64,000 nt of DNA from a candidate division WOR-3 bacterium (lineage in GTDB: Bacteria > Hydrothermota > 32-111): contig JBDRZU010000001.1 in NCBI GenBank assembly GCA_039804105.1, forward strand, positions 677,101 to 741,100. The letters run 5' to 3'. Position 1 is the first letter of the stretch. Each line of letters begins with the position of its first letter. The notes under the pieces were generated by a model. The model was not told the origin of the DNA. It did not search any database and was given only the letters and a program-made list of their open reading frames with translations. The position numbers were made by a program, and so were the translations under genes. Shown here one piece after another: positions 1 through 64,000 of this stretch.

Positions 1-601
1 CAACCTTAATGATGAAAAAAGTAACTATTATTGCTGAAATTGGATCAAAAATAATCAAACTCTTATTAAAAACTGCAAGTCCAATTCCTACACTTGTTGC
101 TATCGAGGAAAATGCATCAGATCTATGATGCCAAGCATTTGCTTTTATCGATTGGCTTTTTATTTTATCTGCAATAAAAATGGTATATCTATATAAACCC
201 TCTTTTATAATTATGGATAAGAAGGCAAAAATAAATGTTATCCTGGTTGGTTGTATAACATGATATCCTTTAAAAATTGAAAAAATTGTTTTTACAGAAG
301 AATAAAAAATAAAAACACCAACAAAGATCAAAAAAATTCCAACAACGAATGTTGCGAAAGTTTCAATCTTACCATGTCCATAGTCGTGTGATTCATCAAC
401 AGGTTTTGAGGAAAATTTTAAGCCAAAGATTACAACAATATCTGTGATAAAATCAGACAATGAATGAAAACCATCAGCTATAAGTGCTTTACTTCTACCA
501 ACTATCCCCAAAAAAATTTTTAACAAAGTTAAAATAATATTTACAAAAAGTCCAATCAAAGTAACTTTGATACCTTCATGTTTTCTTTTTTCATTCTCCA
601 T
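1..601 (-). CDS. cation diffusion facilitator (CDF) family metal transporter, N-terminal part (3' end lies beyond window start)
   Basis: My own reverse translation from ATG at 601-599 gives MENEKRKHEGIKVTLIGLFVN...ALIADGFHSLSDFITD...DESHDYGHGKIE, the typical CDF metal-site motifs. It is absent from the ORF track because it runs off the window. Confidence 0.75.
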   Translation of the reverse strand, partial: MENEKRKHEGIKVTLIGLFVNIILTLLKIFLGIVGRSKALIADGFHSLSDFITDIVVIFGLKFSSKPVDESHDYGHGKIETFATFVVGIFLIFVGVFIFYSSVKTIFSIFKGYHVIQPTRITFIFAFLSIIIKEGLYRYTIFIADKIKSQSIKANAWHHRSDAFSSIATSVGIGLAVFNKSLIIFDPISAIIVTFFIIKV

Positions 602-694
602 GGTTTAATTATAAAATGTAAATATAGTTAGTCAATATTGACTTTAAAACTAATCAATATAAAATTATTAATTCAGAAAACTCGGAGGTATCAT

Positions 695-2155
695 ATGAAA
701 AGAAACCTAATGGTATTTTTCATAGTTTTATCAGTTTTTGTTCTAGGGATAATTTCTGCAAAAATAGTTGATATAGTTGAAGCGCAATCAACACTTGGTG
801 AAGTGAAAACAATTTCTTCAGATTATACAATTTCGGGTTATCCAAATTTCAGAGAATTGGCAAAAAAAGTTATTCCAGCCGTTGTACATATTTCTAGTGA
901 ATCTGTTGTAAAGGTTTCTCCCTTTTTTCCATTCGATGACCCATTCTTTAGAGAATTTTTCAAAGATTTTCCTCAACTTGAGAATAAAAACAGATCTCTT
1001 GGGACCGGATTTTTAATTTCTGCTGACGGTTATATAGTAACAAACTATCATGTTATAAAAGGTGCGCAAAAAATTTCTATCAAACTCCTCGATGGAAGAG
1101 AGTTCAAAGAAAAGGAAATAGAGGTTGTAGGTAAAGATGACAGAACTGACATAGCACTTTTAAAATTAAAAAATGTAAAAAATATGCCATATTTAAATTT
1201 CGGAGATTCTGATAATATAGAGGTTGGAGATTGGGTAATGGCTGCTGGTAATCCATTCGGTTTTGATGGAACAATAACTGTTGGAGTTATATCAGCAAAA
1301 AACAGAACCAACATAAACCTTTCAGAAGGACCAGTATATCAAGATTTCATTCAAACGGATGCATCCATAAATCCAGGGAACTCAGGGGGGCCACTTGTTG
1401 ATGTATATGGAAATGTCATAGGTGTTAACACCGCAATCGCATCACCATCAGGTGGAAATGTTGGTATAGGTTTTGCAATTCCTTCAAATATGGTTGTTAT
1501 GGTCATAAACCAACTTAAAGATAAAGGTCTTGTTTCAAGGGGTTACCTTGGAATATATCCTCAGGAGTTAACAACTGATCTAAAAAAGAAATTTAAGATG
1601 AAAGATGAAGAGACAGGAATACTTGTATCACAGGTTGAAGAAAATTCCCCAGCATATAAAGCAGGCATAAAAGAGGGAGATATAATTTTAGAATTTGATG
1701 GAAAAAAAGTTGAAAATGTAAGTAAATTCAGAATTCTTGTAGCACAGACTAAAGTTGGAAAAAATGTAAAGATTTTAATTTTAAGGGAAGGGAATAAAAT
1801 CACTCTTGAAGCAAAGATAGGTGAACTTAAAGAAAATGTTGCTCAAAAAGAAGAAGAAAAACAAATCGAAAGTAAATGGCTTGGAATAGTTGTTGATGAT
1901 ATAAAAAGTGAATATAAAGATAAGTTCAATATAACTGTCGACAAAGGTGTTGTGATTACAAATATAGACAACAATTCTCCAGTATTAGAAGCAGGACTAA
2001 GAGTCGGTGATGTTATCGTAAAAATTGAAGATACGAAGATAACCAATATTGCAGATTACAAAAATGCAGAAAAAAAGTATAGTAAAAATGAAGATGTTCT
2101 TTTAACTCTTAAAAGAGGAAATCTTAATATCTGGGTTGTTGTGAAAACAAAATAA
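695..2155 (+). CDS. htrA: periplasmic serine endoprotease, DegP/HtrA (Do) family, two PDZ domains
   Basis: ORF 638..2155. Triad contexts TNYHV, DIALLKL and GNSGGPL, plus two PDZ-like C-terminal segments. Start moved to ATG 695 (MKRNLMVFF signal anchor), which is preceded by GGAGG. Confidence 0.9.
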   Translation: MKRNLMVFFIVLSVFVLGIISAKIVDIVEAQSTLGEVKTISSDYTISGYPNFRELAKKVIPAVVHISSESVVKVSPFFPFDDPFFREFFKDFPQLENKNRSLGTGFLISADGYIVTNYHVIKGAQKISIKLLDGREFKEKEIEVVGKDDRTDIALLKLKNVKNMPYLNFGDSDNIEVGDWVMAAGNPFGFDGTITVGVISAKNRTNINLSEGPVYQDFIQTDASINPGNSGGPLVDVYGNVIGVNTAIASPSGGNVGIGFAIPSNMVVMVINQLKDKGLVSRGYLGIYPQELTTDLKKKFKMKDEETGILVSQVEENSPAYKAGIKEGDIILEFDGKKVENVSKFRILVAQTKVGKNVKILILREGNKITLEAKIGELKENVAQKEEEKQIESKWLGIVVDDIKSEYKDKFNITVDKGVVITNIDNNSPVLEAGLRVGDVIVKIEDTKITNIADYKNAEKKYSKNEDVLLTLKRGNLNIWVVVKTK

Positions 2156-2203
2156 AACTCAAGGAAGGTAAAGATAAAAGAGATAAACGATGTTTCACTT
2201 GAG

Positions 2204-3007
2204 ATGTATCTTAAAGAGATAAAGAAATATCCTTTACTCTCTGAAAGGGAAGAAAAAGAACTTGCAAAAAAAATAAGAGAAGGAGACAAAAAAGCACTTG
2301 AAAAGTTGATTTTGGGAAACCTTCGTTTTGTGGTTAATGTTGCGAAAGAGTATCAAGGCAAAGGACTAACACTAGCTGAACTCATCAATGAAGGAAATTA
2401 TGGTTTAATAAAAGCAGCTCAAAAATTTGATGAAACAAAAAATGTTAAATTTATATCCTATGCTGTATGGTGGATAAGACAATCGATTATGAAAGCAATT
2501 CTTGAAAATAACAGTAATATAAGAATTCCTTTATCCCAGATAACAAAAATAAACGCAGTTAATAGAGCACAACAGGAAATACTCGACCAAGAAAACAGGG
2601 CCCCAACCTTCAAAGAGATAGCAGATAAAATTGGGATCTCTGAAAATGAAGTTAAAAATATTCTGAATCTCAACAAAGTCGAACTATCACTTTCAGATCC
2701 AATAGGAGATGATGAAAACCTATATCTTGGTGACACGATAATAGAAGAAAATGAGTTATCACCAGAAGAAACATTACTGAGAAAAAGATACAAAGAAACT
2801 TTAAAAAATCAACTCGAAAAACTTTCGGAAAGGGAAGCCTTGGTATTGAAAAAATATTTTGGACTTGAGGATTATAGGCCGCATACACTTGAAGAAATAG
2901 GAAAGGAATTGAATATTTCAAGAGAAAGAGTCAGGCAGATCAAAGATAGAGCGATAAACAAATTAAAAGAGATGACCAAAAATGTTCTGGAGCCATACGA
3001 TGGATAA
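2204..3007 (+). CDS. RNA polymerase sigma factor, sigma-70 family (short form, regions 2-4)
   Basis: YLKEIKKYPLLSEREEKELAKKI, region 2 LRFVVNVAKEY...LINEGNYGLIKAAQKFD...FISYAVWWIRQSI, and region 4 TLEEIGKELNISRERVRQIKDRAINKL. Confidence 0.85.
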   Translation: MYLKEIKKYPLLSEREEKELAKKIREGDKKALEKLILGNLRFVVNVAKEYQGKGLTLAELINEGNYGLIKAAQKFDETKNVKFISYAVWWIRQSIMKAILENNSNIRIPLSQITKINAVNRAQQEILDQENRAPTFKEIADKIGISENEVKNILNLNKVELSLSDPIGDDENLYLGDTIIEENELSPEETLLRKRYKETLKNQLEKLSEREALVLKKYFGLEDYRPHTLEEIGKELNISRERVRQIKDRAINKLKEMTKNVLEPYDG

Positions 3008-3881
3008 ATTTTTCAGAAAAAGAAAGATCAACATCTCAATAATACCCAGTGACTCTTCAGAGACAAAAGGTTTTAAAATGCTATTCATCATATTACCTGT
3101 GTTTTTGATACTTCTAATATCTATAACAATCTTCTTAACTTTTTCAACTGTTCAAAATTTAAGAAATATAAATAAATACTCATCAGTTAGAAAAACAAAA
3201 GAAGAAATTAAACTTTTATCAAAGAAAGATCAAGAGATTAAAAAAAGTATAGTTCAAATAGAAAAAGAAATCGTAGATCTAAAAAAAGAGATTAAGGAGT
3301 TGGAACCATTATTTGATTTTTTCTCAGGTCACATAGGTTCACAAAAAGTAAATACCGAATTACCATCAAATATTGATACTTTACTTTTCATAACAGAATA
3401 TCTAAATGGATTATCTGATACTATAATCACATTTTTGAAAAATAATAATGAAAGAACTCCTTCAATAGTTCCAATTAATGGATGGGTTTTAAGAAAATAT
3501 GGAAAGGTAAAAGATCCTTTTACAGAAACTGAAAAATTTTCAAATGGGATACTTTTTGTCTCCGAACTCAACAGTGATGTTTTTTCTTCGATATCGGGAA
3601 GGGTCTTATTTGCAGGTATTAAAAACTCAAAAAATGGTAATGTTGTAATAATAGACAATGGACTCTTTACAGTTGAATATTCACATCTTTCCTTTATAAC
3701 TGTTAAAACTGGGGATCATGTGAAAAAGGGACAGAAGATTGGAACAGCTGGTAAGAGTGGAAAAACTTTAACATCATCCGTTTTTTATAAAATCATAAGG
3801 GGTACAGAATTGATTGATCCTGAACTATCATTTTTAATACCAACATTTTTTCTTTATGATACTCTTAATACGAATTTATAA
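3000..3881 (+). CDS. membrane-anchored coiled-coil protein with degenerate LytM/M23 domain (EnvC-like)
   Basis: ORF 2982..3881. ATG 3000 gives an ATGGATAA overlap with the sigma-factor stop. TM helix, K/E-rich coiled coil, and a C-terminal M23-like fold (VIIDNGLFTVEYSHLSFITVKTGDHVKKGQKIGTAGKSG). The HxxxD and HxH zinc ligands are not present. Confidence 0.6.
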   Translation: MDKFFRKRKINISIIPSDSSETKGFKMLFIILPVFLILLISITIFLTFSTVQNLRNINKYSSVRKTKEEIKLLSKKDQEIKKSIVQIEKEIVDLKKEIKELEPLFDFFSGHIGSQKVNTELPSNIDTLLFITEYLNGLSDTIITFLKNNNERTPSIVPINGWVLRKYGKVKDPFTETEKFSNGILFVSELNSDVFSSISGRVLFAGIKNSKNGNVVIIDNGLFTVEYSHLSFITVKTGDHVKKGQKIGTAGKSGKTLTSSVFYKIIRGTELIDPELSFLIPTFFLYDTLNTNL

Positions 3882-5530
3882 AAATAGTATGTTCTTAAAA
3901 CTCTTTTCACATAATTCTTCGTTTCTATAAACGGTACTCCATCTATAAAAAGTTCCCAATCAGCATATTTTCTCTTCCACTTTTTTACATTTCCAACACC
4001 CGCATTGTAAGCCATTATAGCTTCTGATGGAGAATCCGGAAAACGATTTAGATAATCTTTTAAATGTTTTGCTCCAACTCTTATATTCTTTTCTAGATTG
4101 AAATAGTCCCTATCTTTATAGTAGGAATCATATACAAAATCCATCAACTGCATTATGCCCTTTGCATTCGAAGTCGATAAAGCATTTGTATTGAAATTGG
4201 ATTCTTCTCTTGCGATTGAAAGTAGAAGTGATAAATCAACATTTTCTTCACTTGAGATTTTTTTAAAGGTTGCAAGATAGGGTGTTGGAAATAAATAATT
4301 TATATATTTTCTGTAATCATTGCCATCCTTTATCCTTTTTTCTGAATAGTATGTTGAAAAATTATAAAACTCAAATTTATTTAGAAGATATATAATATAA
4401 TCTTTGTCTGAATTTTCATTTCTGTATTTTGAAATGAGAAAATCTTTAAAATTTTCTCTAAACCCATTACCTTCAAAAATATTATACAATTTTAAAATTA
4501 AACTGTCACATTGAAATTCCTCTTCTTTTATCTCAAGCCTCTTTTTCAAATGTATAAAAGCTCTAACAGAATAGAGTGTGAGAGGGAAATCAAGAGCAAC
4601 CAAATTCAACAAAGAATCACCTTTTTTTTTATCCCCAATCATGTAAAAATATTTTGCCTGATGGTATAAAAAGTTTTTATCATTACCTTTGTAGTTTTTC
4701 ATTATCGAATCATAGAAGTTCAAATCATTTTCATTTCTTGCATTTGAAACGATCCTAAGCAAAGCTTCATCATCATTTATCTTATAATAAATTAAAGCGG
4801 CTTTCTTATAATCTTTCTGATTCTCATAATATTTCCCAAGAAAATATACAAGATTTCCTTTTAACTTATCTTCTTCAACGAATCTGACATATTCAGATTT
4901 AATTTTTTTATCTTCAACTTTGGAGAAAATATCTGTATAAATGTTAATGTAATTTTTGATTTTTAAAGTATCATTTTCTTTTAAACTCAATAAAAATAGA
5001 ATCCAATCTGAACTGTTTTTTCTATCGATAAGTTTATCAAAATTTTTGTTAGAAAAGTTTTTTAAAAAAATAAAAACTGAATCATCATGATCAAAGATTT
5101 TTGGATTGGTTTTAAAAAAATTTATTGAATTTGAATCTTGAGGGAATTCTCTGACAAAATTAATCAAAAATCCCTTATCATGAAAAGATCTTTTAAGCAT
5201 TGTTGTATAATTTTTTATTTCTAAGCCATTTTTTGCAAAAAAATCTAACCTATTCGTATCAGTTTCATTTTTTAAAAGTTGATTCAAAACTTTTTCTTTC
5301 CTGTTATATTTTAATTTAATAATTTTATCAAGTTCATTTTTTTTAAGATAATCCATTATCAAAATCTTATATAAAATATCCTGTAAATCTTTATCTTGCA
5401 GTGAATCTATAAATTCAGTTTCATTTTCCGAAAAAAATTTTTCAACCCATAAAACATCTTTTCTTTCAACAAGGATGTTCGAAAAAATTAAAATTGGGAA
5501 AAGAAAAATCAGAACAAAGCAATTTTTCAT
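3854..5530 (-). CDS. soluble lytic murein transglycosylase (helical repeat N-domain plus SLT domain)
   Basis: Signal peptide. C-terminal SLT motifs IAREESNFNTNALSTSNAKGIMQLM and AYNAGVGNV. Confidence 0.8.
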   Translation of the reverse strand: MKNCFVLIFLFPILIFSNILVERKDVLWVEKFFSENETEFIDSLQDKDLQDILYKILIMDYLKKNELDKIIKLKYNRKEKVLNQLLKNETDTNRLDFFAKNGLEIKNYTTMLKRSFHDKGFLINFVREFPQDSNSINFFKTNPKIFDHDDSVFIFLKNFSNKNFDKLIDRKNSSDWILFLLSLKENDTLKIKNYINIYTDIFSKVEDKKIKSEYVRFVEEDKLKGNLVYFLGKYYENQKDYKKAALIYYKINDDEALLRIVSNARNENDLNFYDSIMKNYKGNDKNFLYHQAKYFYMIGDKKKGDSLLNLVALDFPLTLYSVRAFIHLKKRLEIKEEEFQCDSLILKLYNIFEGNGFRENFKDFLISKYRNENSDKDYIIYLLNKFEFYNFSTYYSEKRIKDGNDYRKYINYLFPTPYLATFKKISSEENVDLSLLLSIAREESNFNTNALSTSNAKGIMQLMDFVYDSYYKDRDYFNLEKNIRVGAKHLKDYLNRFPDSPSEAIMAYNAGVGNVKKWKRKYADWELFIDGVPFIETKNYVKRVLRTYYFYKFVLRVS

Positions 5531-6330
5531 AAAAGATTATAACCAATAAATATGGGTGTAACCTTTCCTTCAAGAAAAACTTTTGAATAGTTCTCATCAA
5601 AATAGATTGTCAAGAATTCTCCAGATCTTGCAAGAATTTTTACAGGTGAAGAGATATTGTATCTTAAAGACATTATTATCGCTGATGCAACAGAACCTGT
5701 TCCACATGAAAGAGTTTCATCCTCGACTCCCCTTTCATAGGTTCGTATTTTTATAAATTTTTTTTCTCTTTTGACGAAGTTGACATTTGTTCCCTCTTTT
5801 TTGAAAACCTTTGAAAATCTTATCTCTCTTCCAATATTTCTTACATCTATACTTTCTATATCATCAACCTCGATAACAAAATGAGGAACTCCTGTATTGA
5901 TAAACGATCCAGTAAAAATACCATAACGTGTTTCAACCTTTATGTTCTGTTTTAGAGAGTGTGGAGGAGACAATTCTAACTTTACTATGTTGCCTTTCTT
6001 TATTTGGGCTTGATGCACACCATTTTTTGAACAGAAAAGAACTTTTCTTTTTTTAATTATCCTCATCAGATAAGCAAATAGTACTATCGATCTCCCACCA
6101 TTTCCACACATCTCAGCTTCTTTGCCATCATTGTTGAAATAAACCATTTTAAAGTCACAATTTTTAATTCCCTTTTCAAGTAGTATCAAACCATCAGCAC
6201 CTATACCTGTCTTTGGTGAACACAATTTTTTTATGTAAAAAGGGGATGGTCTTTTCTGACCATCCCTATTATCGACAATTATAAAATCGTTTCCACTTCC
6301 GGAAACTTTCATAAAAAAATCAACTTTCAT
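5527..6330 (-). CDS. dapF: diaminopimelate epimerase
   Basis: MKVDFFMKVSGSGNDFIIVDN, MCGNGGR and LSCGTGSVA (the two catalytic Cys contexts). Start chosen at the internal Met (6330) by comparison with typical DapF N-termini. Confidence 0.9.
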   Translation of the reverse strand: MKVDFFMKVSGSGNDFIIVDNRDGQKRPSPFYIKKLCSPKTGIGADGLILLEKGIKNCDFKMVYFNNDGKEAEMCGNGGRSIVLFAYLMRIIKKRKVLFCSKNGVHQAQIKKGNIVKLELSPPHSLKQNIKVETRYGIFTGSFINTGVPHFVIEVDDIESIDVRNIGREIRFSKVFKKEGTNVNFVKREKKFIKIRTYERGVEDETLSCGTGSVASAIIMSLRYNISSPVKILARSGEFLTIYFDENYSKVFLEGKVTPIFIGYNLL

Positions 6331-6700
6331 AAAACGCGACAGCTTCCATTTCGATAGGACTATTTTTTGGAAGATTAGAGACCTCAACTACCGCTCGTGC
6401 AGGTAGATGATCTTTAAAATATTTTTCGTAAACAGAGTTGATTCTTGAAAAATCTAATATATTTTTGATGTAGATGTTGACTTTTACAAGATTATCAAAA
6501 GAGAGTTTTTCACCTTCAAGAATTATTTTAATGTTTTCAAGTGTTCTTTCAGTTAAAGTCTCTATATCTCCCTCAACAATGTTTCCCGTTAAAGGATCGA
6601 TTGGGAGTGTGCCGGATATAAACAAAAAATCACCGGCTCTTATTGCCTGACTGTATGGACCTACAGGTTTTGGTGCTTTTTCATTAAAAATTTTCTTCAT
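6320..6700 (-). CDS. ridA: RidA/YjgF family reactive-intermediate deaminase
   Basis: 126 aa, with APKPVGPYSQAI...GDFLFISGTLPIDP...PARAVVEVSNLPKNSPIEMEAVA. Confidence 0.85.
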   Translation of the reverse strand: MKKIFNEKAPKPVGPYSQAIRAGDFLFISGTLPIDPLTGNIVEGDIETLTERTLENIKIILEGEKLSFDNLVKVNIYIKNILDFSRINSVYEKYFKDHLPARAVVEVSNLPKNSPIEMEAVAFYES

Positions 6701-7626
6701 TCGTTAACTCCAAGAAGTTTTAACATAACCGCTTTCTGTGCATGTAATCTGTTTTCCGCTTCATCGAAAACAACCGAGTTTGGAGAATCGATAACATCAT
6801 CTGTCACTTCTTCACCCCTATGTGCTGGTAGACAATGCATAAATATCGCATCGCTTTTTGCATTTTTAAACAGTTTCATATTAACCTGATAATCTTTGAA
6901 CGCTTTTGCTCTTTCTTCTTTCTCTGCCTCTTCTCCCATCGATGCCCAGACATCTGTGTAAACAACATCAGCATCTTTTACAGCTTCAACAGGGTCATAA
7001 GTTATAATAACTTTTGAATTATTCTTTTTCGCCATCTCCTTTGCTTTTTCAACATACTCATTACCCGGTTCATATCCTTTTGCACAGGCCATATAAAAAT
7101 CAGCACCAAGCATCGATGATATGAGCATCAAAGAATGACTCATGTTGTTACCTGCTCCAACAAAGGTAAATTTGATTCCACTTGTTTTACCTTTATGTTC
7201 TTCTATGGTCAAATAATCAGCAAGCACTTGACATGGGTGTTCTTTATCGGATAGCCCATTTATAACAGGGATCTTAGCATATTTTGCTAGATCTTCAACA
7301 GATTTGTGTGAAAAAACTCTTGCCATAATTATGTCAACCATTCTATCAAGATTCCTTGCTATGTCTGGGACACTTTCCCTTGAACCAAGTGATATATCCT
7401 TTGGGCCAAGATATATCGCATGTCCACCAAGTTGTGTGAAACCTGTTTCGAAACTAACTCTTGTTCTTAAAGATGGTTTTTCAAAAATCATAGCAAGTGT
7501 CATCTGGTTAAAACAGTTACGATATTTTTTCTCTTTTACTTCTTTTTTAACTTTTTTTGCGAGTTTGAAAATTTCTAAAATTTCTTCTTTTGTTAAATCA
7601 AGAATCGAGATAAGATCTTTTTTCAT
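6697..7626 (-). CDS. argF: ornithine carbamoyltransferase
   Basis: SLRTRVSFE, EHPCQVLAD, DVWASMGEE and HCLPAHRGEEV motifs. Start moved to ATG 7626 (MKKDLISILD), which is preceded by GGAGG. Confidence 0.9.
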   Translation of the reverse strand: MKKDLISILDLTKEEILEIFKLAKKVKKEVKEKKYRNCFNQMTLAMIFEKPSLRTRVSFETGFTQLGGHAIYLGPKDISLGSRESVPDIARNLDRMVDIIMARVFSHKSVEDLAKYAKIPVINGLSDKEHPCQVLADYLTIEEHKGKTSGIKFTFVGAGNNMSHSLMLISSMLGADFYMACAKGYEPGNEYVEKAKEMAKKNNSKVIITYDPVEAVKDADVVYTDVWASMGEEAEKEERAKAFKDYQVNMKLFKNAKSDAIFMHCLPAHRGEEVTDDVIDSPNSVVFDEAENRLHAQKAVMLKLLGVNE

Positions 7627-7639
7627 TTTACCTCCATTT

Positions 7640-8122
7640 TTATTCAAAAATTTTTGCTTGAAATTCTTCAACCAATTTTGAAGTTAATTCCGTATGTTTT
7701 TTTGAAATGTTTTCAATTAATTTTTTTAACCTTTCAAAATCTATATCATCAATCGATTTTATTGAAAAAAGAATAGAAAAATTTTTTTCAACTCCAATTG
7801 AAAGATCTATCAACGTCAAATTCTCTTCAAGTAATTTTCTATAGTATGGAAGAATATTGTTTTTTGGAAGATATGTCAAGGGTGAAATCAATTTTACAAA
7901 AAATTTACCATCCTCTTTGATGAGATAAAGATAAATAGGTGTTATTCCGATCTTAAAAAACCAGCCAAACATATTTTTATCAGATAGTTCAAGTTTCGCA
8001 TCCTCATGCGTTGTTCCAACGGTTGTTAAAATTTCTTCAATTATTTTTAAGATATCTTCAATTTCATCATTTTTTTCAGTTCCAAAAATTTTTTTCACTA
8101 TATGTAATATATCCATAGTCAC
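7640..8122 (-). CDS. hypothetical cytoplasmic protein (possibly YbjN/chaperone-like fold)
   Basis: 160-aa ORF with no signal peptide, overlapping the upstream protease gene by 4 nt. The resemblance to YbjN-type putative sensory/chaperone proteins is only an impression. Confidence 0.3.
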   Translation of the reverse strand: MTMDILHIVKKIFGTEKNDEIEDILKIIEEILTTVGTTHEDAKLELSDKNMFGWFFKIGITPIYLYLIKEDGKFFVKLISPLTYLPKNNILPYYRKLLEENLTLIDLSIGVEKNFSILFSIKSIDDIDFERLKKLIENISKKHTELTSKLVEEFQAKIFE

Positions 8123-8892
8123 TCCAGATCAAGGTTATGTCCACATTTTTTACACCATTTATTTTCTGGTGGATTCTTTTCACCGCATTCAGAACATTTT
8201 TTGTATTTGGTTTTTCCTTTCTCAGAACTTTCAACAAGTTTTGCTCCACAATTTTCACACCATAAGGAGTTTGTTGTGTTTCTATATCCACAAACATTGC
8301 AGTAAACACTATCAGGAGTCAGTTTATATTTTTTTATTGTTAAATTTATTAAAGGTAAAATATCAACTATTGGTATAGCAAATCCAATCCCGGATGCATC
8401 AGCTATTTTTAGTGTATTGATCCCTATCACTCTTCCCTTCTTATCAATAAGTGGTCCCCCTGAATTTCCAGGGTTAATTGGAACATCTGTTTGTATATAT
8501 TTTATACCACCGATTTCTCTATTAAGTGCAGAGATGATACCTTTTGTGACAGTATTTTCAAAACCCAAAGGATTACCGTAAGCGATAACTTCATCTCCGA
8601 CCTTATAATCTTTTTGTTTAGCGACCGTAGCTGTTTGAAAATTTTTGTTCGATATTATTTTTATAAAAGCGATATCCATGTCAAAATTTGATTCTATAAC
8701 TTTTGCCTTAAAAATCGAATTATCAAACATCTGTATTTCGCAATCTGTACTATCTTCAACTACATGAGCGTTTGTGATAACTATTCCTGTTTTATCAGCT
8801 ATAAAACCTGTTCCAATGTTCTTATCAGTTTTTACAACAACTATACTGTCTTTTAATTTTTCAATTATTTTAGATATAGAAAAGTTTTTCAT
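8119..8892 (-). CDS. trypsin-like (S1C) serine protease with C-terminal double zinc-ribbon
   Basis: TNAHVV, DIAFIKI and GNSGGPLID triad contexts. The C-terminus carries CNVCGYRNTTNSLWCENCG and CSECGEKNPPENKWCKKCG (two CxxC...CxxC ribbons). No signal peptide. Confidence 0.75.
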   Translation of the reverse strand: MKNFSISKIIEKLKDSIVVVKTDKNIGTGFIADKTGIVITNAHVVEDSTDCEIQMFDNSIFKAKVIESNFDMDIAFIKIISNKNFQTATVAKQKDYKVGDEVIAYGNPLGFENTVTKGIISALNREIGGIKYIQTDVPINPGNSGGPLIDKKGRVIGINTLKIADASGIGFAIPIVDILPLINLTIKKYKLTPDSVYCNVCGYRNTTNSLWCENCGAKLVESSEKGKTKYKKCSECGEKNPPENKWCKKCGHNLDLE

Positions 8893-10145
8893 TTCTTTTT
8901 CATTTCTTTCAAGATCTCTTGAGCAGCTTCATCGAGAACTTTTTTACTATCCTGATTACCTTTTATAGCATACTCAAGCGCGTTTCCAAGGTATTTTCTT
9001 CCGAGGTACCATAATCTATCCTGTGGCTCCATATAAGAATTTTCAAGTTGTAAATAGACGTCCTTCAGTCGAGGATACTCTTCAAATCTTTTTTTCAAAA
9101 GTTCTGAGTCCATTGCACTTTTTCTGACAGGTAAATAACCTGTTTTGTATGACCATAATGATTGTATTTCTGGAGAAGTAAAATATTTTATAAATTTAAC
9201 TGCTCCTTCTTTTTGTTTATAGGATGCTTTTTTAAACACGGCAACATTTGTTCCAGATATTACAACAGCTCTTTTATCTCCACCTGGTACAGGGGCAATT
9301 CCAAATTCAAACTCTGGTTTTGCTTCTTTGATGAATGATAAAGAAACTGTTGAACCATAAATGATAGCAACTTTTTTTGCAAGAAAATCATCCTGATGTT
9401 GGTACCCTGTTGTTATGTATCCACTTTTATCAAAGTTTATTATCCGCTTATCTATTTCTATCGCCTTTACACCGGCTGGAGAGTTAAATAATGGTTTCAT
9501 ATTCGAATCCACAAGTGCTCCATTGTATTGGAACAATCTGCATTCAAACATCCAGACATTAATATTGAAAGCTGTCCCATGTAAATCTACTTTACCATCT
9601 TTATCCAAATCGATCGTCAATTTTTTTGTAACAGCAATAAACTCTTCCCAATTTTCAGGAAACTTTTCGATAGAAAATTTTTTAAATATATCTTTGTTAT
9701 AAAAATATGCTGGAACAGATTTATTAAAAGGAAGGGATAAAAGTTTTCCATTGAAAGTGTTATCCTTGACAAAAATTTCAAAGAAATCATTTTGGATATC
9801 TTTTTTAAACTCTTCATCGATAAGTTCTTCGATCGGTTCAATAACCCCATTATTATAGAATTCACTTGTCCATGATTCATATACCTGAGATATTACAGGA
9901 GGATTTGACATTGATGCCATCAGTTTAGTTGATAATGCTTCATAAGTTCCAACGGAAATTGGAACTATTTTGTATTCTGGGTTCTTTATATTGAACGAAT
10001 CAACAATTTCCTTCAAAGCATCTCCAGCAGGCCCACCCATCACATGCCAGAAAGTAATCTCTGTAACATTCTTATCTTTTATATCGCATGAAAACAAAAA
10101 GAAAATTGTTAAGACAATCATTGTTGTGATTTTTATAAATTTCAT
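8889..10145 (-). CDS. ABC transporter substrate-binding lipoprotein (family 1, sugar-type), orphan
   Basis: Lipobox LFSC; 418 aa; general SBP_bac_1-like pattern (TFWHVMGG..., WSYKTGYLPVRKS). No permease or ATPase gene is adjacent. Confidence 0.65.
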   Translation of the reverse strand: MKFIKITTMIVLTIFFLFSCDIKDKNVTEITFWHVMGGPAGDALKEIVDSFNIKNPEYKIVPISVGTYEALSTKLMASMSNPPVISQVYESWTSEFYNNGVIEPIEELIDEEFKKDIQNDFFEIFVKDNTFNGKLLSLPFNKSVPAYFYNKDIFKKFSIEKFPENWEEFIAVTKKLTIDLDKDGKVDLHGTAFNINVWMFECRLFQYNGALVDSNMKPLFNSPAGVKAIEIDKRIINFDKSGYITTGYQHQDDFLAKKVAIIYGSTVSLSFIKEAKPEFEFGIAPVPGGDKRAVVISGTNVAVFKKASYKQKEGAVKFIKYFTSPEIQSLWSYKTGYLPVRKSAMDSELLKKRFEEYPRLKDVYLQLENSYMEPQDRLWYLGRKYLGNALEYAIKGNQDSKKVLDEAAQEILKEMKKK

Positions 10146-10153
10146 AGATTCTC

Positions 10154-11215
10154 CTATTCATCAAGTGGTTTCAAAACGTATCCAAATTCAGTTTTCATAT
10201 AAAAAAATCTATCTACTATTTCTTCATCAATCCATTTAAGATCAACGAGTTCTCTTAAATTTTCAGGGTATTTTCGATACTGTAAAAAGAAAACAGTCAA
10301 AACGTTATCAATATTTTCCATCATATACCTATCTGTTGCTCTATACTTAACTACACGATAAGAAAAAACTTTTTTATAAAATCTTTTAGCAATAAAACCT
10401 GTTGATGTTAGAACCAAAATGAGAATCACTAGAATGATCCAGTTTACAACAACTTTTATATCGAATAGGGCTTTTTCTTTAACTTCTTTTGTCTCCTCTT
10501 CAACTTCTCTTTTTTTCGTCTTTTCTATAAGATTCATTTTTAAAAGGTTATAAACTGATTGGTATGTTAAAAATTTACCAAGCCCACTTATTTTTATTAG
10601 ATCACCAAGCGATTTTTCGGGTGAGATTAAATCAAGGACACTCTTTTCTTCTAAACCAATATTTTCAGGGATTTGAACATTATCAATTTTTTTAAAGTAA
10701 AGATCAGTTGTAGGCAAAACCGATTGAATATTTGGCCACTCATCCATTCTTCTCATACCTTCCATCATCAACGCTTGGGTATTGATACTGACTTTTACTA
10801 TCGAGTTTGGATACATTATCAAATCTTCAATAAATTCGTAAGTACCAGTATCCCAGGTAAAAAGTTCATCAAAAATTTCCTGGATTTTAAAATTTATTAT
10901 CTCCTTCAACTGCTCCTGATCTACATATTTTTCATCTATTAAAATCTTTTCGAGTGGAATCTTTGTTTCTCTATGCATTTCCAGAATTTTTTTATAATTT
11001 TCTAACGTTATCTTCCCGCTGTTCACAAGATATTCTTTTATCAATTCCTGAATCCCACCCCTCGTATAAACAGCACCATTAACATTCCCCTTGATAAAAC
11101 CTATTTCGATCTTGTCATTCTTTTTATTTAAAACCAAAACACCAGTTTTTTCAGTTTGAGCTATGAAACCTATAATATTAGGTAGATCATCTTTTGATCT
11201 TAATTCACCTTTCAT
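10154..11215 (-). CDS. DUF4388/PATAN-like domain protein with C-terminal TM anchor
   Basis: The N-terminus LPNIIGFIAQTEKTGVLVLNKKNDKIEIGFIKGNVNGAVY matches the DUF4388 pattern. TM helix VVVNWIILVILILVLT lies near residue 265. Confidence 0.55.
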   Translation of the reverse strand: MKGELRSKDDLPNIIGFIAQTEKTGVLVLNKKNDKIEIGFIKGNVNGAVYTRGGIQELIKEYLVNSGKITLENYKKILEMHRETKIPLEKILIDEKYVDQEQLKEIINFKIQEIFDELFTWDTGTYEFIEDLIMYPNSIVKVSINTQALMMEGMRRMDEWPNIQSVLPTTDLYFKKIDNVQIPENIGLEEKSVLDLISPEKSLGDLIKISGLGKFLTYQSVYNLLKMNLIEKTKKREVEEETKEVKEKALFDIKVVVNWIILVILILVLTSTGFIAKRFYKKVFSYRVVKYRATDRYMMENIDNVLTVFFLQYRKYPENLRELVDLKWIDEEIVDRFFYMKTEFGYVLKPLDE

Positions 11216-13278
11216 TTTTCTTCCTTTATCGTTAAAAAGCTTATCAGATAAAATATTATGATCAAAAATACAAACAAAAATCTTATATCAAAAAATTTCA
11301 ATTCAAGAATTAAATCAGTATTTTTTCTTAGAAAAATATTTTGAGAAAATATAAAAATCAAAGAGATCAGGGAGAAAACCATTAAGATTCCACCTTTGAA
11401 ATAACGACCCTCATAAATCTTTCCAAACCCAGGGAATATTAAAGATAATATCTTTCTAACAAAATAATTCTTTTTCTTTTTTAATCTGACAAAAGATTCG
11501 AATTTTCTAATTTTCATTATATCAGATATTGTATCACTTATCGTTTTATAATCATCCAAACAAATATCTTTGTCATTATACTTTATTTTATCACCATTCG
11601 ATATAGGTGTATTACAAGTATAACATCTAAATATTCTAACCTTTTGGCTTGTTAAAAGGTTTAAAATTAAAGAAAGAACCAATGTAAAAAATGGGATTAT
11701 ATTAAAAAGATCGATCCTTAAACCCATCATAACCGGTGTATCCATAACATTTTTCTTTTTCAAAAATTCTTCATAGATAAATCTTTCAGGTATTTTGCAA
11801 TCTATTACAACCGTGTTGTAGAAATTTTCATCAGTATTCTCAAGAAATGTACTTATCAATTCATAGTTGAGTCTATTTGCCTTTTCAATATACTGGTTTG
11901 ATTCTTCAAGTCTTAAAAGTTTCAGATAAACCTGGCCAAGATTGAAATATGACTCTGCTATATCAGAATAAATTTGAATAGCTTTATTGTAATACTCGAT
12001 CGCTTTATTATAATAACCTTTTAAAAACATTATGTTTCCAAGGTTGTTATAGAGTTCAGGAAAACTCTCACCCTTTAAAAGTATTTTTGAATATTCACTT
12101 TCTGCTTCATCAAAAAAACCACCTTTTTTATAAAGTTTTCCCTTTGAGAACAGAAGAGCAGTATTATATGGTTGCTCTTCAAGTAATGAATTCAATTTGT
12201 TCAAAAGTTTGGTATTCCAATAAGAATTTTCAACTTTAAGAATTACACTTATGTTATCGTTAGGATTCAGGTGGCCAATTATATGTGATTCAATTCTGTA
12301 AATCAACGGTATAAAGAAAATCAAAAGTATAAGCACTGAAATGATGATCTTTTCTTTTTTCTCATAGAAAATAAAAACAAGGAATACAACATAGAAAAAC
12401 CATATAATTACATTTATCTGTAGTATTAAAGGTATCAAAAGTACAATCAAAGCAAGAAAAATTCTCTGTTTTGGCAACAATTTCCATTTAACATACCTCT
12501 TGTAAAAATAAAAGTATTTATCAAGATTTTTTATAGTAAAAATCAAAGTATAAAAAATAAAGATTAAAAGAATAAAATATCTTAAAAATTTCAAAATGTT
12601 AAAAAGAAAAACAAATTTTATAACATCATCCCTAAAATAATTCTTATATCTACTTAAAGCAAAACCAGTATACTCAAACCTTTTTTCTTTTAAACTCAAA
12701 TTCAAAATGTTATTAACTATCTGAAAATTGAATGGATCAAGTTTATTGGCGAGCAAAAGATTCGAAAACGCTTCATCAATATTTTTATTTCTATAATTTT
12801 CAATCGCCAAGATGTTCAAATACATTGAAATTTCTGGAAGTGAAGTAGCTCCCACCATATACTTGAGTTTTTCAAGTTGATCTAACTCATACTTTACATA
12901 GTTCTTCACAACATTCACCGAAAAAATTTGATACAATCTTAAATGTAGAAGATAATCAAGACCAGATTTTTCAGATGCTTTTTGAAAATAGAATGAAGCG
13001 GAGTCAATCTCTTTTTTATAATGGAATGTAAATCCATAAGCAAGGTATATGAAAGGATTTCTATCCCCATCCTGAAGGATTTCTCTATATTTCTCCCTCA
13101 TAAGATCAAAATCAATATCCGAAACAAGACCTTCTCCCCTTAACACTTTACCATAAGCGGGGAAAATATCAAAAGCTTCATTCTCAAGAATTATAACCTG
13201 TTTGAAAATATCATTAACTTCTTGAGAAAAGATTAAAATAGAAACCGATAGGAGAAAAATAAAAACTAACTTCTTCAT
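11212..13278 (-). CDS. TPR-repeat polytopic membrane protein with internal zinc-ribbon-like CxxC motif
   Basis: Signal peptide, TPR-like repeats flanking a block of hydrophobic helices, RCYTCNTPISNG...DICLDDY, and C-terminal TM helices. Confidence 0.5.
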   Translation of the reverse strand: MKKLVFIFLLSVSILIFSQEVNDIFKQVIILENEAFDIFPAYGKVLRGEGLVSDIDFDLMREKYREILQDGDRNPFIYLAYGFTFHYKKEIDSASFYFQKASEKSGLDYLLHLRLYQIFSVNVVKNYVKYELDQLEKLKYMVGATSLPEISMYLNILAIENYRNKNIDEAFSNLLLANKLDPFNFQIVNNILNLSLKEKRFEYTGFALSRYKNYFRDDVIKFVFLFNILKFLRYFILLIFIFYTLIFTIKNLDKYFYFYKRYVKWKLLPKQRIFLALIVLLIPLILQINVIIWFFYVVFLVFIFYEKKEKIIISVLILLIFFIPLIYRIESHIIGHLNPNDNISVILKVENSYWNTKLLNKLNSLLEEQPYNTALLFSKGKLYKKGGFFDEAESEYSKILLKGESFPELYNNLGNIMFLKGYYNKAIEYYNKAIQIYSDIAESYFNLGQVYLKLLRLEESNQYIEKANRLNYELISTFLENTDENFYNTVVIDCKIPERFIYEEFLKKKNVMDTPVMMGLRIDLFNIIPFFTLVLSLILNLLTSQKVRIFRCYTCNTPISNGDKIKYNDKDICLDDYKTISDTISDIMKIRKFESFVRLKKKKNYFVRKILSLIFPGFGKIYEGRYFKGGILMVFSLISLIFIFSQNIFLRKNTDLILELKFFDIRFLFVFLIIIFYLISFLTIKEEK

Positions 13279-13478
13279 TTTTTAAAAATTGCAAGAGGTA
13301 TTAAAATTATATATCCTATTGTTAAAAGAACTGGTGCAAACTTTAAATCACCTTTTGATAGAAGAAAATATCCTAAAAACATGGATATCAAAGATAAAAT
13401 GAAGATCAAGATACTCAGTTTTGAAAATTTAATTCCCTCGGTATCTTTTTTTACTACATCATTCTTCTCTTTCATCAA
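13275..13478 (-). CDS. small two-TM membrane protein
   Basis: 67 aa with two hydrophobic helices. Both ends overlap the neighbours by 4 nt (translational coupling). Confidence 0.45.
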   Translation of the reverse strand: MMKEKNDVVKKDTEGIKFSKLSILIFILSLISMFLGYFLLSKGDLKFAPVLLTIGYIILIPLAIFKK

Positions 13479-15127
13479 AACTCCTTTTTTACAAAATTTG
13501 AATTTTTTATATAGTACACATCAAAATTCAATCTATTCTTTTTGAAAGAAATTTTTCCAGAAACACCCTTATAATCTTGAACATTCTTCACATAATCGTT
13601 TATACCTTTTCGGTCCTTAACTCCACTTTTGAGTAAACCAGATAGAAACTTAAACAGATCATAAGAAAGTATAGCAAATCTATCTGGTTCTTCGTTGTAT
13701 TTATTGTAGTAATTAAGTTTGAAATTTTGAAGACCGGAGGAGAAATCATCAGCAACTCTTGGATAAATTATATAAGTTTTTTTTAAGTAATCTTTTGCAA
13801 GCCTTATAAGGTTATCATTGTACCATAGAGATGAACCATACAAATAACAGTTAATATCTTTAAAAGCTAACTGTGTGGTTAAAAGTATAGCATCCTCATA
13901 ATTCGTTGGAAGATATATAGCATCAAAATTCATTTTTTTTATCAAATCGATCTTTTCAATAAAGTCCTGTGTTCCAGGGCTATAAACTATATCAAAAACT
14001 ATATTGATTCCCAACTTTTTAGATTCTCTTTTAAAAGCACTACTCATACTTTTTCCAAAAGAATCATCAGGGTATATGATACCTACATTTTTAAGGGTTG
14101 AATCCTTTTTTATAATTTGAGCAGTAAAAATAGCTTCTTCAATGAGGGTTCTGTTTAAAAGGAATATATTATCTTCAAAATTCAGCAAATCTCCATCAGT
14201 TGCTGTTGGTGTAAAAACTGGCAGAATTTTTCCGTTGAAAAGATACGATCCCACAATAGCTGTTTCTTGACTCGTAAGCGGCCCTATCACGGCAACATAA
14301 CTCTTATCTTTGAATATTGAGTCAATCAAAAGAACAGTTTTAAAATTACTTCCCTCAGTATCGAAAACATTAATAACAATATTTTCATCTTCATTTGCTA
14401 TTGCACACCCTCTCAGTATCTGTTCTCCAAATCTTGCCATATCACCTGTTAACTGTAAAAGTAAGGCTATCTTTATTTTTGATTGTTTCGTTTCCTTTAT
14501 TCCGAACAACTCTTTTTTTGTTTCCTCAGATTCTGGATATTCCTTTATTAATTTTTGTTTGTAAACTTCAGATTTGTCAAGATCACCTTTTTCTTTATAG
14601 ATCTTATACAATGTTAACAGTACCAAAGGATTTATATAATCATCACTAAAATTATAGTAGATATATTCAAGTTCTGATTCATTTAAATAACTCTTTATAA
14701 GATTCTGTAGATTTTTCAAAGCATTATTTTTATTGGGAGAATTTTCGTTTGTGAATTTAAAAACTTCATAAATCCATTTGAAAGATTCAAAATAAAGTTT
14801 TTTGTTTATATAAGTGTTCGCCATCTCTACTCTGATATTGTTTGTTACAGAATCAAAAGGGAATCTTTCAGAAAGAAACTCAGCATAGGTTACTTTATTT
14901 GTAAAATATTGTGAATGGCTTTTTCTTATAAAACTAACCACTAAATCTTTCGTTCTTATATTTTCAGGATAGTTGGTTATAAAAAGATCGATTATCTTTA
15001 CACTATTTTCAAAATCATTGTTTTCAAGAAATTTTTTCCCATCAAGATAAAGTTTATCAATATCCTGTGAAAAGAGCATGAAAAAAAATAAAAAGAAAAA
15101 TAAAAGATTAACTATTTTTAATCTCAT
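13475..15127 (-). CDS. TPR plus type-1 periplasmic-binding-fold protein (LpoA / Leu-Ile-Val-binding-like)
   Basis: Signal peptide, N-terminal TPR-like helices, and a C-terminal region resembling the Peripla_BP_6 fold (IKIALLLQLTGDMARFGEQILRGCAIA..., VIGPLTSQE). Confidence 0.5.
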   Translation of the reverse strand: MRLKIVNLLFFFLFFFMLFSQDIDKLYLDGKKFLENNDFENSVKIIDLFITNYPENIRTKDLVVSFIRKSHSQYFTNKVTYAEFLSERFPFDSVTNNIRVEMANTYINKKLYFESFKWIYEVFKFTNENSPNKNNALKNLQNLIKSYLNESELEYIYYNFSDDYINPLVLLTLYKIYKEKGDLDKSEVYKQKLIKEYPESEETKKELFGIKETKQSKIKIALLLQLTGDMARFGEQILRGCAIANEDENIVINVFDTEGSNFKTVLLIDSIFKDKSYVAVIGPLTSQETAIVGSYLFNGKILPVFTPTATDGDLLNFEDNIFLLNRTLIEEAIFTAQIIKKDSTLKNVGIIYPDDSFGKSMSSAFKRESKKLGINIVFDIVYSPGTQDFIEKIDLIKKMNFDAIYLPTNYEDAILLTTQLAFKDINCYLYGSSLWYNDNLIRLAKDYLKKTYIIYPRVADDFSSGLQNFKLNYYNKYNEEPDRFAILSYDLFKFLSGLLKSGVKDRKGINDYVKNVQDYKGVSGKISFKKNRLNFDVYYIKNSNFVKKEF

Positions 15128-15527
15128 AGGTATAACTCACATCACAACTTTTTTTTAACATTGCAGAAACAGAACAGTACTTGTTAAAAGACAGTTCAAT
15201 AGCTCTCTCTACTTTGTCCTTTTCAAGATTCTCACCCTCAAAAAAATATTGTATATTGATTTTTGTGTAAACTTTTGGATGTTCGTCTGCTCTTTCCCCG
15301 GACACGGTTAATTTAAAATTTTTAACATTTTGTCTCATCTTTTTTAATATGGATATAACATCCATTCCCGTACATCCTGCAAGTGATACCAACACAAGTT
15401 CCATAGGAGAAAAAAAATTTTTCATCACCTCTTCATCTTCTGATGAATTCATTATTATCTCGCTGGTTCCTTTTTTCGATACAAATTTTAAATCCTCTTT
15501 CCATTCTATATTAACAGTTTTTTTCAT
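15108..15527 (-). CDS. OsmC family peroxiredoxin-like protein
   Basis: 139 aa, with SPMELVLVSLAGCTGMDVISIL and NKYCSVSAML (the two conserved Cys contexts). Confidence 0.8.
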   Translation of the reverse strand: MKKTVNIEWKEDLKFVSKKGTSEIIMNSSEDEEVMKNFFSPMELVLVSLAGCTGMDVISILKKMRQNVKNFKLTVSGERADEHPKVYTKINIQYFFEGENLEKDKVERAIELSFNKYCSVSAMLKKSCDVSYTYEIKNS

Positions 15528-16012
15528 TTTTTCTCCTTATTTTCAATTATTTTTATATTATAGTTAAATTTTTCTTCAGGTTCAAGATAATCTACTATTA
15601 AAATTCCATTGATATGGTCAACCTCATGCTGGATAGCTCTTGCATATATACCATCAAAAGTGTTTTCTTTTGGATTACCATTCTCATCAAAGTATTTAAC
15701 CTTTACAGATTTACTCCTTGAGATGTTTACATTTAGGTCAATAAAAGATAAACAACCTTCCATCATCTTTTCCTTTTCTTCTGAAAACCATGTTATTACA
15801 GGGTTAACCATTACATAAATTTCTTTTTCATCTCCAATGAGTATGATCCTTTTGGTTATACCTATCTGGTTTGCAGCAAGACCAATGCCTTCCTCCAAAA
15901 GCATTCCTTCCTTCATCGCATTGATTATATTTTTCAATGTCTTATCAAAAGTTTTTATCTCTTCAGATTTTATCCTCAATACAGGGTCAGGATATTTCCT
16001 TATTTTTTTCAT
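15524..16012 (-). CDS. def: peptide deformylase
   Basis: GIGLAANQIG, EGCLS and QHEVDHINGIL motifs. Confidence 0.95.
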   Translation of the reverse strand: MKKIRKYPDPVLRIKSEEIKTFDKTLKNIINAMKEGMLLEEGIGLAANQIGITKRIILIGDEKEIYVMVNPVITWFSEEKEKMMEGCLSFIDLNVNISRSKSVKVKYFDENGNPKENTFDGIYARAIQHEVDHINGILIVDYLEPEEKFNYNIKIIENKEKK

Positions 16013-17729
16013 CGTATACCACCTTTATTCCAACTTCTTTTAACTGTTTCTCAGAAACATAATCTGGAGTATTTTCCATCAATCCAATCCCATTCAATGT
16101 TTTAGGAAAAGCGATAACATCTCTTATATTTTCCTTTTTCAACAGAAGAGAAACTAACCTATCAATACCTGGTGCTATTCCTCCATGTGGAGGGGCTCCA
16201 TATTTAAACGCTTCAAGTAAAAATCCAAATTTTGATTCAAGTTCTTCCTCACTCATTCCGATTATTTTCATAATCTCTTTTTGAATGTTTCTATCATGAA
16301 TCCTGATACTCCCGGAAGCAAGTTCAACACCGTTACATACAAGGTCATAAGTATCAGCTCTCACTCTCAATGGATCTTTTGATAATAACTCAAGATGTTC
16401 CTTTTTGGGCATAGTGAACATATGATGACATGCGATATATCTTTTTTCTTCTTCATCATATTCAAAGAGAGGAAAATCAACAACCCACAAAAAGTTAAAC
16501 TCTTTCTCATCGAAGAGATTTTTTAAAGAAGCCAATTTTTTCCTTAACATTCCAAGATACTCAAGTGTTCTTTTCTTTTTTCCACTTATAAAGAGTATAG
16601 TCCCCTTTTGAATTCCAAAAAGATTCTGATTAAAATATTTTGATACGGACCCAGACATCGTCGAACCATCAATTTTTAAATATGCAATTCCATTTCCACC
16701 AGTCGATTTTATAAAATCGTTCAAAATGTCTATCTCTTTCCTTGTGATCTCATTTTCAAAAACTATTCCTCCAGTAAATTCGGAATCGGTGAAGACCTTA
16801 AAATCTGTTTTTTTAACTATGTCAGTATAATCTTTTATGGAAAGATCGAATCTCAGATCAGGTTTATCTGTTCCATATTTTTCAAAAACTTCATCATAGG
16901 TCAACCTTTTAAAAGGTATTGTAACCTCCATGTTGAAAATCTCTTTAAATATTTTATGTATCAATCTTTCTATCAATGAAAGTATATCATCCCTTTCGAT
17001 AAAAGACATTTCGATATCAAGTTGCGTAAATTCTGGCTGTCTATCTGCTCTTTGATCCTCATCTCTAAAACATCTTGCAATCTGAAAATATCTATCAAAT
17101 CCAGCAACCATTAAGAGTTGTTTATATATTTGAGGTGATTGAACGAGAGCATAAAATTTCCCCTTATGGATCCTCGATGGAACGAGAAAATCCCTTGCAC
17201 CTTCAGGTGTAGATTTTGACATTATAGGTGTTTCGATCTCCACAAAACCTTCCTCAAACAAAAAGTTTCTGATCGTTTTTATAATTTCAGATCGTTTTAT
17301 GATCGTTTCTTTCATGCAATTTCTTCTCAGATCAAGGTATCTATATTTCAACCTGAGTTCTTCTCCCGCTTTGACATCATCTTCTAAAACGAAAGGTAAA
17401 ACCTCAGATTTGTTGATCAATTTTAAATCCTTCAAATCAACCTCTATCTCTCCAGTTTTCATTTCTTTGTTTATCATATTATCAGGTCTTTTCTTTACAA
17501 CACCTGTTATCTGTATCACATCTTCGCTTCTCAACTCTTTCACTTTTAATATTAGATCCTTTTTATCCGTGAAGATTTGAACAACTCCACTTCTATCCCT
17601 GAGATCTATAAAAACTATGTTACCATGATCCCTTACTCTGTTGACCCAACCGATCAGTTTAATCTCTTTTTCTAAAAATTCTGAATTTACAAATCCACAC
17701 ATCGAGGTTCTTAATGAAGTATTAAACAT
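15987..17729 (-). CDS. aspS: aspartate--tRNA ligase
   Basis: 580 aa with class IIb motifs (FIDLRDRSG OB fold, QLDIEMSF, GGIAPGIDRL). Confidence 0.95.
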   Translation of the reverse strand: MFNTSLRTSMCGFVNSEFLEKEIKLIGWVNRVRDHGNIVFIDLRDRSGVVQIFTDKKDLILKVKELRSEDVIQITGVVKKRPDNMINKEMKTGEIEVDLKDLKLINKSEVLPFVLEDDVKAGEELRLKYRYLDLRRNCMKETIIKRSEIIKTIRNFLFEEGFVEIETPIMSKSTPEGARDFLVPSRIHKGKFYALVQSPQIYKQLLMVAGFDRYFQIARCFRDEDQRADRQPEFTQLDIEMSFIERDDILSLIERLIHKIFKEIFNMEVTIPFKRLTYDEVFEKYGTDKPDLRFDLSIKDYTDIVKKTDFKVFTDSEFTGGIVFENEITRKEIDILNDFIKSTGGNGIAYLKIDGSTMSGSVSKYFNQNLFGIQKGTILFISGKKKRTLEYLGMLRKKLASLKNLFDEKEFNFLWVVDFPLFEYDEEEKRYIACHHMFTMPKKEHLELLSKDPLRVRADTYDLVCNGVELASGSIRIHDRNIQKEIMKIIGMSEEELESKFGFLLEAFKYGAPPHGGIAPGIDRLVSLLLKKENIRDVIAFPKTLNGIGLMENTPDYVSEKQLKEVGIKVVYDEKNKEIS

Positions 17730-18998
17730 TTATTCTCCATTTTTAATCTCATTTAATAGATCTTCCAAATTTAATGGGATCTCTTTCTGAACACCATTTT
17801 TCATGTTTTTTAAAGATACCTTTCCCCTTGACATCTCTTCCTCTCCAAAAATCAAAACATATTTTGCTTTCTTTTTTGAAGCCAGACCTATCAGTTTGCT
17901 TATTCTTCCCTCATTAAAAGATATTTCTGATCTTATACCTTTTTCTCTCAAATCTTTTAAAACATTCAATCCTTTTTCATAAGTATCTTTTCCAAAATGA
18001 ATTATAAAAACTTCTATTGAATTTTCTTCAATTATTTTTTCTTTTATTTCCTCTGAAATTGAGAGTAATAACCTTTCAACTCCACCTGCAAAACCAACAC
18101 CAACAATTTCCTTTTTAAATATTTCATCTTTTTTATATCTGTATCTTCCACCACCTATCAAGGTTGACTGGGAGCCCAATTTCCCACCTGTCTCAACAAA
18201 CTCGAATACATTTTTTTCGTAATAGTCAAGCCCTCTGACAATATTTGAATCAACCACAAATTCAATTCCATTTTTCGTGAGATAATTTTTCAGTTCTTCA
18301 AAATCCTTTTTACAATCTTCACATAAATTATCTATAATCTTAGGACCTCTTGATGTTACATTTTTACACTTTTCATTTTTACAATCGAAAACTCTTAAAG
18401 GATTCGTTTCGACTCTTCTTTTGCAATCTTCACAGAGATTATCTTTCTCATTTCTTAAAAAATTTTTTAGAATTTCAAGATAAGGTTTTCTGCATATTTC
18501 ACACCCAATGTTGTTCAGATGAAGAGAATATTCCACTTTAAAACTCATTAAAATATTTTTAGCTATTGTAATAACTTCTCCATCCATCTCACTTTTAAAA
18601 TCACCGATAGATTCACATCCATATTGATAAAATTCCCTTAACCTTCCCTTTTGAGGTCTTTCATGTCTGAAAATTTTTGTAAAATAGAAAAATTTTGTAA
18701 AAACCGATGAATCCAAAATGTTTTTTTCAGATAGCCCAGCGATAAGTGGTGCAGTTTCTTCAGCTTTCAAAACTATTTTCTGAGAAGTTGAAACAACTTC
18801 AAACATCTCTTTTTTGACTATATCACTTTCAACACCTATTGTTCTTTTAAATATCTCTTCAGGTTGAAGTATGGATGATTCAACGAATATATAACCAAAA
18901 GATTCAAATACTTTTTCAATGGTTTTTTTTAAACCATAGAAAAGTAAAGATTCTTCAGGTAGAACATCATAAGTTCCCTTAATCTTTTCAAATCCCAT
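17730..18998 (-). CDS. hisS: histidine--tRNA ligase
   Basis: GTYDVLPEE, FRHERPQKGRLREFYQ, GGGRY, and a C-terminal anticodon-binding domain. Cys-rich insertion present. Confidence 0.9.
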   Translation of the reverse strand: MGFEKIKGTYDVLPEESLLFYGLKKTIEKVFESFGYIFVESSILQPEEIFKRTIGVESDIVKKEMFEVVSTSQKIVLKAEETAPLIAGLSEKNILDSSVFTKFFYFTKIFRHERPQKGRLREFYQYGCESIGDFKSEMDGEVITIAKNILMSFKVEYSLHLNNIGCEICRKPYLEILKNFLRNEKDNLCEDCKRRVETNPLRVFDCKNEKCKNVTSRGPKIIDNLCEDCKKDFEELKNYLTKNGIEFVVDSNIVRGLDYYEKNVFEFVETGGKLGSQSTLIGGGRYRYKKDEIFKKEIVGVGFAGGVERLLLSISEEIKEKIIEENSIEVFIIHFGKDTYEKGLNVLKDLREKGIRSEISFNEGRISKLIGLASKKKAKYVLIFGEEEMSRGKVSLKNMKNGVQKEIPLNLEDLLNEIKNGE

Positions 18999-19440
18999 CT
19001 GTCCTCAACTTTTTATCTTTTAGTATTACATATATCAAAATAACTCCCGAGATATTTGCAAAGAGATCGAACAGAGAGCAACCTCTGTTTTTCAAAAATA
19101 TCTGATGCAGTTCATCAAACATCCCTATCAAAAATACTACTAAAAAAGTTAACCTTATGTTGAAGTTAAAACCTTTGTTCAAATCTTTTTTGGCAGCCAA
19201 AAAAACTAAAACTGCCAAAATAAAATATTGAAGAAAATGATATATTTTGTCAAGATTTAATGCAAGTATTTTGTAAAAAACTCCTTCTTTTGCAATAAAA
19301 AATTTTCTCAAATTAAAAAATATTCTCTTTAAAAAATTTCCTTTATCATACTCATCATTAAAATTCATAGATCCCACAATAAATATAAAGATTGTCCATA
19401 AGGATGGAGGTAACCAGTGCAGAATTCTTTTAAGTTTCAA
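18988..19440 (-). CDS. VanZ-like membrane protein
   Basis: 150 aa with four hydrophobic helices, DKIYHFLQYFIL and DELHQIF typical of the VanZ family. Confidence 0.55.
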   Translation of the reverse strand: MKLKRILHWLPPSLWTIFIFIVGSMNFNDEYDKGNFLKRIFFNLRKFFIAKEGVFYKILALNLDKIYHFLQYFILAVLVFLAAKKDLNKGFNFNIRLTFLVVFLIGMFDELHQIFLKNRGCSLFDLFANISGVILIYVILKDKKLRTDGI

Positions 19441-19882
19441 GATCGTTCAATTCCTTTTCAAAAATTTCTTTTATTTCAATTTCATCCTTTGCACCAAAAA
19501 TCTTTTGTTTAAAATTTTTTGATGATAACAATCTTTTTAAATATCCCAATAATTCAAGATATCTGGCTTTCAGATTCGAAGGGAATGAAATGATAAATAA
19601 AAACTTTACGTTATCATTTTCGTTTAAATTAATTCCTTTTTCAGAAAATCCTATAATAATTTTTATGTTCTCTATTTTTTCATCCTGATCTTTTAAAAAA
19701 AGTGTTTCATCGAACACAAAAGGGAATGAAAAAATCTGGTCATCAAAAATTTTTTTCTCTTTTTCATCTAAAATTTTATCATCAAAAAATTTCTTTAATA
19801 GAGTTTTCGGGAATTCTAATATATCTTCACTTTTAATTTTATTAACAACAATTTCAATCCAGTTGGTTCTATTTTCCATCAT
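19430..19882 (-). CDS. hypothetical protein (weak PTS EIIA type-2-like pattern, no phospho-His context)
   Basis: 150-aa ORF overlapping both neighbours. The similarity is only an impression. Confidence 0.3.
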   Translation of the reverse strand: MMENRTNWIEIVVNKIKSEDILEFPKTLLKKFFDDKILDEKEKKIFDDQIFSFPFVFDETLFLKDQDEKIENIKIIIGFSEKGINLNENDNVKFLFIISFPSNLKARYLELLGYLKRLLSSKNFKQKIFGAKDEIEIKEIFEKELNDLET

Positions 19883-21192
19883 AATATGTATTTTTTCCTA
19901 TCACCTGTTATGCTTACTTCTTTAACCTTGCTTTTAACGAAACTGGAATCGATTAAAATATTCTTAGGATTATAATCTTTTCCTTCAAACATTATATCTT
20001 CAAGAACTTTGTTAACTATTGTTCTTAAGCGTCTTGCTCCAATATCTTCAAGTTTTTGGTTGTACTCTTCTGCGATAGATGATATCAGTTCGATCGCATC
20101 ATCCGAAAACTCTATATCAATCCCATCAACTTTCAAAAGGTTCTTATACTGTTTCAAAATAGAGTTATCAGGTTCTTTAAGAATTCTAATAAAATCATTT
20201 TTCCCTAACCTATCAAGTTCAACTCGAACAGGGAATCTTCCTTGAAGTTCAGGCATAAGATCCGATACAGAACTGTTTGAAAATGCTCCCGCTGCAATGA
20301 AAAGGATATGGTCGGTTTTAACTGAACCAAATTTTGTCATAACAGTTGTTCCCTCAACTATTGGAAGTAAATCCCTCTGAACACCACTTCTTGAAACATC
20401 CACTCCAGCCCCTCTTTCAGGAGCGATGATTTTATCGATCTCATCGATAAAAACTATACCAAAATTTTCAACTCTGTCTTTTGCAACATCTATAACTTTA
20501 TCCTTATCTATTTTCTTGTTTATTTCCCTTTCTTTTATTATCTCTTTTGCGTTCTTTACTTTTACCTTTCTTTTTCTTGTTTTTTTGGGCGAAATATCCT
20601 TTATAAATTCCTGAAAAGATTCTAAAGATTCAAACCCTGGAACAGCAAAAATATCAAATATTGGTCTATCACTTTCCTGTACATTCAATTCTATTTCTCG
20701 ATCATCGAGTATTCCATCTCTATACATCTGTTGAAACTTTTTCCTTGAACTTTCTTCATAAGCCTCAATACCGGGGAACACGAGATCGAGTATTTCGTTT
20801 TCAACAGTTTTTGAAACTTCATTTTCAAGATCGTTGTACATCTCTTTGAATACCATATCATAACCTATATTCATCAGATCTCTTATGATCGACTCAACAT
20901 CTTTTCCTACATATCCTATTTCTGTGAATTTTGTTGCCTCAACTTTTATAAAAGGTGCTTTCAAAATCATCGATAATCTTCTTGCAATCTCTGTCTTTCC
21001 AACTCCTGTTGGACCAATCATGATAATGTTGCTCAAAAAAATGTCCTCTCTCAATTTTTCATCAACAAGTTTTCTTCTGATTCTGTTTCTAACAGCGATT
21101 GCGACCTGTTTCTTTGCCTCATCCTGTCCAACTATATATTTGTTCAACTCTTTTACAATCTCTTTTGGGTTTAATTCAGTATCCTTGATCAT
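19879..21192 (-). CDS. hslU: ATP-dependent protease ATPase subunit HslU
   Basis: TPKEIV-like N-terminus, Walker A GPTGVGKTEIARRL, IVFIDEIDKI and GARRLRT. Confidence 0.95.
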   Translation of the reverse strand: MIKDTELNPKEIVKELNKYIVGQDEAKKQVAIAVRNRIRRKLVDEKLREDIFLSNIIMIGPTGVGKTEIARRLSMILKAPFIKVEATKFTEIGYVGKDVESIIRDLMNIGYDMVFKEMYNDLENEVSKTVENEILDLVFPGIEAYEESSRKKFQQMYRDGILDDREIELNVQESDRPIFDIFAVPGFESLESFQEFIKDISPKKTRKRKVKVKNAKEIIKEREINKKIDKDKVIDVAKDRVENFGIVFIDEIDKIIAPERGAGVDVSRSGVQRDLLPIVEGTTVMTKFGSVKTDHILFIAAGAFSNSSVSDLMPELQGRFPVRVELDRLGKNDFIRILKEPDNSILKQYKNLLKVDGIDIEFSDDAIELISSIAEEYNQKLEDIGARRLRTIVNKVLEDIMFEGKDYNPKNILIDSSFVKSKVKEVSITGDRKKYIL

Positions 21193-21719
21193 TTCAAAAC
21201 CTCAACAGTTAAACTATCATTTGTATAAATACAGATTTCTGAAACTATTTTCAACGAGTTTACAACTATATCTTCAGCGGAAAGATTTGAATATCTTACA
21301 AGTGCTCTTGCTGCTGCATAAGCGTAAGCACTCCCTGAACCTATTGAAACTATACCATCATCAGGTTCAATTACATCTCCTTTTCCAGATATTATAAGGG
21401 AATGTTCTTTATCCATAACAACAAGCATCGCTTCAAGTTGTCTTAAAATTTTATCCTGCCTCCATTCCTTCGTTAGATCAGTCGCAGCTTTTATTATATC
21501 TCCTTTTGAGTTCATAAGGTACCTTTCAAATTTATCAAAAAGTGTTAACGCATCAGCAACCGAACCAGCAAACCCTGCAAGAACTTTACCTTCATAAAGT
21601 TTTTTTACTTTTCTTGCACTTTTTTTAACTATCGTTTCGCCAAGCGTAACCTGCCCATCTCCACCCATCACGGTAATTCCATCTTTTCTTAAACCAAGTA
21701 TTGTTGTTGATCTTATCAT
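21189..21719 (-). CDS. hslV: ATP-dependent protease subunit HslV
   Basis: The N-terminus MIRSTTILGLRKDG provides the catalytic Thr context; also GSGSAYAYAAARAL. Confidence 0.95.
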   Translation of the reverse strand: MIRSTTILGLRKDGITVMGGDGQVTLGETIVKKSARKVKKLYEGKVLAGFAGSVADALTLFDKFERYLMNSKGDIIKAATDLTKEWRQDKILRQLEAMLVVMDKEHSLIISGKGDVIEPDDGIVSIGSGSAYAYAAARALVRYSNLSAEDIVVNSLKIVSEICIYTNDSLTVEVLK

Positions 21720-21722
21720 ATA

Positions 21723-24173
21723 TCACTCCAAATAATTGATTAAAGAATCTATCCTTGTTTGCAATTTTAAAAAAGTAAGATTCTCAAAAACTTTTTTCTT
21801 TAAAATCTCTTTCAGATCATTTCTTTCTTTATAAAAAATTAACAAAAAAATCAAAAGTTCAGTTTTTGTTAAAATATTTTTGCCAGGACTGATCGATGAT
21901 AATTTTTCGATAAATTTTCTTAAAACCTCTTCACCAAGTTCTTTTTTATACTTAACCACAAGATTTATAGTCAATTTTTCTAATTTGTTTATTATATCAT
22001 TTTTATTTAAATAATCAAGTTTCGTAGAAGGCCAAAAACCAGATAAAAGATCAAGTTTTACCTTATGAAATACTATATGATCAGGAATTTTTTCTTTTTC
22101 TGAAAATGTTTTTAGAAGTTCATTTAAATAATATACTGATTTTTCAAAATCAAAAAGATTGAAATAAAGATGCGATAAATTGTTGAGAATTCTTCTCTTC
22201 AAACCTATATTTGTTTGAACAAGTACTCCTGCCAAAAGTGAAGAAAAGATATCAAGAGATGTTGAAAAATCACCAATTTTCGAGTAAAGAACAGCAAGGT
22301 TAAGGTATAAACTCTGTAAAGCGTTATCCATATTTGAATATTTAAAAATCTCAAGCGCCCTATTATAATTTTCCAAAGAGAGTTCAAAATTTTCCATATC
22401 ATCATACAAAATTCCCAAACTCATAAAAACTTTTCCCAAATCTCCAATAAAATTGTTATCTCTACAGTTTTTCTTACATCTTTCAAGAAAGAATTCTGCT
22501 TTTCCATAATCCTCAATTATTATGTTAAAATTTCCAACAAGAAAATCGTACGTCATTTTCTGCCTGTTATCAAGATTTTCATACTGTATTTTGTTCATCA
22601 AATTTTTAAACTGTTTCAATTCAAGATTGTTGTAAAGAAAACTAAGATAAAGCAACTTTTGGGTGTTCGATTTACACATTTTTAAATTAAGTTTTTTCCC
22701 CTTTATTAGATCAAGCAATATTTTTATATTTGTTCTTTCCTCTTTATCCTTAATTTTTTGAGAAAAGATCTCTGCTCCATTTATATTCCCTTCTGAAATA
22801 AAAATTTTCGACATGATCACAAGTTTTTTTTCATTTTCACTTTTTATACGTTCAACCATCTTTTTCGAAAGAATATTGTCACCATAATAGTATAACCTTT
22901 CGGAAACTTTAATAAGGTTTTTATCATCTCCTTTCAAAAAACCAAATTTTAAATCCTCAAAGGTTTTTAAAGATTCAGGATATTTTAATTTTATTTTAAA
23001 TTTCTTGGCAAGATAAAAGTATAATGGAGGATACATATACCTGTAATAACCATTTATATTTTTTAAAACCAATCTGTTTGAAAGGTATTCTAAAATTTTA
23101 AAATCATTTTTACTTTTTATTTTACGAGTATCAATAACGAGTCCATATTTTAAAATGCTTTCAAATTTTGATTCTAAATCTTGACCCAACTCGAAATCAT
23201 CATTTAAAAATTCATAAAGATCAAAATCAAACAATTCTTTCTTTTCTCTTATAAATTTTGATACAAGGAACCTGTTTCCACTTGTAATATCAAATAAAAA
23301 ATTCAACAAAAAAATCGACTTCTCTTTTAAGAATAGTTCCAAATTTCTTGAAATTTCATCAAGATAGAGATTTTCTATTGTAAATTCTCTGTAATCTGTT
23401 TTTTTCACAATATTTAAAATTCTATTCAAATTTCCATCTTCCTCGATTGATAAAGGATTATAAAAAAAGCATATATTTTTATCAGATACATTATCAAAAT
23501 ATTTGTCAAAATCATAAAAACAAAAATTTTTATATTCTCTTTCTAAAACATTTTTTAAATATGTTTTTCCAGATCTGAAACCTCCTTTTATTATTACATT
23601 TTTACCTTCATTCAAACATTTTCTTATTTCCCTTTCACACCTAAATGGAATTTTTATTTCTCCAATCCTGTTTTTTTCAAATATTGTTATACAATTTTTC
23701 CCCTTTTCCTTTGATGAGTACAAAGCGTTATCAGCGTTTTCAAGTACACTTTCAATATTTTCAACATCACCTTCTGAAACTCCAAATGAAAGTGTTATTC
23801 TTATCATATTGTTGTTAAAAATTATAGGATTTTTTTCAATTCTTTCCTTAAAACTTTCCAGAACCCTTACAAAATCTTCCTTTGTTTTCAAAGAGGATAT
23901 CAGAATAAACTCATCACCTCCATATCTTATCGGGAAATCTCCTCGTGAGGAAAATTCTGTAAGAATTTCTGAAACTTTTTTGATAACAAAATCTCCAGTT
24001 TGATGTCCATAAATATCATTGATACTTTTAAAATCATCTATATCAAATATTGATAAAACTATTTTATCTGAAAGGAAATTTTTTAAATTGTTAAAAAACC
24101 TTTTATTGAAAATACCAGTAAGATCATCATAATATACAGGTTCCAATCCCTTTAACTTCTCTTCCACTCCCAT
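21723..24173 (-). CDS. GGDEF diguanylate cyclase domain fused to P-loop NTPase and TPR repeats
   Basis: N-terminal YDDLTGIFNKR...RYGGDEFILIS, then Walker-A-like IIKGGFRSGKTYL, then a long helical/TPR-like C-terminal region. Confidence 0.75.
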   Translation of the reverse strand: MGVEEKLKGLEPVYYDDLTGIFNKRFFNNLKNFLSDKIVLSIFDIDDFKSINDIYGHQTGDFVIKKVSEILTEFSSRGDFPIRYGGDEFILISSLKTKEDFVRVLESFKERIEKNPIIFNNNMIRITLSFGVSEGDVENIESVLENADNALYSSKEKGKNCITIFEKNRIGEIKIPFRCEREIRKCLNEGKNVIIKGGFRSGKTYLKNVLEREYKNFCFYDFDKYFDNVSDKNICFFYNPLSIEEDGNLNRILNIVKKTDYREFTIENLYLDEISRNLELFLKEKSIFLLNFLFDITSGNRFLVSKFIREKKELFDFDLYEFLNDDFELGQDLESKFESILKYGLVIDTRKIKSKNDFKILEYLSNRLVLKNINGYYRYMYPPLYFYLAKKFKIKLKYPESLKTFEDLKFGFLKGDDKNLIKVSERLYYYGDNILSKKMVERIKSENEKKLVIMSKIFISEGNINGAEIFSQKIKDKEERTNIKILLDLIKGKKLNLKMCKSNTQKLLYLSFLYNNLELKQFKNLMNKIQYENLDNRQKMTYDFLVGNFNIIIEDYGKAEFFLERCKKNCRDNNFIGDLGKVFMSLGILYDDMENFELSLENYNRALEIFKYSNMDNALQSLYLNLAVLYSKIGDFSTSLDIFSSLLAGVLVQTNIGLKRRILNNLSHLYFNLFDFEKSVYYLNELLKTFSEKEKIPDHIVFHKVKLDLLSGFWPSTKLDYLNKNDIINKLEKLTINLVVKYKKELGEEVLRKFIEKLSSISPGKNILTKTELLIFLLIFYKERNDLKEILKKKVFENLTFLKLQTRIDSLINYLE

Positions 24174-24210
24174 ATAAATTATTATAAAATATTATGAAAA
24201 AAAGTCAATT

Positions 24211-26682
24211 TCAAATCTCTCCCCAATTTTTGCCTTTTTTTATATTAACACTGAGTATTCGATCAAAAGGTTCTATATCGACCATACACTTTTCACATAT
24301 CTGAGAATATTTTTCAAACATATTCTCCTTCATCTCAAATATTAGTTCATCGTGAACGGTGAGTATTAACATTATATCTTTTTTTTCTTTAATTTTCTGA
24401 AACACATTTTTAATCGCTATTTTCATAATATCGGCTGCTGTCCCCTGGATTGGAGTATTTATGGCCATCCTTTCCCCACTCATCCTTACAGTTTTATTCT
24501 GGGAAAGTATTTCTGGTATATACCTATATCTTCCAAAATATGTTTTTACATAACCATCTTTTGATGCTTCTTTTATGGTTTTTTCAATCCATTCTTTTAC
24601 CCCACTATACTCTTCAAAATACCTGTTGATAAAATTTTCGGCCTCTTTTTTCGAAATACCTAACTCCTGACTTAAACCGTATGAGGTTTTTCCATAGAGA
24701 ACAGAAAAATTAACAATTTTCGCTATACTCCTTTTTTTCTCGTCTATACTTTTATAATCAACATTAAAAATGTATTTTGCAGTTTCATTGTGTATATCCT
24801 TTCCCTCTTGAAAAGCTTTATTGAGATTTTTATCTTTTGAAAGAAATGCAAGAACTCTTAATTCAATCTGGGAATAGTCAAACGAAACTAATATGTTGTC
24901 CTTATCTCTAACAACAAAACCTTCTCTGATTTCTGGTGGAACATTTTGCAAATTTGGGTTTCTAGAAGAAAATCTTCCAGTTGCTGCATAGGATTGTTCA
25001 AAAGTTGTATGAACAATATCACTCTGTTCTGTCAAAGATATTATTGGTAAAATATAACCTTTAAGAAGTTTTGAAAGTTCTCGATGTCTGATCAATAGAT
25101 CGACAACAGGATGTATACCTTTAAGTTGAACAAGTGTTTCATAATTTGTTGAAAACCCTGTTTTACCTTTTTTAACTGGTTTTAGATTCAATTTTTCAAA
25201 GAGTACTTCTGATACCTGTTTCGATGAATTAACATTGAAACTGGTTCCAGTGACCTCAAAAATTTTTTTCTCAATTTTATATATCTCATTCTCTATCTTT
25301 TCATTTTCTTTTTTAAAAAAATTTACATCAACTTTTATTCCATTTTTCTCCATCTCAACTATTGCAGGGATAATTGGAATCTCTATATTTTTGTATACTT
25401 CAAAATTTATATCATTTTGTGAATCAGTAATAAATTTATGTTTTATCCTTACAAATTTAAACAATAGGTCCTTTTTCGAAATTTCTTCAAAATTTTTACC
25501 GTAGTACTCTTCAACAACTCTATTTATATTTGTACTCTTCATTTGTGTTTGCCTTATAGTGTTTATATCTATTATCTCATTGTCACCCTCAAAATTTAAA
25601 AACTCAGAGAAATTTTTCAAATTATCAAAAATCAGCACTTTGTTTGAAATTTTATGGAGTTCTTTAAAACCTTCCCTTTTGTCACATTCAAAGATCCCTT
25701 TATTTGATCCAAAAAGAATCTTCTCCTGATCTTCGAATATAACTATGGAATCGTCTTTTAAAACCTCATCGATAAAGAGTAATTCGTTTATTTTTATATC
25801 TTCTACTTCTACATTTTCATCAAATTTTTTTAAAAGAGAGAAAATTTCATACTCTTTTAAAATATTGTTTATCTTTTTTATATCTTTCTCTTTTATTTTT
25901 ACATCTTCCAATTCGACATCCAGAGCGATATCATCTTTCAACTTTATCAATTCTCTATACTTTTTTAGATTATCAATATTTTTTATTAGTTTTTCTTTAA
26001 GTTTATCGTTCTTTAAGATATCGGGATTTTTGAAAAACTCATCAAGAGAAACGATTTCCTGTAAAATCTTTTCAGCAGTTTTAGGGCCTATTCCCTCTAT
26101 TCCAGGAACATTATCTATGTTATCTCCAATAAGCGAAAAATAATCAATTATCTGTTCTTTTTTTATGTTCAGTTTCTCTTCAATACCTTTTTCATCGAGT
26201 ACAGGATATTTCCCATTCTCCTTCTTAGGATAGATAATTTTTACTTTATGATCAACAAGTTGTCCCATATCTTTATCGCTTGTAACAATAAAAATATTTT
26301 CAAAACTGTTGTAAAATTTTTTACACAAACTTGCTATCAGATCATCCGATTCAAAACCCTGTAATGAAAGGATATTTATTCCAAAATTTCTGACAATTTC
26401 ATATATAACCGGTATTTGAGAGATCAACTCATCAGGGGCTTTTTCCCTCTCTGCTTTATATTCAGCATACAGATTATGTCTGAATGTTGGTTCTTTCATG
26501 TCTACAGTACATACAATATATTCGATTCTATTTGACTCAAGAAGATCAAGTAAAAAACTTGTTGTTCCAAAAATCGCTGAAGTATTTAATCCCTTTGAGT
26601 TCCTCAAAGGGTTTTTCATAAAAGCGAAAAAATTTCTATAGATAATGTTTGTAAGATCAACAAGAAAAAGTTCTTTTTTCAC
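24211..26682 (-). CDS. polA: DNA polymerase I
   Basis: 5'-nuclease N-domain (GFESDDLIA, GIEGIGPKTA) and pol domain motifs DYSQIELRVLA, QGTAADIMK and VHDELIFE. Confidence 0.95.
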   Translation of the reverse strand: MKKELFLVDLTNIIYRNFFAFMKNPLRNSKGLNTSAIFGTTSFLLDLLESNRIEYIVCTVDMKEPTFRHNLYAEYKAEREKAPDELISQIPVIYEIVRNFGINILSLQGFESDDLIASLCKKFYNSFENIFIVTSDKDMGQLVDHKVKIIYPKKENGKYPVLDEKGIEEKLNIKKEQIIDYFSLIGDNIDNVPGIEGIGPKTAEKILQEIVSLDEFFKNPDILKNDKLKEKLIKNIDNLKKYRELIKLKDDIALDVELEDVKIKEKDIKKINNILKEYEIFSLLKKFDENVEVEDIKINELLFIDEVLKDDSIVIFEDQEKILFGSNKGIFECDKREGFKELHKISNKVLIFDNLKNFSEFLNFEGDNEIIDINTIRQTQMKSTNINRVVEEYYGKNFEEISKKDLLFKFVRIKHKFITDSQNDINFEVYKNIEIPIIPAIVEMEKNGIKVDVNFFKKENEKIENEIYKIEKKIFEVTGTSFNVNSSKQVSEVLFEKLNLKPVKKGKTGFSTNYETLVQLKGIHPVVDLLIRHRELSKLLKGYILPIISLTEQSDIVHTTFEQSYAATGRFSSRNPNLQNVPPEIREGFVVRDKDNILVSFDYSQIELRVLAFLSKDKNLNKAFQEGKDIHNETAKYIFNVDYKSIDEKKRSIAKIVNFSVLYGKTSYGLSQELGISKKEAENFINRYFEEYSGVKEWIEKTIKEASKDGYVKTYFGRYRYIPEILSQNKTVRMSGERMAINTPIQGTAADIMKIAIKNVFQKIKEKKDIMLILTVHDELIFEMKENMFEKYSQICEKCMVDIEPFDRILSVNIKKGKNWGEI

Positions 26683-27251
26683 CTGTACAACCTTTCACTT
26701 ATTATTATCTTTACAACATTGTCAGGAACAAGACCGTTGACTCTAACACCTTTCTTTATAAGTTCTCTTATCATTGATGATGAAATCTCAATTACAGGGT
26801 TATCTGCAACAATCGCATTTTCAAAAAACTTTTTGTCGAAATCCGGTTTTTCACAATACCTTCTTGTGATGATAAAATTTGCATACCTTTTCAGTTCATC
26901 GTATCTATGCCATTTTATTATGTTGGATGCCTCATCATCACCTATTATCAAAAAAAGTTCATCATTTTTATAATCATCTTTTAACCTTTTTAAGGTATAT
27001 ATTGTGTATGATGGTAATGGAAGTGAACTTTCAATATCTGAAACAACAACCTCAGAAAAGTTCCTAAACGCTTCTGTTGCCATAGCAAGACGGATTCCAA
27101 AAGGTGTAGAGTACTCTTCTTTCAAAGGTTGTCTATATGCTGGAATAACTATTATTTTCTCAACATACTTTTTATCTAAAATGTACTGGACAGAAAAAAT
27201 ATGTCCTATATGAACAGGATCAAACCCTCCACCAAAAATACCTATTTTCAT
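26679..27251 (-). CDS. nadD: nicotinate-nucleotide adenylyltransferase
   Basis: IGIFGGGFDPVHIGH and ISSSMIRE motifs. Confidence 0.9.
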   Translation of the reverse strand: MKIGIFGGGFDPVHIGHIFSVQYILDKKYVEKIIVIPAYRQPLKEEYSTPFGIRLAMATEAFRNFSEVVVSDIESSLPLPSYTIYTLKRLKDDYKNDELFLIIGDDEASNIIKWHRYDELKRYANFIITRRYCEKPDFDKKFFENAIVADNPVIEISSSMIRELIKKGVRVNGLVPDNVVKIIISERLYR

Positions 27252-28000
27252 AGAAATTTTGAGATTTTATCGATTATCTTCTTACTCTCTTTGAAATATT
27301 TACTATTTTCACTAACCTTTTGTAATATTTCGATAGATTTCTGATAGTTTTTATTCATAAACAATGCTCTTCCATAAGAAAAATAGTATCTATCCTTTAA
27401 CTCGTTTTTAAGATTATCTTCATTGATCAACTCATAATAAATTTCCGCTGATCTGTATTTTTTCCCTCTGTAATAGAAATCACCTGTATGCAACTTTTTT
27501 TCTTCGATCCGTGAAAGGAGTAGATTTAATAAGGAGTCAATTTCTTTGCTCCTTTCATCATCATAGTAACTCATCAAAAACTCTCTCATAACTCCTATTG
27601 CCGAAAATGTTAAACTCTGATCGAACTGATATGGTGGTGCAATCTTAAAATAGGATATAGATAACTTATAGAGAGCATCCTTTTTCAGATTATAACTTTT
27701 ATAATTTTTTATAAAATACTCAAATTCAACTATTGATTCAGTATACGATTTTTTATTAAAATATGAATCACCAAGGTAATATTGTGCAAGTTCAGTTTTT
27801 TTGTTTGCAGGATATGTAAAAATATATTTTTGGAAAAGATCTATAGATTTATCCCATTTTTTTTGTTCGTAAAAATTTAATGCTTTATTAAAAAGTTCTT
27901 CATCTGAAATATCGATTTGGGACAATTTTTCCTTTTTCGCACAAGATATTATAAAAAAAAATAAAAACAATAAAAATATAATATAAAAATTTTTTCTCAT
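27248..28000 (-). CDS. bamD: outer membrane protein assembly factor BamD-like TPR lipoprotein
   Basis: Lipobox IISC; 250 aa with a TPR pattern typical of YfiO/BamD (AQYYLGDSYF, ALYKLSISYF, GDFYYRGKKYRSA). Confidence 0.6.
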   Translation of the reverse strand: MRKNFYIIFLLFLFFFIISCAKKEKLSQIDISDEELFNKALNFYEQKKWDKSIDLFQKYIFTYPANKKTELAQYYLGDSYFNKKSYTESIVEFEYFIKNYKSYNLKKDALYKLSISYFKIAPPYQFDQSLTFSAIGVMREFLMSYYDDERSKEIDSLLNLLLSRIEEKKLHTGDFYYRGKKYRSAEIYYELINEDNLKNELKDRYYFSYGRALFMNKNYQKSIEILQKVSENSKYFKESKKIIDKISKFL

Positions 28001-28908
28001 TTCATATTCCTTCTTAATATCTCTTTCAACTTTTCGTTCGCTTCATCAAGATTATCTGAAGATCCATAAACTTTTACATCAGAATATTCTTTAACTTTGT
28101 TGTAATGAAAGATCGCTTTATCAAAATCGTTCAGTTCAAAATATATGTTTCCAACATAAAGATGAGCATCATCAAGTAATGAAAGAGGAATGGGTTTGTT
28201 TATAAAATCAAGGAGCAGATTCAAAGCATCATCATAACTTTTTTTCTCATATTTTTCTTTAGCAATATAAAATTTGAGTTCACCTGCGATCACTTTAAAA
28301 TCTACATCTCCACTTGCTCCTTCGACTGAAAATTCATCAGAAGCTTTTTGAGCAATTATAAGAGCAGTATCAATTTTTTCTTCAATTTTATATATTTCTA
28401 TGAGCATTTTATAAACATTTACTTTTTCAGATGATGTTAAAGAGATGTTCAGAGAATTATTTAACATCAATTTTGCCTTTTGGAAATCTTTTCCATCATA
28501 GAAGTATTTCCCAAGATGATAGAAACCTATGTTAATATCATAAGTTGGACTCAGTTCGATTATTTTCAACCAGTACTTTACCGAATTTGCAGTATAACCT
28601 TTCATAAAATCAGTCATCGCAATATTTGAGTATGACTTCAAAACTCTACCTTTTAAAGAGGGATCGGTTTCAAGGGCAAGTGTATAAAAAGAATCTGCAA
28701 CTGATAGTTTTCTTAAATCTTTATACGCTTCAGCGAGATTGAAATAATCTTTGCCTGTTTTTTTACCTTTATTCTCAAGTATATTTATTACTTCAAAATA
28801 CTTCTTCTCCGATAACATTTTTTCAATTTTATCGCTCCCGCTGTTTGTACATGATGTTAACAAAGAAGAAAAAAATAAAGCAAAAATTACACTGTATAGA
28901 GATTTCAT
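27997..28908 (-). CDS. TPR-repeat lipoprotein
   Basis: Lipobox LLTSC followed by repeated TPR-like helices. Confidence 0.5.
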   Translation of the reverse strand: MKSLYSVIFALFFSSLLTSCTNSGSDKIEKMLSEKKYFEVINILENKGKKTGKDYFNLAEAYKDLRKLSVADSFYTLALETDPSLKGRVLKSYSNIAMTDFMKGYTANSVKYWLKIIELSPTYDINIGFYHLGKYFYDGKDFQKAKLMLNNSLNISLTSSEKVNVYKMLIEIYKIEEKIDTALIIAQKASDEFSVEGASGDVDFKVIAGELKFYIAKEKYEKKSYDDALNLLLDFINKPIPLSLLDDAHLYVGNIYFELNDFDKAIFHYNKVKEYSDVKVYGSSDNLDEANEKLKEILRRNMK

Positions 28909-29727
28909 TTAAAAAGTTACCTTTTCTAAAAATTTTGTTATCAGTTTTTTCAAGTTCTCTTCTGCTCTTTTTGCATTATTAACTACATATTCAAAAGATA
29001 CAGGTTCCATATGATCAGGAAGTCCCATATCTGTTATAACAGAAAACCCTACAACTGGAATATTCATATGTTTTGCTACAAGTGCCTCTGGAACCGTTGA
29101 CATTCCAACAGCATCAGCACCAAGTATTCTTATCATTCTGTATTCAGCACCTGTTTCAAGGTTTGGTCCCTGTATCGCAAGGTAAACTCCTTTTCTCAGA
29201 GGTATTTTAACTTCAAGTGCTGCTTCCTCTGCAATTTCTTGATATTTTTTTGGATATACTTCATAACCATCAGGGAATCTTGGACCAAGTTCATCAAGAT
29301 TTTTCCCTCTTAATGGATTACCTGGTAAAAAGTTGATGTGGTCAGTTATAAGCATTATTTCACCTGCTTTAAAAAGTGGATTGACACCACCCGCTGCATT
29401 TGAAACTATCAAAAGTTTTGCACCAAGATAAAGCATAACCCTAACAGGAAATGTTATCGTTTGGAAATCATAACCTTCGTAATAATGGAACCTACCAGCC
29501 ATCGCTATAACCTTTTTTCCAGCAAGTTCACCAAAAATAAGTTCACCAGCATGACTTTCAACAGTCGATATTGGGAAATCGGGAATATCTTTGTATGAAA
29601 GTTTTGCTTTCACATTTATAATCTTCCCAAGTTCAGACATACCTGTTCCAAGTATTATTGCAACTTCAGGATTCACAAAACCTTTTTCTTTTAAAAATTC
29701 AGATGTCTTTTTTATCTTCTCCATCAT
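28909..29727 (-). CDS. purine nucleoside phosphorylase (PNP/MTAP family)
   Basis: GTGMSEL, GRFHYYEG, GMSTVPEALVA and VITDM motifs. Start moved to an internal Met (MMEKIKK). Confidence 0.85.
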   Translation of the reverse strand: MMEKIKKTSEFLKEKGFVNPEVAIILGTGMSELGKIINVKAKLSYKDIPDFPISTVESHAGELIFGELAGKKVIAMAGRFHYYEGYDFQTITFPVRVMLYLGAKLLIVSNAAGGVNPLFKAGEIMLITDHINFLPGNPLRGKNLDELGPRFPDGYEVYPKKYQEIAEEAALEVKIPLRKGVYLAIQGPNLETGAEYRMIRILGADAVGMSTVPEALVAKHMNIPVVGFSVITDMGLPDHMEPVSFEYVVNNAKRAEENLKKLITKFLEKVTF

Positions 29728-30277
29728 TTTCACCTTCCTTTTTAATTTGACTGAATAAAGAACCAAAGTTAACTATTTTTTCTGGATGTTCTCTTAAGAC
29801 TTTGTTTATCTCATTAACTTCTATCTTATGTTCAACAACTTCCTGATCAAGTGTTTTAAAATATGATTCGAGAATACCTCTAAACCTTGATAAGAAATTG
29901 TTTTTTAATGTGATCAAACTTTTTATTTCATTTTTAAGATTGTTGAGTTCAGCTCTTGAACTTGCAAGATATGCTTCCGCCTCAAGTTGAGCGTTCTTTT
30001 TTATAATCTCTGCCTCTTTTAGAGCGTTTGCACGGAGTTCAGATGAACTTTTTGTTGCAGAAGTCAATGTTTCTTGCAATGTTTTTTCAAGATTTTTATA
30101 TCTTTCAAGTTCCTTTGAAAGGTTTTCAATCTGTTCTTTCAAATTATAATTCTCTTTTAAAAGTTCTTCAAACTGCTCTGAAACTGTATTCAAAAAAGTT
30201 GTTACCTCATGTATATCATAACCTTTCAAAGATTTTTTGAATTCCTGTTTTTTTATCTCCAAAGGAGTTATATCCAT
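29699..30277 (-). CDS. divIVA: DivIVA domain cell-division protein
   Basis: MDITPLEIKKQEFKKSLKGYDIHEVTTFLNTV followed by coiled coil. Confidence 0.85.
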   Translation of the reverse strand: MDITPLEIKKQEFKKSLKGYDIHEVTTFLNTVSEQFEELLKENYNLKEQIENLSKELERYKNLEKTLQETLTSATKSSSELRANALKEAEIIKKNAQLEAEAYLASSRAELNNLKNEIKSLITLKNNFLSRFRGILESYFKTLDQEVVEHKIEVNEINKVLREHPEKIVNFGSLFSQIKKEGENDGEDKKDI

Positions 30278-30300
30278 TTTTCCTCCTAATATAAAAAATT

Positions 30301-30328
30301 ATTATATACCCCTAAGCAAAAAAATCAA
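30301..30328 (-). promoter_or_regulatory. putative sigma-70-type promoter for divIVA operon (TTGATT-16-TATAAT)
   Basis: On the minus strand, -35 TTGATT is at 30328..30323 and -10 TATAAT at 30306..30301. AGGAGG lies at 30288..30283 and ATG at 30277. Confidence 0.45.
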
Positions 30329-30347
30329 TAATTTAAGGTTTTAAACT

Positions 30348-31799
30348 TCACATAAAAAATCTGAAACCACAATTTATCGACAACCCTTTTGGAGAATATC
30401 CTCCACCACCACTCCAAAAATATTGTGTTTTCACATTTAAAAATTTTAATAAGCCAAATGAAAATCCAAAGCCAAAACATCTTGGTTTTGACATCGACTT
30501 GTTAACCATGTTTGAAAAATCAAAAAGAGATATCAGATCACAAGAAAATTCAAGTGAAAAAGATTGATATCCACTTAACATAACAATAGGTAAATATTTT
30601 CCAAAAGTTTCTCCCTCTTTTGCAGGTGAAAAGTAGTAACCAATATATACCCCCCCACCTTCTTCAAGGACACCCAGTCCACCACCAAAATAGTTTCTCC
30701 CAACTGATCTCATATAATCGAGATTTACAAAAAAACCTTCATCTTTTATTCGAAAACCACTACTTGAACTATAATCTTGATACGAGTATGAAGAAGAAGA
30801 ACCAGAAAGTTCTTCATACTTTTCTTTTAATTTTTTTGTCAAATCGTTATATTCGCCATAAAAATCCTTAGCATTTATATATGCTTGATAATAACTTTCT
30901 CTTGCCTGTTTTTTATCATATTTCTGTTCATAAGTGAGTCCAAGCCAATCGTAAAGATTGATCACATTTTTTTTGGAATCTATTGATTTATAGTTATCCA
31001 GTGATTTTTTAAAATAAACTAATGCTGAGTCGTAGTTATATTGACCATAAAAGACCCTTGCAATAAGATAATAATTAAACGCATTAAATGAATATTCCTG
31101 TGGGAATTTTTCACCAATCTGCATTGCTGAAAAAAGATTTTTCTTCGCTTTTTCATAAGATTTATTGTAAAAATATGATTCTCCAAGTCGGGAATAGTCA
31201 TAAGCAAGAAAATCAAATTCTTTTCTTGGATCCTTTTTGTATGTTTTGGATAACATTTTTTTATCAAACTCCAAACTATTTTCAAAATAAACGATTGCAC
31301 TATCATAGTTGTTCACATTGTACAAATAGATCTGTCCTATATAAAACAAAACGAATGATATCCTCTCATTCTGATCATCAAATTGATAAAAGTATTTTTT
31401 CGATTTTTTATAATAATCAAGTGCCTGATAATAATTTTTATCACTCTCTTCTAAATTCCCAAGATAATAGTAATAATGACTGATAAGAAAACTTGAACCA
31501 TCTTCATACTGTTTTGCCTGTTTCAAATATTTCTTTGCTTTTTCATAGTTCTCTTTCTCAAAGTATGATGCACCAACATAAAAAAGAGCACCAAATTTAA
31601 AATTTTCTGAATAAATACTAAATAAATATTCATCACTGATAGTGGGTTCGAGAACTTCGATAATATCATCATACGACTTTAAATAAAAAAATGTTAAAGA
31701 ATCAAGTACTAAAATTGATTTTTCTGTTTCTGTTAGATCTGATAAAGAAAAAATATTAATAGATACCAAAATCAAAACTATAAAAATCAAATTTTTCAT
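30348..31799 (-). CDS. secreted TPR-repeat protein with Gly/Ser/Tyr-rich C-terminal region
   Basis: Signal peptide, many TPR-like YY..A..Y repeats, an SSSSYSYQDYSSSSG linker, and a Gly-rich C-terminal domain ending in F (possible beta-barrel). Confidence 0.45.
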   Translation of the reverse strand: MKNLIFIVLILVSINIFSLSDLTETEKSILVLDSLTFFYLKSYDDIIEVLEPTISDEYLFSIYSENFKFGALFYVGASYFEKENYEKAKKYLKQAKQYEDGSSFLISHYYYYLGNLEESDKNYYQALDYYKKSKKYFYQFDDQNERISFVLFYIGQIYLYNVNNYDSAIVYFENSLEFDKKMLSKTYKKDPRKEFDFLAYDYSRLGESYFYNKSYEKAKKNLFSAMQIGEKFPQEYSFNAFNYYLIARVFYGQYNYDSALVYFKKSLDNYKSIDSKKNVINLYDWLGLTYEQKYDKKQARESYYQAYINAKDFYGEYNDLTKKLKEKYEELSGSSSSYSYQDYSSSSGFRIKDEGFFVNLDYMRSVGRNYFGGGLGVLEEGGGVYIGYYFSPAKEGETFGKYLPIVMLSGYQSFSLEFSCDLISLFDFSNMVNKSMSKPRCFGFGFSFGLLKFLNVKTQYFWSGGGGYSPKGLSINCGFRFFM

Positions 31800-31801
31800 A
31801 G

Positions 31802-32479
31802 CTACCTCTCAATTATAGTGTCAAGATTTAACACAACACTAACAGGAACATAGAACCCATAAACATCGTATATATATTCTGAGTCCTTAACCATTCCAAC
31901 ACCCTCTTTATACCATCTTATATATTCATAAACATATCCATAGTATATTTCTCTTTCAAAAAATTTAACCTTAACTTTCCAGCATCCATCATAACCATTT
32001 ACATCCTCTTTTCCTTCAACGGATGCAACAAGTGTATCATACGAAGAGAAAAAATAATAATTCCCTGAATGTCCTTCCCATTTTTTGCCTTCATAAAGAG
32101 GAAAATCTAAAAATTTTATTGGATAATCTGTAAACAAACTCGTTCCATAAGAAAAAAATCCAAAATCGTTGATCGAATAATAAATATTATCGTAATACCA
32201 GAGTAAATAACCATTCTGATCGTATGCATATTTATTTAAAACCCATAACTTATCCCCAGTATCAATTTCTATCTGGTTTTCATTATAAAAATATTCAAGT
32301 TTTGAAACATTGTAATAGGTGTTAGTTCCATTGTTGATAACAGAATAAATATAAATTTTTTTTGGATCAACAGGCATAACTTCCTTTCCAGCACTATCGG
32401 AGAAAGGATTATAAGGACCTGAACAAGATAGTAAAAATAAAGCAAGAATTATGGGGAAAAAGATAATTATTCTTTTCAT
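31802..32479 (-). CDS. lipoprotein of unknown function
   Basis: Lipobox LLSCSG; 225 aa; Tyr/Trp-rich beta-type composition. Confidence 0.45.
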   Translation of the reverse strand: MKRIIIFFPIILALFLLSCSGPYNPFSDSAGKEVMPVDPKKIYIYSVINNGTNTYYNVSKLEYFYNENQIEIDTGDKLWVLNKYAYDQNGYLLWYYDNIYYSINDFGFFSYGTSLFTDYPIKFLDFPLYEGKKWEGHSGNYYFFSSYDTLVASVEGKEDVNGYDGCWKVKVKFFEREIYYGYVYEYIRWYKEGVGMVKDSEYIYDVYGFYVPVSVVLNLDTIIER

Positions 32480-32566
32480 ACAATCTCCCTTTTTTTTGAT
32501 TCTATTAAAATATTTTCCACTGTCAATACAGTTTTCATTTTATTTTCGGGGACGGTGCTTGACTTT

Positions 32567-32596
32567 TTGACATTTTGCTGTAACTATTTTTAAATA
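32567..32596 (+). promoter_or_regulatory. putative promoter (TTGACA-17/18-TAAATA) for the ICMT-family gene
   Basis: TTGACA at 32567..32572 and an A/T-rich -10 at 32590..32596, in the only sizeable intergenic gap that precedes a plus-strand gene. Confidence 0.3.
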
Positions 32597-32684
32597 TACA
32601 TCTTGCAAAAAATTAAATGCTGGTTAAATTTACAAAAATGGATTCAACAAAGATAATTTCAACAATATATATTTCAACTTTTTT

Positions 32685-33224
32685 TTGGTACTCTTGGTTA
32701 ATATTATTTTTAAACTAAAAACGGAAAAAAATAATATTTTTAACTTTTCCTTAAAAAGTAAAGATGGTATTTATTCATTTATAATCTTTTCATTCACAAA
32801 CATCTGGATTTTTGAAATTTTCAGGAATTCATTTTTTCCTTTTGATAATATTTTGTTTAAAAATTTTTTAACTTACTCAGTTTTTAAAATTTTTTCTGCA
32901 ATCCTTTTTTTGTTTGGAATAATATTTTATATAAGATCTTTGGTCGATTTAAACAGTGAATGGGTAGTTGGAACAGATCCGAAAAAAGTAAAACAACTTG
33001 TAACAACAGGTATCTATTCTTATACAAGAAATCCAATCTATATATTTTTCATAATATTTTATTTTTCCATCTTTTTACTTTTTGGATCAATTGAAATGTT
33101 TTTATTTTTTATAGCTGCAACATTTATATTTTACAGAATCGTTTTAATCGAAGAAAAAGAACTTGAAAAAAGATTTAAGGGTAAATATATAGATTACAAG
33201 AAAAAGGTAAAAAGATTCATTTGA
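32685..33224 (+). CDS. isoprenylcysteine carboxyl / phospholipid methyltransferase family membrane protein
   Basis: Polytopic, with TTGIYSYTRNPIYIFF and EEKELEKRFKGKYIDYKKKV typical of the ICMT/PEMT family. The tracked start is TTG; see the finding on a possible ATG 32638 start across a T8 run. Confidence 0.7.
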   Translation: MVLLVNIIFKLKTEKNNIFNFSLKSKDGIYSFIIFSFTNIWIFEIFRNSFFPFDNILFKNFLTYSVFKIFSAILFLFGIIFYIRSLVDLNSEWVVGTDPKKVKQLVTTGIYSYTRNPIYIFFIIFYFSIFLLFGSIEMFLFFIAATFIFYRIVLIEEKELEKRFKGKYIDYKKKVKRFI

Positions 33225-33231
33225 ATTCTTC

Positions 33232-33305
33232 TGGCTGGGGAGCAGGGATTCGAACCCCGATAGCATGATCCAGAGTCATGAGTCCTGCCGTTGGACGACT
33301 CCCCA
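33232..33305 (-). tRNA. tRNA-Gln (anticodon CUG), CCA encoded
   Basis: Hand-folded cloverleaf: acceptor UGGGGAG/CUCCCCA (U1-A72), G73, anticodon stem CAUGA/UCAUG with loop CUCUGGA, and T-arm CGGGG-UUCGAAU-CCCUG. Confidence 0.85.
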
Positions 33306-33329
33306 ATTTTATGATAAGGTATAAAAGAG

Positions 33330-33401
33330 TAGCGGTACGGGGAATCGAACCCCGGTTTTATGGCTGAGAACCACACGTCCTAGCCGCTAGACGATACCGC
33401 C
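33330..33401 (-). tRNA. tRNA-Glu (anticodon CUC), no encoded CCA
   Basis: Hand-folded: acceptor GGCGGUA/UACCGCU (G1-U72), D-arm UCGUCUAGCGGCUAGGAC typical of tRNA-Glu, anticodon loop UUCUCAG, 4-nt variable loop, and T-arm CGGGG-UUCGAUU-CCCCG. The 5' end lies 3 nt after the gltX stop. Confidence 0.8.
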
Positions 33402-33404
33402 ATT

Positions 33405-34832
33405 TCAGGATTTTAATATATCAGATTCAAGAACTTTTGTCAAGCGTTTGAGAACCTCATCTTTTCCGAAAATTTCCATCATCAAGAACAACGATGGGCC
33501 TTCAGTTCTCCCTGAAAGTGCAACTCTTGTTGGATGAATTATATCACCACCTTTTATTCCCGTTTTTTCAACATAATTTTTAAAAACTCTTTCAATCTCA
33601 TGTTCTGTGAAACTTTCAAGAATTTTTAATTCATCGATTAAAACTCTTAAATGTTTCAACTTTTCTTCAACAAAATGTTTCTCAACTCCTTTTTTATCAT
33701 ACTCTTTTATATCTTTGAAAAAAAACTCTGTTAAATATGGAAAATCTTTCAAATATCGTGCCTTTTCCTTTACACTATAAACTATCTTTAAAATCTTTTC
33801 CTTATCAAACTTTTCAAGATCTATTCCATAATCTTTATAAAAAGGTTTTACAAGTTCATATAGTTTTTCATCTGAACTATTTGTGATATACTTTGAGTTC
33901 ATCCATTCAAGTTTTTTATAGTCAAATACTCCACCTTTTTTTGCAACTCTATCAAAAGAAAATAGTTCAATCATCTCATCAATCGTTAATATCTCCCTGT
34001 TATCACCAGGGCTCCAACCGATCAAAGCAATAAAGTTTACAAATGCTTCAGGAAGAACACCCATATCCCTGAAAGCGAGAACTGAAACGGTTCCAGACCT
34101 CTTAGAAAGTTTTGCTTTGTTTTCATCGAGTATCAAGGGTAGATGTGCAAATTCTGGAGGTTTCACACCGAGTAATCTATATATATGTATCTGTTTAAAA
34201 GTGTTTGATATATGGTCATCACCTCTTATCACATGAGTAATCCCCATCCTGTAATCATCAATCACAACTGCAAAATTGTAAACTGGTGTATTATCACTTC
34301 TGACTATAATAAAATCCTCTATTTCGCTGTTATCCTTTTCTATCCTGCCATGGATCAGATCATCAAAATATGTCTTACCTTCAGGGATAAAAACTCTCCA
34401 GACATAAGGTTTTTTTTCTCTAAGATTTTTTTCTATCTCTTCCTTTGAAAGGTTAAGACATTTTCTATCATATTTCCACGCTTTCTTCTGCGCAATAACC
34501 TGATTTTTTCTTTCTTCCAACTCTTCAGGGGTGCAAAAACATCTATATATCCCTCCACTCTTTTCAAGTTGTGGAATATGATCTATATAATGTGAAAAAT
34601 AGTCTGACTGAAAAAATGGACCCTCATCATAATTAAGTCCAAGCCATTTCAGTCCTTCTATGATTATCTCTGTCATCTCTTTCGATGACCTTTCAACATC
34701 AGTATCCTCAATTCTTAATATAAACTTACCTTTATTTTTCCTTGCGAAAAGATAATTATAAAGTGCTGTTCTTGCTGTTCCAACATGGAGATAACCTGTT
34801 GGACTTGGTGCTATTCTAACTCTTACTGTCAT
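33405..34832 (-). CDS. gltX: glutamate--tRNA ligase
   Basis: RIAPSPTGYLHVGTARTALYN (HIGH) and KLSKRS (KMSKS). Start moved to Met6 (MTVRVR). Confidence 0.95.
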   Translation of the reverse strand: MTVRVRIAPSPTGYLHVGTARTALYNYLFARKNKGKFILRIEDTDVERSSKEMTEIIIEGLKWLGLNYDEGPFFQSDYFSHYIDHIPQLEKSGGIYRCFCTPEELEERKNQVIAQKKAWKYDRKCLNLSKEEIEKNLREKKPYVWRVFIPEGKTYFDDLIHGRIEKDNSEIEDFIIVRSDNTPVYNFAVVIDDYRMGITHVIRGDDHISNTFKQIHIYRLLGVKPPEFAHLPLILDENKAKLSKRSGTVSVLAFRDMGVLPEAFVNFIALIGWSPGDNREILTIDEMIELFSFDRVAKKGGVFDYKKLEWMNSKYITNSSDEKLYELVKPFYKDYGIDLEKFDKEKILKIVYSVKEKARYLKDFPYLTEFFFKDIKEYDKKGVEKHFVEEKLKHLRVLIDELKILESFTEHEIERVFKNYVEKTGIKGGDIIHPTRVALSGRTEGPSLFLMMEIFGKDEVLKRLTKVLESDILKS

Positions 34833-36315
34833 TTTGCCTCCGTGCAATCTTTATATATACAAAAAGAATGAAAAGATAGATTAAAATTTTTCCAGCAATA
34901 TTATCAGAATAAACAAAAAATGTCAACCTATCGTTTAATCTAACAGTTTCCGTCTTGACCTCTTTTTTTCCAATAGCACTTTTCCAGATTATGTTTCCAT
35001 ACCAATCTATTACACCAGAAATTCCAGGATTTGAAACTCTTACAAGGTATCTTCTGTTTTCGACCGATCTTAAAATACCAGAATAAAAATGTTGTTTTAA
35101 ACCATCACCTTTAATAAACCAGATATCCTCAGAAACATTTATCAGAAACTGTGCACCATTTTTTGAAAAACCTGAAACGAATTTTGGAAAGATCGATTCA
35201 AAACAAATATATCCAGAAAACTTTTTTCCATCATAAGCAAAAACTTTTTGAGTTTCTCCTGGAGAATATTCACCCTGTCCATAATCAAGTTTTTTTATCA
35301 AAGAAACTTTATCATCATAAGGTAAATGTTCGACAAAGGGAACAAGTCGTATTTTATCATAGTATTCTATTGAAGAATCAGGTTTAAAAAGGAAAATTGA
35401 ATTATAGTACTTGTCATCCTCTTGAGATTCCCTTATCGCTCCAATAAAAATAAATCTTTTGTTTGCAGATGAAAAATCTTTTAAGTATCTTCTAAAAGGT
35501 GATTCGTATGAAAAGAATATCGGTGAAGATGTTTCGGGAAAAACCAATATTTCACCATCATCCTGTAACGATAATTCAAGGAGTTCTTTTATCATATTGA
35601 CTCTGTAATCGACAAAATCTCTGTATGACTCTTTCATATAACCTTCAAGGTTTGGCTGTATCAGAGTTATTCTTGGTTTCTTATCTTTTGTTGAAAAATC
35701 TTTCTTCAAAGAATATATTCCATAATAAAAGATGAAAAGGAAAAAAATTATAAAGATCAAAAGATAGAGTTTTACATTTTTTCTATCAGCAAAACTTTTA
35801 TACATCAAAACTGCGTAAAGAATTACAAAAAATGTTATAAGGTATGAACCACCGATATCTGCTGTTTGGATAAAAAGAGGATATTTTACAAGAGAAACTG
35901 AGGGAAACAACCATATAAAAGAAAAATCTCTTGTTGAACTCATCAAAATCTCTATTACAGAATAAGCAATCGGAATCACAAAGATTTCAAAATTTTCTAT
36001 AGAAAAAACAAAGAATGGTATCGAGAAAAGAAAAGCATAAAGTGCTGAAAGAAAAAACCAACCAAAAAATAAAAGAACTTTCTGAAGACCTGTAAGATCA
36101 ACATTCAGATTCAAAATCCATAAAAGTGTTAATAACCAGTAAATAAAAAAAATCAAAAATATTATTTTTTTTCTGTTCTTTTTAAAAAGTGAAATTGTAA
36201 AAATAATCAAAGCAAAAAATGGAATATAGAGAAAACCAAAATCTATAAATTTGAGAGAAAGATATAGAAAAAATGGTGATAAAACAATAAGAAAAAATTT
36301 AACAAAAATAAACAT
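34816..36315 (-). CDS. lnt: apolipoprotein N-acyltransferase
   Basis: Multiple N-terminal TM helices and a C-terminal CN-hydrolase domain with VFPETS and GYICFESIFP (catalytic Cys). Confidence 0.85.
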   Translation of the reverse strand: MFIFVKFFLIVLSPFFLYLSLKFIDFGFLYIPFFALIIFTISLFKKNRKKIIFLIFFIYWLLTLLWILNLNVDLTGLQKVLLFFGWFFLSALYAFLFSIPFFVFSIENFEIFVIPIAYSVIEILMSSTRDFSFIWLFPSVSLVKYPLFIQTADIGGSYLITFFVILYAVLMYKSFADRKNVKLYLLIFIIFFLFIFYYGIYSLKKDFSTKDKKPRITLIQPNLEGYMKESYRDFVDYRVNMIKELLELSLQDDGEILVFPETSSPIFFSYESPFRRYLKDFSSANKRFIFIGAIRESQEDDKYYNSIFLFKPDSSIEYYDKIRLVPFVEHLPYDDKVSLIKKLDYGQGEYSPGETQKVFAYDGKKFSGYICFESIFPKFVSGFSKNGAQFLINVSEDIWFIKGDGLKQHFYSGILRSVENRRYLVRVSNPGISGVIDWYGNIIWKSAIGKKEVKTETVRLNDRLTFFVYSDNIAGKILIYLFILFVYIKIARRQNDSKS

Positions 36316-36910
36316 TTCTATTTTCTACTTTCCATTTTGAAAATAACAATTTTTTCATAACCTCAAAATAGAGTTGATGTTCTTTTTCAAGAATTTTTTT
36401 CGAAACATCTTCAACACTTTTTGCATCAGAAATATCAACACACATCTGTGCTATTATCGGTCCCGTATCAACACCTCTATCAACAAAGTGAACAGTACAT
36501 CCTGAAATTTTTACACCGTATTCAAATGCCTGCTTCTGTGCATCCTTCCCTTTGAATGAAGGTAGAAGAGAAGGATGTATGTTTACAATTTTCAAATAAT
36601 ATTTTTCAACTATTTTTATAGGGATTATTCTCATAAAGCCCGCAAGGAGAATAAGATCTGGAGAAAAATCTTCAAGTATCTCTAAAAGTTCAACTTCTCC
36701 CTCATCTTCAATTTTCCATCCTTTTTTAAGATTTTTTAAAACTTTCGTTTTAACATCAAACTTTTCTGCCTTTTTCAAACCTTCTGCATCAGGATTATCT
36801 GATATTACAAGAAAATCTATCTGAAGTTTTTCTTCAAAAGATTTTACAAGAAGGGACTCCATATTGGAGCCCCTTCCAGATATAAGTATTGCAACTCTTT
36901 TATTCATCAC
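36299..36910 (-). CDS. purN: phosphoribosylglycinamide formyltransferase
   Basis: RVAILISGRGSN, NIHPSLLPSFKG and VDTGPII motifs. Confidence 0.9.
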   Translation of the reverse strand: MMNKRVAILISGRGSNMESLLVKSFEEKLQIDFLVISDNPDAEGLKKAEKFDVKTKVLKNLKKGWKIEDEGEVELLEILEDFSPDLILLAGFMRIIPIKIVEKYYLKIVNIHPSLLPSFKGKDAQKQAFEYGVKISGCTVHFVDRGVDTGPIIAQMCVDISDAKSVEDVSKKILEKEHQLYFEVMKKLLFSKWKVENRNVYFC

Positions 36911-39426
36911 TCACCCTGCAGGACTTTAAATTCCACTCTTCTATTTTTCTGATAATCCTCTTCGTTCTTTTCAGGGAATACGATGGGTTTATCCTCTCCA
37001 AAACCTATCGCTATTATCCTCTTTGGATCAATCTTGTGAACACTGATAAGATAATTCCTTACAGATTCTGCTCTTGCCTGTGAAAGTTTTTTGTTGTATG
37101 AGTTCGAACCTCTTGAATCTGTATGTCCACTTATCTCAACCTTTATAGATGGATTCTCTTTCATTATCAAAGCGAGTGAATCACAAACAGGATACGATTC
37201 AGGTCTTAAAGTTGCTTTGTTAAGATCAAAGAGAATATTGTTGAATACAAACACCATCTTCTCTTTCAAAAGCCCAACCTCAAGTGTTGAAAGAACTCCT
37301 CCCTTGATTTCAACATTGAATTTATCCTGCTTGATATATTTTGGTGGTATCGGATCTATTTTAATATTATAGAACCCTTTCTTAATAGCCTTCGAAGTAT
37401 CCATCCCTATATCACCTGTTATGAATGAATCAACAACGGTTTTCATATCGAGTGTGTAGATTTTTATGGTTGAGTTAACAGGTTCAAGTGTTGTCGCATT
37501 GAAAGTTTTTACAACAAGTTTTCCATGAGTTGGGAACATTTCAACGATCTGTTTATAGTCCTTTCCTCTTTCAACATCTATTGTAAACACAACATCATCT
37601 CTACCACTTGATTTCACGGTAACAGCATGTGTCCCCTCATCAAGTCGTTTTGTTACGATTCCAAGTGTATCAGTGTAAAGTGTATCGTTATCAGTAAAGA
37701 TAACCTGAGCGTTCTCTATCGGTTTTTTCGTGATTCCGCTGATAACCTCAACTACAAGTGTTCCCATCGATGGATTCATCTTATATATCCTGTTAACCTT
37801 TCCATTCGCTTTCAAAAAGAATGAATCGATGATCGTATCATACTTATCCGCTGTAACTAAAACTTTAAGATTTGTTTTTGGGAAATATTTTCTAAATTTA
37901 CCAAGAGAGTCAGAATAGAACGAATCTTTTTTATTCATCGGATTATCCTGTATAACCTCAATCTTTGCAATAAGAGGTTTTTCTGTTATAGAATCTATGA
38001 TCGTTCCAGAAAAAACTGAGATTATGTTGGAATGTGCTGCTGCGTTCATGTTAAGATGTGCACCTTTTGTATAGTAAATCAAGCCATGATCCTGTGAAAT
38101 TGAAAGATCTGATGTAAAATTACCGAAGTTAAAACCAAGTCCAGCATTGAATCTAAATGTCTCCCTTCCACCCAAAGTTACCATACTTTCGAGTAAAAGG
38201 AAATGGAATGCTGTATACTGCATACCTAAACTTAATTTTGGTCTTTTTGTTGAAAATGATGTCTCTTTAAAACCCTGGGTGTATCTTGCAAAAATGTTGA
38301 ACGGCTGGTATCTTGCCGAATACGATACACCAACATTTATCTGTGGTTCAAGAAAAGTTGTTAGATCACTTCCGTTATAAACAAGAGAATCACCAAGAAG
38401 TGAACTGATTATAGAATCAGATTTTTGATCATCTGGAATCGTTGAGTCAGAATTTATCGTCGTTATAACTCTATGAAGATTAATAACATTTAAAGAATCT
38501 GTTGCCATAAAGAAAGTGTATCTTCTCGCTCCATATTTCCAGAATATTCTTGATATAAGATGTTCCCAGGAAAATTCAACCATCCATTTATCATCGATAT
38601 TCCATGAAACTCCACCTGTTAAATCGAACCCATGTCCAGGAAGATTTGAAAAACCTGGGCTTATATTACCAATAAAATTTGAAATATTATCAAATCCCGT
38701 AATCTGGTCTGTTGAAAAAGGAATCGCATAATCGAGGTTCATCCTTGTGACAACTCTTAAAAAACTTGAGTCTGACTCAAAATAAAATGAATCAGCGTAA
38801 AGATTAAAATAGGAAACTCCAGCAAGATAAGATAAAGAAAGACCGAAATTCAATCTTCCATTATTTTCAAGATCAACTCCCCCACCAAGACCGAATCCAA
38901 ACTGACCCAAAACCTGAGTTTCAAATTTCAAATCTTTGAAATCATAAGTTGAATCAAACTGGTTTCCATAAAGCATTATATCAAAAAAAGCATCAGGTAT
39001 CTGTAAAGAAGAACCTTGTTTAACATCAAATCCAAAACCAAAAAGTCCTATTTTAAAACCAAATAATGGGAGTCCCATCCTGAGATATTGATCAAGCAAA
39101 AAGTAAGGACCTATATAATGTAGAATCGCTTGTTTTTTCTCTTCATTTATAGTATCTATTGGAAAAGAATCAATCGGCGCTGTTGCTGAATTGTTGAAAA
39201 GGTATGCAAGGAAGGAATATGATATGAGATTGTTCGTCAGACCTGTGTTCAACCTTAAAAGTTCCCATGAATACCAGGGAGTATCTGTTCTTCCTAAAAA
39301 TGAAGGGTTATAGAAAAGCGAAGTATATCCTGTATTCAAAGGTGAATTCATATACCTGTAGTCATAATCAGCAAAAATGTATGTTATCGATAAAAGTATG
39401 ATGAACATTAAAAATATCTTTTTCAT
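36907..39426 (-). CDS. large outer-membrane protein: N-terminal beta-barrel-like region, CarboxypepD_reg-like repeats, C-terminal OmpA domain
   Basis: Signal peptide (start moved to MKKIFLMF, ATG 39426). Gly/aromatic-rich alternating N-half. C-terminus FDLNKATLRPES...ISGHTDSRGSNSYNKKLSQARAESV is an OmpA peptidoglycan-binding motif. Confidence 0.75.
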   Translation of the reverse strand: MKKIFLMFIILLSITYIFADYDYRYMNSPLNTGYTSLFYNPSFLGRTDTPWYSWELLRLNTGLTNNLISYSFLAYLFNNSATAPIDSFPIDTINEEKKQAILHYIGPYFLLDQYLRMGLPLFGFKIGLFGFGFDVKQGSSLQIPDAFFDIMLYGNQFDSTYDFKDLKFETQVLGQFGFGLGGGVDLENNGRLNFGLSLSYLAGVSYFNLYADSFYFESDSSFLRVVTRMNLDYAIPFSTDQITGFDNISNFIGNISPGFSNLPGHGFDLTGGVSWNIDDKWMVEFSWEHLISRIFWKYGARRYTFFMATDSLNVINLHRVITTINSDSTIPDDQKSDSIISSLLGDSLVYNGSDLTTFLEPQINVGVSYSARYQPFNIFARYTQGFKETSFSTKRPKLSLGMQYTAFHFLLLESMVTLGGRETFRFNAGLGFNFGNFTSDLSISQDHGLIYYTKGAHLNMNAAAHSNIISVFSGTIIDSITEKPLIAKIEVIQDNPMNKKDSFYSDSLGKFRKYFPKTNLKVLVTADKYDTIIDSFFLKANGKVNRIYKMNPSMGTLVVEVISGITKKPIENAQVIFTDNDTLYTDTLGIVTKRLDEGTHAVTVKSSGRDDVVFTIDVERGKDYKQIVEMFPTHGKLVVKTFNATTLEPVNSTIKIYTLDMKTVVDSFITGDIGMDTSKAIKKGFYNIKIDPIPPKYIKQDKFNVEIKGGVLSTLEVGLLKEKMVFVFNNILFDLNKATLRPESYPVCDSLALIMKENPSIKVEISGHTDSRGSNSYNKKLSQARAESVRNYLISVHKIDPKRIIAIGFGEDKPIVFPEKNEEDYQKNRRVEFKVLQGE

Positions 39427-39427
39427 T

Positions 39428-40483
39428 TCATTCTCCATTTGGCAAAAAGTATGGATCAAAATCCATATTCATCTGTAAAGCACCTTTTACTCTTATAAAA
39501 TCAGCAGGAGTAACAAAAACATCGATATCTGTAGGTGCGGGAATTTCAAATCTTCCTTTAAATTTGAATGTTGAATATCTGAACAAACTATCAAGTTCAT
39601 GTGTTATATCAATGTTGAGGTTACTGTAAACTCCTGTGCCTGTTGCCCTTCCAATACTATCTTTTGGTGTTTGAGCAAGCAAAAATGTATCTGAAAAAAC
39701 AATGTTTCCAACTGAATCGTATAATAACAGAATAAAATTTGAACTTATTGGTAGTCTATTCCATATATCAAGATTTAATCTGACCCAATTTATCATATTC
39801 AAAGGTGACGACTCTGGTGGCGCAAATGGTAATGTCTGCTCTTTTACTACAGTCATAACTCTATCACCTGTGAGTTTTGCCTGAAATGCGATCATTGAAT
39901 ATGCTTCAAGAGAATCAACAAAAGTTTGCCCTGAATCGATCTGCACCTCTATTTCATGGTAATAATCTCCAATCGGGAAATCATCAACTGAATATGTATA
40001 TAAAGTATCAAGGAAAGATCTTTGGTTGAAAAACACCTCAACTGTATCAAGATATATAAGTCGTCCACTCGAATACATTCTGTGTATCAATCTTCCACCA
40101 GTTGTAAATGGCACTTTCCCCCAGAATCTTACAAAGTTATGGACTTTGTTTATCGTTGAGGTGAAATATGTTGAATCTCTTGAGGTATCTATCCATTCCT
40201 CAGGCAACAATTCTTCAATGTTTATACTAATTTTGATTGTATCACTTTTGCCATTGAGATGAGCTGCGTTGATCCATTTTTCTCTTTGTGTATATCCAAA
40301 AACAGTATCTCCTTTTATAGAAATTCGTTCAGGATGATCAAGTGCAACTTCAAGAACGGTCATCAAAGTATCACCTATTGGAAGAGAATAAGTCAAATTC
40401 TCAACAACAGGTGGTTTTTTGGGAAGTGGGATTGAACAGGAAATAAAAAGAAATATTAAAAAACAAAACAATATTTTTTTCAT
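39428..40483 (-). CDS. lipoprotein of unknown function
   Basis: Start moved to ATG 40483 (MKKILFCFLIFLFISC lipobox) after GGAGG. The stop lies 1 nt before the OmpA-domain gene start. Confidence 0.5.
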   Translation of the reverse strand: MKKILFCFLIFLFISCSIPLPKKPPVVENLTYSLPIGDTLMTVLEVALDHPERISIKGDTVFGYTQREKWINAAHLNGKSDTIKISINIEELLPEEWIDTSRDSTYFTSTINKVHNFVRFWGKVPFTTGGRLIHRMYSSGRLIYLDTVEVFFNQRSFLDTLYTYSVDDFPIGDYYHEIEVQIDSGQTFVDSLEAYSMIAFQAKLTGDRVMTVVKEQTLPFAPPESSPLNMINWVRLNLDIWNRLPISSNFILLLYDSVGNIVFSDTFLLAQTPKDSIGRATGTGVYSNLNIDITHELDSLFRYSTFKFKGRFEIPAPTDIDVFVTPADFIRVKGALQMNMDFDPYFLPNGE

Positions 40484-40543
40484 TTCACCTCCAGACATTT
40501 TAATTATTTTATTCTCTTTTATAAAATCAGTCAATAAAAAGAA

Positions 40544-41353
40544 TCAATGTCTTTTTTCAAATAAAATGATTGTATAATCAATTATGAAATTTAAAAGTTT
40601 GAAGATAAGATAAAAAGAAAATGAAAATGTAAAAATTTCAAAAAAAGAGAAGGGATACAAAAGCGTCACTTTCCTTAAAAATATACCAGAGAATGAACAA
40701 ACAAGAAAAGATATTAAAATATCATAATAAAGATATTCAGCACCTTTTTTTATAGAATAGATTATCCTTGGTATTACCATAAAGGGTAAACATAGAAAAA
40801 AATATCCATGCATATATGAGAATATGAAAAGGAAAATTTTTTCAATCTCCTCAATATAGTAATAATATTTGTCTTTTACAACTTTAATCCTCAAAATACC
40901 ATACAAACTTCTGATAAGATATTTTAAAAAATAAAGAATGAAAATAAGACCTATCATAAGATAGATCATTTTAAAAACAAAACCATTTTTATACTTTTGG
41001 AGAATAAAAAAATTTGATAGAGCAGAAAGAAACAAAATAACAAAAAAATGGAACAACTGATCAAGTATAAAATTTATTCCATTATCAAGATTATTTTTAC
41101 TTTTCAAAAGATCAATAAAGTAATGGGAAAAAAATGTAAAAAGAGAAAATAGTGTTGAGAAAAAAAAATTTTTTGAAAACAAGAAAAGTGAAACAAAAGT
41201 TGGTAAAAGAATAAAAAAAGAATGTAGAAATAAACCAATCTTACTCTTTATTTTGAGACGAAATATTTGATCAGTTTGAAAAATAAAGTCACCCAAAAGG
41301 TGACCCAACAAAAGAATTGTAATTATATCAACATCAGGAATAAAACTATTCAT
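40544..41353 (-). CDS. DUF3307-like polytopic membrane protein
   Basis: N-terminal LLGHLLGDFIFQTD motif; about 8 hydrophobic helices. Confidence 0.45.
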   Translation of the reverse strand: MNSFIPDVDIITILLLGHLLGDFIFQTDQIFRLKIKSKIGLFLHSFFILLPTFVSLFLFSKNFFFSTLFSLFTFFSHYFIDLLKSKNNLDNGINFILDQLFHFFVILFLSALSNFFILQKYKNGFVFKMIYLMIGLIFILYFLKYLIRSLYGILRIKVVKDKYYYYIEEIEKIFLFIFSYMHGYFFLCLPFMVIPRIIYSIKKGAEYLYYDILISFLVCSFSGIFLRKVTLLYPFSFFEIFTFSFSFYLIFKLLNFIIDYTIILFEKRH

Positions 41354-41792
41354 CCTTTACAACCGAAAGGTTTAATACCCCTATAACCTCCGGATGTAAT
41401 TTTATATTCACTGTATAATCACCCAACCTCTTTATAGGTTCATCAAGCAAAACCGCATGTTCATCTATTTTGATCCCTTTTGCTTCCAATTCCTCACAGA
41501 TCAATTTTTTTGAAACTGAACCATAAAGAGTATCATCATCATGAACTTTTTGTTTTATGGTTAAAGTTATCGAGGAAAGTTTATCTTTTGCTTGAAGTGC
41601 TATCTCTTTATTTTTCAATTCTTTCTGTTCATATTTTATCTTTTCCTGTTGAAACCTTTTCAGATTGTTTTCAGAATACTCATAAGCGAGTTTGTTTGGT
41701 ATCAAATAGTTTCTTGCAAATCCATCCTTTACATTTACAACATCACCTCTTTTACCAAGATTTTGAACATTTTCTCTCAATATAACTTTCAT
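41346..41792 (-). CDS. rplI: 50S ribosomal protein L9
   Basis: MKVILRENVQNLGKRGDVVNVKDGFARNYLIP. Confidence 0.95.
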   Translation of the reverse strand: MKVILRENVQNLGKRGDVVNVKDGFARNYLIPNKLAYEYSENNLKRFQQEKIKYEQKELKNKEIALQAKDKLSSITLTIKQKVHDDDTLYGSVSKKLICEELEAKGIKIDEHAVLLDEPIKRLGDYTVNIKLHPEVIGVLNLSVVKDE

Positions 41793-41801
41793 ACACGACT
41801 C

Positions 41802-42089
41802 CTATCTCATATTTTCATCAACATATGGAAGAAGTGCCATCTGTCGTGCAGTTTTTATCGCTCTTGCGACCTCTTTTTGATGTTTTTCACAAAGTCCGGT
41901 AGCTTTTCTTGGCAATATTTTTCCTCTATCGTTTATAAATTTTGATAAGAACTGGATATTTTTATAATCTATTTTTTCTTTTCTGGTACAAAGCTTACAA
42001 ACTTTTACCTTTTTTGCACCATTTCTTGAATCTGAAGAACCGTTGTTCTCTTTAGAATGGAATGGACTCATCAGTACCTCCGTTTTCAA
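41802..42089 (-). CDS. rpsR: 30S ribosomal protein S18
   Basis: IDYKNIQFLSKFINDRGKILPRKATGLCEKHQKEVARAIKTARQMALLPY. The exact start is uncertain because the ORF overlaps the ssb 3' end. Confidence 0.9.
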   Translation of the reverse strand: MKTEVLMSPFHSKENNGSSDSRNGAKKVKVCKLCTRKEKIDYKNIQFLSKFINDRGKILPRKATGLCEKHQKEVARAIKTARQMALLPYVDENMR

Positions 42090-42528
42090 TTTCTTCTATT
42101 TCATTAAAATCTTTTTCTACATCATCTATTATCTTATCATAGGAAACATCATTAACTTCACCTTCAAGGTCAGAAACTTCTCTTGATAAAAAGTAGATCT
42201 TTGTTGCTCTGATCTGAAAGGAAACCTTTTTTTCATGTGTTCTCTTATCCTCATAATTGTTCGCTTCAAGAGATCCTTCGACTATCACAGGTGTTCCAGT
42301 TTTCAATCTCTTTTCAAGATTATCTTCAAATTTTGTAAAATATGATACACTGATAAAAAGTGGATTATCTTTCCATTCTCCATTTTTGTCCTTATATCTT
42401 CTTGAAGATGCAAGACGAAAACCAATTACACCGGTATTATCTGATGTGTACCTTTTCTCAGCATCCTTTGTTACTCTTCCAGCGATAATGATTCTATTTA
42501 GATTCGGAAGGTTTATTTTTTCACCCAT
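42052..42528 (-). CDS. ssb: single-stranded DNA-binding protein
   Basis: N-terminal OB fold (LNRIIIAGRVTKDAEKRYT) and an acidic tail ending DESIPF. Confidence 0.9.
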   Translation of the reverse strand: MGEKINLPNLNRIIIAGRVTKDAEKRYTSDNTGVIGFRLASSRRYKDKNGEWKDNPLFISVSYFTKFEDNLEKRLKTGTPVIVEGSLEANNYEDKRTHEKKVSFQIRATKIYFLSREVSDLEGEVNDVSYDKIIDDVEKDFNEIEEIENGGTDESIPF

Positions 42529-42825
42529 TTATACCTTCACTTCATCATTCTTTTTAATCATATATCTCCATATTGTTTCATCAAGTTTTATTTCTCTTCT
42601 GAGTTCCTCAACTTTCAATGGATCGAGGTTAAAGTTTATCAAAATAAAATGCCCTTGAGCAGTTTTGTTTATTTCGTATGTAAGTTTTTCAATACCTTTA
42701 TCCTCTACATTTTCAACTTTACCTGCAAGTTCCTCAATCCATTTTTTAAAACTGGAAATCCTTTCTTCAAGAACTTCCTTAGATAATGTAGGATCATAGA
42801 TGATCAAAATTTCATAGTTAACCAA
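42529..42825 (-). CDS. rpsF: 30S ribosomal protein S6
   Basis: YEILIIYDP...GIEKLTYEI...GHFILINF. Confidence 0.9.
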   Translation of the reverse strand: MVNYEILIIYDPTLSKEVLEERISSFKKWIEELAGKVENVEDKGIEKLTYEINKTAQGHFILINFNLDPLKVEELRREIKLDETIWRYMIKKNDEVKV

Positions 42826-42837
42826 AATTTCCTCCTG

Positions 42838-43394
42838 TTATTTTTCTTCTTTTTTATTAATTATACTCATAGATTTTTCAAATCCATTTTCAACTATTGT
42901 GTAAATATGTTCTATTCCTTTTTCTAGAACTTTATTGTAATCATCTTCTTTCATTTTTCCTAAAACAAAATCTTTATCCTTCTTTTCTTCAAACTCTCCG
43001 ATGCCAACTCTTAACCTCGCAAAATTTTCAGTTCCAAGATGGTATATTATTGACTTTAATCCATTGTGACCACCATCTGAACCTGATAATCTTAACCTAA
43101 AAGTGAAGAGTGATATATTAAAATCATCAACAATTATAAGAAGATTTTTTAAATCGATCTTATAATAGTTTAAAAACTCTACAACAGCGATTCCACTCTC
43201 ATTCATATAAGTTGTTGGAACGACTAAAAATAACCCATCTTTCAAAGAACATTCAGAAAAAAAAAGTGCCCTTTACCTGTTTTAAATTTCAACTGCTCTT
43301 TTTTAGCAAAACCAATAATGATTTCTTTTCCTATATTGTGCCTTGTCTTTTCATAAATTTTATCAGGATTTCCGAGACCAACAAGAGCAAACAT
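42838..43394 (-). pseudogene. pth: peptidyl-tRNA hydrolase, reading frame interrupted in a T9 (plus-strand A9, 43257..43265) homopolymer
   Basis: The upstream frame from ATG 43394 reads MFALVGLGNPDKIYEKTRHNIGKEIIIGFAKKEQLKFKTGKGHFFF, then stops at 43242. The tracked ORF 42838..43245 continues with LKDGLFLVVPTTYMNESG...GGHNGLKSI...RLRVGIG in the -1 frame. One extra T would fuse them into a Pth of about 185 aa. Confidence 0.8.
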
Positions 43395-43403
43395 ATAACC
43401 CCA

Positions 43404-44093
43404 TCACTTCTTTTCTTTCTTCTCTTTTTCTTTCTCTTTTCCTTTATCTTCTTTTTCTTCCTCTTCTTCACCCTCTTCTTTCTTTTCCCTGATGAGTTCT
43501 GGCTCTTTTGCTTCCTCTTCAGGTTTTGGTGCTTCTTCAACATACGCCTTTGGAGCAAGAATAGTCACAACAACCTCTTCTGGATTTTCGACGATTTCAA
43601 ACTTTTCAGCCTTTATATCTTTCACATGTATTGAATCACCTATTGCAAGTTCTGAAATATCAACTTCAACATGTGATGGTATGTCTGCTGGCAAACATTT
43701 GATTTCAAGATCTCTGAGAAGGTGCTCAACTATTCCACCCTCTTTAACTCCCTTTGCTGAACCTTTTAGAATGATCGGTACTGTAAGTTTCAATTTTTCA
43801 GATTTATGGATTATCTGAAAATCGATATGTAAAATTCTGTTTGTTCTAGGGCTTCTGAAAATCTCTTTTATGATCGCAAGAAAATTATCTTTTCCCATCT
43901 TAATATTTATAAGAGATTTCTCTCTTCCAATTGCGTGAAACATCTTATTCAACTCAACCTCATCGACAGAGAACAACCTGTTCTCCTCTTTGTGTCCATA
44001 TGCGACACATGGAATTTTGTTATTCTTTCTTAAGAGGGTAAGAATATGTTTACCCTTTTCTCTTTTTTCAACTGGTAAATCGTATTGAAGCAT
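43404..44093 (-). CDS. ctc: 50S ribosomal protein L25 / general stress protein Ctc, with K/E-rich C-terminal tail
   Basis: The N-terminus (KREKGKHILTLLRKNNKIPCVAYG) and two-domain Ctc form are typical. The tail reads EEEEEKEDKGKEKEKEKKEKK. Confidence 0.9.
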   Translation of the reverse strand: MLQYDLPVEKREKGKHILTLLRKNNKIPCVAYGHKEENRLFSVDEVELNKMFHAIGREKSLINIKMGKDNFLAIIKEIFRSPRTNRILHIDFQIIHKSEKLKLTVPIILKGSAKGVKEGGIVEHLLRDLEIKCLPADIPSHVEVDISELAIGDSIHVKDIKAEKFEIVENPEEVVVTILAPKAYVEEAPKPEEEAKEPELIREKKEEGEEEEEKEDKGKEKEKEKKEKK

Positions 44094-44101
44094 TTATCCT
44101 C

Positions 44102-45031
44102 CTAATCAAAAAGTGCACTGATAGATTCTTTATTATAAACTCTTTTTATAGCATTCGCAAAAAGTTCTGCCATAGACAAAACTTCTATTTTTTCGATCCT
44201 CTTCTCCTCAGGTATCACAACACTATCCGAAGTGTAAAGTTTATCTATAGGTGAATTTTTGAGTTTTGCAATAGCATCACCTGAAAGCAAAGGATGTGTC
44301 ACACATGCTATTATCCTTTTAGCACCATTATACTTTAAAGCTTCAGCTGCTTTTGTGATTGTTCCCGCAGTATCGATTATATCGTCAACCATTAAAACAT
44401 TCTTATCCTTAACCTCTCCAACAACATGCATCACTTCGGATTGGTTTGGAGAACTTCTTCTTTTATCGATAACAGCAATCGGTAGATTGTTCAGTTTTTT
44501 CGCTATATTTCTTGCTCTGTTAACTCTTCCTGCATCAGGAGAAACCACAACCGTATTGTCAAGTTTTTCGTTCTTTAAAAGATGTTCAACAAAAACTGGT
44601 GCAGAATAAAGATGATCAACTGGAACATTGAAAAAACCCTGAATCTGTTCAGCATGAAGTTCAAGTACCATAACCCTTGAAACACCCGCTGCTGTCAAAA
44701 GGTTTGCAACAACTCTTGAACTTATTGGAACCCTTGGAGCATCCTTTTTATCCTGTCTTGCATATCCATAATATGGTATGACCGCAGTTATCATATCCGC
44801 TGATGCTCTCCTCAAAGAGTCAATGATAAAGATAAGTTCAAGAAGATTATCCGCTGGTGGATTTGTTGACTGTATAACAAACACATGGCTTCCCCTTACA
44901 GATTCATTAATCTGAACCCTTATCTCACCATCAGAAAATTTTGTAATAAGAGAATCAACAAGTGGAATATTCAACTTGTTAGATATCTCTTTTGCTATTT
45001 TGGCATTCGAATTTCCCGCTATAAGTTTCAT
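44102..45031 (-). CDS. prs: ribose-phosphate pyrophosphokinase
   Basis: MKLIAGNSNAKIAKEIS, YYGYARQDKK and VSPDAGRV...VDDIIDTAGT. The tracked N-terminal extension (to 45124) reads through a tRNA gene and is rejected. Confidence 0.95.
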   Translation of the reverse strand: MKLIAGNSNAKIAKEISNKLNIPLVDSLITKFSDGEIRVQINESVRGSHVFVIQSTNPPADNLLELIFIIDSLRRASADMITAVIPYYGYARQDKKDAPRVPISSRVVANLLTAAGVSRVMVLELHAEQIQGFFNVPVDHLYSAPVFVEHLLKNEKLDNTVVVSPDAGRVNRARNIAKKLNNLPIAVIDKRRSSPNQSEVMHVVGEVKDKNVLMVDDIIDTAGTITKAAEALKYNGAKRIIACVTHPLLSGDAIAKLKNSPIDKLYTSDSVVIPEEKRIEKIEVLSMAELFANAIKRVYNKESISALFD

Positions 45032-45050
45032 ATAAAACTCACATTTTTCT

Positions 45051-45123
45051 CTGGGGCGGTAGGATTCGAACCTACGAATGCGGGAACCAAAATCCCGTGG
45101 CTTGCCAGCTTGCCGACACCCCA
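45051..45123 (-). tRNA. tRNA-Gln (anticodon UUG), no encoded CCA
   Basis: Hand-folded: acceptor UGGGGUG/CGCCCCA (U1-A72, G73), anticodon stem CGGGA/UCCCG with loop UUUUGGU, and T-arm GUAGG-UUCGAAU-CCUAC. Confidence 0.85.
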
Positions 45124-45157
45124 ATAAGTGTTAGTTAAATTTTACTTCCTAAAAGTT

Positions 45158-45418
45158 TTACTTCTTACTCACTTCCTGCTGATATTTTTCAAGAACGACT
45201 TTTTCAATCTTCTGTCTCATCTCATTGTTGATAGGATGGGCAATGTCTCTATATGTCCCATCTTTAGCCCTTCTTGAAGGCATGGAAATGAAAAGACCTT
45301 TTTTTCCGTCGATAATCTTTAAACCCCTGATAACAAATGCGTTGTCAAAAGTTACATTAGCAAATGCTTTCAACTTGGGTTCATCTCTTAATGTGATTCT
45401 TACTTCGGTAATTTCCAT
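45158..45418 (-). CDS. spoVG: septation/regulatory protein SpoVG
   Basis: MEITEVRITLRDEPKLKAFANVTFDNAFVIRGLKIIDGKKGLFISMPSRR. Confidence 0.95.
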   Translation of the reverse strand: MEITEVRITLRDEPKLKAFANVTFDNAFVIRGLKIIDGKKGLFISMPSRRAKDGTYRDIAHPINNEMRQKIEKVVLEKYQQEVSKK

Positions 45419-46329
45419 TCTTCCTCCTGAATTTTTGTTAGTAGTTCTTTTTTTATCCTATTTCGAGTTATCGGGGTGGTAAAAAAAATCCTGTTCCCAC
45501 CGAACTCTTTTCTTAGCGAATCAAAATGTTTTTCATTTTCAAAGATCGCAAAAATTGAAGATCCACTTCCACTCATAAGTGAAAGTAAAGGTTCATACTT
45601 TGTTATCCTATTTTTTATATCCTTCAATAAAGGATACCTTTCAAAAACAACCGTTTCAAAAATGTTATAAAAATTTTTGAAAGAACTTTTCAAATTTTTA
45701 TAATCAATTTTTGAATTTATAATATTATAAGATTTTCTATCATTTGTCAAGTGTTTAGATAGAAGGTTATATGCCTCTTTCGTTGAAACCTGAATATCTG
45801 GAGATATGATAAAAATTTTAAGATTTTCAATCTCAGGTATATCTAAAAATTCAAGTTCCTCACCTATACCAGTTCCTATTGCACTCCCACCTTCAACAAG
45901 AAATGGACAATCAGCACCGACCTTCAAAGAAAGTTGCCTAAGTTCTTCTTTTTCAAAGGGATAATCATAATAAAAATTTAAAAAATTGAGTATCGAAGAA
46001 CCATCAGCACTTCCACCACCAAGACCAGCACCTGATGGAATCTTTTTGTTGACTTTAAAATGGAAATCAACCCATTCACTTTCAGATTTGTTTAAAAAGG
46101 ATTCTTTAAAAATATGATACGATTTGTAAATAGTGTTGTTTTTCGGATCTATCATGCAATCACTGTTAAAAAATTCTATGTTTAAATCTTTACTTTCATA
46201 AACCTCGATATTATCAAAAAGATCTATCGATTGAAAAAAGGTGAGAATCTCATGAAAACCATCATCACGCCTGTTCAACACATCAAGAAAAAGATTTATT
46301 TTACAGAAAGATTTTACAAGATATCTCAT
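45400..46329 (-). CDS. ispE: 4-diphosphocytidyl-2-C-methyl-D-erythritol kinase (MEP pathway)
   Basis: KINLFLDVLNRRDDGFHE and KKIPSGAGLGGGSADGS, the GHMP kinase motif. Confidence 0.9.
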   Translation of the reverse strand: MRYLVKSFCKINLFLDVLNRRDDGFHEILTFFQSIDLFDNIEVYESKDLNIEFFNSDCMIDPKNNTIYKSYHIFKESFLNKSESEWVDFHFKVNKKIPSGAGLGGGSADGSSILNFLNFYYDYPFEKEELRQLSLKVGADCPFLVEGGSAIGTGIGEELEFLDIPEIENLKIFIISPDIQVSTKEAYNLLSKHLTNDRKSYNIINSKIDYKNLKSSFKNFYNIFETVVFERYPLLKDIKNRITKYEPLLSLMSGSGSSIFAIFENEKHFDSLRKEFGGNRIFFTTPITRNRIKKELLTKIQEEEWKLPK

Positions 46330-47057
46330 TTTCTGAAAATGTTAACTACCTCAGAGAATTCAAAAATTTTATCAGGATCTTTTTCTATAGAATTCCCTGT
46401 TACGATAAAATCTGCTCCACTTTCAAGAATTTCAAGTGCTCTTTTTCGATCCTTTATACCTCCACCGACAATCAGTGGTTTTGATAAAATCTTTTTTGCA
46501 CTCTTAATAAAATTTAACGGAACAGTTTTTTCAGATCCACTCCCTGCCTCAAGGTAAACTATTTTGAAATTCGATATTTCTGAGAGATAGATATAGTTCA
46601 AAAAAGTTTTCATATCTTTTATAAAGTTTATAGGCACCCTTTTTGCAACACTCGTCTTTTTATCATCCATACAGAGTATATATGATGTTGGGATGATCTT
46701 TAATGATGATTTGTATAGATTTTCAGCACCGTTGATATGTTCTCCAATTATATAGTCAAGTTTTTTTGTATTCAAAAGAAAAAGCAATAAAAGAAAATCT
46801 GCATTTTTCGATATCTGATAGTGAGAACCAGGGAAAATAAAAGTTGGTTTTTTTGTTTTTTCTTTTATCGAAAGTATGAATCTATCAAAACCTTTAATCT
46901 TCTTATCACTTCCACCGATAAATATCCCATCAACTTTTGAACTATTTATATTTTTTATGATTCTTTCAAAATCTATTTTTTTTGCTGGATCAATTAAAAC
47001 AAAATATCCTTTTTTGTTTTCGTTGAAAATCTTTTCTATAGGGGAAATTACTTCCAC
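46326..47057 (-). CDS. geranylgeranylglyceryl/heptaprenylglyceryl phosphate synthase family protein (PcrB/GGGPS)
   Basis: 243 aa TIM-barrel pattern: FVLIDPAK...DGIFIGGS...VYLEAGSGSEKTVP...PLIVGGGIKD...GADFIVTGNSIEKDP. It has a 4-nt ATGA overlap with ispE. Confidence 0.75.
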   Translation of the reverse strand: MEVISPIEKIFNENKKGYFVLIDPAKKIDFERIIKNINSSKVDGIFIGGSDKKIKGFDRFILSIKEKTKKPTFIFPGSHYQISKNADFLLLLFLLNTKKLDYIIGEHINGAENLYKSSLKIIPTSYILCMDDKKTSVAKRVPINFIKDMKTFLNYIYLSEISNFKIVYLEAGSGSEKTVPLNFIKSAKKILSKPLIVGGGIKDRKRALEILESGADFIVTGNSIEKDPDKIFEFSEVVNIFRK

Positions 47058-48262
47058 AGCAACCTCATAATTATTTTCAAGATATATTTGTCCTTCATCA
47101 AACTACCCATAAAGTTTATAACCATACCTATCGCTTTAACTGAAGATTTAAAAGAATAAATCGTATAATAAAAATCTGATGAAAGTATTTTCTTACCATT
47201 GAAAAGATTTATCGCTGATGTAAAGAATTTATCCCTCTCCTCATCGGTCATTTCAAGCAACATCTCTCTTAACTGGTTCTGTTTTTTAATAGAGTAACTG
47301 TTATCCTTTTCAACAAGTTCCTGATATTGGGACATCCGCTTTGCTGAAAAATCTTTTCCTTTTAAAACGGTGTTTGCAACTATCGCTGCAAAGTTCGCCG
47401 TTCTTAAAGCATTATCTATACCACCACCTGTTATCGGATCAGCAGCTCTTGCACTATCACCTATAACCATAACCCTTTCAGAATACATTTTCGAAAGTTG
47501 ATTAACACTCACACATCCGGGAAATTCTCTTAAAATTTTTGCATCAGGATAATATTTTTGCCTGTATTCATTCAAAAGTTTGTAAGGTTTATCACAATCT
47601 ATAGAAGAAGTTATTCCTACTCCAAAGTTCGCTTCATTTTTTCCTCGTGGGAAAACCCAAAGATAACCACCTGGAGCAACCGACGGTGTGAAATCGAATA
47701 TTATCTCTTCATCATTTATTTTTGGATCATATATTATCTGCTGATAGCATGAATACATATCGTTAAGATTACAAACCGAGTTAATTCCAACTTTATATGG
47801 CAGATATGATTCAACTCCATCAGCTATTATGAGAATTTTTGCAAAATATTCTTCTCCATTTTCGAGTATAACTTTAACATAATCTTTTTCTACCTTGGCA
47901 TCAACGACAAAACTATTTGTTTTTATTTCAAAATTGTTTTCCTCTGTAACTTTCTGTGCAATAAACTTTTCAAACTTTGATCTATCTATTATAAGTCCCA
48001 TATCAGGTATATCAACATTCGCTTCAAGTTCTTTATATTTCACTTTCAGTTTTGTAAACCTGTTTCTTATGAAAGGGAAATCTGTCTCTTTAAAAAAATG
48101 TTTTAATGTGTTGTTCGAAATCCCTTCAGCACAGATTATAGGTTCTCCTATAATATCATCCTTTTCAAACACTATAACTTTATAGTTTTTATCTATCTTA
48201 TAAGCAGCATAAAGACCCGCAGGTCCACCACCAACAATGATCACATCATAATTTTTATCCAT
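47048..48262 (-). CDS. geranylgeranyl reductase family FAD-dependent oxidoreductase
   Basis: YDVIIVGGGPAGLYAAY (FAD fold), the PIICAEGIS catalytic-Cys context, the GGYLWVFPRG motif, and VIGDSARAADPITGGGI. Confidence 0.8.
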   Translation of the reverse strand: MDKNYDVIIVGGGPAGLYAAYKIDKNYKVIVFEKDDIIGEPIICAEGISNNTLKHFFKETDFPFIRNRFTKLKVKYKELEANVDIPDMGLIIDRSKFEKFIAQKVTEENNFEIKTNSFVVDAKVEKDYVKVILENGEEYFAKILIIADGVESYLPYKVGINSVCNLNDMYSCYQQIIYDPKINDEEIIFDFTPSVAPGGYLWVFPRGKNEANFGVGITSSIDCDKPYKLLNEYRQKYYPDAKILREFPGCVSVNQLSKMYSERVMVIGDSARAADPITGGGIDNALRTANFAAIVANTVLKGKDFSAKRMSQYQELVEKDNSYSIKKQNQLREMLLEMTDEERDKFFTSAINLFNGKKILSSDFYYTIYSFKSSVKAIGMVINFMGSLMKDKYILKIIMRLLWK

Positions 48263-48431
48263 TTTTACTCAACGCTCCTACTGGACAAACTTTTATACAT
48301 TTATCACATTTAACACAACCTTCGTTTATCTGTAACCTATTCTTATACATCACGATAACCTTCACCGGACAGACAGCAACACAACCACCACAAAGTCCAC
48401 ATTTATCTTTTTCTACTTTTATATATTCCAT
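48255..48431 (-). CDS. 2x[4Fe-4S] ferredoxin (58 aa; below the ORF-track size cut-off)
   Basis: My translation is MEYIKVEKDKCGLCGGCVAVCPVKVIVMYKNRLQINEGCVKCDKCIKVCPVGALSKNG, with two CxxCxxCxxxCP motifs. GGAG lies 7-10 nt upstream. The stop overlaps the reductase start (ATGGATAA). Confidence 0.8.
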   Translation of the reverse strand: MEYIKVEKDKCGLCGGCVAVCPVKVIVMYKNRLQINEGCVKCDKCIKVCPVGALSKNG

Positions 48432-48433
48432 AC

Positions 48434-50992
48434 CTACTCCAAAATTATCTTTTTCAAATTTTCTAACATATTTTCATCAAACTCTTTAGAAACAGAACTA
48501 CCTGACGCAAGATCTTTTCTTCCACCACCTTTTCCCTTTAATATCTGGTTGATTTTTTCTATCACTTTCTTTGCATCCAGGTCAGTATTTGAACTGAAAA
48601 CTAAATAATTTATCTTATCTTCATCCTTACTCAAAAGTGTTCCACACACATGTTTCTCTTTACTTTTAATATTATCCATAATTTTCTTAAGGATGTCAAT
48701 AGTATAACCCTCGAAAAATCCAAAAACAGAAAGGTTACCATTCATTTTCTTCCCTTCGGATATCAATCGATCGGTTATAGAATTTATTTCATAAGTTAAA
48801 TATTTTTCGTTCTCTTTTTTCAACCTGTTATTTTCTTCAATTATTTTTTCAAATCTTTTTTCGAATTCATTAACATCTTTGATCTTATGTTTCAAAAACA
48901 ACATTTCTATTTTGTCGTTCAACTCTTGATAACTCTTTAAAGCGTATAAAGAAGTAAGAGCTTCTATCCTTCTGATACCTGTTGCTATTGATTCCTCTTT
49001 AACTATTCTAAAAAGTCCTATCTCTCCGGTTCTTTCTACATGTGTGCCACCGCACAATTCTTTCGAAACATTTTTTATGGAAACAACTCTAACTTCTCTG
49101 TCATATTTTTCGTTGAAAAAAGCCAGAGCACCTTCTTTTATCGCTTCTTCATATGGCATAATCCTCTTTTCAACTGGAATATTCTGGGATATTATCTCGT
49201 TGACACTATTTTCTATCAACTCTTTCTCCTCATCAGTCAACGGTTTAAAATGTAAAAAATCAAATCTGAATCTATCATAAGATACAAAAGAACCTTCCTG
49301 CCTTACATGTTCTCCAAGAACCTTTCTTAAAACTGAATGTAAAATGTGAGTCGCTGTATGGTTTCTCTGTATGAGATATCTTCTTTTAATATCAACATTT
49401 TGTTTATAGATTTTCCCTTTTTCAAATTCACCTAAAATCTTCTTTCCGATGAGCATATTTCCAAGTGGTGATTTGATGCAGTTTAGAACTTCAAACTCAA
49501 ATTGATCAGAAAAAACTGTTCCTGTATCTGCTATCTGTCCACCAGATTCAGCATAAAAAGGTGTTTCTTTCATCAAGAGTTCATACAAAGAATCTCCAAG
49601 ATCTCTATATCTTAAAATATATGATTCATTCTCAAGTGTCTCATACCCAACAAACTTTGAAACATCATCTTCGAACACAACAAAATCTTTTTTTTCAAAA
49701 TCTGTAAACACTTTATCCTTCCTGGATCTTTCTCTTGCTTCCTCAAGTAGTTGTTCAAATCCATTCTGATCGATTTCAAGGTTATCCTCTTCAGCCATCT
49801 GTTTTAGAAGATCGATAGGAAATCCAAATGTATCATAAAGTAAAAATAATGTTTTTCCATCAACAATATTCCCTTTCAGATTTTTCTTATAATCGTTGTA
49901 AAGTTGCATTCCTTGACCTATAGTTTTTAAAAATCTCTCCTCTTCTGATTTTATTATATTCTTCACTTTATCAACTGTATATAAAAGATATGGGTATTGA
50001 GTTTTCATTATTTTAACCACCTCAGATGTAAGATCATAAAGGAATGGTTTCTCTATCCCCATTTTAAATCCAAACCTAACCGCTCTTCTAAGAACTCTTC
50101 TAATAACATAACCTCGTCCCTCATTTTCAGGTATCACACCATCTGAGATTGAAAATGTAAGGGCTCTTATGTGGTCAGCTATAGAGTTTATCTCTTTTTT
50201 ATACTTTTCATAATCAAGATTGTATGTTTCAGAAAGTGTATTTATGATCGGCTTAAACAGATCAGTTTCGAAAATCGACTTTTTATTCTGCATGACAGTA
50301 GCAAGTCGTTCGAGTCCCATTCCAGTATCAACCCCTTTATTTTTAAGCAAAGTCCTATTTCCAGAACTATCCTGGTTGAACTGAGGGAAAACTATGTTCC
50401 ATATTTCAACATATCTTTTACAATCGTTTTCGATAGAACATGGTTTCTTATTTTCAAGTTCTTTCCCAAAATCATAAAATATTTCAGTTGAAGGCCCACA
50501 AGCACCTGTCCCTCCTGCTGGTCCCCAGAAATTCGTTCTGTCATCCATTTTGATTATTCTTTCAACTGGAATTTTTATAATATCCTTCCATATCCTGTAA
50601 GCTTCACTATCATCCTTATGAACAGTTACAAACAGTTTATCTTTATCTATCTTCAACTCATCAGTTAAAAACTCCCATCCCCATTTTATAGCTTCAAGTT
50701 GGAAGTAATCGTTGAAGGAAAAATTCCCAAGCATTTCAAAAAAAGTATCATGAAAAGGTGAAATCCCAACCTCTTCTAGATCAACCACCCTTAAACATTT
50801 TTGAATCGATGTGGCTCTTTTAAAATCAAAATCAACAAGACCTGCAAACATTGGCTTAAATTGAACCATTCCAGCAACAGTGAAAAGAAGTGTAGGGTCA
50901 TTTTCGGGTATTAAAGATGATGATTCAAAAACTCTATGCTCTCTATCCTTAAAAAATTTGATAAACTTTTCTCTTAAAATCTGACTTTCCAC
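48434..50992 (-). CDS. alaS: alanine--tRNA ligase
   Basis: 852 aa with FTVAGMVQFKP, the editing domain HTATHILH...CGGTHV, and a C-terminal DHHA1-like GGGRKDLASG. Confidence 0.95.
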   Translation of the reverse strand: MESQILREKFIKFFKDREHRVFESSSLIPENDPTLLFTVAGMVQFKPMFAGLVDFDFKRATSIQKCLRVVDLEEVGISPFHDTFFEMLGNFSFNDYFQLEAIKWGWEFLTDELKIDKDKLFVTVHKDDSEAYRIWKDIIKIPVERIIKMDDRTNFWGPAGGTGACGPSTEIFYDFGKELENKKPCSIENDCKRYVEIWNIVFPQFNQDSSGNRTLLKNKGVDTGMGLERLATVMQNKKSIFETDLFKPIINTLSETYNLDYEKYKKEINSIADHIRALTFSISDGVIPENEGRGYVIRRVLRRAVRFGFKMGIEKPFLYDLTSEVVKIMKTQYPYLLYTVDKVKNIIKSEEERFLKTIGQGMQLYNDYKKNLKGNIVDGKTLFLLYDTFGFPIDLLKQMAEEDNLEIDQNGFEQLLEEARERSRKDKVFTDFEKKDFVVFEDDVSKFVGYETLENESYILRYRDLGDSLYELLMKETPFYAESGGQIADTGTVFSDQFEFEVLNCIKSPLGNMLIGKKILGEFEKGKIYKQNVDIKRRYLIQRNHTATHILHSVLRKVLGEHVRQEGSFVSYDRFRFDFLHFKPLTDEEKELIENSVNEIISQNIPVEKRIMPYEEAIKEGALAFFNEKYDREVRVVSIKNVSKELCGGTHVERTGEIGLFRIVKEESIATGIRRIEALTSLYALKSYQELNDKIEMLFLKHKIKDVNEFEKRFEKIIEENNRLKKENEKYLTYEINSITDRLISEGKKMNGNLSVFGFFEGYTIDILKKIMDNIKSKEKHVCGTLLSKDEDKINYLVFSSNTDLDAKKVIEKINQILKGKGGGRKDLASGSSVSKEFDENMLENLKKIILE

Positions 50993-50995
50993 ATT

Positions 50996-51721
50996 TCACC
51001 TCTTTTTGATTAGATTTTTTAAAAGTATCCAATAGTATTGCAATTTTATATAAATATGCAAAACCATCAATAATATAAAAATAATCCCTGTAAAATTATG
51101 AAGATATACAAGTTTTGCAATATTTTTAAGATGAACCATTCCATACTCTCTTAATACAAGTAAAAGAGAGGTAAAGAGAACTGGAACAAAAATTATTATC
51201 AACAGAATGTTAACTATTCTGTTTATATCGCAAACATCAACGGGGATTTTTTTTCTTTTTGAAAAATAGATAAGCACCATCCCAAAAAGAAACAGAGGGA
51301 GAAGAACGAATATAAAATATTTATCACCCTCACTATAGGATTCATCCAAATTATCTTTTTTTTCATGTTCGTAAGCTGTTGGCAAATTTGTATCAGTTTT
51401 TTCAACTGGATTAAAATTTTTATATTCTGGCTGATTCTGTTCAGTTTCATGACCAGTCAAATTTTCCTGAACTTTTGCTTCATCCGTTTTTTCCTCTAAA
51501 ACCGTTTCACTTTTGTTATCAGTGCTAACATTCAAATTCGTATCCTGAACACTATCAGTAAGTTCCTGTGAAAGATCACATATAGAATCATTATTTTCAT
51601 CTGTATATCTACCACATCTTCCCGGATATGGATCATTTTTTTCATCAAATGGACAATATCTTTCAGCAAAGATGTGAACGATAACAAATATCATTAAAAA
51701 TGTTAGTACTATTTTTTTCAT
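50996..51721 (-). CDS. membrane protein with Cys-rich N-terminal motif (possibly DUF4405-like)
   Basis: Signal anchor, then YCPFDEKNDPYPGRCGRYTDENNDSICD, an acidic linker, and three or four TM helices with conserved-looking His residues. Confidence 0.35.
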   Translation of the reverse strand: MKKIVLTFLMIFVIVHIFAERYCPFDEKNDPYPGRCGRYTDENNDSICDLSQELTDSVQDTNLNVSTDNKSETVLEEKTDEAKVQENLTGHETEQNQPEYKNFNPVEKTDTNLPTAYEHEKKDNLDESYSEGDKYFIFVLLPLFLFGMVLIYFSKRKKIPVDVCDINRIVNILLIIIFVPVLFTSLLLVLREYGMVHLKNIAKLVYLHNFTGIIFILLMVLHIYIKLQYYWILLKNLIKKR

Positions 51722-51754
51722 AGGTTTATAAAATATCACAAGAAGGATAAATTG

Positions 51755-52474
51755 TCAATGTTTATAGATCTTTCTATAACCCTTTAAAAATCTTATCCTC
51801 TCCTCTTTAGAAAATCTTTCAGTTGCATAATTTATTGTTATAGAAGAAAGATCTTCATAATTTTCGTTTAAAAATTTTTTCAAGATATTTTCACCACAAT
51901 TTTTTCCAACTTCTCTTAACATCCAACCTGTTGCTTTTTTCAAAAGTTCATTTTGATCCTTGATCAATTTTTTTAAAATCTTTAAAGGAAAATCACATTT
52001 TTTTCTTTTTATAAAATAGAACAGTGAAACAATAGAGATTCTCTTCTCCCATAAATTTTTAGAATCTGAAAGTTTTTCTATTATACCGTATTCATTATTT
52101 TCAAAAGAGTATCTTCCAAGAATTCTATAAGATGAAGTATCAACAAGATCCCAGTTGTTAACATATTTTAAGTTTTTAAGATAAAAATCTAAAATTTTTT
52201 CTTTTTCCTCTAAACTTTTCTCATACTTCATGACAAGTATATTCAAAGCAAGAAATCTTACCTCATGGTATTCTGAAGATATCAGGTTCTGTAAAACTTT
52301 CCAATCAACATCTTTATATTTCTTTGCAAAGAATTTTAAAGTTGGTGTATCTATCCCCAAGAATTCATCACCTTCTCCATACTCTCCCTTTTTCGTTTTG
52401 AAAAATCTTTTGTACACCATCTTTTTTTCTTCATCCTTCAATTCAAACAACTCTTTTAAAATTTTTGAATACAT
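51755..52474 (-). CDS. DNA alkylation repair protein (AlkD-like HEAT repeats)
   Basis: RFFKTKKGEYGEGDEFLGI, NNWDLVD and WEKRISIV patterns of the DNA_alkylation family. Confidence 0.7.
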   Translation of the reverse strand: MYSKILKELFELKDEEKKMVYKRFFKTKKGEYGEGDEFLGIDTPTLKFFAKKYKDVDWKVLQNLISSEYHEVRFLALNILVMKYEKSLEEKEKILDFYLKNLKYVNNWDLVDTSSYRILGRYSFENNEYGIIEKLSDSKNLWEKRISIVSLFYFIKRKKCDFPLKILKKLIKDQNELLKKATGWMLREVGKNCGENILKKFLNENYEDLSSITINYATERFSKEERIRFLKGYRKIYKH

Positions 52475-52479
52475 CTTTA

Positions 52480-53460
52480 TTAATAACCTTTTTCAAGATC
52501 AACTATATTTTTTAGTTTTTTTCCTTCAATGAGATTTTTAATATTTTCAATTGTAAAATCTACATCACCTTTTTCCGCCTCCTCTGTGTGTGCACCTTTA
52601 TGGGGTGATATTACAACATTCTCGAGTTCATATATCGGATAGGTCGAAGGTGGTTTTTTGTTCTCTTCTCCATCTTTTGGATAATTATACCAAACATCAA
52701 GTGCAGCACCTTTTAAAATTTTATTCTTTAAACTTTCATATAAAACTTTTTCATCAATTATTCTTCCTCTTGAAACATTCACAAGATATTTTCCCTCAAG
52801 TAAAGAAATATTCTTTTCATTTATTAAATTTTCACTCTCTTTCGTCAAAGGTAATGTTAATAAAACTATTTGACCAAACTTTAAACCTTCAGATAAATTA
52901 TCTGTTATAAAATCAAAATTTTCGAGATTCTCGTTTTTTTCAAGTTTTCTTTTCACTCCCATTATTTTGCAGTTAAAAACCTTTAGCAAACGAGCGAGTT
53001 CCTTTCCAATACTTCCTGTTCCAACTATGGTACATTTTTTTTCGCGTATCGTATCCCAGTATTCTTTGTAAAGTCCATCCCTATGCCAGATCCCTTTTTT
53101 AAGATCTTTATGAAAAATAACGATCTTTCCAAGAAGTGCAAGAGTCAATGCGAAAGCCCTTTCAGCAACATATTTTGTATTCTCATGAGAATTACAAACA
53201 ACAACATCTCTTTCTTTAAGAGTATCAAGCGGAAAATTGTTTAAACCAGCGTAGGGAACAAAAAGATATTTTAAATTTTTCGAAAATTCTATCTGCTCTT
53301 TTTTTAAACGATAAGTTATGAGAACATGTGTAAATTCGATTTCTTCCTTTTCAAATTCTCTTTTAACTTCTTTGAAAAGATGCTCTTTATAATTATGTTT
53401 CAATTCTTCTATCTTTTTTTTCCAGTATTCAGATGAACAACCTGCAAAAGTTATTTCCAT
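52480..53460 (-). CDS. D-isomer-specific 2-hydroxyacid dehydrogenase family protein
   Basis: NAD fold IVGTGSIGKELARLL, SRGRIIDE, and the AALDVW...SPHKGAHT catalytic His context. Confidence 0.8.
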   Translation of the reverse strand: MEITFAGCSSEYWKKKIEELKHNYKEHLFKEVKREFEKEEIEFTHVLITYRLKKEQIEFSKNLKYLFVPYAGLNNFPLDTLKERDVVVCNSHENTKYVAERAFALTLALLGKIVIFHKDLKKGIWHRDGLYKEYWDTIREKKCTIVGTGSIGKELARLLKVFNCKIMGVKRKLEKNENLENFDFITDNLSEGLKFGQIVLLTLPLTKESENLINEKNISLLEGKYLVNVSRGRIIDEKVLYESLKNKILKGAALDVWYNYPKDGEENKKPPSTYPIYELENVVISPHKGAHTEEAEKGDVDFTIENIKNLIEGKKLKNIVDLEKGY

Positions 53461-53609
53461 AGAAATTATACTATCCGATTTATTCTTTTAGTCAACATTT
53501 GAAATTATAAAACTGATGATGTTATTGAATGAGACCAAAAAATCTATTTAATTCTTTCATCTAAAATGTTTCCAATATATTTTTTTATAAAAAGCCACCT
53601 ATATCTCTA

Positions 53610-53637
53610 TTGACAAAAAGAGGTTTAAATATATAAT
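53610..53637 (+). promoter_or_regulatory. consensus sigma-70-type promoter for rpsT (TTGACA-16-TATAAT)
   Basis: TTGACA at 53610..53615 and TATAAT at 53632..53637, with AGGAGG at 53651..53656 and the TTG start at 53661. Confidence 0.6.
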
Positions 53638-53660
53638 AAAGCAAAAAAATAGGAGGTAGT

Positions 53661-53912
53661 TTGCCAAAAAGTAAAGCGCAGGAAAAATCAGTCAGACAGA
53701 ATAAGGTTAGAAGAGAAAGAAACAGAAAAGAGAAGGAAAAAATCAAAAAGATTATGAAACAGGCACTTAAAGCCACAAGTGAGGAAGAAAAAATTAAGAT
53801 ATTAAAAGAAGGTTACAAAATAATAGACAAAGCTGCTTCAAAAAATGTTATAAAGAAAAACAATGCTGCAAGAAAAAAATCAAAAATTGCAAAAATTTTA
53901 AAAGTTAAATAA
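53661..53912 (+). CDS. rpsT: 30S ribosomal protein S20
   Basis: (M)PKSKAQEKSVRQNKVRRERNRKEK...; TTG start with a strong RBS. Confidence 0.9.
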   Translation: MPKSKAQEKSVRQNKVRRERNRKEKEKIKKIMKQALKATSEEEKIKILKEGYKIIDKAASKNVIKKNNAARKKSKIAKILKVK

Positions 53913-53916
53913 TCAA

Positions 53917-53948
53917 TAAAAAAACTCCGCATAAAAGCGGAGTTTTTA
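53917..53948. terminator. bidirectional rho-independent terminator between convergent rpsT and tonB
   Basis: AAAAAAACTCCGC-ATAAAA-GCGGAGTTTTT: a 7-bp GC-rich stem flanked by an A-run and a T-run. Confidence 0.7.
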
Positions 53949-53971
53949 ATTTCCAACTTTTTATAAATATT

Positions 53972-54589
53972 TTATTTTGTTAATCTGAAAGTTATAGGAT
54001 ATGTTACATAACATCTTATAGGTAAATCTCTCGTCATCGCAGGAGACCATTTCAACTGGTATGCTGCCTTAACTGCAGCCTCATCAAGTAATGGATGAAC
54101 GCTTTTTAAAACTTTTACCTGTGATACTGTTCCATCCTTTTCAACAACAAGTTCAAGAAATACTGTTCCTTCAATTCCAAGTTGTCTCGCCATCTGTGGA
54201 TATTCAGGATCTATTCTTTGAATCAACTGTGGTGCCTGTTCATATATTCTAAAGATTTCACCTTCATATTTTTCAATATTTAGATCCTCTGTTTCAAATG
54301 TTGTCTGAATATCTATATTTTTTGTTACCTCTGATTCTTTCGTTGTTTCAACAATCTTTTTTGGGAGTTGAGGTTTTGAGATTTCTTGAGGTTCATTTAT
54401 TTTCTGTATCTGATCAGGTAACTTCTCCATTACGACTACATCCTTTTTCTCCTTCATTTTGTAGGGATTCGTTTTCAGTTTTGGAATAAAAAGGAAAAGT
54501 ATTATGAAAAGTATAAGTGTGGTCAAAAGTGATGATTTCACGAATGTAGGATACTTTTCTTTCAAATCATTTCTAATAAATTTTTCCAT
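53972..54589 (-). CDS. tonB: energy transducer TonB
   Basis: N-terminal TM anchor, a Pro/Glu/Lys linker (EPQEISKPQLPKK), and a C-terminal TonB domain YPQMARQLGIEGTVFLELVVEKDGTVSQVKVLKS. Confidence 0.85.
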   Translation of the reverse strand: MEKFIRNDLKEKYPTFVKSSLLTTLILFIILFLFIPKLKTNPYKMKEKKDVVVMEKLPDQIQKINEPQEISKPQLPKKIVETTKESEVTKNIDIQTTFETEDLNIEKYEGEIFRIYEQAPQLIQRIDPEYPQMARQLGIEGTVFLELVVEKDGTVSQVKVLKSVHPLLDEAAVKAAYQLKWSPAMTRDLPIRCYVTYPITFRLTK

Positions 54590-54597
54590 ATGCTCTC

Positions 54598-55026
54598 CTA
54601 TTTGATCGCATTGACTTTCTTAGCACTTAAAGAAACATGAAGAGCGTTCGCTTTTATAAGTTGACCAAAAACATCGTTTGATATCCAATAAGGAGTATTC
54701 TTATCAGCCATTATCGAAACTATCAGATTTGGGTTAACTCTCTTTTTCTGTTCTATTATGTTTTTTATCTGTCCTATTGGAACGATTCTGTCATCTATGG
54801 ATACAACTCCCCTATCTCCATCGTAGCCAATCCAAACATGAGCAAGGTTTTTTGTTTCAATCTTTTTAGATGATAACGCCTGTGGAAGATCTATTCTTAA
54901 TCCCTGTTCAGTTCTGAACACTGTTGTCACCATAAAGAATATGAGAAGGAGAAAAACTATATCTGAAGTTGTTGATGTTGGAATCGAAGGTGATGTTTCT
55001 TCAACTTTTCCAAAATGTTTTTTCAT
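54598..55026 (-). CDS. exbD: biopolymer transporter ExbD/TolR
   Basis: SDIVFLLLIFFMVTT TM helix with a periplasmic domain; 142 aa. Confidence 0.85.
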   Translation of the reverse strand: MKKHFGKVEETSPSIPTSTTSDIVFLLLIFFMVTTVFRTEQGLRIDLPQALSSKKIETKNLAHVWIGYDGDRGVVSIDDRIVPIGQIKNIIEQKKRVNPNLIVSIMADKNTPYWISNDVFGQLIKANALHVSLSAKKVNAIK

Positions 55027-55035
55027 CTTTCCTCC

Positions 55036-55473
55036 TTACATCTCATCATCTTCTGCTGGAGATAGAGATATTTTCTCTTTCTTCTGTGCTTTTTCAAACG
55101 CTATTTTCAATTGGTCAAAAACTCTTATCATATAATCATATTTAGCAGATCTTGTTGGTATTATAGAAAATATCAAGGAATCTCCATTTGGTTGATTTAA
55201 AAGTTCCATCGCTTTATCAGAAACCGCTGTCCATTCGACCGGATCATTTTCTATTCTAACATCTCCAAACCTGTTTATTCTAACATGTACGATATTCTTT
55301 GATAAGACTGTGATCGTCTCTTTTGATTCTTCAGGTAACACTATTTGAAGCCCCATCTCAGTGTTAAAACTTGATGTCACAAGAAAGAATATGAGCATCA
55401 AAAAAGTGATATCACCCAAAGATGCTGTTGGAATATCAGGTTTTTGGAGTGTCTTTTTTCTTTTAAATAACAT
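55036..55473 (-). CDS. exbD: biopolymer transporter ExbD/TolR (second copy)
   Basis: GDITFLMLIFFLVTSSF TM helix; 145 aa. Confidence 0.85.
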   Translation of the reverse strand: MLFKRKKTLQKPDIPTASLGDITFLMLIFFLVTSSFNTEMGLQIVLPEESKETITVLSKNIVHVRINRFGDVRIENDPVEWTAVSDKAMELLNQPNGDSLIFSIIPTRSAKYDYMIRVFDQLKIAFEKAQKKEKISLSPAEDDEM

Positions 55474-55485
55474 ATTATCTCCTGA

Positions 55486-56112
55486 TTATGCTTCCTCTAT
55501 CTCCAAACTCATCAAAATTTCAACTATTTTGTTCGATGCATCTTCAAGTGTTCTCGAATAACCGTTCACAACTGTCTGAAAATATGTGAATGCTGCAGAA
55601 ACTGGTATTGCGATCACAAGACCTGTAAGGGTTGTTATCAGTGCCTCTGAAATACCACTTGCAACGAGTTTTGGTTCAACAGTTCCCGCAAGTGCTATAG
55701 CATCGAATGCGTTTATCATTCCTGAAACCGTTCCCAAGAATCCAAGCATTGGAGCAAGTGTTATAACTGCTGATAAGAATGGCATTCCTCTATCAAGGAA
55801 AGCGAGTTCTGTCACACCTGCTTTTGCTATTGCATCCTCAATAGCACCTTTATCCTTTCCAACATATTGAAACTCTGTCAAAGCTGCCTCAATAACTCTT
55901 GCAAAAGGACTTGGATTTTTTGCACAATATTGTATTGCAGCTTCTATTCCCTCTTTCTCTATTTTATTCTTTAACTCTTCAACAAACTTCTTTGGATTCT
56001 TGTTCATTATAAGAAGAGTTACGAATCTTTCAATGATAAAAACAACTCCAATGATAGCGCATGCGAGTAGTGGCCACATTGTCCATCCACCTCTCTGGAA
56101 TAAATCTAACAC
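55486..56112 (-). CDS. exbB: MotA/TolQ/ExbB proton channel protein
   Basis: WPLLACAIIGVVFIIER and APMLGFLGTVSGMINAF...ISEALITTLTGL. GTG start with AGGAGG upstream. Confidence 0.9.
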   Translation of the reverse strand: MLDLFQRGGWTMWPLLACAIIGVVFIIERFVTLLIMNKNPKKFVEELKNKIEKEGIEAAIQYCAKNPSPFARVIEAALTEFQYVGKDKGAIEDAIAKAGVTELAFLDRGMPFLSAVITLAPMLGFLGTVSGMINAFDAIALAGTVEPKLVASGISEALITTLTGLVIAIPVSAAFTYFQTVVNGYSRTLEDASNKIVEILMSLEIEEA

Positions 56113-56155
56113 AACTTCCTCCTGGTTAATTTTAGTTTATCTTTTTAAGTAGTTA

Positions 56156-56183
56156 ATTATACTTTTTAATCCAATTTTGTCAA
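56156..56183 (-). promoter_or_regulatory. consensus sigma-70-type promoter for exbB-exbD-exbD-tonB (TTGACA-16-TATAAT)
   Basis: On the minus strand, TTGACA is at 56183..56178 and TATAAT at 56161..56156, in the only gap over 11 nt across 53972..64000. Confidence 0.55.
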
Positions 56184-56186
56184 TAA

Positions 56187-56537
56187 TTATCTTGTTGACC
56201 AAATATAGTATATCAAAGAAGCGAGTATTGCAAAAAGTCCGGCAAGAAGGATCATCAGTCCTTCAAGTGATCCAACCTGCATCGTCTTTGCTATCTGGGG
56301 CAAAAGATCGTAGGGGTTTGATCTTGCTAGTGCTGGGAAATAAACTGTAAGTTTGATTATATGTACCACAGCGCCAACAAGCACCAGAATACTACCTAAA
56401 ATTTCAAGAACCCATATTGATGGTTTTCTTATTATTTTCAACAACCTTTTCAAAATTAAAGCTGAGATGAATAGAGATATTGAAAAAAGTATTATCCCTA
56501 TGGCAAGCATTATTTCCGCTGGGAATAAAACTTTCAT
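56187..56537 (-). CDS. small polytopic membrane protein, unknown function
   Basis: 116 aa with 3-4 hydrophobic helices and a 4-nt overlap with the upstream gene. Confidence 0.45.
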   Translation of the reverse strand: MKVLFPAEIMLAIGIILFSISLFISALILKRLLKIIRKPSIWVLEILGSILVLVGAVVHIIKLTVYFPALARSNPYDLLPQIAKTMQVGSLEGLMILLAGLFAILASLIYYIWSTR

Positions 56538-56923
56538 TTTGCCCCTCCTTTGTGAGGTTTAACAACATTGTAGAATTTTAAACTTCCGATAAGGGAAAGG
56601 ACTCCTGAAAGGAAAAAGAAAAAGTATCCGATCCATGTCTGGATATCTGTCATTTTCAAATTTCCAACTATGATCAAACTGTATGCCTGAATCATCGCAT
56701 AAACTATTATTCCAGTAGGTGATATCATTATAAACTGCCAGTCAGTTTTCTTATGCAAAACCTTTTCATATCTTTGTGCAATTATGCCAACAAGAAAAAG
56801 AGAAAACCAAAGAAGAACAGCACCTAAAATTGTAAGAACACTTGATAACATTTTTGAATCTGTGACATATTTGGGGATTCCGGTTTGAGTTATAGAAACA
56901 AGTTCAAAAAATTTTAACACCAT
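56534..56923 (-). CDS. small polytopic membrane protein, unknown function
   Basis: 129 aa with 3-4 hydrophobic helices. Confidence 0.45.
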   Translation of the reverse strand: MVLKFFELVSITQTGIPKYVTDSKMLSSVLTILGAVLLWFSLFLVGIIAQRYEKVLHKKTDWQFIMISPTGIIVYAMIQAYSLIIVGNLKMTDIQTWIGYFFFFLSGVLSLIGSLKFYNVVKPHKGGAK

Positions 56924-56933
56924 ATCTCCTCCA

Positions 56934-57611
56934 TTATTTCAAACTTTGTAAAATTTTTTCAACCATCTTCTGTGATTGGCTTGGACCTATGATCATCGAT
57001 GATGCCTTCGAAAATCTTTTCAAAAATTCATCGAGTTTATTCTGATTGAGATTTTTTATATCAAGTTTCATCTCTGTAATAATATTGTTGATTATGTCAT
57101 CAGCAAAATCTTCAAGGAACTCTGCTGCAATTTTTTTAATCTTGTTAAAAGATTGATCATCTATTTTTAAAGTTGGAACACTCTCCTCTTTTTCGACAGT
57201 TTTTTCTTTTACATCTTCTTTTACCGGTTGTGCAGGTTTGATCACTATCTTTTTCTTATCTTTTAAAGCGACTTTTACTTTCCCTTCCTTTTCCTCTTCA
57301 ACAACCTCTTTTTCTGCGATTTCTGCAAAATCTATACTATCAACTGAAACATTTTTGTTAACTATGATTCCAAAAAAAGAATTGTTTTTTTGAAAAAATA
57401 CTATTTTTTTATTTTCATTCTGAAATTCAATTTTTTCAACTCTCGAAACATTTGCAGCATCAAGAGATTGTTTCAATACAACTATCACCTGTTTTACAAC
57501 ATCATCAGTATATCCAACGATTCCGGTCTTTGAAATCGTTTCGTTTTCATTTGAGAACACGAAATCAGCGTTGAATTTTTCCCTTATTTTCTCAATATTG
57601 TACCCCATCAC
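56934..57611 (-). CDS. Roadblock/LC7 (MglB)-like N-domain protein with charged linker and helical C-domain
   Basis: The N-terminal 100 aa have a Robl-like alternating pattern (GIVGYTDDV..., IEFQNENKKIVFFQKNNSFFGIIV). The C-terminus resembles that of the neighbouring paralogue. Confidence 0.35.
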   Translation of the reverse strand: MMGYNIEKIREKFNADFVFSNENETISKTGIVGYTDDVVKQVIVVLKQSLDAANVSRVEKIEFQNENKKIVFFQKNNSFFGIIVNKNVSVDSIDFAEIAEKEVVEEEKEGKVKVALKDKKKIVIKPAQPVKEDVKEKTVEKEESVPTLKIDDQSFNKIKKIAAEFLEDFADDIINNIITEMKLDIKNLNQNKLDEFLKRFSKASSMIIGPSQSQKMVEKILQSLK

Positions 57612-57618
57612 TTCCCCC

Positions 57619-58389
57619 TTACCTTTTACTCAATTTTTCAATAACATTCTGAACCATCTTTTTTGCTTCAGATGCTCCATAAACCTCAACCGCTTTTTTA
57701 CAAACTCCATCGATCAAAACTTTTGTTGTTCTCTGGATATCATCTCTACTGATCTCAACAGGAACTACATCCTTTACATCAATTTTATCTTTGATATCGA
57801 GTGCTTTTTCAAGAATATCAACACTTGAAAGGTTTTCTTTAATGAAATTGTTCCAGATCTTTCGATCTCCACCTTGTGAAAACTCATCCACAAGATAGTT
57901 CAACTGTAAAACTTTTGAAATTAAAAGTTTCCTTTCAATTTCACCTAATCTGTTGACTTCCTGTGTTTGAAATTCCTGTTTGGGTGAATTAAAGGTTTGC
58001 TCAACAACTGGTTCTTTTATAGGTTCACTTTCAACTATCTTTGGCTCCTCAACTATTTTTGTAGTTTCAAAAATATTTTTGAATTCATTGTAAAACTTAT
58101 CGATTTCAACTTCCCCATTGATTTTAAAAAGTAGAAACTCACTTTTCTGAGAAATTAGAATAAGATTGTTACCATCAACTTTCATAAAGGAAATCAAAGG
58201 ATAGTTCATCTGAAACTTTTTAAATATAACATCACCAGCAGAACCAAGAAATGCTCCAATATCACCAAGATTTGCTGGTTGTTCTCCGAATTTTTCAAGT
58301 ACCGTCCCATCCTCTTTGTTCAACCTCATAGCCCCAAATATGGGAACAAGGTTCTTCAATTTTTCAACTATTTCAGAAAGTCCCATCAC
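57619..58389 (-). CDS. Roadblock/LC7 (MglB)-like N-domain protein with linker and helical C-domain
   Basis: LSEIVEKLKNLVPIFGAMRLNKEDGTVLEKFGE...ISFMKVDGNNLILISQKSEFLLFKI fits the Robl/MglB pattern. Confidence 0.45.
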   Translation of the reverse strand: MMGLSEIVEKLKNLVPIFGAMRLNKEDGTVLEKFGEQPANLGDIGAFLGSAGDVIFKKFQMNYPLISFMKVDGNNLILISQKSEFLLFKINGEVEIDKFYNEFKNIFETTKIVEEPKIVESEPIKEPVVEQTFNSPKQEFQTQEVNRLGEIERKLLISKVLQLNYLVDEFSQGGDRKIWNNFIKENLSSVDILEKALDIKDKIDVKDVVPVEISRDDIQRTTKVLIDGVCKKAVEVYGASEAKKMVQNVIEKLSKR

Positions 58390-59266
58390 TCACCCCTTCT
58401 TTATTTAAAAGTTCCCTGTATTTTTTCTTTGCTATCATACCACCAAGTTCTTCGATACCTTTTTCAAGGACCTTTTCAAAAAGAATTTTTTTCATATTTC
58501 TAATCTTCGCTTCATCCAAAAATCTGTCAGCACTTTCATCTATTTCAATCGTTTCATCTTTAAATTTTAAAAGACCTCCAATAGTTTCGAATCCAGAATT
58601 TGTTAAAACGTCTACTATGAAATGGAACCAATCCTTTGTGTTTGTGTTTTTGACTGCAAAAGTATCAAGGATATTGTTTAAACTTTGTTTGAATTCGTTC
58701 CTGATCTTTTCGACAAACGATTTATCAAAGATGAGTCCTTTTGAGATTAAATACTCGAGAGATTTATACGATTCAAGCAGAGGGAGATTGCTTTCCTTGA
58801 TTATTGTTCTTATATTCTTTTTACCATCAACTATTCTTATTATAACCCAATCAGTTTTTCTTAAACTTATATTATCCCCAAGCCCTTCAGCCCTTTTTTC
58901 AAGAACAGCATCAAATGATGGTAACCTTTTGAGTATATCATCGAATTCCATCCTTCTTTTTTCTATCTGATCCATCAAGGATGATGTATTCGACTGTGTA
59001 ATTGATACTTCATCTGTTGTTTCCCCATTTCTATACATAACAGTCCCAATCTTCTCAATAGAAAGGTTGTACAATGCCTCTTCGCCTGTAAAAGAGTTGT
59101 AAACAGCATGCTTTGGTAAACCTTTTTCAAAAAATATTTTTCCCTCTTTATTATCAATCTGAAAAATCAAAACACCTGTTCTCTCCCTCGATGATATCAA
59201 ACTTATAAATTCAACTGGACTGAAGATTTCAAGATTCGCTTTTAAATCTACCTTTTCTTTATCCAT
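58373..59266 (-). CDS. DUF4388/PATAN-like domain protein
   Basis: LEIFSPVEFISLISSRERTGVLIFQIDNKEGKIFFEKGLPKHAVYN matches the DUF4388 pattern. Soluble, 297 aa. Confidence 0.55.
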   Translation of the reverse strand: MDKEKVDLKANLEIFSPVEFISLISSRERTGVLIFQIDNKEGKIFFEKGLPKHAVYNSFTGEEALYNLSIEKIGTVMYRNGETTDEVSITQSNTSSLMDQIEKRRMEFDDILKRLPSFDAVLEKRAEGLGDNISLRKTDWVIIRIVDGKKNIRTIIKESNLPLLESYKSLEYLISKGLIFDKSFVEKIRNEFKQSLNNILDTFAVKNTNTKDWFHFIVDVLTNSGFETIGGLLKFKDETIEIDESADRFLDEAKIRNMKKILFEKVLEKGIEELGGMIAKKKYRELLNKEGVSDGTF

Positions 59267-59994
59267 TCCTCATCCTTATATTTTTGAATTAAATTCTGCA
59301 ACTTTTCATCTTCAAAATCTAATTCAACTTCTTCCCATTCAAAATCTAACTCCCTAAAAAAAATTTTATAAAACACAGAAGATATATTTTCGATATTATA
59401 AGTTAAACCTGTTAAATTTTCAATATTGTTTGAAAAATTTTTTCCATAAATTTTTTCCTGCGGAACAATACTCTCTTTTACAAGAATCGTTCCCTGTTGT
59501 AAAAAATTTGTTTCTGAGAATGTTTGTGCACTTCCAACAATCTTTTCTCCTTTGTAACTGATCTCATAAACCGATTGAGATCCAAAACAGTTTGCGATAA
59601 AGTTTTCCTTTTTTTCTCCCTGTGTTAGTTTCGCATCTATTTTTAACTCTTTAAAACCTTTGATAAAAATTTCTGCTATCCTTTTATACCTGTCTAAAAG
59701 TCCATAATTTTTTCCAAAATGTTCAATGTTTCCAACAAAGGAATATGTCAGATCACCACTATGAAGAACTGCCCTTCCACCCGTTATCCTTCGTGTGATA
59801 TCAATCTTTTCCTTTATAACATAATCATAATCGATACCAACATTGTACCTCTGATTGTATCCTATCGTTATTGAAGGTTTTGAAAATGAATAGAATCTAA
59901 AAAATATTGTATCAATATTTTTATAAGCCCATTCATCTATAGCCATATTTGTATAAACATCAAAAGCAGAGTAATTCAAAAAATAACCTTTCAT
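59248..59994 (-). CDS. lipoate/biotin protein ligase catalytic-fold protein (LplA/LipM-like, single domain)
   Basis: ITRRITGGRAVLHSGDLTYSF and GEKIVGSAQTF (catalytic Lys context). 248 aa with no LplA C-terminal domain. Confidence 0.65.
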   Translation of the reverse strand: MKGYFLNYSAFDVYTNMAIDEWAYKNIDTIFFRFYSFSKPSITIGYNQRYNVGIDYDYVIKEKIDITRRITGGRAVLHSGDLTYSFVGNIEHFGKNYGLLDRYKRIAEIFIKGFKELKIDAKLTQGEKKENFIANCFGSQSVYEISYKGEKIVGSAQTFSETNFLQQGTILVKESIVPQEKIYGKNFSNNIENLTGLTYNIENISSVFYKIFFRELDFEWEEVELDFEDEKLQNLIQKYKDEEWIKKR

Positions 59995-60608
59995 TTTAAA
60001 ATTTTAAGCCAATCAGATAAAAGGAAATAGATTCTTCCAATAAGAAGTGAAATACGTGCCATCACAGTATAACCAAAAGATGCACCGAATGCAACCATGA
60101 TAAAGGTTATTCCTATTTTTGATCCCCATTTTAAAACACCTTTCTGTTCTTTTGAAAAATAGAAATAGATGAGTGTTGTTAAAACTCCAAAAATTATCAA
60201 AAAATTGTTAAAAGTTTCGAAATTGAAACCTGTTATCGTAACAAGTGTTGCTTGAACCTGTGGAAGTATAAATCCCTGTATCGCACCTGTAACACCAAGT
60301 CCAGCTCCAATACCAACTGTAAAAGCGATAGACCATCTTGAAAGCCAAGCAATATTAGGGAACCATCTAGTTAACATGATTATTCCAAAAAATGCAGGAA
60401 TCAACAGAATAAACTCTTTGTTTTTTATCATCGGATCAAGAAGCATTGGTTGTATAACATAAGCCCAAGTATAGATAAGCCAATATCCAGCTGTTATCCC
60501 AACATAGAGATGCTCTGCAAATTTATAGAAAGGGTTATCCTTATACAGAAAAGAATATATAAAAAGGGTCAAACCAGCAGCTATCCATATTCCAATGGTC
60601 GTTCCCAT
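59991..60608 (-). CDS. polytopic membrane protein, unknown family (paralogue of 63402..>64000)
   Basis: 205 aa with about 6 TM helices. Shares LYKDNPFYKFAE, ITFIMVAFGA.FGYT.MAR.SL.IGRI.FLLSDWL with the other copy. Confidence 0.55.
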   Translation of the reverse strand: MGTTIGIWIAAGLTLFIYSFLYKDNPFYKFAEHLYVGITAGYWLIYTWAYVIQPMLLDPMIKNKEFILLIPAFFGIIMLTRWFPNIAWLSRWSIAFTVGIGAGLGVTGAIQGFILPQVQATLVTITGFNFETFNNFLIIFGVLTTLIYFYFSKEQKGVLKWGSKIGITFIMVAFGASFGYTVMARISLLIGRIYFLLSDWLKILK

Positions 60609-61444
60609 TATTTTCCTCCTTCTTTACTTTTTGTTCTCTTCTCTATGAAATACGCTATATTTCCTAAAATGATGAAAAGTATTATAACAAGATGAGAATA
60701 TGATTGCGATGCCATTCCAGCAACAGCAATATCAGGTTTACCAACAAGCACTTCATATTCAGCAGCTCCCTTCATTCCACCGACAAGTCCAACGATCTGG
60801 CCTGACTGATAGAAATAGTAAGCATCTGGAGCAGAAACAGCATTTAAAGCGAGTGCTATTTTCTGTTTGAATCTTCCTCCAGCATATTCGATCCAGACAA
60901 GATATGTTGCTCCTGCCTCAAGACCAACAAGAAGTGCTATATCGTTATAGTTATGCACATTCTTCATCATCGGGAAAGAATCGAGTGGAACATTTCGATA
61001 ATCAACTTTGAAATAATCTCTTATTTCCTTTCCAATTCCAACAATCTGTGCAACATATCCGGGTCTATAACCAAGGTTAATATAATCGACTCCATAAACA
61101 GCACCCATCTCCTTAGCAATCTTTTCAAGACCCATAGTTCCAAGGGGTGCTCCCAACTGCCATTGGACTATTAGTATAGGTTTCAGTTTATTTCTAAAAA
61201 GTTGTCTTAAAAGTGCTTCTAAAAATGGTTGTTGTTCAGGCATCGATGCTGCATCATAATCAATAGATATCATCACATTGCTACCTTCTGGTAAATTTTC
61301 GATATAATCATAAACATCCTTAACAGGTTTTGATGGAACAACTGGAAATTTTGGTTTCAAAAGTAAAGGAAGAATAACAACAATTGCAATGAATATATAT
61401 ATGAATCTTCTATCGACCTTTAAAAGTTTTAAAAAGATATTCAT
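60608..61444 (-). CDS. bitopic protein (N- and C-terminal TM helices flanking a ~220-aa soluble domain), unknown family
   Basis: 278 aa. I recognised no motif. Confidence 0.5.
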   Translation of the reverse strand: MNIFLKLLKVDRRFIYIFIAIVVILPLLLKPKFPVVPSKPVKDVYDYIENLPEGSNVMISIDYDAASMPEQQPFLEALLRQLFRNKLKPILIVQWQLGAPLGTMGLEKIAKEMGAVYGVDYINLGYRPGYVAQIVGIGKEIRDYFKVDYRNVPLDSFPMMKNVHNYNDIALLVGLEAGATYLVWIEYAGGRFKQKIALALNAVSAPDAYYFYQSGQIVGLVGGMKGAAEYEVLVGKPDIAVAGMASQSYSHLVIILFIILGNIAYFIEKRTKSKEGGK

Positions 61445-61453
61445 AATGACTCC

Positions 61454-62092
61454 TTATGAAAGATAACTTCTTTCAATACCTAAAATTATTCTTATTGAAA
61501 CACCCAAAGCACCGAGAGAAATTCCAAGTCCAATTCCTCTTTTTGCAGCCATCTGCGGAACCTGCATGATCCATTCCGTGAACTTTGGAAGATAAGGTGA
61601 AATCTGTTCTCCCAGAGGAACTCTTCCAAGCATAACTATTATCGCTGTTATCAGAAGAAGTGTAGCATCAAAATTTCTCGCTCTAAAAGCTCTATATGCA
61701 GCTGATGCTATAAAGAATGCAAGAAGAGAAAACATAGTTGCCTGAAGTGGAACTATAAAATAGTTGTATATGTATGTAAAATATGACTTATCATCAAACG
61801 CTGTTCCAAACCTGACAGTTTCAACTATTCCAACAACAACTGTAGCAACAAAACCAAAAATCAACACAAGAGAAAAAAACCAGTTCTCATCTTTTCTTTT
61901 GACTTTTCTAAAATGCATCCCTATCAAAGAATCAACTCCAAGAAGCATTGTAAAACCTGCTATTATCGAATACCAGTTCAAAGAAATTTTTTCTATGTCA
62001 CCAAAAGGTTTATGTGGAATAAAAAAAGAAACTATCATAATCATACCAACAAGAAAGGTTATAAAAATCGGTATACCTTTTCCTTTTAACAT
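61454..62092 (-). CDS. polytopic membrane protein, unknown family
   Basis: 212 aa with about 6 TM helices. I recognised no motif. Confidence 0.5.
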   Translation of the reverse strand: MLKGKGIPIFITFLVGMIMIVSFFIPHKPFGDIEKISLNWYSIIAGFTMLLGVDSLIGMHFRKVKRKDENWFFSLVLIFGFVATVVVGIVETVRFGTAFDDKSYFTYIYNYFIVPLQATMFSLLAFFIASAAYRAFRARNFDATLLLITAIIVMLGRVPLGEQISPYLPKFTEWIMQVPQMAAKRGIGLGISLGALGVSIRIILGIERSYLS

Positions 62093-62103
62093 TTATCCTC
62101 CTA

Positions 62104-63393
62104 CTAAACCTGTAACAAGTTTATCAACCAATCGAATAGATTTTTTATTATTTCAATCCTCAACCCATATCCTAAAACTGAAAAAACAAAACCTATTATG
62201 ATCAAAAACATTATAAAAACTTTTAAAAGATCTTCTGCTGCTATTGAACCAAGCATCATCGGCTCTTTCTGCAAATAAACTGATGCAGCCATCATCTCTT
62301 CACCTATAAGAGTGTAATCACAAGCTGCTACAAAGAATGGTAACTGTGCTGTTTCAGTTGTTCCAGATATCTGAATCGCTCCTATCGAATGCCCGGTTTC
62401 AGCAAGGATCAAAGATTCCGCAAAGAAAAGACCCTGTAAAAATACAGCACCAGGTTTTTCTCTCATCATCATACCATCAACTCCTGCAGCGTATCCAAAT
62501 TGATCCTGAGTTATATACATTATATCGTTTTTATTGTATAGATCTGGTCTCCCAGCCTCAGTAAATGCCTCCTTCACAACTTCCTGTGCTGTTGTCATAA
62601 CAACTGGATCATATGATGGAACAAGAATCCTCGTTTCATAATCAGCAACCTTTTTCGCTACTCTTCCAAGTATCGTTAGACCTGCTATAGTGGGTATATC
62701 TGTGACATATCCTATTCCAAGAATATACATTATAGGTTTTCCCATTTCAGTACTTCTTCCAACTGCCTCTTCAACAGCATCAAGTCCGTTTATTTTTCTT
62801 ATATAAAGATCTTTTCCACTCTTTGCAAGATTCAAATAGTATAAGAAAACAAAAGCGATTATGATCAAAGAAACCAGAACAGGTATCCTAGAAAGGTTAA
62901 ACCATGATGATTTTGAAAATATTGCTTCTGTTTCTCCTGTTATGTAAAAAGTATCGTTTCCAAAAATATATACACCATTTTTCGAATATTCTGATCCGTT
63001 TGAAATCAATTTGTTTAAAAACTCTTCGTTGATCATATTTTTACTTAAAATTCCTGTATAGTAATAATTTGTATTATCTTTTACCCTTGAAGGTTCCTCT
63101 TCAGAACTCACATCTCTCACCTGCATTGAAGATACAAGAAGATCAGTTGCAACAACAATAACATTGTTTGAATCATCCCTTCTTAAAACTGTCAAAAACC
63201 AGTTTCCCAAAGTATCGGGGAAACACCAGTTGATCTGGATTCCTCCACCACCATCGTTTGGTATATCGTTCCCTGTAAGTTTAAAATCCAAAAAAGGGTT
63301 TTGATTTTCTAAAAAGATTAAACTATCACTTTCCTGAGAAAAGAGTAAAATTGAAAAAACTAAAAAAATCAAAAGAAGGGTTTTTTTTAACAC
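62104..63393 (-). CDS. membrane protein with secreted N-domain and large C-terminal domain, unknown family
   Basis: 429 aa: signal peptide, an extracytoplasmic domain of about 150 aa, a TM helix, a conserved-looking globular region (GKPIMYILGIGYVTDIPTIAGLTILGRVA...), and a terminal TM helix. Confidence 0.5.
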   Translation of the reverse strand: MLKKTLLLIFLVFSILLFSQESDSLIFLENQNPFLDFKLTGNDIPNDGGGGIQINWCFPDTLGNWFLTVLRRDDSNNVIVVATDLLVSSMQVRDVSSEEEPSRVKDNTNYYYTGILSKNMINEEFLNKLISNGSEYSKNGVYIFGNDTFYITGETEAIFSKSSWFNLSRIPVLVSLIIIAFVFLYYLNLAKSGKDLYIRKINGLDAVEEAVGRSTEMGKPIMYILGIGYVTDIPTIAGLTILGRVAKKVADYETRILVPSYDPVVMTTAQEVVKEAFTEAGRPDLYNKNDIMYITQDQFGYAAGVDGMMMREKPGAVFLQGLFFAESLILAETGHSIGAIQISGTTETAQLPFFVAACDYTLIGEEMMAASVYLQKEPMMLGSIAAEDLLKVFIMFLIIIGFVFSVLGYGLRIEIIKNLFDWLINLLQV

Positions 63394-63401
63394 CTCTCCT
63401 C

Positions 63402-64000
63402 CTATTTAATAATTCCAAGCCAATCGGACAGAAGAAACTGTATTCTACCGATGAAAAGGGAAACTCTCGCCATAATAGTGTATCCGAACGCTGCACCAAA
63501 TGCAACCATTATGAATGTGATTCCAGCTTTCGAAACCTTTCCAATAAAACCTTTATGTTCGAGTGAAAAGAAAAAATAAACAAGAGTTGAAATAACTCCA
63601 ACAACTATGATCAAACTTCCAATATCAAGTTTTAATGGCATTGTGGCATAAATCTGTTTAAAAAGAAATTCAAAAGAGGATGGAACGGAAAGCCCTGTTC
63701 CAGCACCAACAACAAAAGCTATTGGTATTCTTGAAAGATATGCAACATTTTTGAAAAATCTTGAAAACATCAAAAGACCTAAAACAAGTGGTATCAGAAC
63801 AAGAAAATTTTTATCATAAACAAGTGGATTGAAAACTTTTGTGATTATCGTGTTATGCCAGTAAACCGATATTCCATAACCTATAGAGATTCCAACAAGA
63901 AGGTATTCTGCAAACTTATAGAAAGGATTATCTTTATATAAAAATGAATAGATTGCAAGAGTGAGTAATGCAGCTATCCATACCCAGAAATTCGTTGATA
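63402..64000 (-). CDS. polytopic membrane protein, paralogue of 59991..60608 (5' end just beyond window)
   Basis: The tracked ORF begins at an internal Met. The frame stays open to the window edge and reads STNFWVWIAALLTLAIYSFLYKDNPFYKFAEYLLVG..., colinear with the N-terminus of the paralogue. Confidence 0.6.
   Translation of the reverse strand, partial: STNFWVWIAALLTLAIYSFLYKDNPFYKFAEYLLVGISIGYGISVYWHNTIITKVFNPLVYDKNFLVLIPLVLGLLMFSRFFKNVAYLSRIPIAFVVGAGTGLSVPSSFEFLFKQIYATMPLKLDIGSLIIVVGVISTLVYFFFSLEHKGFIGKVSKAGITFIMVAFGAAFGYTIMARVSLFIGRIQFLLSDWLGIIK

Follow-up and report, generated by a model that had tools for sequence, protein, structure and literature searches.

A packed array of overlapping genes

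The genes described here lie in a 64-kb stretch of DNA (the window) from an uncultured WOR-3 bacterium (NCBI Caldifarciminota), whose source is hot-spring metagenomes; the sequencing runs found for it are of DNA only. Four overlapping minus-strand genes, which had been reported in an earlier note made from the DNA letters alone, proved to be real ORFs whose families were matched far above chance. They are predicted to encode a ferredoxin (fd), a geranylgeranyl reductase (GGR), a GGGPS, and IspE, and they are bounded by alaS and spoVG with intergenic DNA nearly absent. The features of the locus are as follows:

45050-45124: tRNA-Gln
45158..45418, minus strand: spoVG (PF04026, 1.5e-34; NF009749 above cutoff)
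45400..46329, minus strand: ispE (CDP-ME kinase), 309 aa (TIGR00154)
46326..47057, minus strand: predicted group IIb GGGPS, 243 aa, GTG start (PF01884, TIGR01768)
47048..48262, minus strand: GGR, predicted FAD-dependent geranylgeranyl reductase, 404 aa (TIGR02032, PF22578)
48255..48431, minus strand: fd, 58-aa 2x[4Fe-4S] ferredoxin (Fer4 families)
48434..50992, minus strand: alaS (alanyl-tRNA synthetase), the ORF at the head of the packed array

The complete packed unit is thus alaS-fd-GGR-GGGPS-ispE-spoVG. The end of alaS, whose product matches the Pfam families tRNA-synt_2c, tRNA_SAD, and DHHA1 (identical protein in locus L001), is separated from fd by a 2-nt gap. The fd and GGR genes then overlap by 8 nt (ATGGATAA), GGR and GGGPS overlap by 10 nt (GTGGAAGTAA), and GGGPS and ispE share an ATGA overlap. 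These three junctions are as first described; the contacts with alaS and spoVG are additions to that description. The end of ispE is overlapped for 19 nt by spoVG, the last gene of the unit, which is followed by tRNA-Gln and prs. From ~3.8 to 64 kb, the window consists almost entirely of minus-strand, tightly packed, co-directional housekeeping genes, and since this whole region of ~60 kb runs in one direction, adjacency alone is weaker evidence here than it would be in a region of mixed orientation. The window also carries the diderm markers ExbB, ExbD, and TonB, and a close relative that is syntenic with the window (L003) encodes OmpA and Lnt domains in neighbouring genes.

Family assignment of the four proteins

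The ferredoxin matches Fer4 (1.2e-11) and carries the CxxCxxCxxxCP motif twice. Its eight Cys residues are kept in all relatives, as well as in a Calditrichaeota UbiA-Fd-GGR module and in a Latescibacteria protein in which the ferredoxin and GGR are fused. Wherever a WOR-3-lineage locus extends over the fd position, fd and GGR overlap by 8-14 nt, and in Calditrichaeota (L017) the Fd-GGR pair comes after an orphan UbiA. The Latescibacteria fusion supports a redox pairing of ferredoxin and reductase, and the GGR of M. acetivorans requires the ferredoxin from its own locus (PMC10821996). From these data, we infer that the ferredoxin is the electron donor of GGR; the suggestion that it is a dedicated partner is borne out by the kept Cys residues, the constant overlap, the fusion, and the Calditrichaeota pair.

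The reductase scored 175.2 bits against TIGR02032 (cutoff 158.8) and 63.7 bits against PF22578 GGR_cat (1.5e-17, cutoff 27). Among solved structures, the lipid reductase of T. acidophilum (3OZ2) is the closest, at 135 bits. In the alignment of the two, the catalytic Cys44 (within PIICAEG) stands opposite the Cys of the 3OZ2 motif PVRCGEG, and GGYLWVFP, which contains the YxWxFP substrate motif, stands opposite GYIWVFP. The earlier note had pointed to GGPAG, CAEG, and GYLWVFP, which are present as GGGPAG, IICAEG, and GGYLWVFP and, together with GDSARAADPITGGG, are kept among the relatives, the catalytic Cys and YxWxFP in all of them. In the tree, GGR groups with lipid reductases of FCB bacteria, Poseidoniia, Methanimicrococcus, and Archaeoglobus. 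It falls below the cutoffs of the NCBIfam archaeal lipid-reductase equivalogs, with 162 vs 780 bits for NF041160 (the Thermoplasmatales reductase), 126 vs 580 for NF041080, and 80 vs 700 for NF041385. A ChlP or MenJ type, which would have pointed to chlorophyll or menaquinone, was rejected on the basis of the tree and the scores (69 bits for ChlP, cutoff 343; 50 bits for MenJ, cutoff 700; in comparison to 162 for the lipid reductase). Judged by its sequence, the protein is a member of the lipid-reductase family (FCB/Euryarchaeota clade), of the archaeal/FCB digeranylgeranylglycerophospholipid-reductase type, and not an annotated equivalog. GGR-family enzymes are promiscuous, with paralogues acting on quinones and polyprenols (PMC10821996), so an ether-lipid substrate for this one is putative.

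The predicted GGGPS scored 123 bits against PF01884 PcrB (1.5e-35, cutoff 23.9) and 139.9 bits against TIGR01768 (cutoff 113.25), and fell just under the cutoff of the equivalog model TIGR01769 (148.8 vs 161.55 bits). Its best solved-structure match is FjGGGPS of F. johnsoniae (4JEJ, 120 bits), and Thermoplasma GGGPS scored 114-116 bits; in the PDB, group II enzymes gave 120, 116, 114, and 90 bits, HepGPS 49, and AfGGGPS 44. HepGPS models and structures together gave 49-52 bits, in contrast to 115-200 bits for the GGGPS ones, and a heptaprenyl PcrB/HepGPS identity was rejected (model 52 bits vs cutoff 260; 3VZX and 1VIZ 49 bits). In the tree, the WOR-3 GGGPS clade (support 100) is nested in a bacterial IIb clade (98) that includes Bacteroidota, Calditrichota, Poribacteria, and the biochemically proven FjGGGPS; it forms a long separate branch that is sister to the Bacteroidota/Calditrichota enzymes, and archaeal group IIa (98) is separate from the bacterial GGGPS clade. 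The tree was built from sequences outside group I, and the exclusion of group I rests on the scores.

The residues of the synthase, with the catalytic, G1P-binding, and limiter roles taken from PMC9385802, point the same way. Ile82 of the WOR-3 GGGPS aligns with the C20 limiter residues on helix alpha3' (I90 in Fj, V86 in Mt); Y126, Y168-L-E170, G172-S-G174, and G198-G-G200 are invariant across the WOR-3 GGGPS clade, and YLEAGSG (Y168-L-E170-AGSG) is kept. FjGGGPS, characterised by Peterhoff et al. 2014 as cited in PMC9385802, shares the bacterial clade, the limiter Ile, and the lack of an aromatic hexamerisation anchor with the WOR-3 enzyme, but the two are only ~35-40% identical. PcrB of B. 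subtilis (heptaprenylglyceryl phosphate synthase, group Ib) has PF01884 and the TIM-barrel fold class in common, but its limiter lies on another helix. The phylogeny and limiter residue, which the earlier note had proposed as checks, and the scores place the protein, as read from its sequence, in group II and not among the Bacillus-type heptaprenyl PcrB enzymes.

The ispE product contains GHMP kinase N and C domains and scored 196.8 bits against TIGR00154 (cutoff 138.7). Its gene precedes spoVG-prs-rplY-pth, and the order in E. coli is lolB-ispE-prs-dauA-ychH-pth. The ispE-prs-pth order is an old bacterial neighbourhood in which ispE keeps its ancestral position, so its presence is of little weight as an argument for a complete lipid branch. 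The earlier note had seen a ferredoxin-GGR-GGGPS unit "welded" to the MEP pathway; the unit is indeed conserved and translationally coupled, but the link to ispE was over-read and is best explained by inherited synteny.

Gene order in relatives and the remaining pathway genes

Ten distinct loci of the WOR-3 lineage lie on contigs that extend as far as alaS, and all 10 show the order alaS-fd-GGR-GGGPS-ispE, the genes either overlapping or standing no more than ~5 nt apart, even where GGGPS identity drops to 39-41%. An 11th locus of the lineage, cut inside GGR, retains GGR-GGGPS-ispE-spoVG. The GGR/GGGPS overlap of 4-10 nt is retained between lineages that are only ~40% identical. The sister MAG, TA06 bacterium 32_111 (L020), has the same cluster with a GGGPS that is 85% identical. 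In Bacteroidota, the GGGPS genes stand without Fd, GGR, or ispE neighbours. In Asgard archaea, a different (Sulfolobus-type) GGR lies directly upstream of GGGPS and DGGGPS; this cluster is independent, which indicates that the adjacency of a reductase to GGGPS arose at least twice and supports the GGR-GGGPS link.

We also looked for DGGGPS, G1PDH, CarS, and a polyprenyl (GGPP) synthase. The 64-kb window yielded none of them (Pfam scan of 30 further ORFs; screen of 64 ORFs for transmembrane segments and Asp motifs), nor did the surroundings of the cluster in the relatives out to 10 kb, and a profile search seeded with the Asgard DGGGPS matched Asgard proteins only. Homologues of G1PDH, GGGPS, and DGGGPS are all listed for TA06 bacterium 32_111 in Supplementary Table 5 of Coleman et al. 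2019 (PMC6431249), the DGGGPS homologue being KUK50849.1 and KUK50946.1 being given as a "putative G1P dehydrogenase"; the evidence for DGGGPS and G1PDH in the lineage is that table for the sister MAG alone. For other WOR-3 MAGs, the same table lists GGGPS and DGGGPS homologues (PMC6431249).

A putative archaeal-type ether-lipid module and its alternatives

With a probability of roughly 0.65, we propose that this operon of a thermophilic WOR-3 bacterium is constitutively co-expressed and provides the enzymes for two steps in the synthesis of an archaeal-type isoprenoid ether lipid. The group IIb GGGPS would join geranylgeranyl diphosphate to glycerol phosphate and thereby form the first ether bond; its backbone substrate is most likely sn-glycerol-1-phosphate, the one demonstrated for the enzymes of Flavobacterium and Cloacimonetes. 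The FAD reductase would convert geranylgeranyl to phytanyl chains by hydrogenating their C=C bonds, with electrons probably delivered by the small 2x[4Fe-4S] ferredoxin encoded just upstream. IspE, co-translated from its inherited place just downstream, would feed the MEP pathway and hence the supply of isoprenoid units. The other steps, namely GGPP synthase, a UbiA-type DGGGPS for the second ether bond, G1P supply, CDP activation, and head groups, would come from outside the window, and the end product would probably be a saturated archaeol-like diether phospholipid alongside ordinary acyl lipids. The gene identities, the subfamily placement, the intact catalytic residues, the conserved order and overlaps, and the ferredoxin-reductase link (fusion and recurrent pairing) were observed directly, and we infer the substrates, the stereochemistry, the order of reduction and etherification, and a second ether bond in this genome.

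Where the pathway ends is the point on which one alternative turns. The module may yield a mono-ether only (phytanyl- or geranylgeranyl-glycerol phosphate), which further modification would turn into a minor lipid or a membrane anchor, with a status like that of the Bacillus PcrB product, without a second ether bond or a bulk archaeal-type membrane lipid. The absence of a UbiA-type gene from the window and from the 10 kb around the cluster in WOR-3 relatives fits such an outcome, as do the direct coupling of the reductase to GGGPS rather than to DGGGPS and the group IIb GGGPS of Bacteroidota, which has no known membrane role (PMC7852524). We nevertheless regard it as unlikely: the sister MAG is listed with DGGGPS and G1PDH homologues, the GGGPS and DGGGPS of Cloacimonetes gave unsaturated archaeol-PG in E. 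coli (PMC7852524), and the WOR-3 enzyme falls outside the PcrB/HepGPS group.

The other two alternatives concern what the genes are for. It appears improbable that the Fd-reductase pair acts to saturate some other polyprenyl compound (such as the side chain of menaquinone, a polyprenol/dolichol-like carrier, or a precursor of carotenoids) and that the place of the pair beside GGGPS and ispE reflects housekeeping packing only. The promiscuity of the family (PMC10821996), the dense minus-strand packing from ~3.8 to 64 kb, and the fact that other FCB bacteria couple this Fd-GGR pair to an orphan UbiA and not to GGGPS speak for this possibility, but housekeeping packing sits poorly with a GGR/GGGPS overlap of 4-10 nt that is kept across lineages at ~40% identity and with the independent adjacency in Asgard archaea, where the GGR belongs to a different subfamily; the MenJ and ChlP scores given above likewise argue for a lipid reductase. 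Coleman et al. 2019 raised the possibility of salvage for FCB bacteria without G1PDH (PMC6431249), and a hot-spring host lives among abundant archaea, whose lipids the genes might serve to salvage or catabolise (by reverse prenyl transfer or by remodelling of scavenged lipids) instead of making them de novo. We consider this very improbable, given that the genes show vertical conservation and form part of an operon of core translation and nucleotide genes, as would suit a constitutive role in biosynthesis, that a G1PDH homologue is listed for the sister MAG, and that lipase, etherase, and transporter genes are absent beside the cluster.

The earlier note was right to remark that the idea is not new, as the trait was already published for related (FCB) bacteria. 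The Cloacimonetes set of GGGPS, DGGGPS, and GGR (Villanueva et al. 2021, PMC7852524; distribution in Coleman et al. 2019, PMC6431249) has in common with the WOR-3 genes a bacterial group II GGGPS, an archaeal/Euryarchaeota-like GGR, and supply by the MEP pathway; as in the FCB superphylum, the host is a diderm, and WOR-3 is related to the FCB group. However, GGGPS lies beside DGGGPS in Cloacimonetes, whereas the WOR-3 gene has Fd-GGR and ispE as its translationally coupled partners, with DGGGPS elsewhere; Cloacimonetes lack G1PDH, whereas a homologue is listed for the WOR-3 sister MAG; and the hot-spring WOR-3 lineage is not in Villanueva's list of phyla (PMC7852524). The GGRs of M. acetivorans (Isobe/Ogawa et al. 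2014, as described in PMC10821996) and T. acidophilum (3OZ2) share the GGR family and the catalytic motifs, and in M. acetivorans a small 4Fe-4S ferredoxin gene adjoins the reductase, according to the same source (PMC10821996). In contrast to the archaeal cases, the WOR-3 host is a bacterium, fd and the reductase gene overlap, and both are joined to the reading context of the GGGPS gene. The Calditrichaeota module (L017) shares the overlapping Fd-GGR pair and the GGR clade, but its prenyltransferase is an orphan membrane UbiA (best NCBIfam match 35 bits), whereas the WOR-3 partner is the soluble GGGPS. The WOR-3 operon is a well-supported further example of a published trait and not a new kind of system.

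Archaeal-type lipids made by bacteria in nature are relevant to the "lipid divide" and to the natural viability of mixed membranes; the evidence for such bacteria comes, to date, from genes of uncultured Cloacimonetes expressed in E. coli. Here, the predicted saturation machinery and first ether-bond enzyme form one conserved, coupled unit of a core housekeeping operon, which speaks for constitutive use and against a relic, and life in hot springs would benefit in an obvious way from saturated ether lipids. The sister MAG is among the few bacterial genomes listed with G1PDH, GGGPS, and DGGGPS homologues together, and the module provides a small cassette of three genes for examining ferredoxin-dependent saturation in engineered E. 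coli. A broader proposal, which we put forward tentatively and hold to be rather doubtful, is that an order- or class-level thermophilic WOR-3 clade constitutively makes fully saturated G1P-based archaeol-type diether phospholipids by means of the core-operon Fd-GGR-GGGPS and its own G1PDH and DGGGPS, as a substantial share of a mixed (heterochiral) membrane and an adaptation to heat. A WOR-3 isolate exists (PMC12285271), and such clade-wide saturated G1P diethers, if real, would imply an "archaeal" lipid toolkit more complete than any yet known from a bacterium. Taken as it stands, the operon leaves the present picture unchanged and extends it to another phylum and a new gene arrangement.

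Organization of the gene unit in the window and its relatives

All four of the minus-strand open reading frames proposed in the earlier note were present at 45400-48431, and profile searches, in which each protein scored well beyond chance, confirmed their families; the fd/GGR, GGR/GGGPS and GGGPS/ispE junctions were likewise as it described (ATGGATAA, a 10-nt overlap and ATGA, respectively). Two adjoining genes, alaS and spoVG, had been missed. Only 2 nt separate the end of alaS from fd, and spoVG shares 19 nt with the end of ispE, so that the packed unit runs alaS-fd-GGR-GGGPS-ispE-spoVG.

Genes of the packed unit and two nearby membrane proteins (window coordinates)
50996-51739, minus: Cys-rich membrane protein before alaS; multiple predicted transmembrane (TM) segments; weak DUF4405 match
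48434-50992: alaS
48255-48431, minus: fd, ferredoxin, 58 aa; Fer4 families; two CxxCxxCxxxCP motifs
47048-48262, minus: GGR, geranylgeranyl reductase, 404 aa; PF22578 GGR_cat; TIGR02032 175 bits (cutoff 158.8)
46326-47057, minus: GGGPS, PcrB-family synthase, 243 aa, GTG start; PF01884 PcrB 123 bits; TIGR01768 140 bits (cutoff 113)
45400-46329, minus: ispE, CDP-ME kinase, 309 aa; TIGR00154 197 bits (cutoff 139)
45158-45418: spoVG
40544-41353, minus: DUF3307 protein after rplI, 7-TM; motifs HLLGDFIFQTD and HYFID

Downstream of spoVG are tRNA-Gln, prs, rplY, pth, rpsF, ssb, rpsR, and rplI. A scan for promoters and terminators gave site numbers no higher than in shuffled controls. From 3800 to 64000 the genes are almost all minus-strand, with many 4-20-nt overlaps, and the GC skew is negative throughout. 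This region is one long packed co-directional block, so adjacency within it is weaker as functional evidence. Plus-strand genes are very rare in this ~60-kb minus-strand array; one of them (32685-33224) encodes a PEMT/ICMT-family membrane methyltransferase (phospholipid or isoprenylcysteine type) and adjoins two tRNA genes. Of the WOR-3-lineage loci that extend far enough, most have the two uncharacterised membrane proteins on either side of the conserved array; the counterparts of the 50996-51739 protein in relatives are annotated MJ0753_N, and the window copy matches DUF4405 weakly and nothing else.

An identical GGGPS is deposited from a 'candidate division WOR-3 bacterium' MAG (GCA_039804085.1). 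The species representatives sharing the cluster bear WOR-3 titles (NCBI phylum Caldifarciminota), except one that is named 'candidate division TA06 bacterium 32_111', and the public runs containing the locus, all of DNA, are almost all hot-spring metagenomes. The window has a GC content of ~30% and encodes ExbB/ExbD/TonB, which, together with the OmpA and Lnt domains encoded in neighbouring genes of L003 (a close relative syntenic with the window), fit a diderm cell having acylated lipoproteins.

The order alaS-fd-GGR-GGGPS-ispE-spoVG is kept in every distinct WOR-3-lineage locus whose contig reaches alaS (10/10), and an eleventh, L024, whose contig is cut inside GGR, keeps GGR-GGGPS-ispE-spoVG. 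In these loci, adjacent genes overlap by 4-20 nt or are separated by no more than about 5 nt. The lowest identities to the window are 39-41% (GGGPS) and 43% (GGR).

Subfamilies of the synthase and the reductase, and the role of the ferredoxin

Among solved structures, the GGGPS matched best that of Flavobacterium johnsoniae (4JEJ, 120 bits), followed by the Thermoplasma GGGPS structures (116 and 114 bits) and the M. thermautotrophicus GGGPS (90 bits), against 49 and 30 bits for the HepGPS structures of Bacillus and Staphylococcus and 44 bits for the group I GGGPS of A. fulgidus. On NCBIfam, the GGGPS/HepGPS subfamily model gave 201 bits, TIGR01769 149 bits, and the HepGPS equivalog 52 bits. 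In a maximum-likelihood tree (n=87; 80 species-representative loci, previously gathered loci, and three PDB sequences), the WOR-3 lineage formed a single clade (SH-aLRT 100), which was nested in a bacterial clade that also includes Bacteroidota, Calditrichota, Poribacteria and 4JEJ (support 98); opposite it, the archaeal sequences (Thermoplasma, Asgard, Poseidoniales and Thermoproteota) grouped as another clade (98). Ile82 aligned to the proposed C20 limiter (Fj I90, Mt V86), and Y126, Y168-L-E170, and the GSG and GGG phosphate loops were invariant across the WOR-3 clade; the roles of these residues are taken from PMC9385802. The aromatic hexamerisation anchor (Mt W141) is missing, as in dimeric bacterial enzymes. 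By the scores, the protein does not cluster with HepGP synthases, which the earlier note had named among the results that would tell against its reading. Based upon scores, tree placement and residues, the window protein is, by its sequence, a group IIb GGGPS.

Among solved structures, the GGR was closest to the digeranylgeranylglycerophospholipid reductase of T. acidophilum (3OZ2, 135 bits), with the Sulfolobus GGR next (76 bits). Its best equivalog-type matches on NCBIfam are archaeal lipid reductases (162, 126, and 80 bits), the ChlP/BchP and MenJ models giving 69 and 50 bits, and it falls below the cutoff of every one of these equivalogs. A homologue search returned a WOR-3-specific series with identities from 94% down to 41% and, at ~34%, proteins of Calditrichaeota, Marinimicrobia, Latescibacteria, KSB1, Poseidoniia, Methanimicrococcus and Archaeoglobus, many of which carry a lipid reductase annotation. 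In the GGR tree, the WOR-3 clade (support 100, long stem) was placed with FCB-type reductases, in agreement with the 'Euryarchaeota-like' GGRs of Cloacimonetes reported by Villanueva et al. (PMC7852524). The motifs pointed out previously are kept in all relatives (GGGPAG, Cys44 in PIICAEG, and GGYLWVFP), as is GDSARAADPITGGG.

The eight cysteines of the ferredoxin are conserved in relatives, and fd overlaps the GGR gene in every WOR-3-lineage locus that includes its position. Outside the lineage, a Calditrichaeota contig (L017 5463-9173) carries, in order, purF, UbiA (312 aa), a ferredoxin (57 aa) and GGR; its UbiA is an orphan with no good match to a curated prenyltransferase family (best NCBIfam 35 bits). 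A Latescibacteria MAG (L014 10001-11464) encodes a 487-aa protein with a 2x[4Fe-4S] ferredoxin domain N-terminal to GGR, and this predicted fusion is a Rosetta-stone link for the ferredoxin-reductase pair. The GGR of M. acetivorans is reported to require a ferredoxin from its own gene locus, and a 4Fe-4S protein to be encoded at the GGR locus of T. acidophilum (PMC10821996). Given the conserved overlap, the Calditrichaeota pairing, the Latescibacteria fusion and these precedents, the ferredoxin is very probably the electron donor of the GGR. Many Poseidoniales (MGII) genomes have a small ferredoxin-like ORF ~0.6 kb upstream of GGGPS (L079 9116-9319 and ~17 other loci).

The neighbours of Bacteroidota GGGPS genes are unrelated to the WOR-3 cluster. 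In Asgard archaea (Promethearchaeota, Thor-, Odin-, and Hodarchaeota MAGs), a GGR of ~460 aa sits directly upstream of GGGPS, and after GGGPS comes, in the same contiguous cluster, a 290-aa UbiA protein with NDxYDxEID, annotated DGGGPS and with DGGGPS as its best match; this cluster was found at L038 8532-11662 and in 16 other Asgard loci (among them L039, L046, L047, L051, L052, L055, L056, L061, L070-L074, L082, and L097). We rejected a recent block transfer from Asgard archaea, as the WOR-3 GGGPS belongs to the bacterial clade and the Asgard reductase falls in another, Sulfolobus-type branch of the GGR tree. Since the GGGPS trees separate Bacteria from Archaea and the reductases differ in type, the reductase-GGGPS adjacency originated separately in the two domains, which is good evidence for a functional link and itself counts against such a transfer.

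Position of ispE and the split pth gene

The junction with ispE had been taken in the earlier note as evidence of a complete, dedicated branch. Instead, ispE-prs-pth is an old bacterial neighbourhood: the gene order is lolB-ispE-prs-dauA-ychH-pth in E. coli K-12 and ispE-purR-yabJ-spoVG-glmU-prs-ctc-pth in B. subtilis. The simplest reading of the gene order is an insertion of fd-GGR-GGGPS downstream of alaS and ahead of an inherited ispE-spoVG-prs-rplY-pth array; co-translation of ispE through the ATGA overlap is real, yet has little bearing on pathway completeness. The earlier observation (four ORFs, junctions and families) thus stands, and its interpretation does so in part, the reading of the synthase as a GGGPS rather than a HepGP synthase being upheld and the argument from ispE carrying little weight.

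Within this array, pth (peptidyl-tRNA hydrolase; 42838-43394, minus) consists of two ORFs in different frames, split on the coding strand at a run of nine T: GGGCAC TTTTTTTTT CTGAATGTTCTTTGA. Either a -1 ribosomal shift or one extra U added by transcriptional slippage would restore full-length Pth (…GKGHFFF|SECSLKDGLFLVVPTTYMN…). The split recurs in ten related loci (L003, L008, L011, L013, L018-L021, L023, and L024), where the T9-T10 run and frame arrangement are kept despite greatly differing Pth sequences; this conservation suggests a recoding or slippage site rather than an assembly error. A literature search found no description of such a site in a split pth.

Remaining pathway steps and likely function

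Neither the window nor the 10 kb around the cluster in relatives yielded a gene for UbiA, a G1PDH-type enzyme (G1P dehydrogenase), CarS or a polyprenyl synthase; in the window, Pfam scans of 30 further ORFs and a UbiA-like screen (TM count plus Asp motif) turned up housekeeping genes only. A DGGGPS seed adjoining GGGPS or GGR was found in neither the Bacteroidota-like loci nor the Latescibacteria locus; the Calditrichaeota locus had the orphan UbiA only, and the Asgard loci a true DGGGPS. A homologue search with the Asgard DGGGPS profile returned 120 proteins, all Asgard, and no WOR-3 or TA06 protein. In Supplementary Table 5 of Coleman et al. 2019 (PMC6431249), however, GGGPS and DGGGPS homologues are listed for two WOR-3 MAGs; the entries for TA06 bacterium 32_111 are GGGPS KUK50718.1, the DGGGPS homologue KUK50849.1 and a putative G1P dehydrogenase, KUK50946.1. 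Locus L020, from this sister MAG, has the same cluster, with a GGGPS 85-86% identical to that of the window and within its six-member clade in the tree. The table may indirectly fill part of the gap on DGGGPS and G1PDH. We also considered the 7-TM DUF3307 protein or the MJ0753_N-like protein as a hidden second prenyltransferase, and dropped the idea because they are without UbiA similarity and the sister MAG already has a reported DGGGPS homologue.

In the more distant WOR-3 lineages (L011 2850-4539; L013 2724-4406), the co-directional array also includes genes for a CDP-alcohol phosphatidyltransferase and a myo-inositol-1-phosphate synthase, ~6 kb upstream of alaS. Neither gene occurs in the window; the two enzymes could provide an inositol-phosphate head group.

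Villanueva et al. (PMC7852524) reported GGRs accompanying the synthase genes, and described both synthase genes as widespread in FCB and related phyla and co-localised in Cloacimonetes only; WOR-3 is missing from their list of phyla. Given this study and that of Coleman et al., the kinds of genes and the idea are already published. A 2025 survey of 181 WOR-3 genomes makes no mention of isoprenoid or ether-lipid genes, and the main text of the first WOR-3 isolate paper (PMC12285271) holds no lipid data. The details that appear undescribed are the Fd-GGR-GGGPS operon, its conservation across the WOR-3 clade, and its hot-spring setting. [quoted passage not shown] A full diether branch in these bacteria is plausible.

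Follow-up and report, generated by a model that had tools for sequence, protein, structure and literature searches.

At the end of the stretch of WOR-3 DNA analysed here (64,000 nucleotides; the window), five consecutive minus-strand genes raise the question whether they encode one apparatus, in which a duplicated membrane protein, A, flanks three unique subunits, B, C and D, and what such an apparatus would do. A sequence-only reading had proposed this architecture for a tightly coupled set of membrane proteins. The ORF coordinates (Table 1) confirmed the tight coupling: the intergenic gaps are 8, 11 and 9 nt, with one overlap of 1 nt, and A2 overlaps the following lplA-like gene by 4 nt. Hydropathy and the positive-inside rule support a membrane location for all five products, with about six transmembrane (TM) segments each in A and C, two in D on either side of a 210-aa domain, and a signal peptide and two TM segments in B. 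For A1, 199 codons are visible in the window; the full-length protein has 201 aa in a near-identical WOR-3 genome (L081).

Table 1. Features of the cassette locus and of the genes downstream of it, in window coordinates
Feature	Coordinates	Strand	Description	Basis
A1	63402 to >64000	-	terminal gene of upstream second B'-C'-D'-A cassette, truncated at window edge	translation
B	62104-63393	-	429 aa, GTG start	ORF list
C	61454-62092	-	212 aa	ORF list
D	60608-61444	-	278 aa	ORF list
A2	59991-60608	-	205 aa, final gene of complete cassette	ORF list
Lipoate-protein ligase-like gene	59248-59994	-	catalytic domain only	Pfam LplA-B_cat, E=4.9e-27
DUF4388 protein, two soluble proteins, two small membrane proteins	56187-59266	-	256 and 225 aa (soluble, unassigned); 129 and 116 aa (membrane)	
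Promoter of ExbBD-TonB	56183-56156		perfect sigma-70 consensus	
ExbB, ExbD, ExbD, TonB	53972-56112	-		Pfam annotation of near-identical L081
Terminator of ExbBD-TonB	53947-53920			

The two A copies are colinear, diverged paralogues, as had been noticed. They share 53% identity (106/199; BLASTP E=1e-68), much more than chance would give, and are far too diverged to have arisen by an assembly duplication. The blocks YSFLYKDNPFYKFAE and GITFIMVAFGA.FGYT.MAR, which had been picked out by eye, are present in A and form the most conserved stretches of its family. More than 7478 A homologues were found (2680 representatives after clustering at 50%), and none of them carries a Pfam domain.

Synteny showed that the locus is one complete B-C-D-A copy and, in tandem with it, the last gene of another. 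In L081 (D 99% identical) the order is B'-C'-D'-A1 followed by B-C-D-A2, and the same order was found in a TA06 genome (L055). A comparison set of 80 loci from other genomes covered WOR-3, TA06, Stahlbacteria, Eisenbacteria, Fermentibacteria/Aegiribacteria, Zixibacteria, Edwardsbacteria, Cloacimonadota and 'Ignavibacteriales'. These loci contained 82 complete cassettes with no change of order and no match on the opposite strand, at a median distance between gene matches of 24 nt. All 80 loci, which represent eight or more candidate phyla, had B, C, D and A together in this fixed order. At 13 of them the cassette was present in two or more complete copies, and A-B-C-D-A appeared only where whole cassettes repeat in tandem. 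A single apparatus A1-B-C-D-A2 follows the literal gene order in the window and the divergence of its two A paralogues; nevertheless, it was rejected on synteny and is very improbable, as near-identical genomes have a separate B', C' and D' in front of A1 and 55/80 loci carry just one B-C-D-A, with one A and no A-like gene upstream of B.

The proteins of the cassette belong to four mutually unrelated families; A and C are not homologous (hhalign probability 0.1%). In 69 of the 82 cassettes all four proteins are of the same paralogue type, as if the sets stay together. Natural D-A fusion proteins (P0510, P0521), whose D portion matches D with E=8e-44, support a physical complex. The compactness of the genome, with the window genes mostly on one strand, could in principle have brought together unrelated membrane proteins that do not cooperate. 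Given an order that is invariant over at least eight phylum-level lineages, duplications that involve whole cassettes and the D-A fusions, we consider such chance adjacency barely conceivable. The earlier suggestion of an undescribed multi-subunit envelope complex therefore stands on the invariant order and the fusions, without its five-gene architecture, and the four proteins presumably form one inner-membrane complex.

Profile searches of Pfam, NCBIfam and the PDB revealed no relatives of A, C or D, which agrees with the first impression that the proteins could not be assigned to any family. Member-by-member Pfam scans covered the A, B and C alignments, and D was scanned as the single protein of the window. 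This impression did not hold for B, which matches Pfam DUF6754 (PF20539) over residues 161-408 with E=9e-112 and 372.8 bits (cut-off 27). The alignment spans practically the whole model (positions 2-249 of 257); the model covers B only, whereas A, C and D are without one. B' of L081 matches equally clearly (E=5.4e-117), as do 20/20 aligned members of the more than 7953 B homologues. DUF6754 is catalogued without a function and we found no mention of it in the literature, nor of the B-C-D-A family as a whole. Three of the four cassette proteins are thus without a family model and the fourth is a DUF.

Pfam, PDB profile and Foldseek searches, AF2 secondary structure and topology prediction together gave a layout for B of a signal peptide, an Fn3-like ectodomain with an insertion, a TM helix (~167-191), the cytoplasmic alpha/beta DUF6754 domain and a second TM helix (~385-410). 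The ectodomain has an Fn3-like beta-sandwich fold: the family profile retrieved the Fn3-like protein 3mpc from the PDB (E=4.8e-4), and the top Foldseek matches are all Fn3 domains or monobodies (probability ~1.0, target TM 0.5-0.6); the Pfam fn3 model matches 1/20 members. In one genome (L079) a PQQ-like propeller takes the place of this ectodomain. The cytoplasmic domain is the most conserved part of the four-protein system (~60-70% identical across most aligned lineages), and this suggests a core function. The AF2 model of B is poor at residues 300-387 (pLDDT 30-40).

C has six predicted TM segments with both termini inside, a conserved RAFRAR loop and, at the C-terminus, a GIER motif; weak, scattered sub-threshold matches to TMD0_ABC were seen in 12/41 homologues. 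D consists of a TM helix, a six-stranded Rossmann-like domain of ~200 aa, for which the positive-inside rule predicts a periplasmic location, and a second TM helix with the conserved polar residues Q247, H251 and N262 (AF2 model: pLDDT 89, pTM 0.82). Foldseek with this model detected generic Rossmann-like matches only (E>=1e-3). A2 has about six TM segments, and the D-A fusions and N-terminally extended A variants suggest that its N-terminus lies outside. Neither A nor C showed internal repeats.

Motifs of ATPases and of ABC, MFS, RND or Sec systems had not been visible by eye, and no Pfam or NCBIfam model for them matched. More broadly, the profile searches placed the proteins in no well-characterised transporter or biosynthetic family: neither ABC_tran and ABC membrane models nor MFS, RND, Sec, TRAP, TTT and other Pfam-modelled transporters gave a match above threshold for A-D in Pfam and NCBIfam, and PADLOC anti-phage models matched none of A-D, U597 and U373 (two neighbours described below).

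Several known systems resemble the cassette in outline. BtuCD-F and FhuBCD are examples of inner-membrane transporters of TonB-dependent uptake pathways. The cassette, likewise multi-subunit, has ExbB-ExbD-TonB and a TonB-dependent receptor as neighbours in several lineages, and its periplasmic alpha/beta domain may bind a ligand; however, it lacks an ABC ATPase and an ABC membrane domain, D would be a single Rossmann-like lobe on two TM helices instead of a free two-lobe binding protein, and there is an additional conserved cytoplasmic domain. GldF/GldG-type ABC-2 systems have a doubly anchored periplasmic GIFT-domain protein, and D shows the same order of TM, periplasmic alpha/beta domain and TM beside membrane proteins of ~6 TM and ~210 aa. 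In contrast to these systems, the cassette has no ABC ATPase and no Pfam match to ABC_transp_aux (GIFT) or ABC2, D included, and GldG and IFT52 are absent among the 50 Foldseek matches listed for the D model. The multi-subunit secondary transporters TRAP (DctPQM) and TTT (TctABC) also combine several unrelated membrane subunits and a periplasmic domain with no ATPase inside the cassette, but sequence matches are lacking, subunit sizes and TM numbers differ, and the candidate binding domain is membrane-tethered here. Rnf/Nqr complexes share subunits of ~200 aa and 6 TM and a bitopic subunit with a periplasmic domain. Their A-type and E-type subunits are homologous to each other, unlike A and C, and no Rnf-Nqr, NQR2_RnfD_RnfE or FMN_bind domains (Pfam) or redox motifs were found in A-D.

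On this solid gene anatomy, the function that we infer is transport: the complex probably moves something across the cell envelope. Unbiased clustering of the neighbours at 84 genome loci ranked a GlmL-like ATPase (16), ExbB/ExbD (15), a conserved 373-aa protein (14) and TonB (9) highest, and the linkage to ExbB-ExbD-TonB, the module that most often recurs beside the cassette across phyla, is seen in four to five phyla. In one genome (L084) two cassettes directly follow ExbB-ExbD-TonB, and a Fermentibacteria operon reads GcvH-P1-P2, U110, U597, U373, B-C-D-A, TonB-dependent receptor, ExbB-ExbD-ExbD-TonB. Our preferred reading, held with low confidence and somewhat short of an even chance, is that B-C-D-A is a new type of uptake transporter behind TonB-dependent import. 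C (N-in) and A (N-out) would form the membrane core, with the D domain and the variable B ectodomain (Fn3; in one lineage a beta-propeller) facing the periplasm and DUF6754 facing the cytoplasm. A periplasmic solute brought by a TonB-dependent outer-membrane receptor would be captured or gated by D and the B ectodomain and cross the inner membrane via the complex, while the cytoplasmic domain of B may couple to cytoplasmic partners, in many genomes the GlmL-like ASKHA ATPase and the 373-aa protein. Tandem paralogous cassettes with differing B ectodomains could serve different substrates. Against this reading, the proteins resemble no transporter family in sequence or fold (folds being compared for the D model and the B ectodomain), and the highly conserved cytoplasmic alpha/beta domain looks less like a permease than like an enzyme or a module that binds nucleotides or partners. 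About three quarters of the loci have neither ExbBD-TonB nor the GlmL-like ATPase nearby, other contexts varying between lspA, an ABC/MacB operon and housekeeping genes; the 373-aa protein also occurs away from the cassette, and no riboswitch was found near the cassettes at seven loci.

The same linkage to ExbB-ExbD-TonB could mean that the cassette is an ion-conducting or energy-transducing partner of that system, or a signalling module in which the B ectodomain senses a periplasmic cue and force or signal, but no solute, is passed on. The polar residues in the second TM helix of D and conserved Arg/Glu residues near the TMs of A and C would fit this, as would the arrangement in the window, where no terminator-like site was found on the minus strand from 64000 to 56187 and the DUF4388 (PATAN-type) gene and those for small membrane proteins appear to be co-transcribed with the cassette ahead of ExbBD. 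We regard it as rather unlikely, as A-D lack any similarity to MotA/ExbB, ExbD, GldL/M or other stators (in comparable scans the Pfam MotA_ExbB and ExbD models give strong matches to the genuine downstream ExbB and ExbD), ExbBD-TonB in the window is served by a perfect consensus promoter of its own, and the majority of cassettes are not adjacent to ExbBD. The DUF4388 and subsequent genes had been put forward as possibly constant companions together with Roadblock proteins; they trail the cassette only in a WOR-3/TA06/Stahlbacteria subgroup (8/80 loci), and Pfam and NCBIfam scans did not confirm Roadblock in the two genes after DUF4388.

Other neighbours would suit an envelope-biogenesis or export machine that moves or modifies a lipid-linked or lipoprotein/polysaccharide substrate, in which the Rossmann-like domain of D in the periplasm and the cytoplasmic domain of B would serve as catalytic or carrier-binding modules. 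Two Hydrothermia-like genomes show translational coupling between lspA and A, one of them with glycosyltransferases farther downstream, and a LolCDE/MacB-like operon lies upstream at Eisenbacteria-like loci. The best fold matches of D are GT-B glycosyltransferase C-domains and UDP-GlcNAc 2-epimerases, and, as is usual in enzymes, many acidic and polar positions of both DUF6754 and D are invariant. Yet these fold matches are weak and generic (E ~1e-3, TM 0.3-0.4), nucleotide sugars are absent from the periplasm where the D domain is predicted to lie, the lspA and LolCDE/MacB neighbours are lineage-specific as compared with ExbBD-TonB and the ATPase across phyla, and tandem paralogous cassettes suit substrate diversification more than housekeeping. 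We give this explanation perhaps one chance in five.

If B-C-D-A is a transporter, it would represent a new way of building a passage through the inner membrane and would fill a gap in metabolic reconstructions of these uncultured groups; an enzyme or a motor partner of the TonB system would be new envelope biology. Thousands of metagenome-assembled genomes of uncultured FCB-group bacteria carry one to three copies; they come from eight or more candidate phyla (WOR-3, TA06, Zixibacteria, Fermentibacteria, Eisenbacteria, Edwardsbacteria, Stahlbacteria, Cloacimonadota), for which annotators gain a four-family signature and corrected unit boundaries.

The uptake reading can be extended, more speculatively and with little likelihood, to an undescribed class of trans-envelope uptake system restricted to deep FCB lineages, in which a TonB-dependent outer-membrane receptor and ExbBD-TonB would deliver the substrate, B-C-D-A would carry it across the inner membrane, and an actin-fold GlmL-like ATPase, not one of the ABC type, would act with the 373-aa protein to energise or process it and perhaps to supply the glycine cleavage system that shares the operon. 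The ATPase U597, encoded outside the window, matches Pfam MutL (PF13941) with 428 bits (E=5e-128) and scores below the NCBIfam equivalog cut-offs for GlmL (228.6 vs 475) and ornithine Or-4 (217.9 vs 600); by these scores it is a likely member of the GlmL/MutL family and not an equivalog. No B12 mutase genes were found near it. The GlmL-like ATPase and the 373-aa protein often sit between glycine-cleavage genes and lplA, and an lplA-like gene follows the cassette at 5 genome loci and several metagenome loci.

At the end of the window, ORFs, spacing and hydropathy agreed with the description of five consecutive minus-strand membrane-protein genes (A1, B, C, D and A2) lying not more than 11 nt apart, with gaps of 8, 11 and 9 nt and one 1-nt overlap. 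Alignment of A1 with A2 showed 53% identical aa in colinear order (E=1e-68), so the two are real paralogues and neither a chance match nor an assembly repeat; assembly duplication, already considered unlikely, is excluded by this divergence together with the retention of both paralogue types in other genomes. The sequence-only reading had seen a five-gene unit bracketed by the duplicated A. The gene order in two of the closest genomes, TA06 bacterium 32_111 (L055; 81-96% identical) and the WOR-3 MAG GCA_037481815.1 (L081; D 99% identical), revealed a different unit. Both display B'(401 aa)-C'(225 aa)-D'(288 aa)-A1(201 aa) followed by B(429 aa)-C(212 aa)-D(278 aa)-A2(205 aa). A1 thus closes an upstream cassette that is truncated by the window end, and it brackets nothing; the unit is the four-gene cassette B-C-D-A.

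Features of the window discussed in the text (window positions)
Feature	Position	Strand	Remarks
A1	63402 to beyond 64000	minus	199 codons visible
B	62104-63393	minus	ORF, 429 aa
C	61454-62092	minus	ORF, 212 aa
D	60608-61444	minus	ORF, 278 aa
A2	59991-60608	minus	ORF, 205 aa
Two genes after DUF4388	56934-58389		256 and 225 aa; no match to a Pfam or NCBIfam model
Sigma-70 consensus	56183-56156	minus	TTGACA-16-TATAAT, perfect 12/12; in the 74-nt gap before ExbB
Strong terminator	53947-53920	minus	hairpin and T-run; directly after TonB

B homologues were aligned and one genome per GTDB species was scanned, which revealed at least 572 stretches with a relative; the best 80 of these loci were searched by tblastn with the window proteins. 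They span WOR-3, TA06, Stahlbacteria, Eisenbacteria, Fermentibacteria/Aegiribacteria, Zixibacteria and Edwardsbacteria, and include one Cloacimonadota genome and two bins labelled Ignavibacteriales. Wherever the contig permits, B-C-D-A lie in this order on one strand (82 complete cassettes, no violation), with a median spacing between hits of 24 nt, so that the conservation of gene neighbourhood asked for by the earlier reading was found across several candidate phyla in these 80 loci. One complete cassette is present in 55 loci, two in 12 and three in 1; several more loci hold a further copy cut off at the locus end, and Zixibacteria typically carry three cassettes. The duplication of the cassette is old and has acted on whole sets: in 69 of the 82 cassettes the four proteins are all nearer to a single one of the two cassette types seen in the window. 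A WOR-3 chromosome (CP070680.1; L166, 8116-11116) encodes B and D at full length, a C called at 130 aa and an A called at 95 aa, reflecting either decay of the cassette or frameshift errors in the assembly.

Comparisons with hhalign ruled out A with C, or B with D, as distant paralogues, and B, C, D and A therefore represent four unrelated families. The earlier statement that none of the five proteins could be assigned to a family holds for A, C and D and fails for B, which matches Pfam DUF6754 (PF20539; E=9e-112). ABC, MFS, RND, Sec or ATPase motifs had not been visible by eye, and no Pfam or NCBIfam model of these matched. Tests of the cassette proteins against ABC, MFS/RND/Sec/TRAP/TTT, MotA/ExbB-ExbD, Rnf/Nqr and GldG/GIFT families assigned none of them, and a defence system is rejected for lack of a PADLOC match.

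The B family comprises more than 7953 members. Hydropathy and the positive-inside rule predict for B a signal peptide, an ectodomain, a TM segment, a domain of ~200 aa and a final TM segment. The N-terminal domain is variable and Fn3-like; the DUF6754 part is extremely conserved, with the motifs DQFGYAAGxDG, AESLILAETG..GAIQIxGT and QLPFFxAxCDYTLIGEE in the alignment of B sequences. An 816-aa homologue (L079, 737-3187) carries, by eye, a repeat-rich PQQ/WD-type beta-propeller-like region instead of Fn3. The AF2 model of B (20 sequences; mean pLDDT 65.6) alternates helices and strands at residues 204-300 and fails at residues 300-387. In high-GC loci, many of the ORFs for B, A or D that seemed long proved to be artefacts of upstream ORF extension.

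A and C, with ~6 and 6 TM segments respectively (C with its N-terminus inside) by the same two criteria, showed no Pfam, NCBIfam or PDB relative even when scanned member by member, and no internal 3+3 repeats were detected in either. None of the more than 7478 members of the A family (2680 representatives at 50% clustering) has a Pfam domain, and all are named hypothetical. D is predicted to have two TM segments flanking a 210-aa domain. In its confident model (118 sequences; pLDDT 89, pTM 0.82), a six-stranded alpha/beta domain lies between a helix at 12-29 and a long one at 239-274. A Foldseek search of this model against the PDB revealed, among the 50 matches listed, generic Rossmann-like ones only (best E 1e-3, TM scores 0.3-0.4), namely GT-B C-domains, UDP-GlcNAc 2-epimerases, TtuA and the SRP GTPase NG domain; GldG/GIFT-like, vWA-like or binding-protein-like identities of D were thereby rejected. 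The D homologues of two loci, one labelled WOR-3 and one Stahlbacteria (L008, 3678-5606; L014, 1144-3066), display a ~130-aa insertion within the Rossmann-like domain, rich in E/K/A/Y repeats and coiled-coil-like; that these ORFs also seem extended at the N-terminus is an artefact of ORF calling.

A search of long A-family proteins for Rosetta-stone domains revealed no Pfam domains; two of them (P0510 and P0521, 598 aa) proved to be natural D-A fusions. Their D part matches D with E=8e-44, and a linker of ~60 aa with one extra TM helix joins it to the A part. There are also A variants with an anchor at the N-terminus and a Ser/Thr/Ala-rich segment. The fusions, these N-terminal variants and the distribution of charges jointly place the D domain in the periplasm and the N-terminus of A outside. 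The same evidence also argues for a direct contact of D with A. In a further group of A proteins (P0429, P0530 and similar, 475-633 aa), the TM4-TM5 loop is enlarged by an insertion (270-400 aa) that is helical and highly charged and matched no Pfam model.

The undescribed multi-subunit envelope complex proposed earlier is supported as a reading: B, C, D and A probably form a complex of four subunits in the inner membrane. Its membrane core would consist of C and A; the Rossmann-like domain of D and the variable ectodomain of B would lie in the periplasm, and DUF6754 would lie in the cytoplasm beside the conserved loops that A (YKDNPFYKFAE) and C (RAFRAR) expose there.

When all neighbour ORFs of 84 genome loci were clustered without bias, a 597-aa protein, U597 (16 loci), ranked highest, followed by ExbB/ExbD (15), the 373-aa U373 (14), GcvP, the 110-aa U110 and TonB (9 each) and a DUF4388 block (8). 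In L081, GcvP2, U110, U597 and U373 lie upstream of the cassettes (U110-U597-U373 at 1418-4673, immediately past the part that corresponds to the window end). U597 is a GlmL/MutL-like ASKHA ATPase (Pfam MutL, PF13941, E=5e-128), but its NCBIfam scores stay under the equivalog cut-offs. At its N-terminus U373 weakly resembles a barrel-sandwich hybrid, and its C-terminus is KOW-like; it is very conserved (52-58% identity between phyla; motifs FVQGIFGIGGE, TEGFG and NGATQIRAGV). Metagenomes contain at least 569 relatives of it, and it has no family model. For none of A, C, D, U373 and U597 was a sequence relative of solved structure found. Fermentibacteria/Aegiribacteria show the order GcvH-P1-P2, U110, U597, U373, B-C-D-A, a 933-aa TonB-dependent receptor and ExbB-ExbD-ExbD-TonB. 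In Zixibacteria, U597, a 268-aa protein, U373 and ExbB-ExbD-TonB are divergent from the three cassettes, and in L084 two cassettes are directly preceded by ExbB-ExbD-TonB.

The cassette is a widespread, strongly conserved membrane system whose links to TonB-dependent transport can be tested. Tentatively, it may be a transporter for uptake that takes over after TonB-dependent import, the paralogous cassettes differing in substrate. In many lineages its partners in the cytoplasm, or enzymes acting downstream of it, would be the GlmL-like ATPase and U373. That the complex instead conducts ions or signals as a partner of ExbBD-TonB seems quite improbable, and an envelope-biogenesis or export machine is an unlikely, somewhat less remote, alternative. 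The main fact poorly explained by a transporter is the very high conservation of the cytoplasmic alpha/beta domain. For the uptake transporter, glycine, glycine-yielding compounds or lipoate are speculative candidate substrates, suggested because glycine-cleavage genes and lplA share operons with the cassette: in several lineages the last A is followed by an lplA-like gene, which puts the cassette block between the glycine-cleavage genes and the ligase lipoylating GcvH. A B12 transporter, suggested by the GlmL-like ATPase and the TonB system, was rejected: seven loci contained no cobalamin riboswitch, nor any other riboswitch controlling a cassette, and an HxxG-like motif in DUF6754 is not conserved (H to N or Y). 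Downstream of the second cassette in L084, a TPP riboswitch (13538-13637, 60.5 bits) precedes the thiamine-biosynthesis genes ThiD2/TMP-TENI and ThiC; it does not control the cassette.

Literature searches revealed, within the library searched, no paper mentioning DUF6754 or PF20539, and nothing relevant on PF13941 and the current phylum name; database names of family members are all "hypothetical" or "DUF6754/Fn3 domain-containing". With DUF6754 and Fn3 as the only memberships, the system cannot be filed under any known kind and is in this sense new, though A, C or DUF6754 might yet turn out, once a structure is available, to have the fold of a known transporter or enzyme.

Searched from U373, 24 of 80 metagenome loci have an adjoining cassette. 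About as many loci with at least 3 kb of downstream flank lack it, so U373 is not an exclusive partner; it is then followed by a 277-295-aa protein (weak PorV-like match), next by AccA, and after that by either Era or a DUF4388 protein. This second conserved U373 neighbourhood (L115, L140, L160, L097, L110, L134, L135) again ties U373 to DUF4388. The remaining surroundings of the cassette differ by lineage: lspA is coupled to A, or a MacB-type ABC operon or housekeeping genes lie nearby.

On the minus strand of the window, no terminator-like site was found from 64000 down to 56187, where genes overlap or lie not more than 11 nt apart. Judged from its promoter and terminator sequences, ExbB-ExbD-ExbD-TonB looks like a transcription unit of its own inside this longer gene string. 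The label Roadblock, given earlier to the two genes after DUF4388, found no backing in Pfam or NCBIfam, and the 256-aa protein has no PDB sequence relative; nor do DUF4388 and the next genes always lie downstream of the cassette, as their eight genome loci show. The 256- and 225-aa genes are kept only in a WOR-3/TA06/Stahlbacteria subgroup, together with membrane proteins of 129 and 116 aa.
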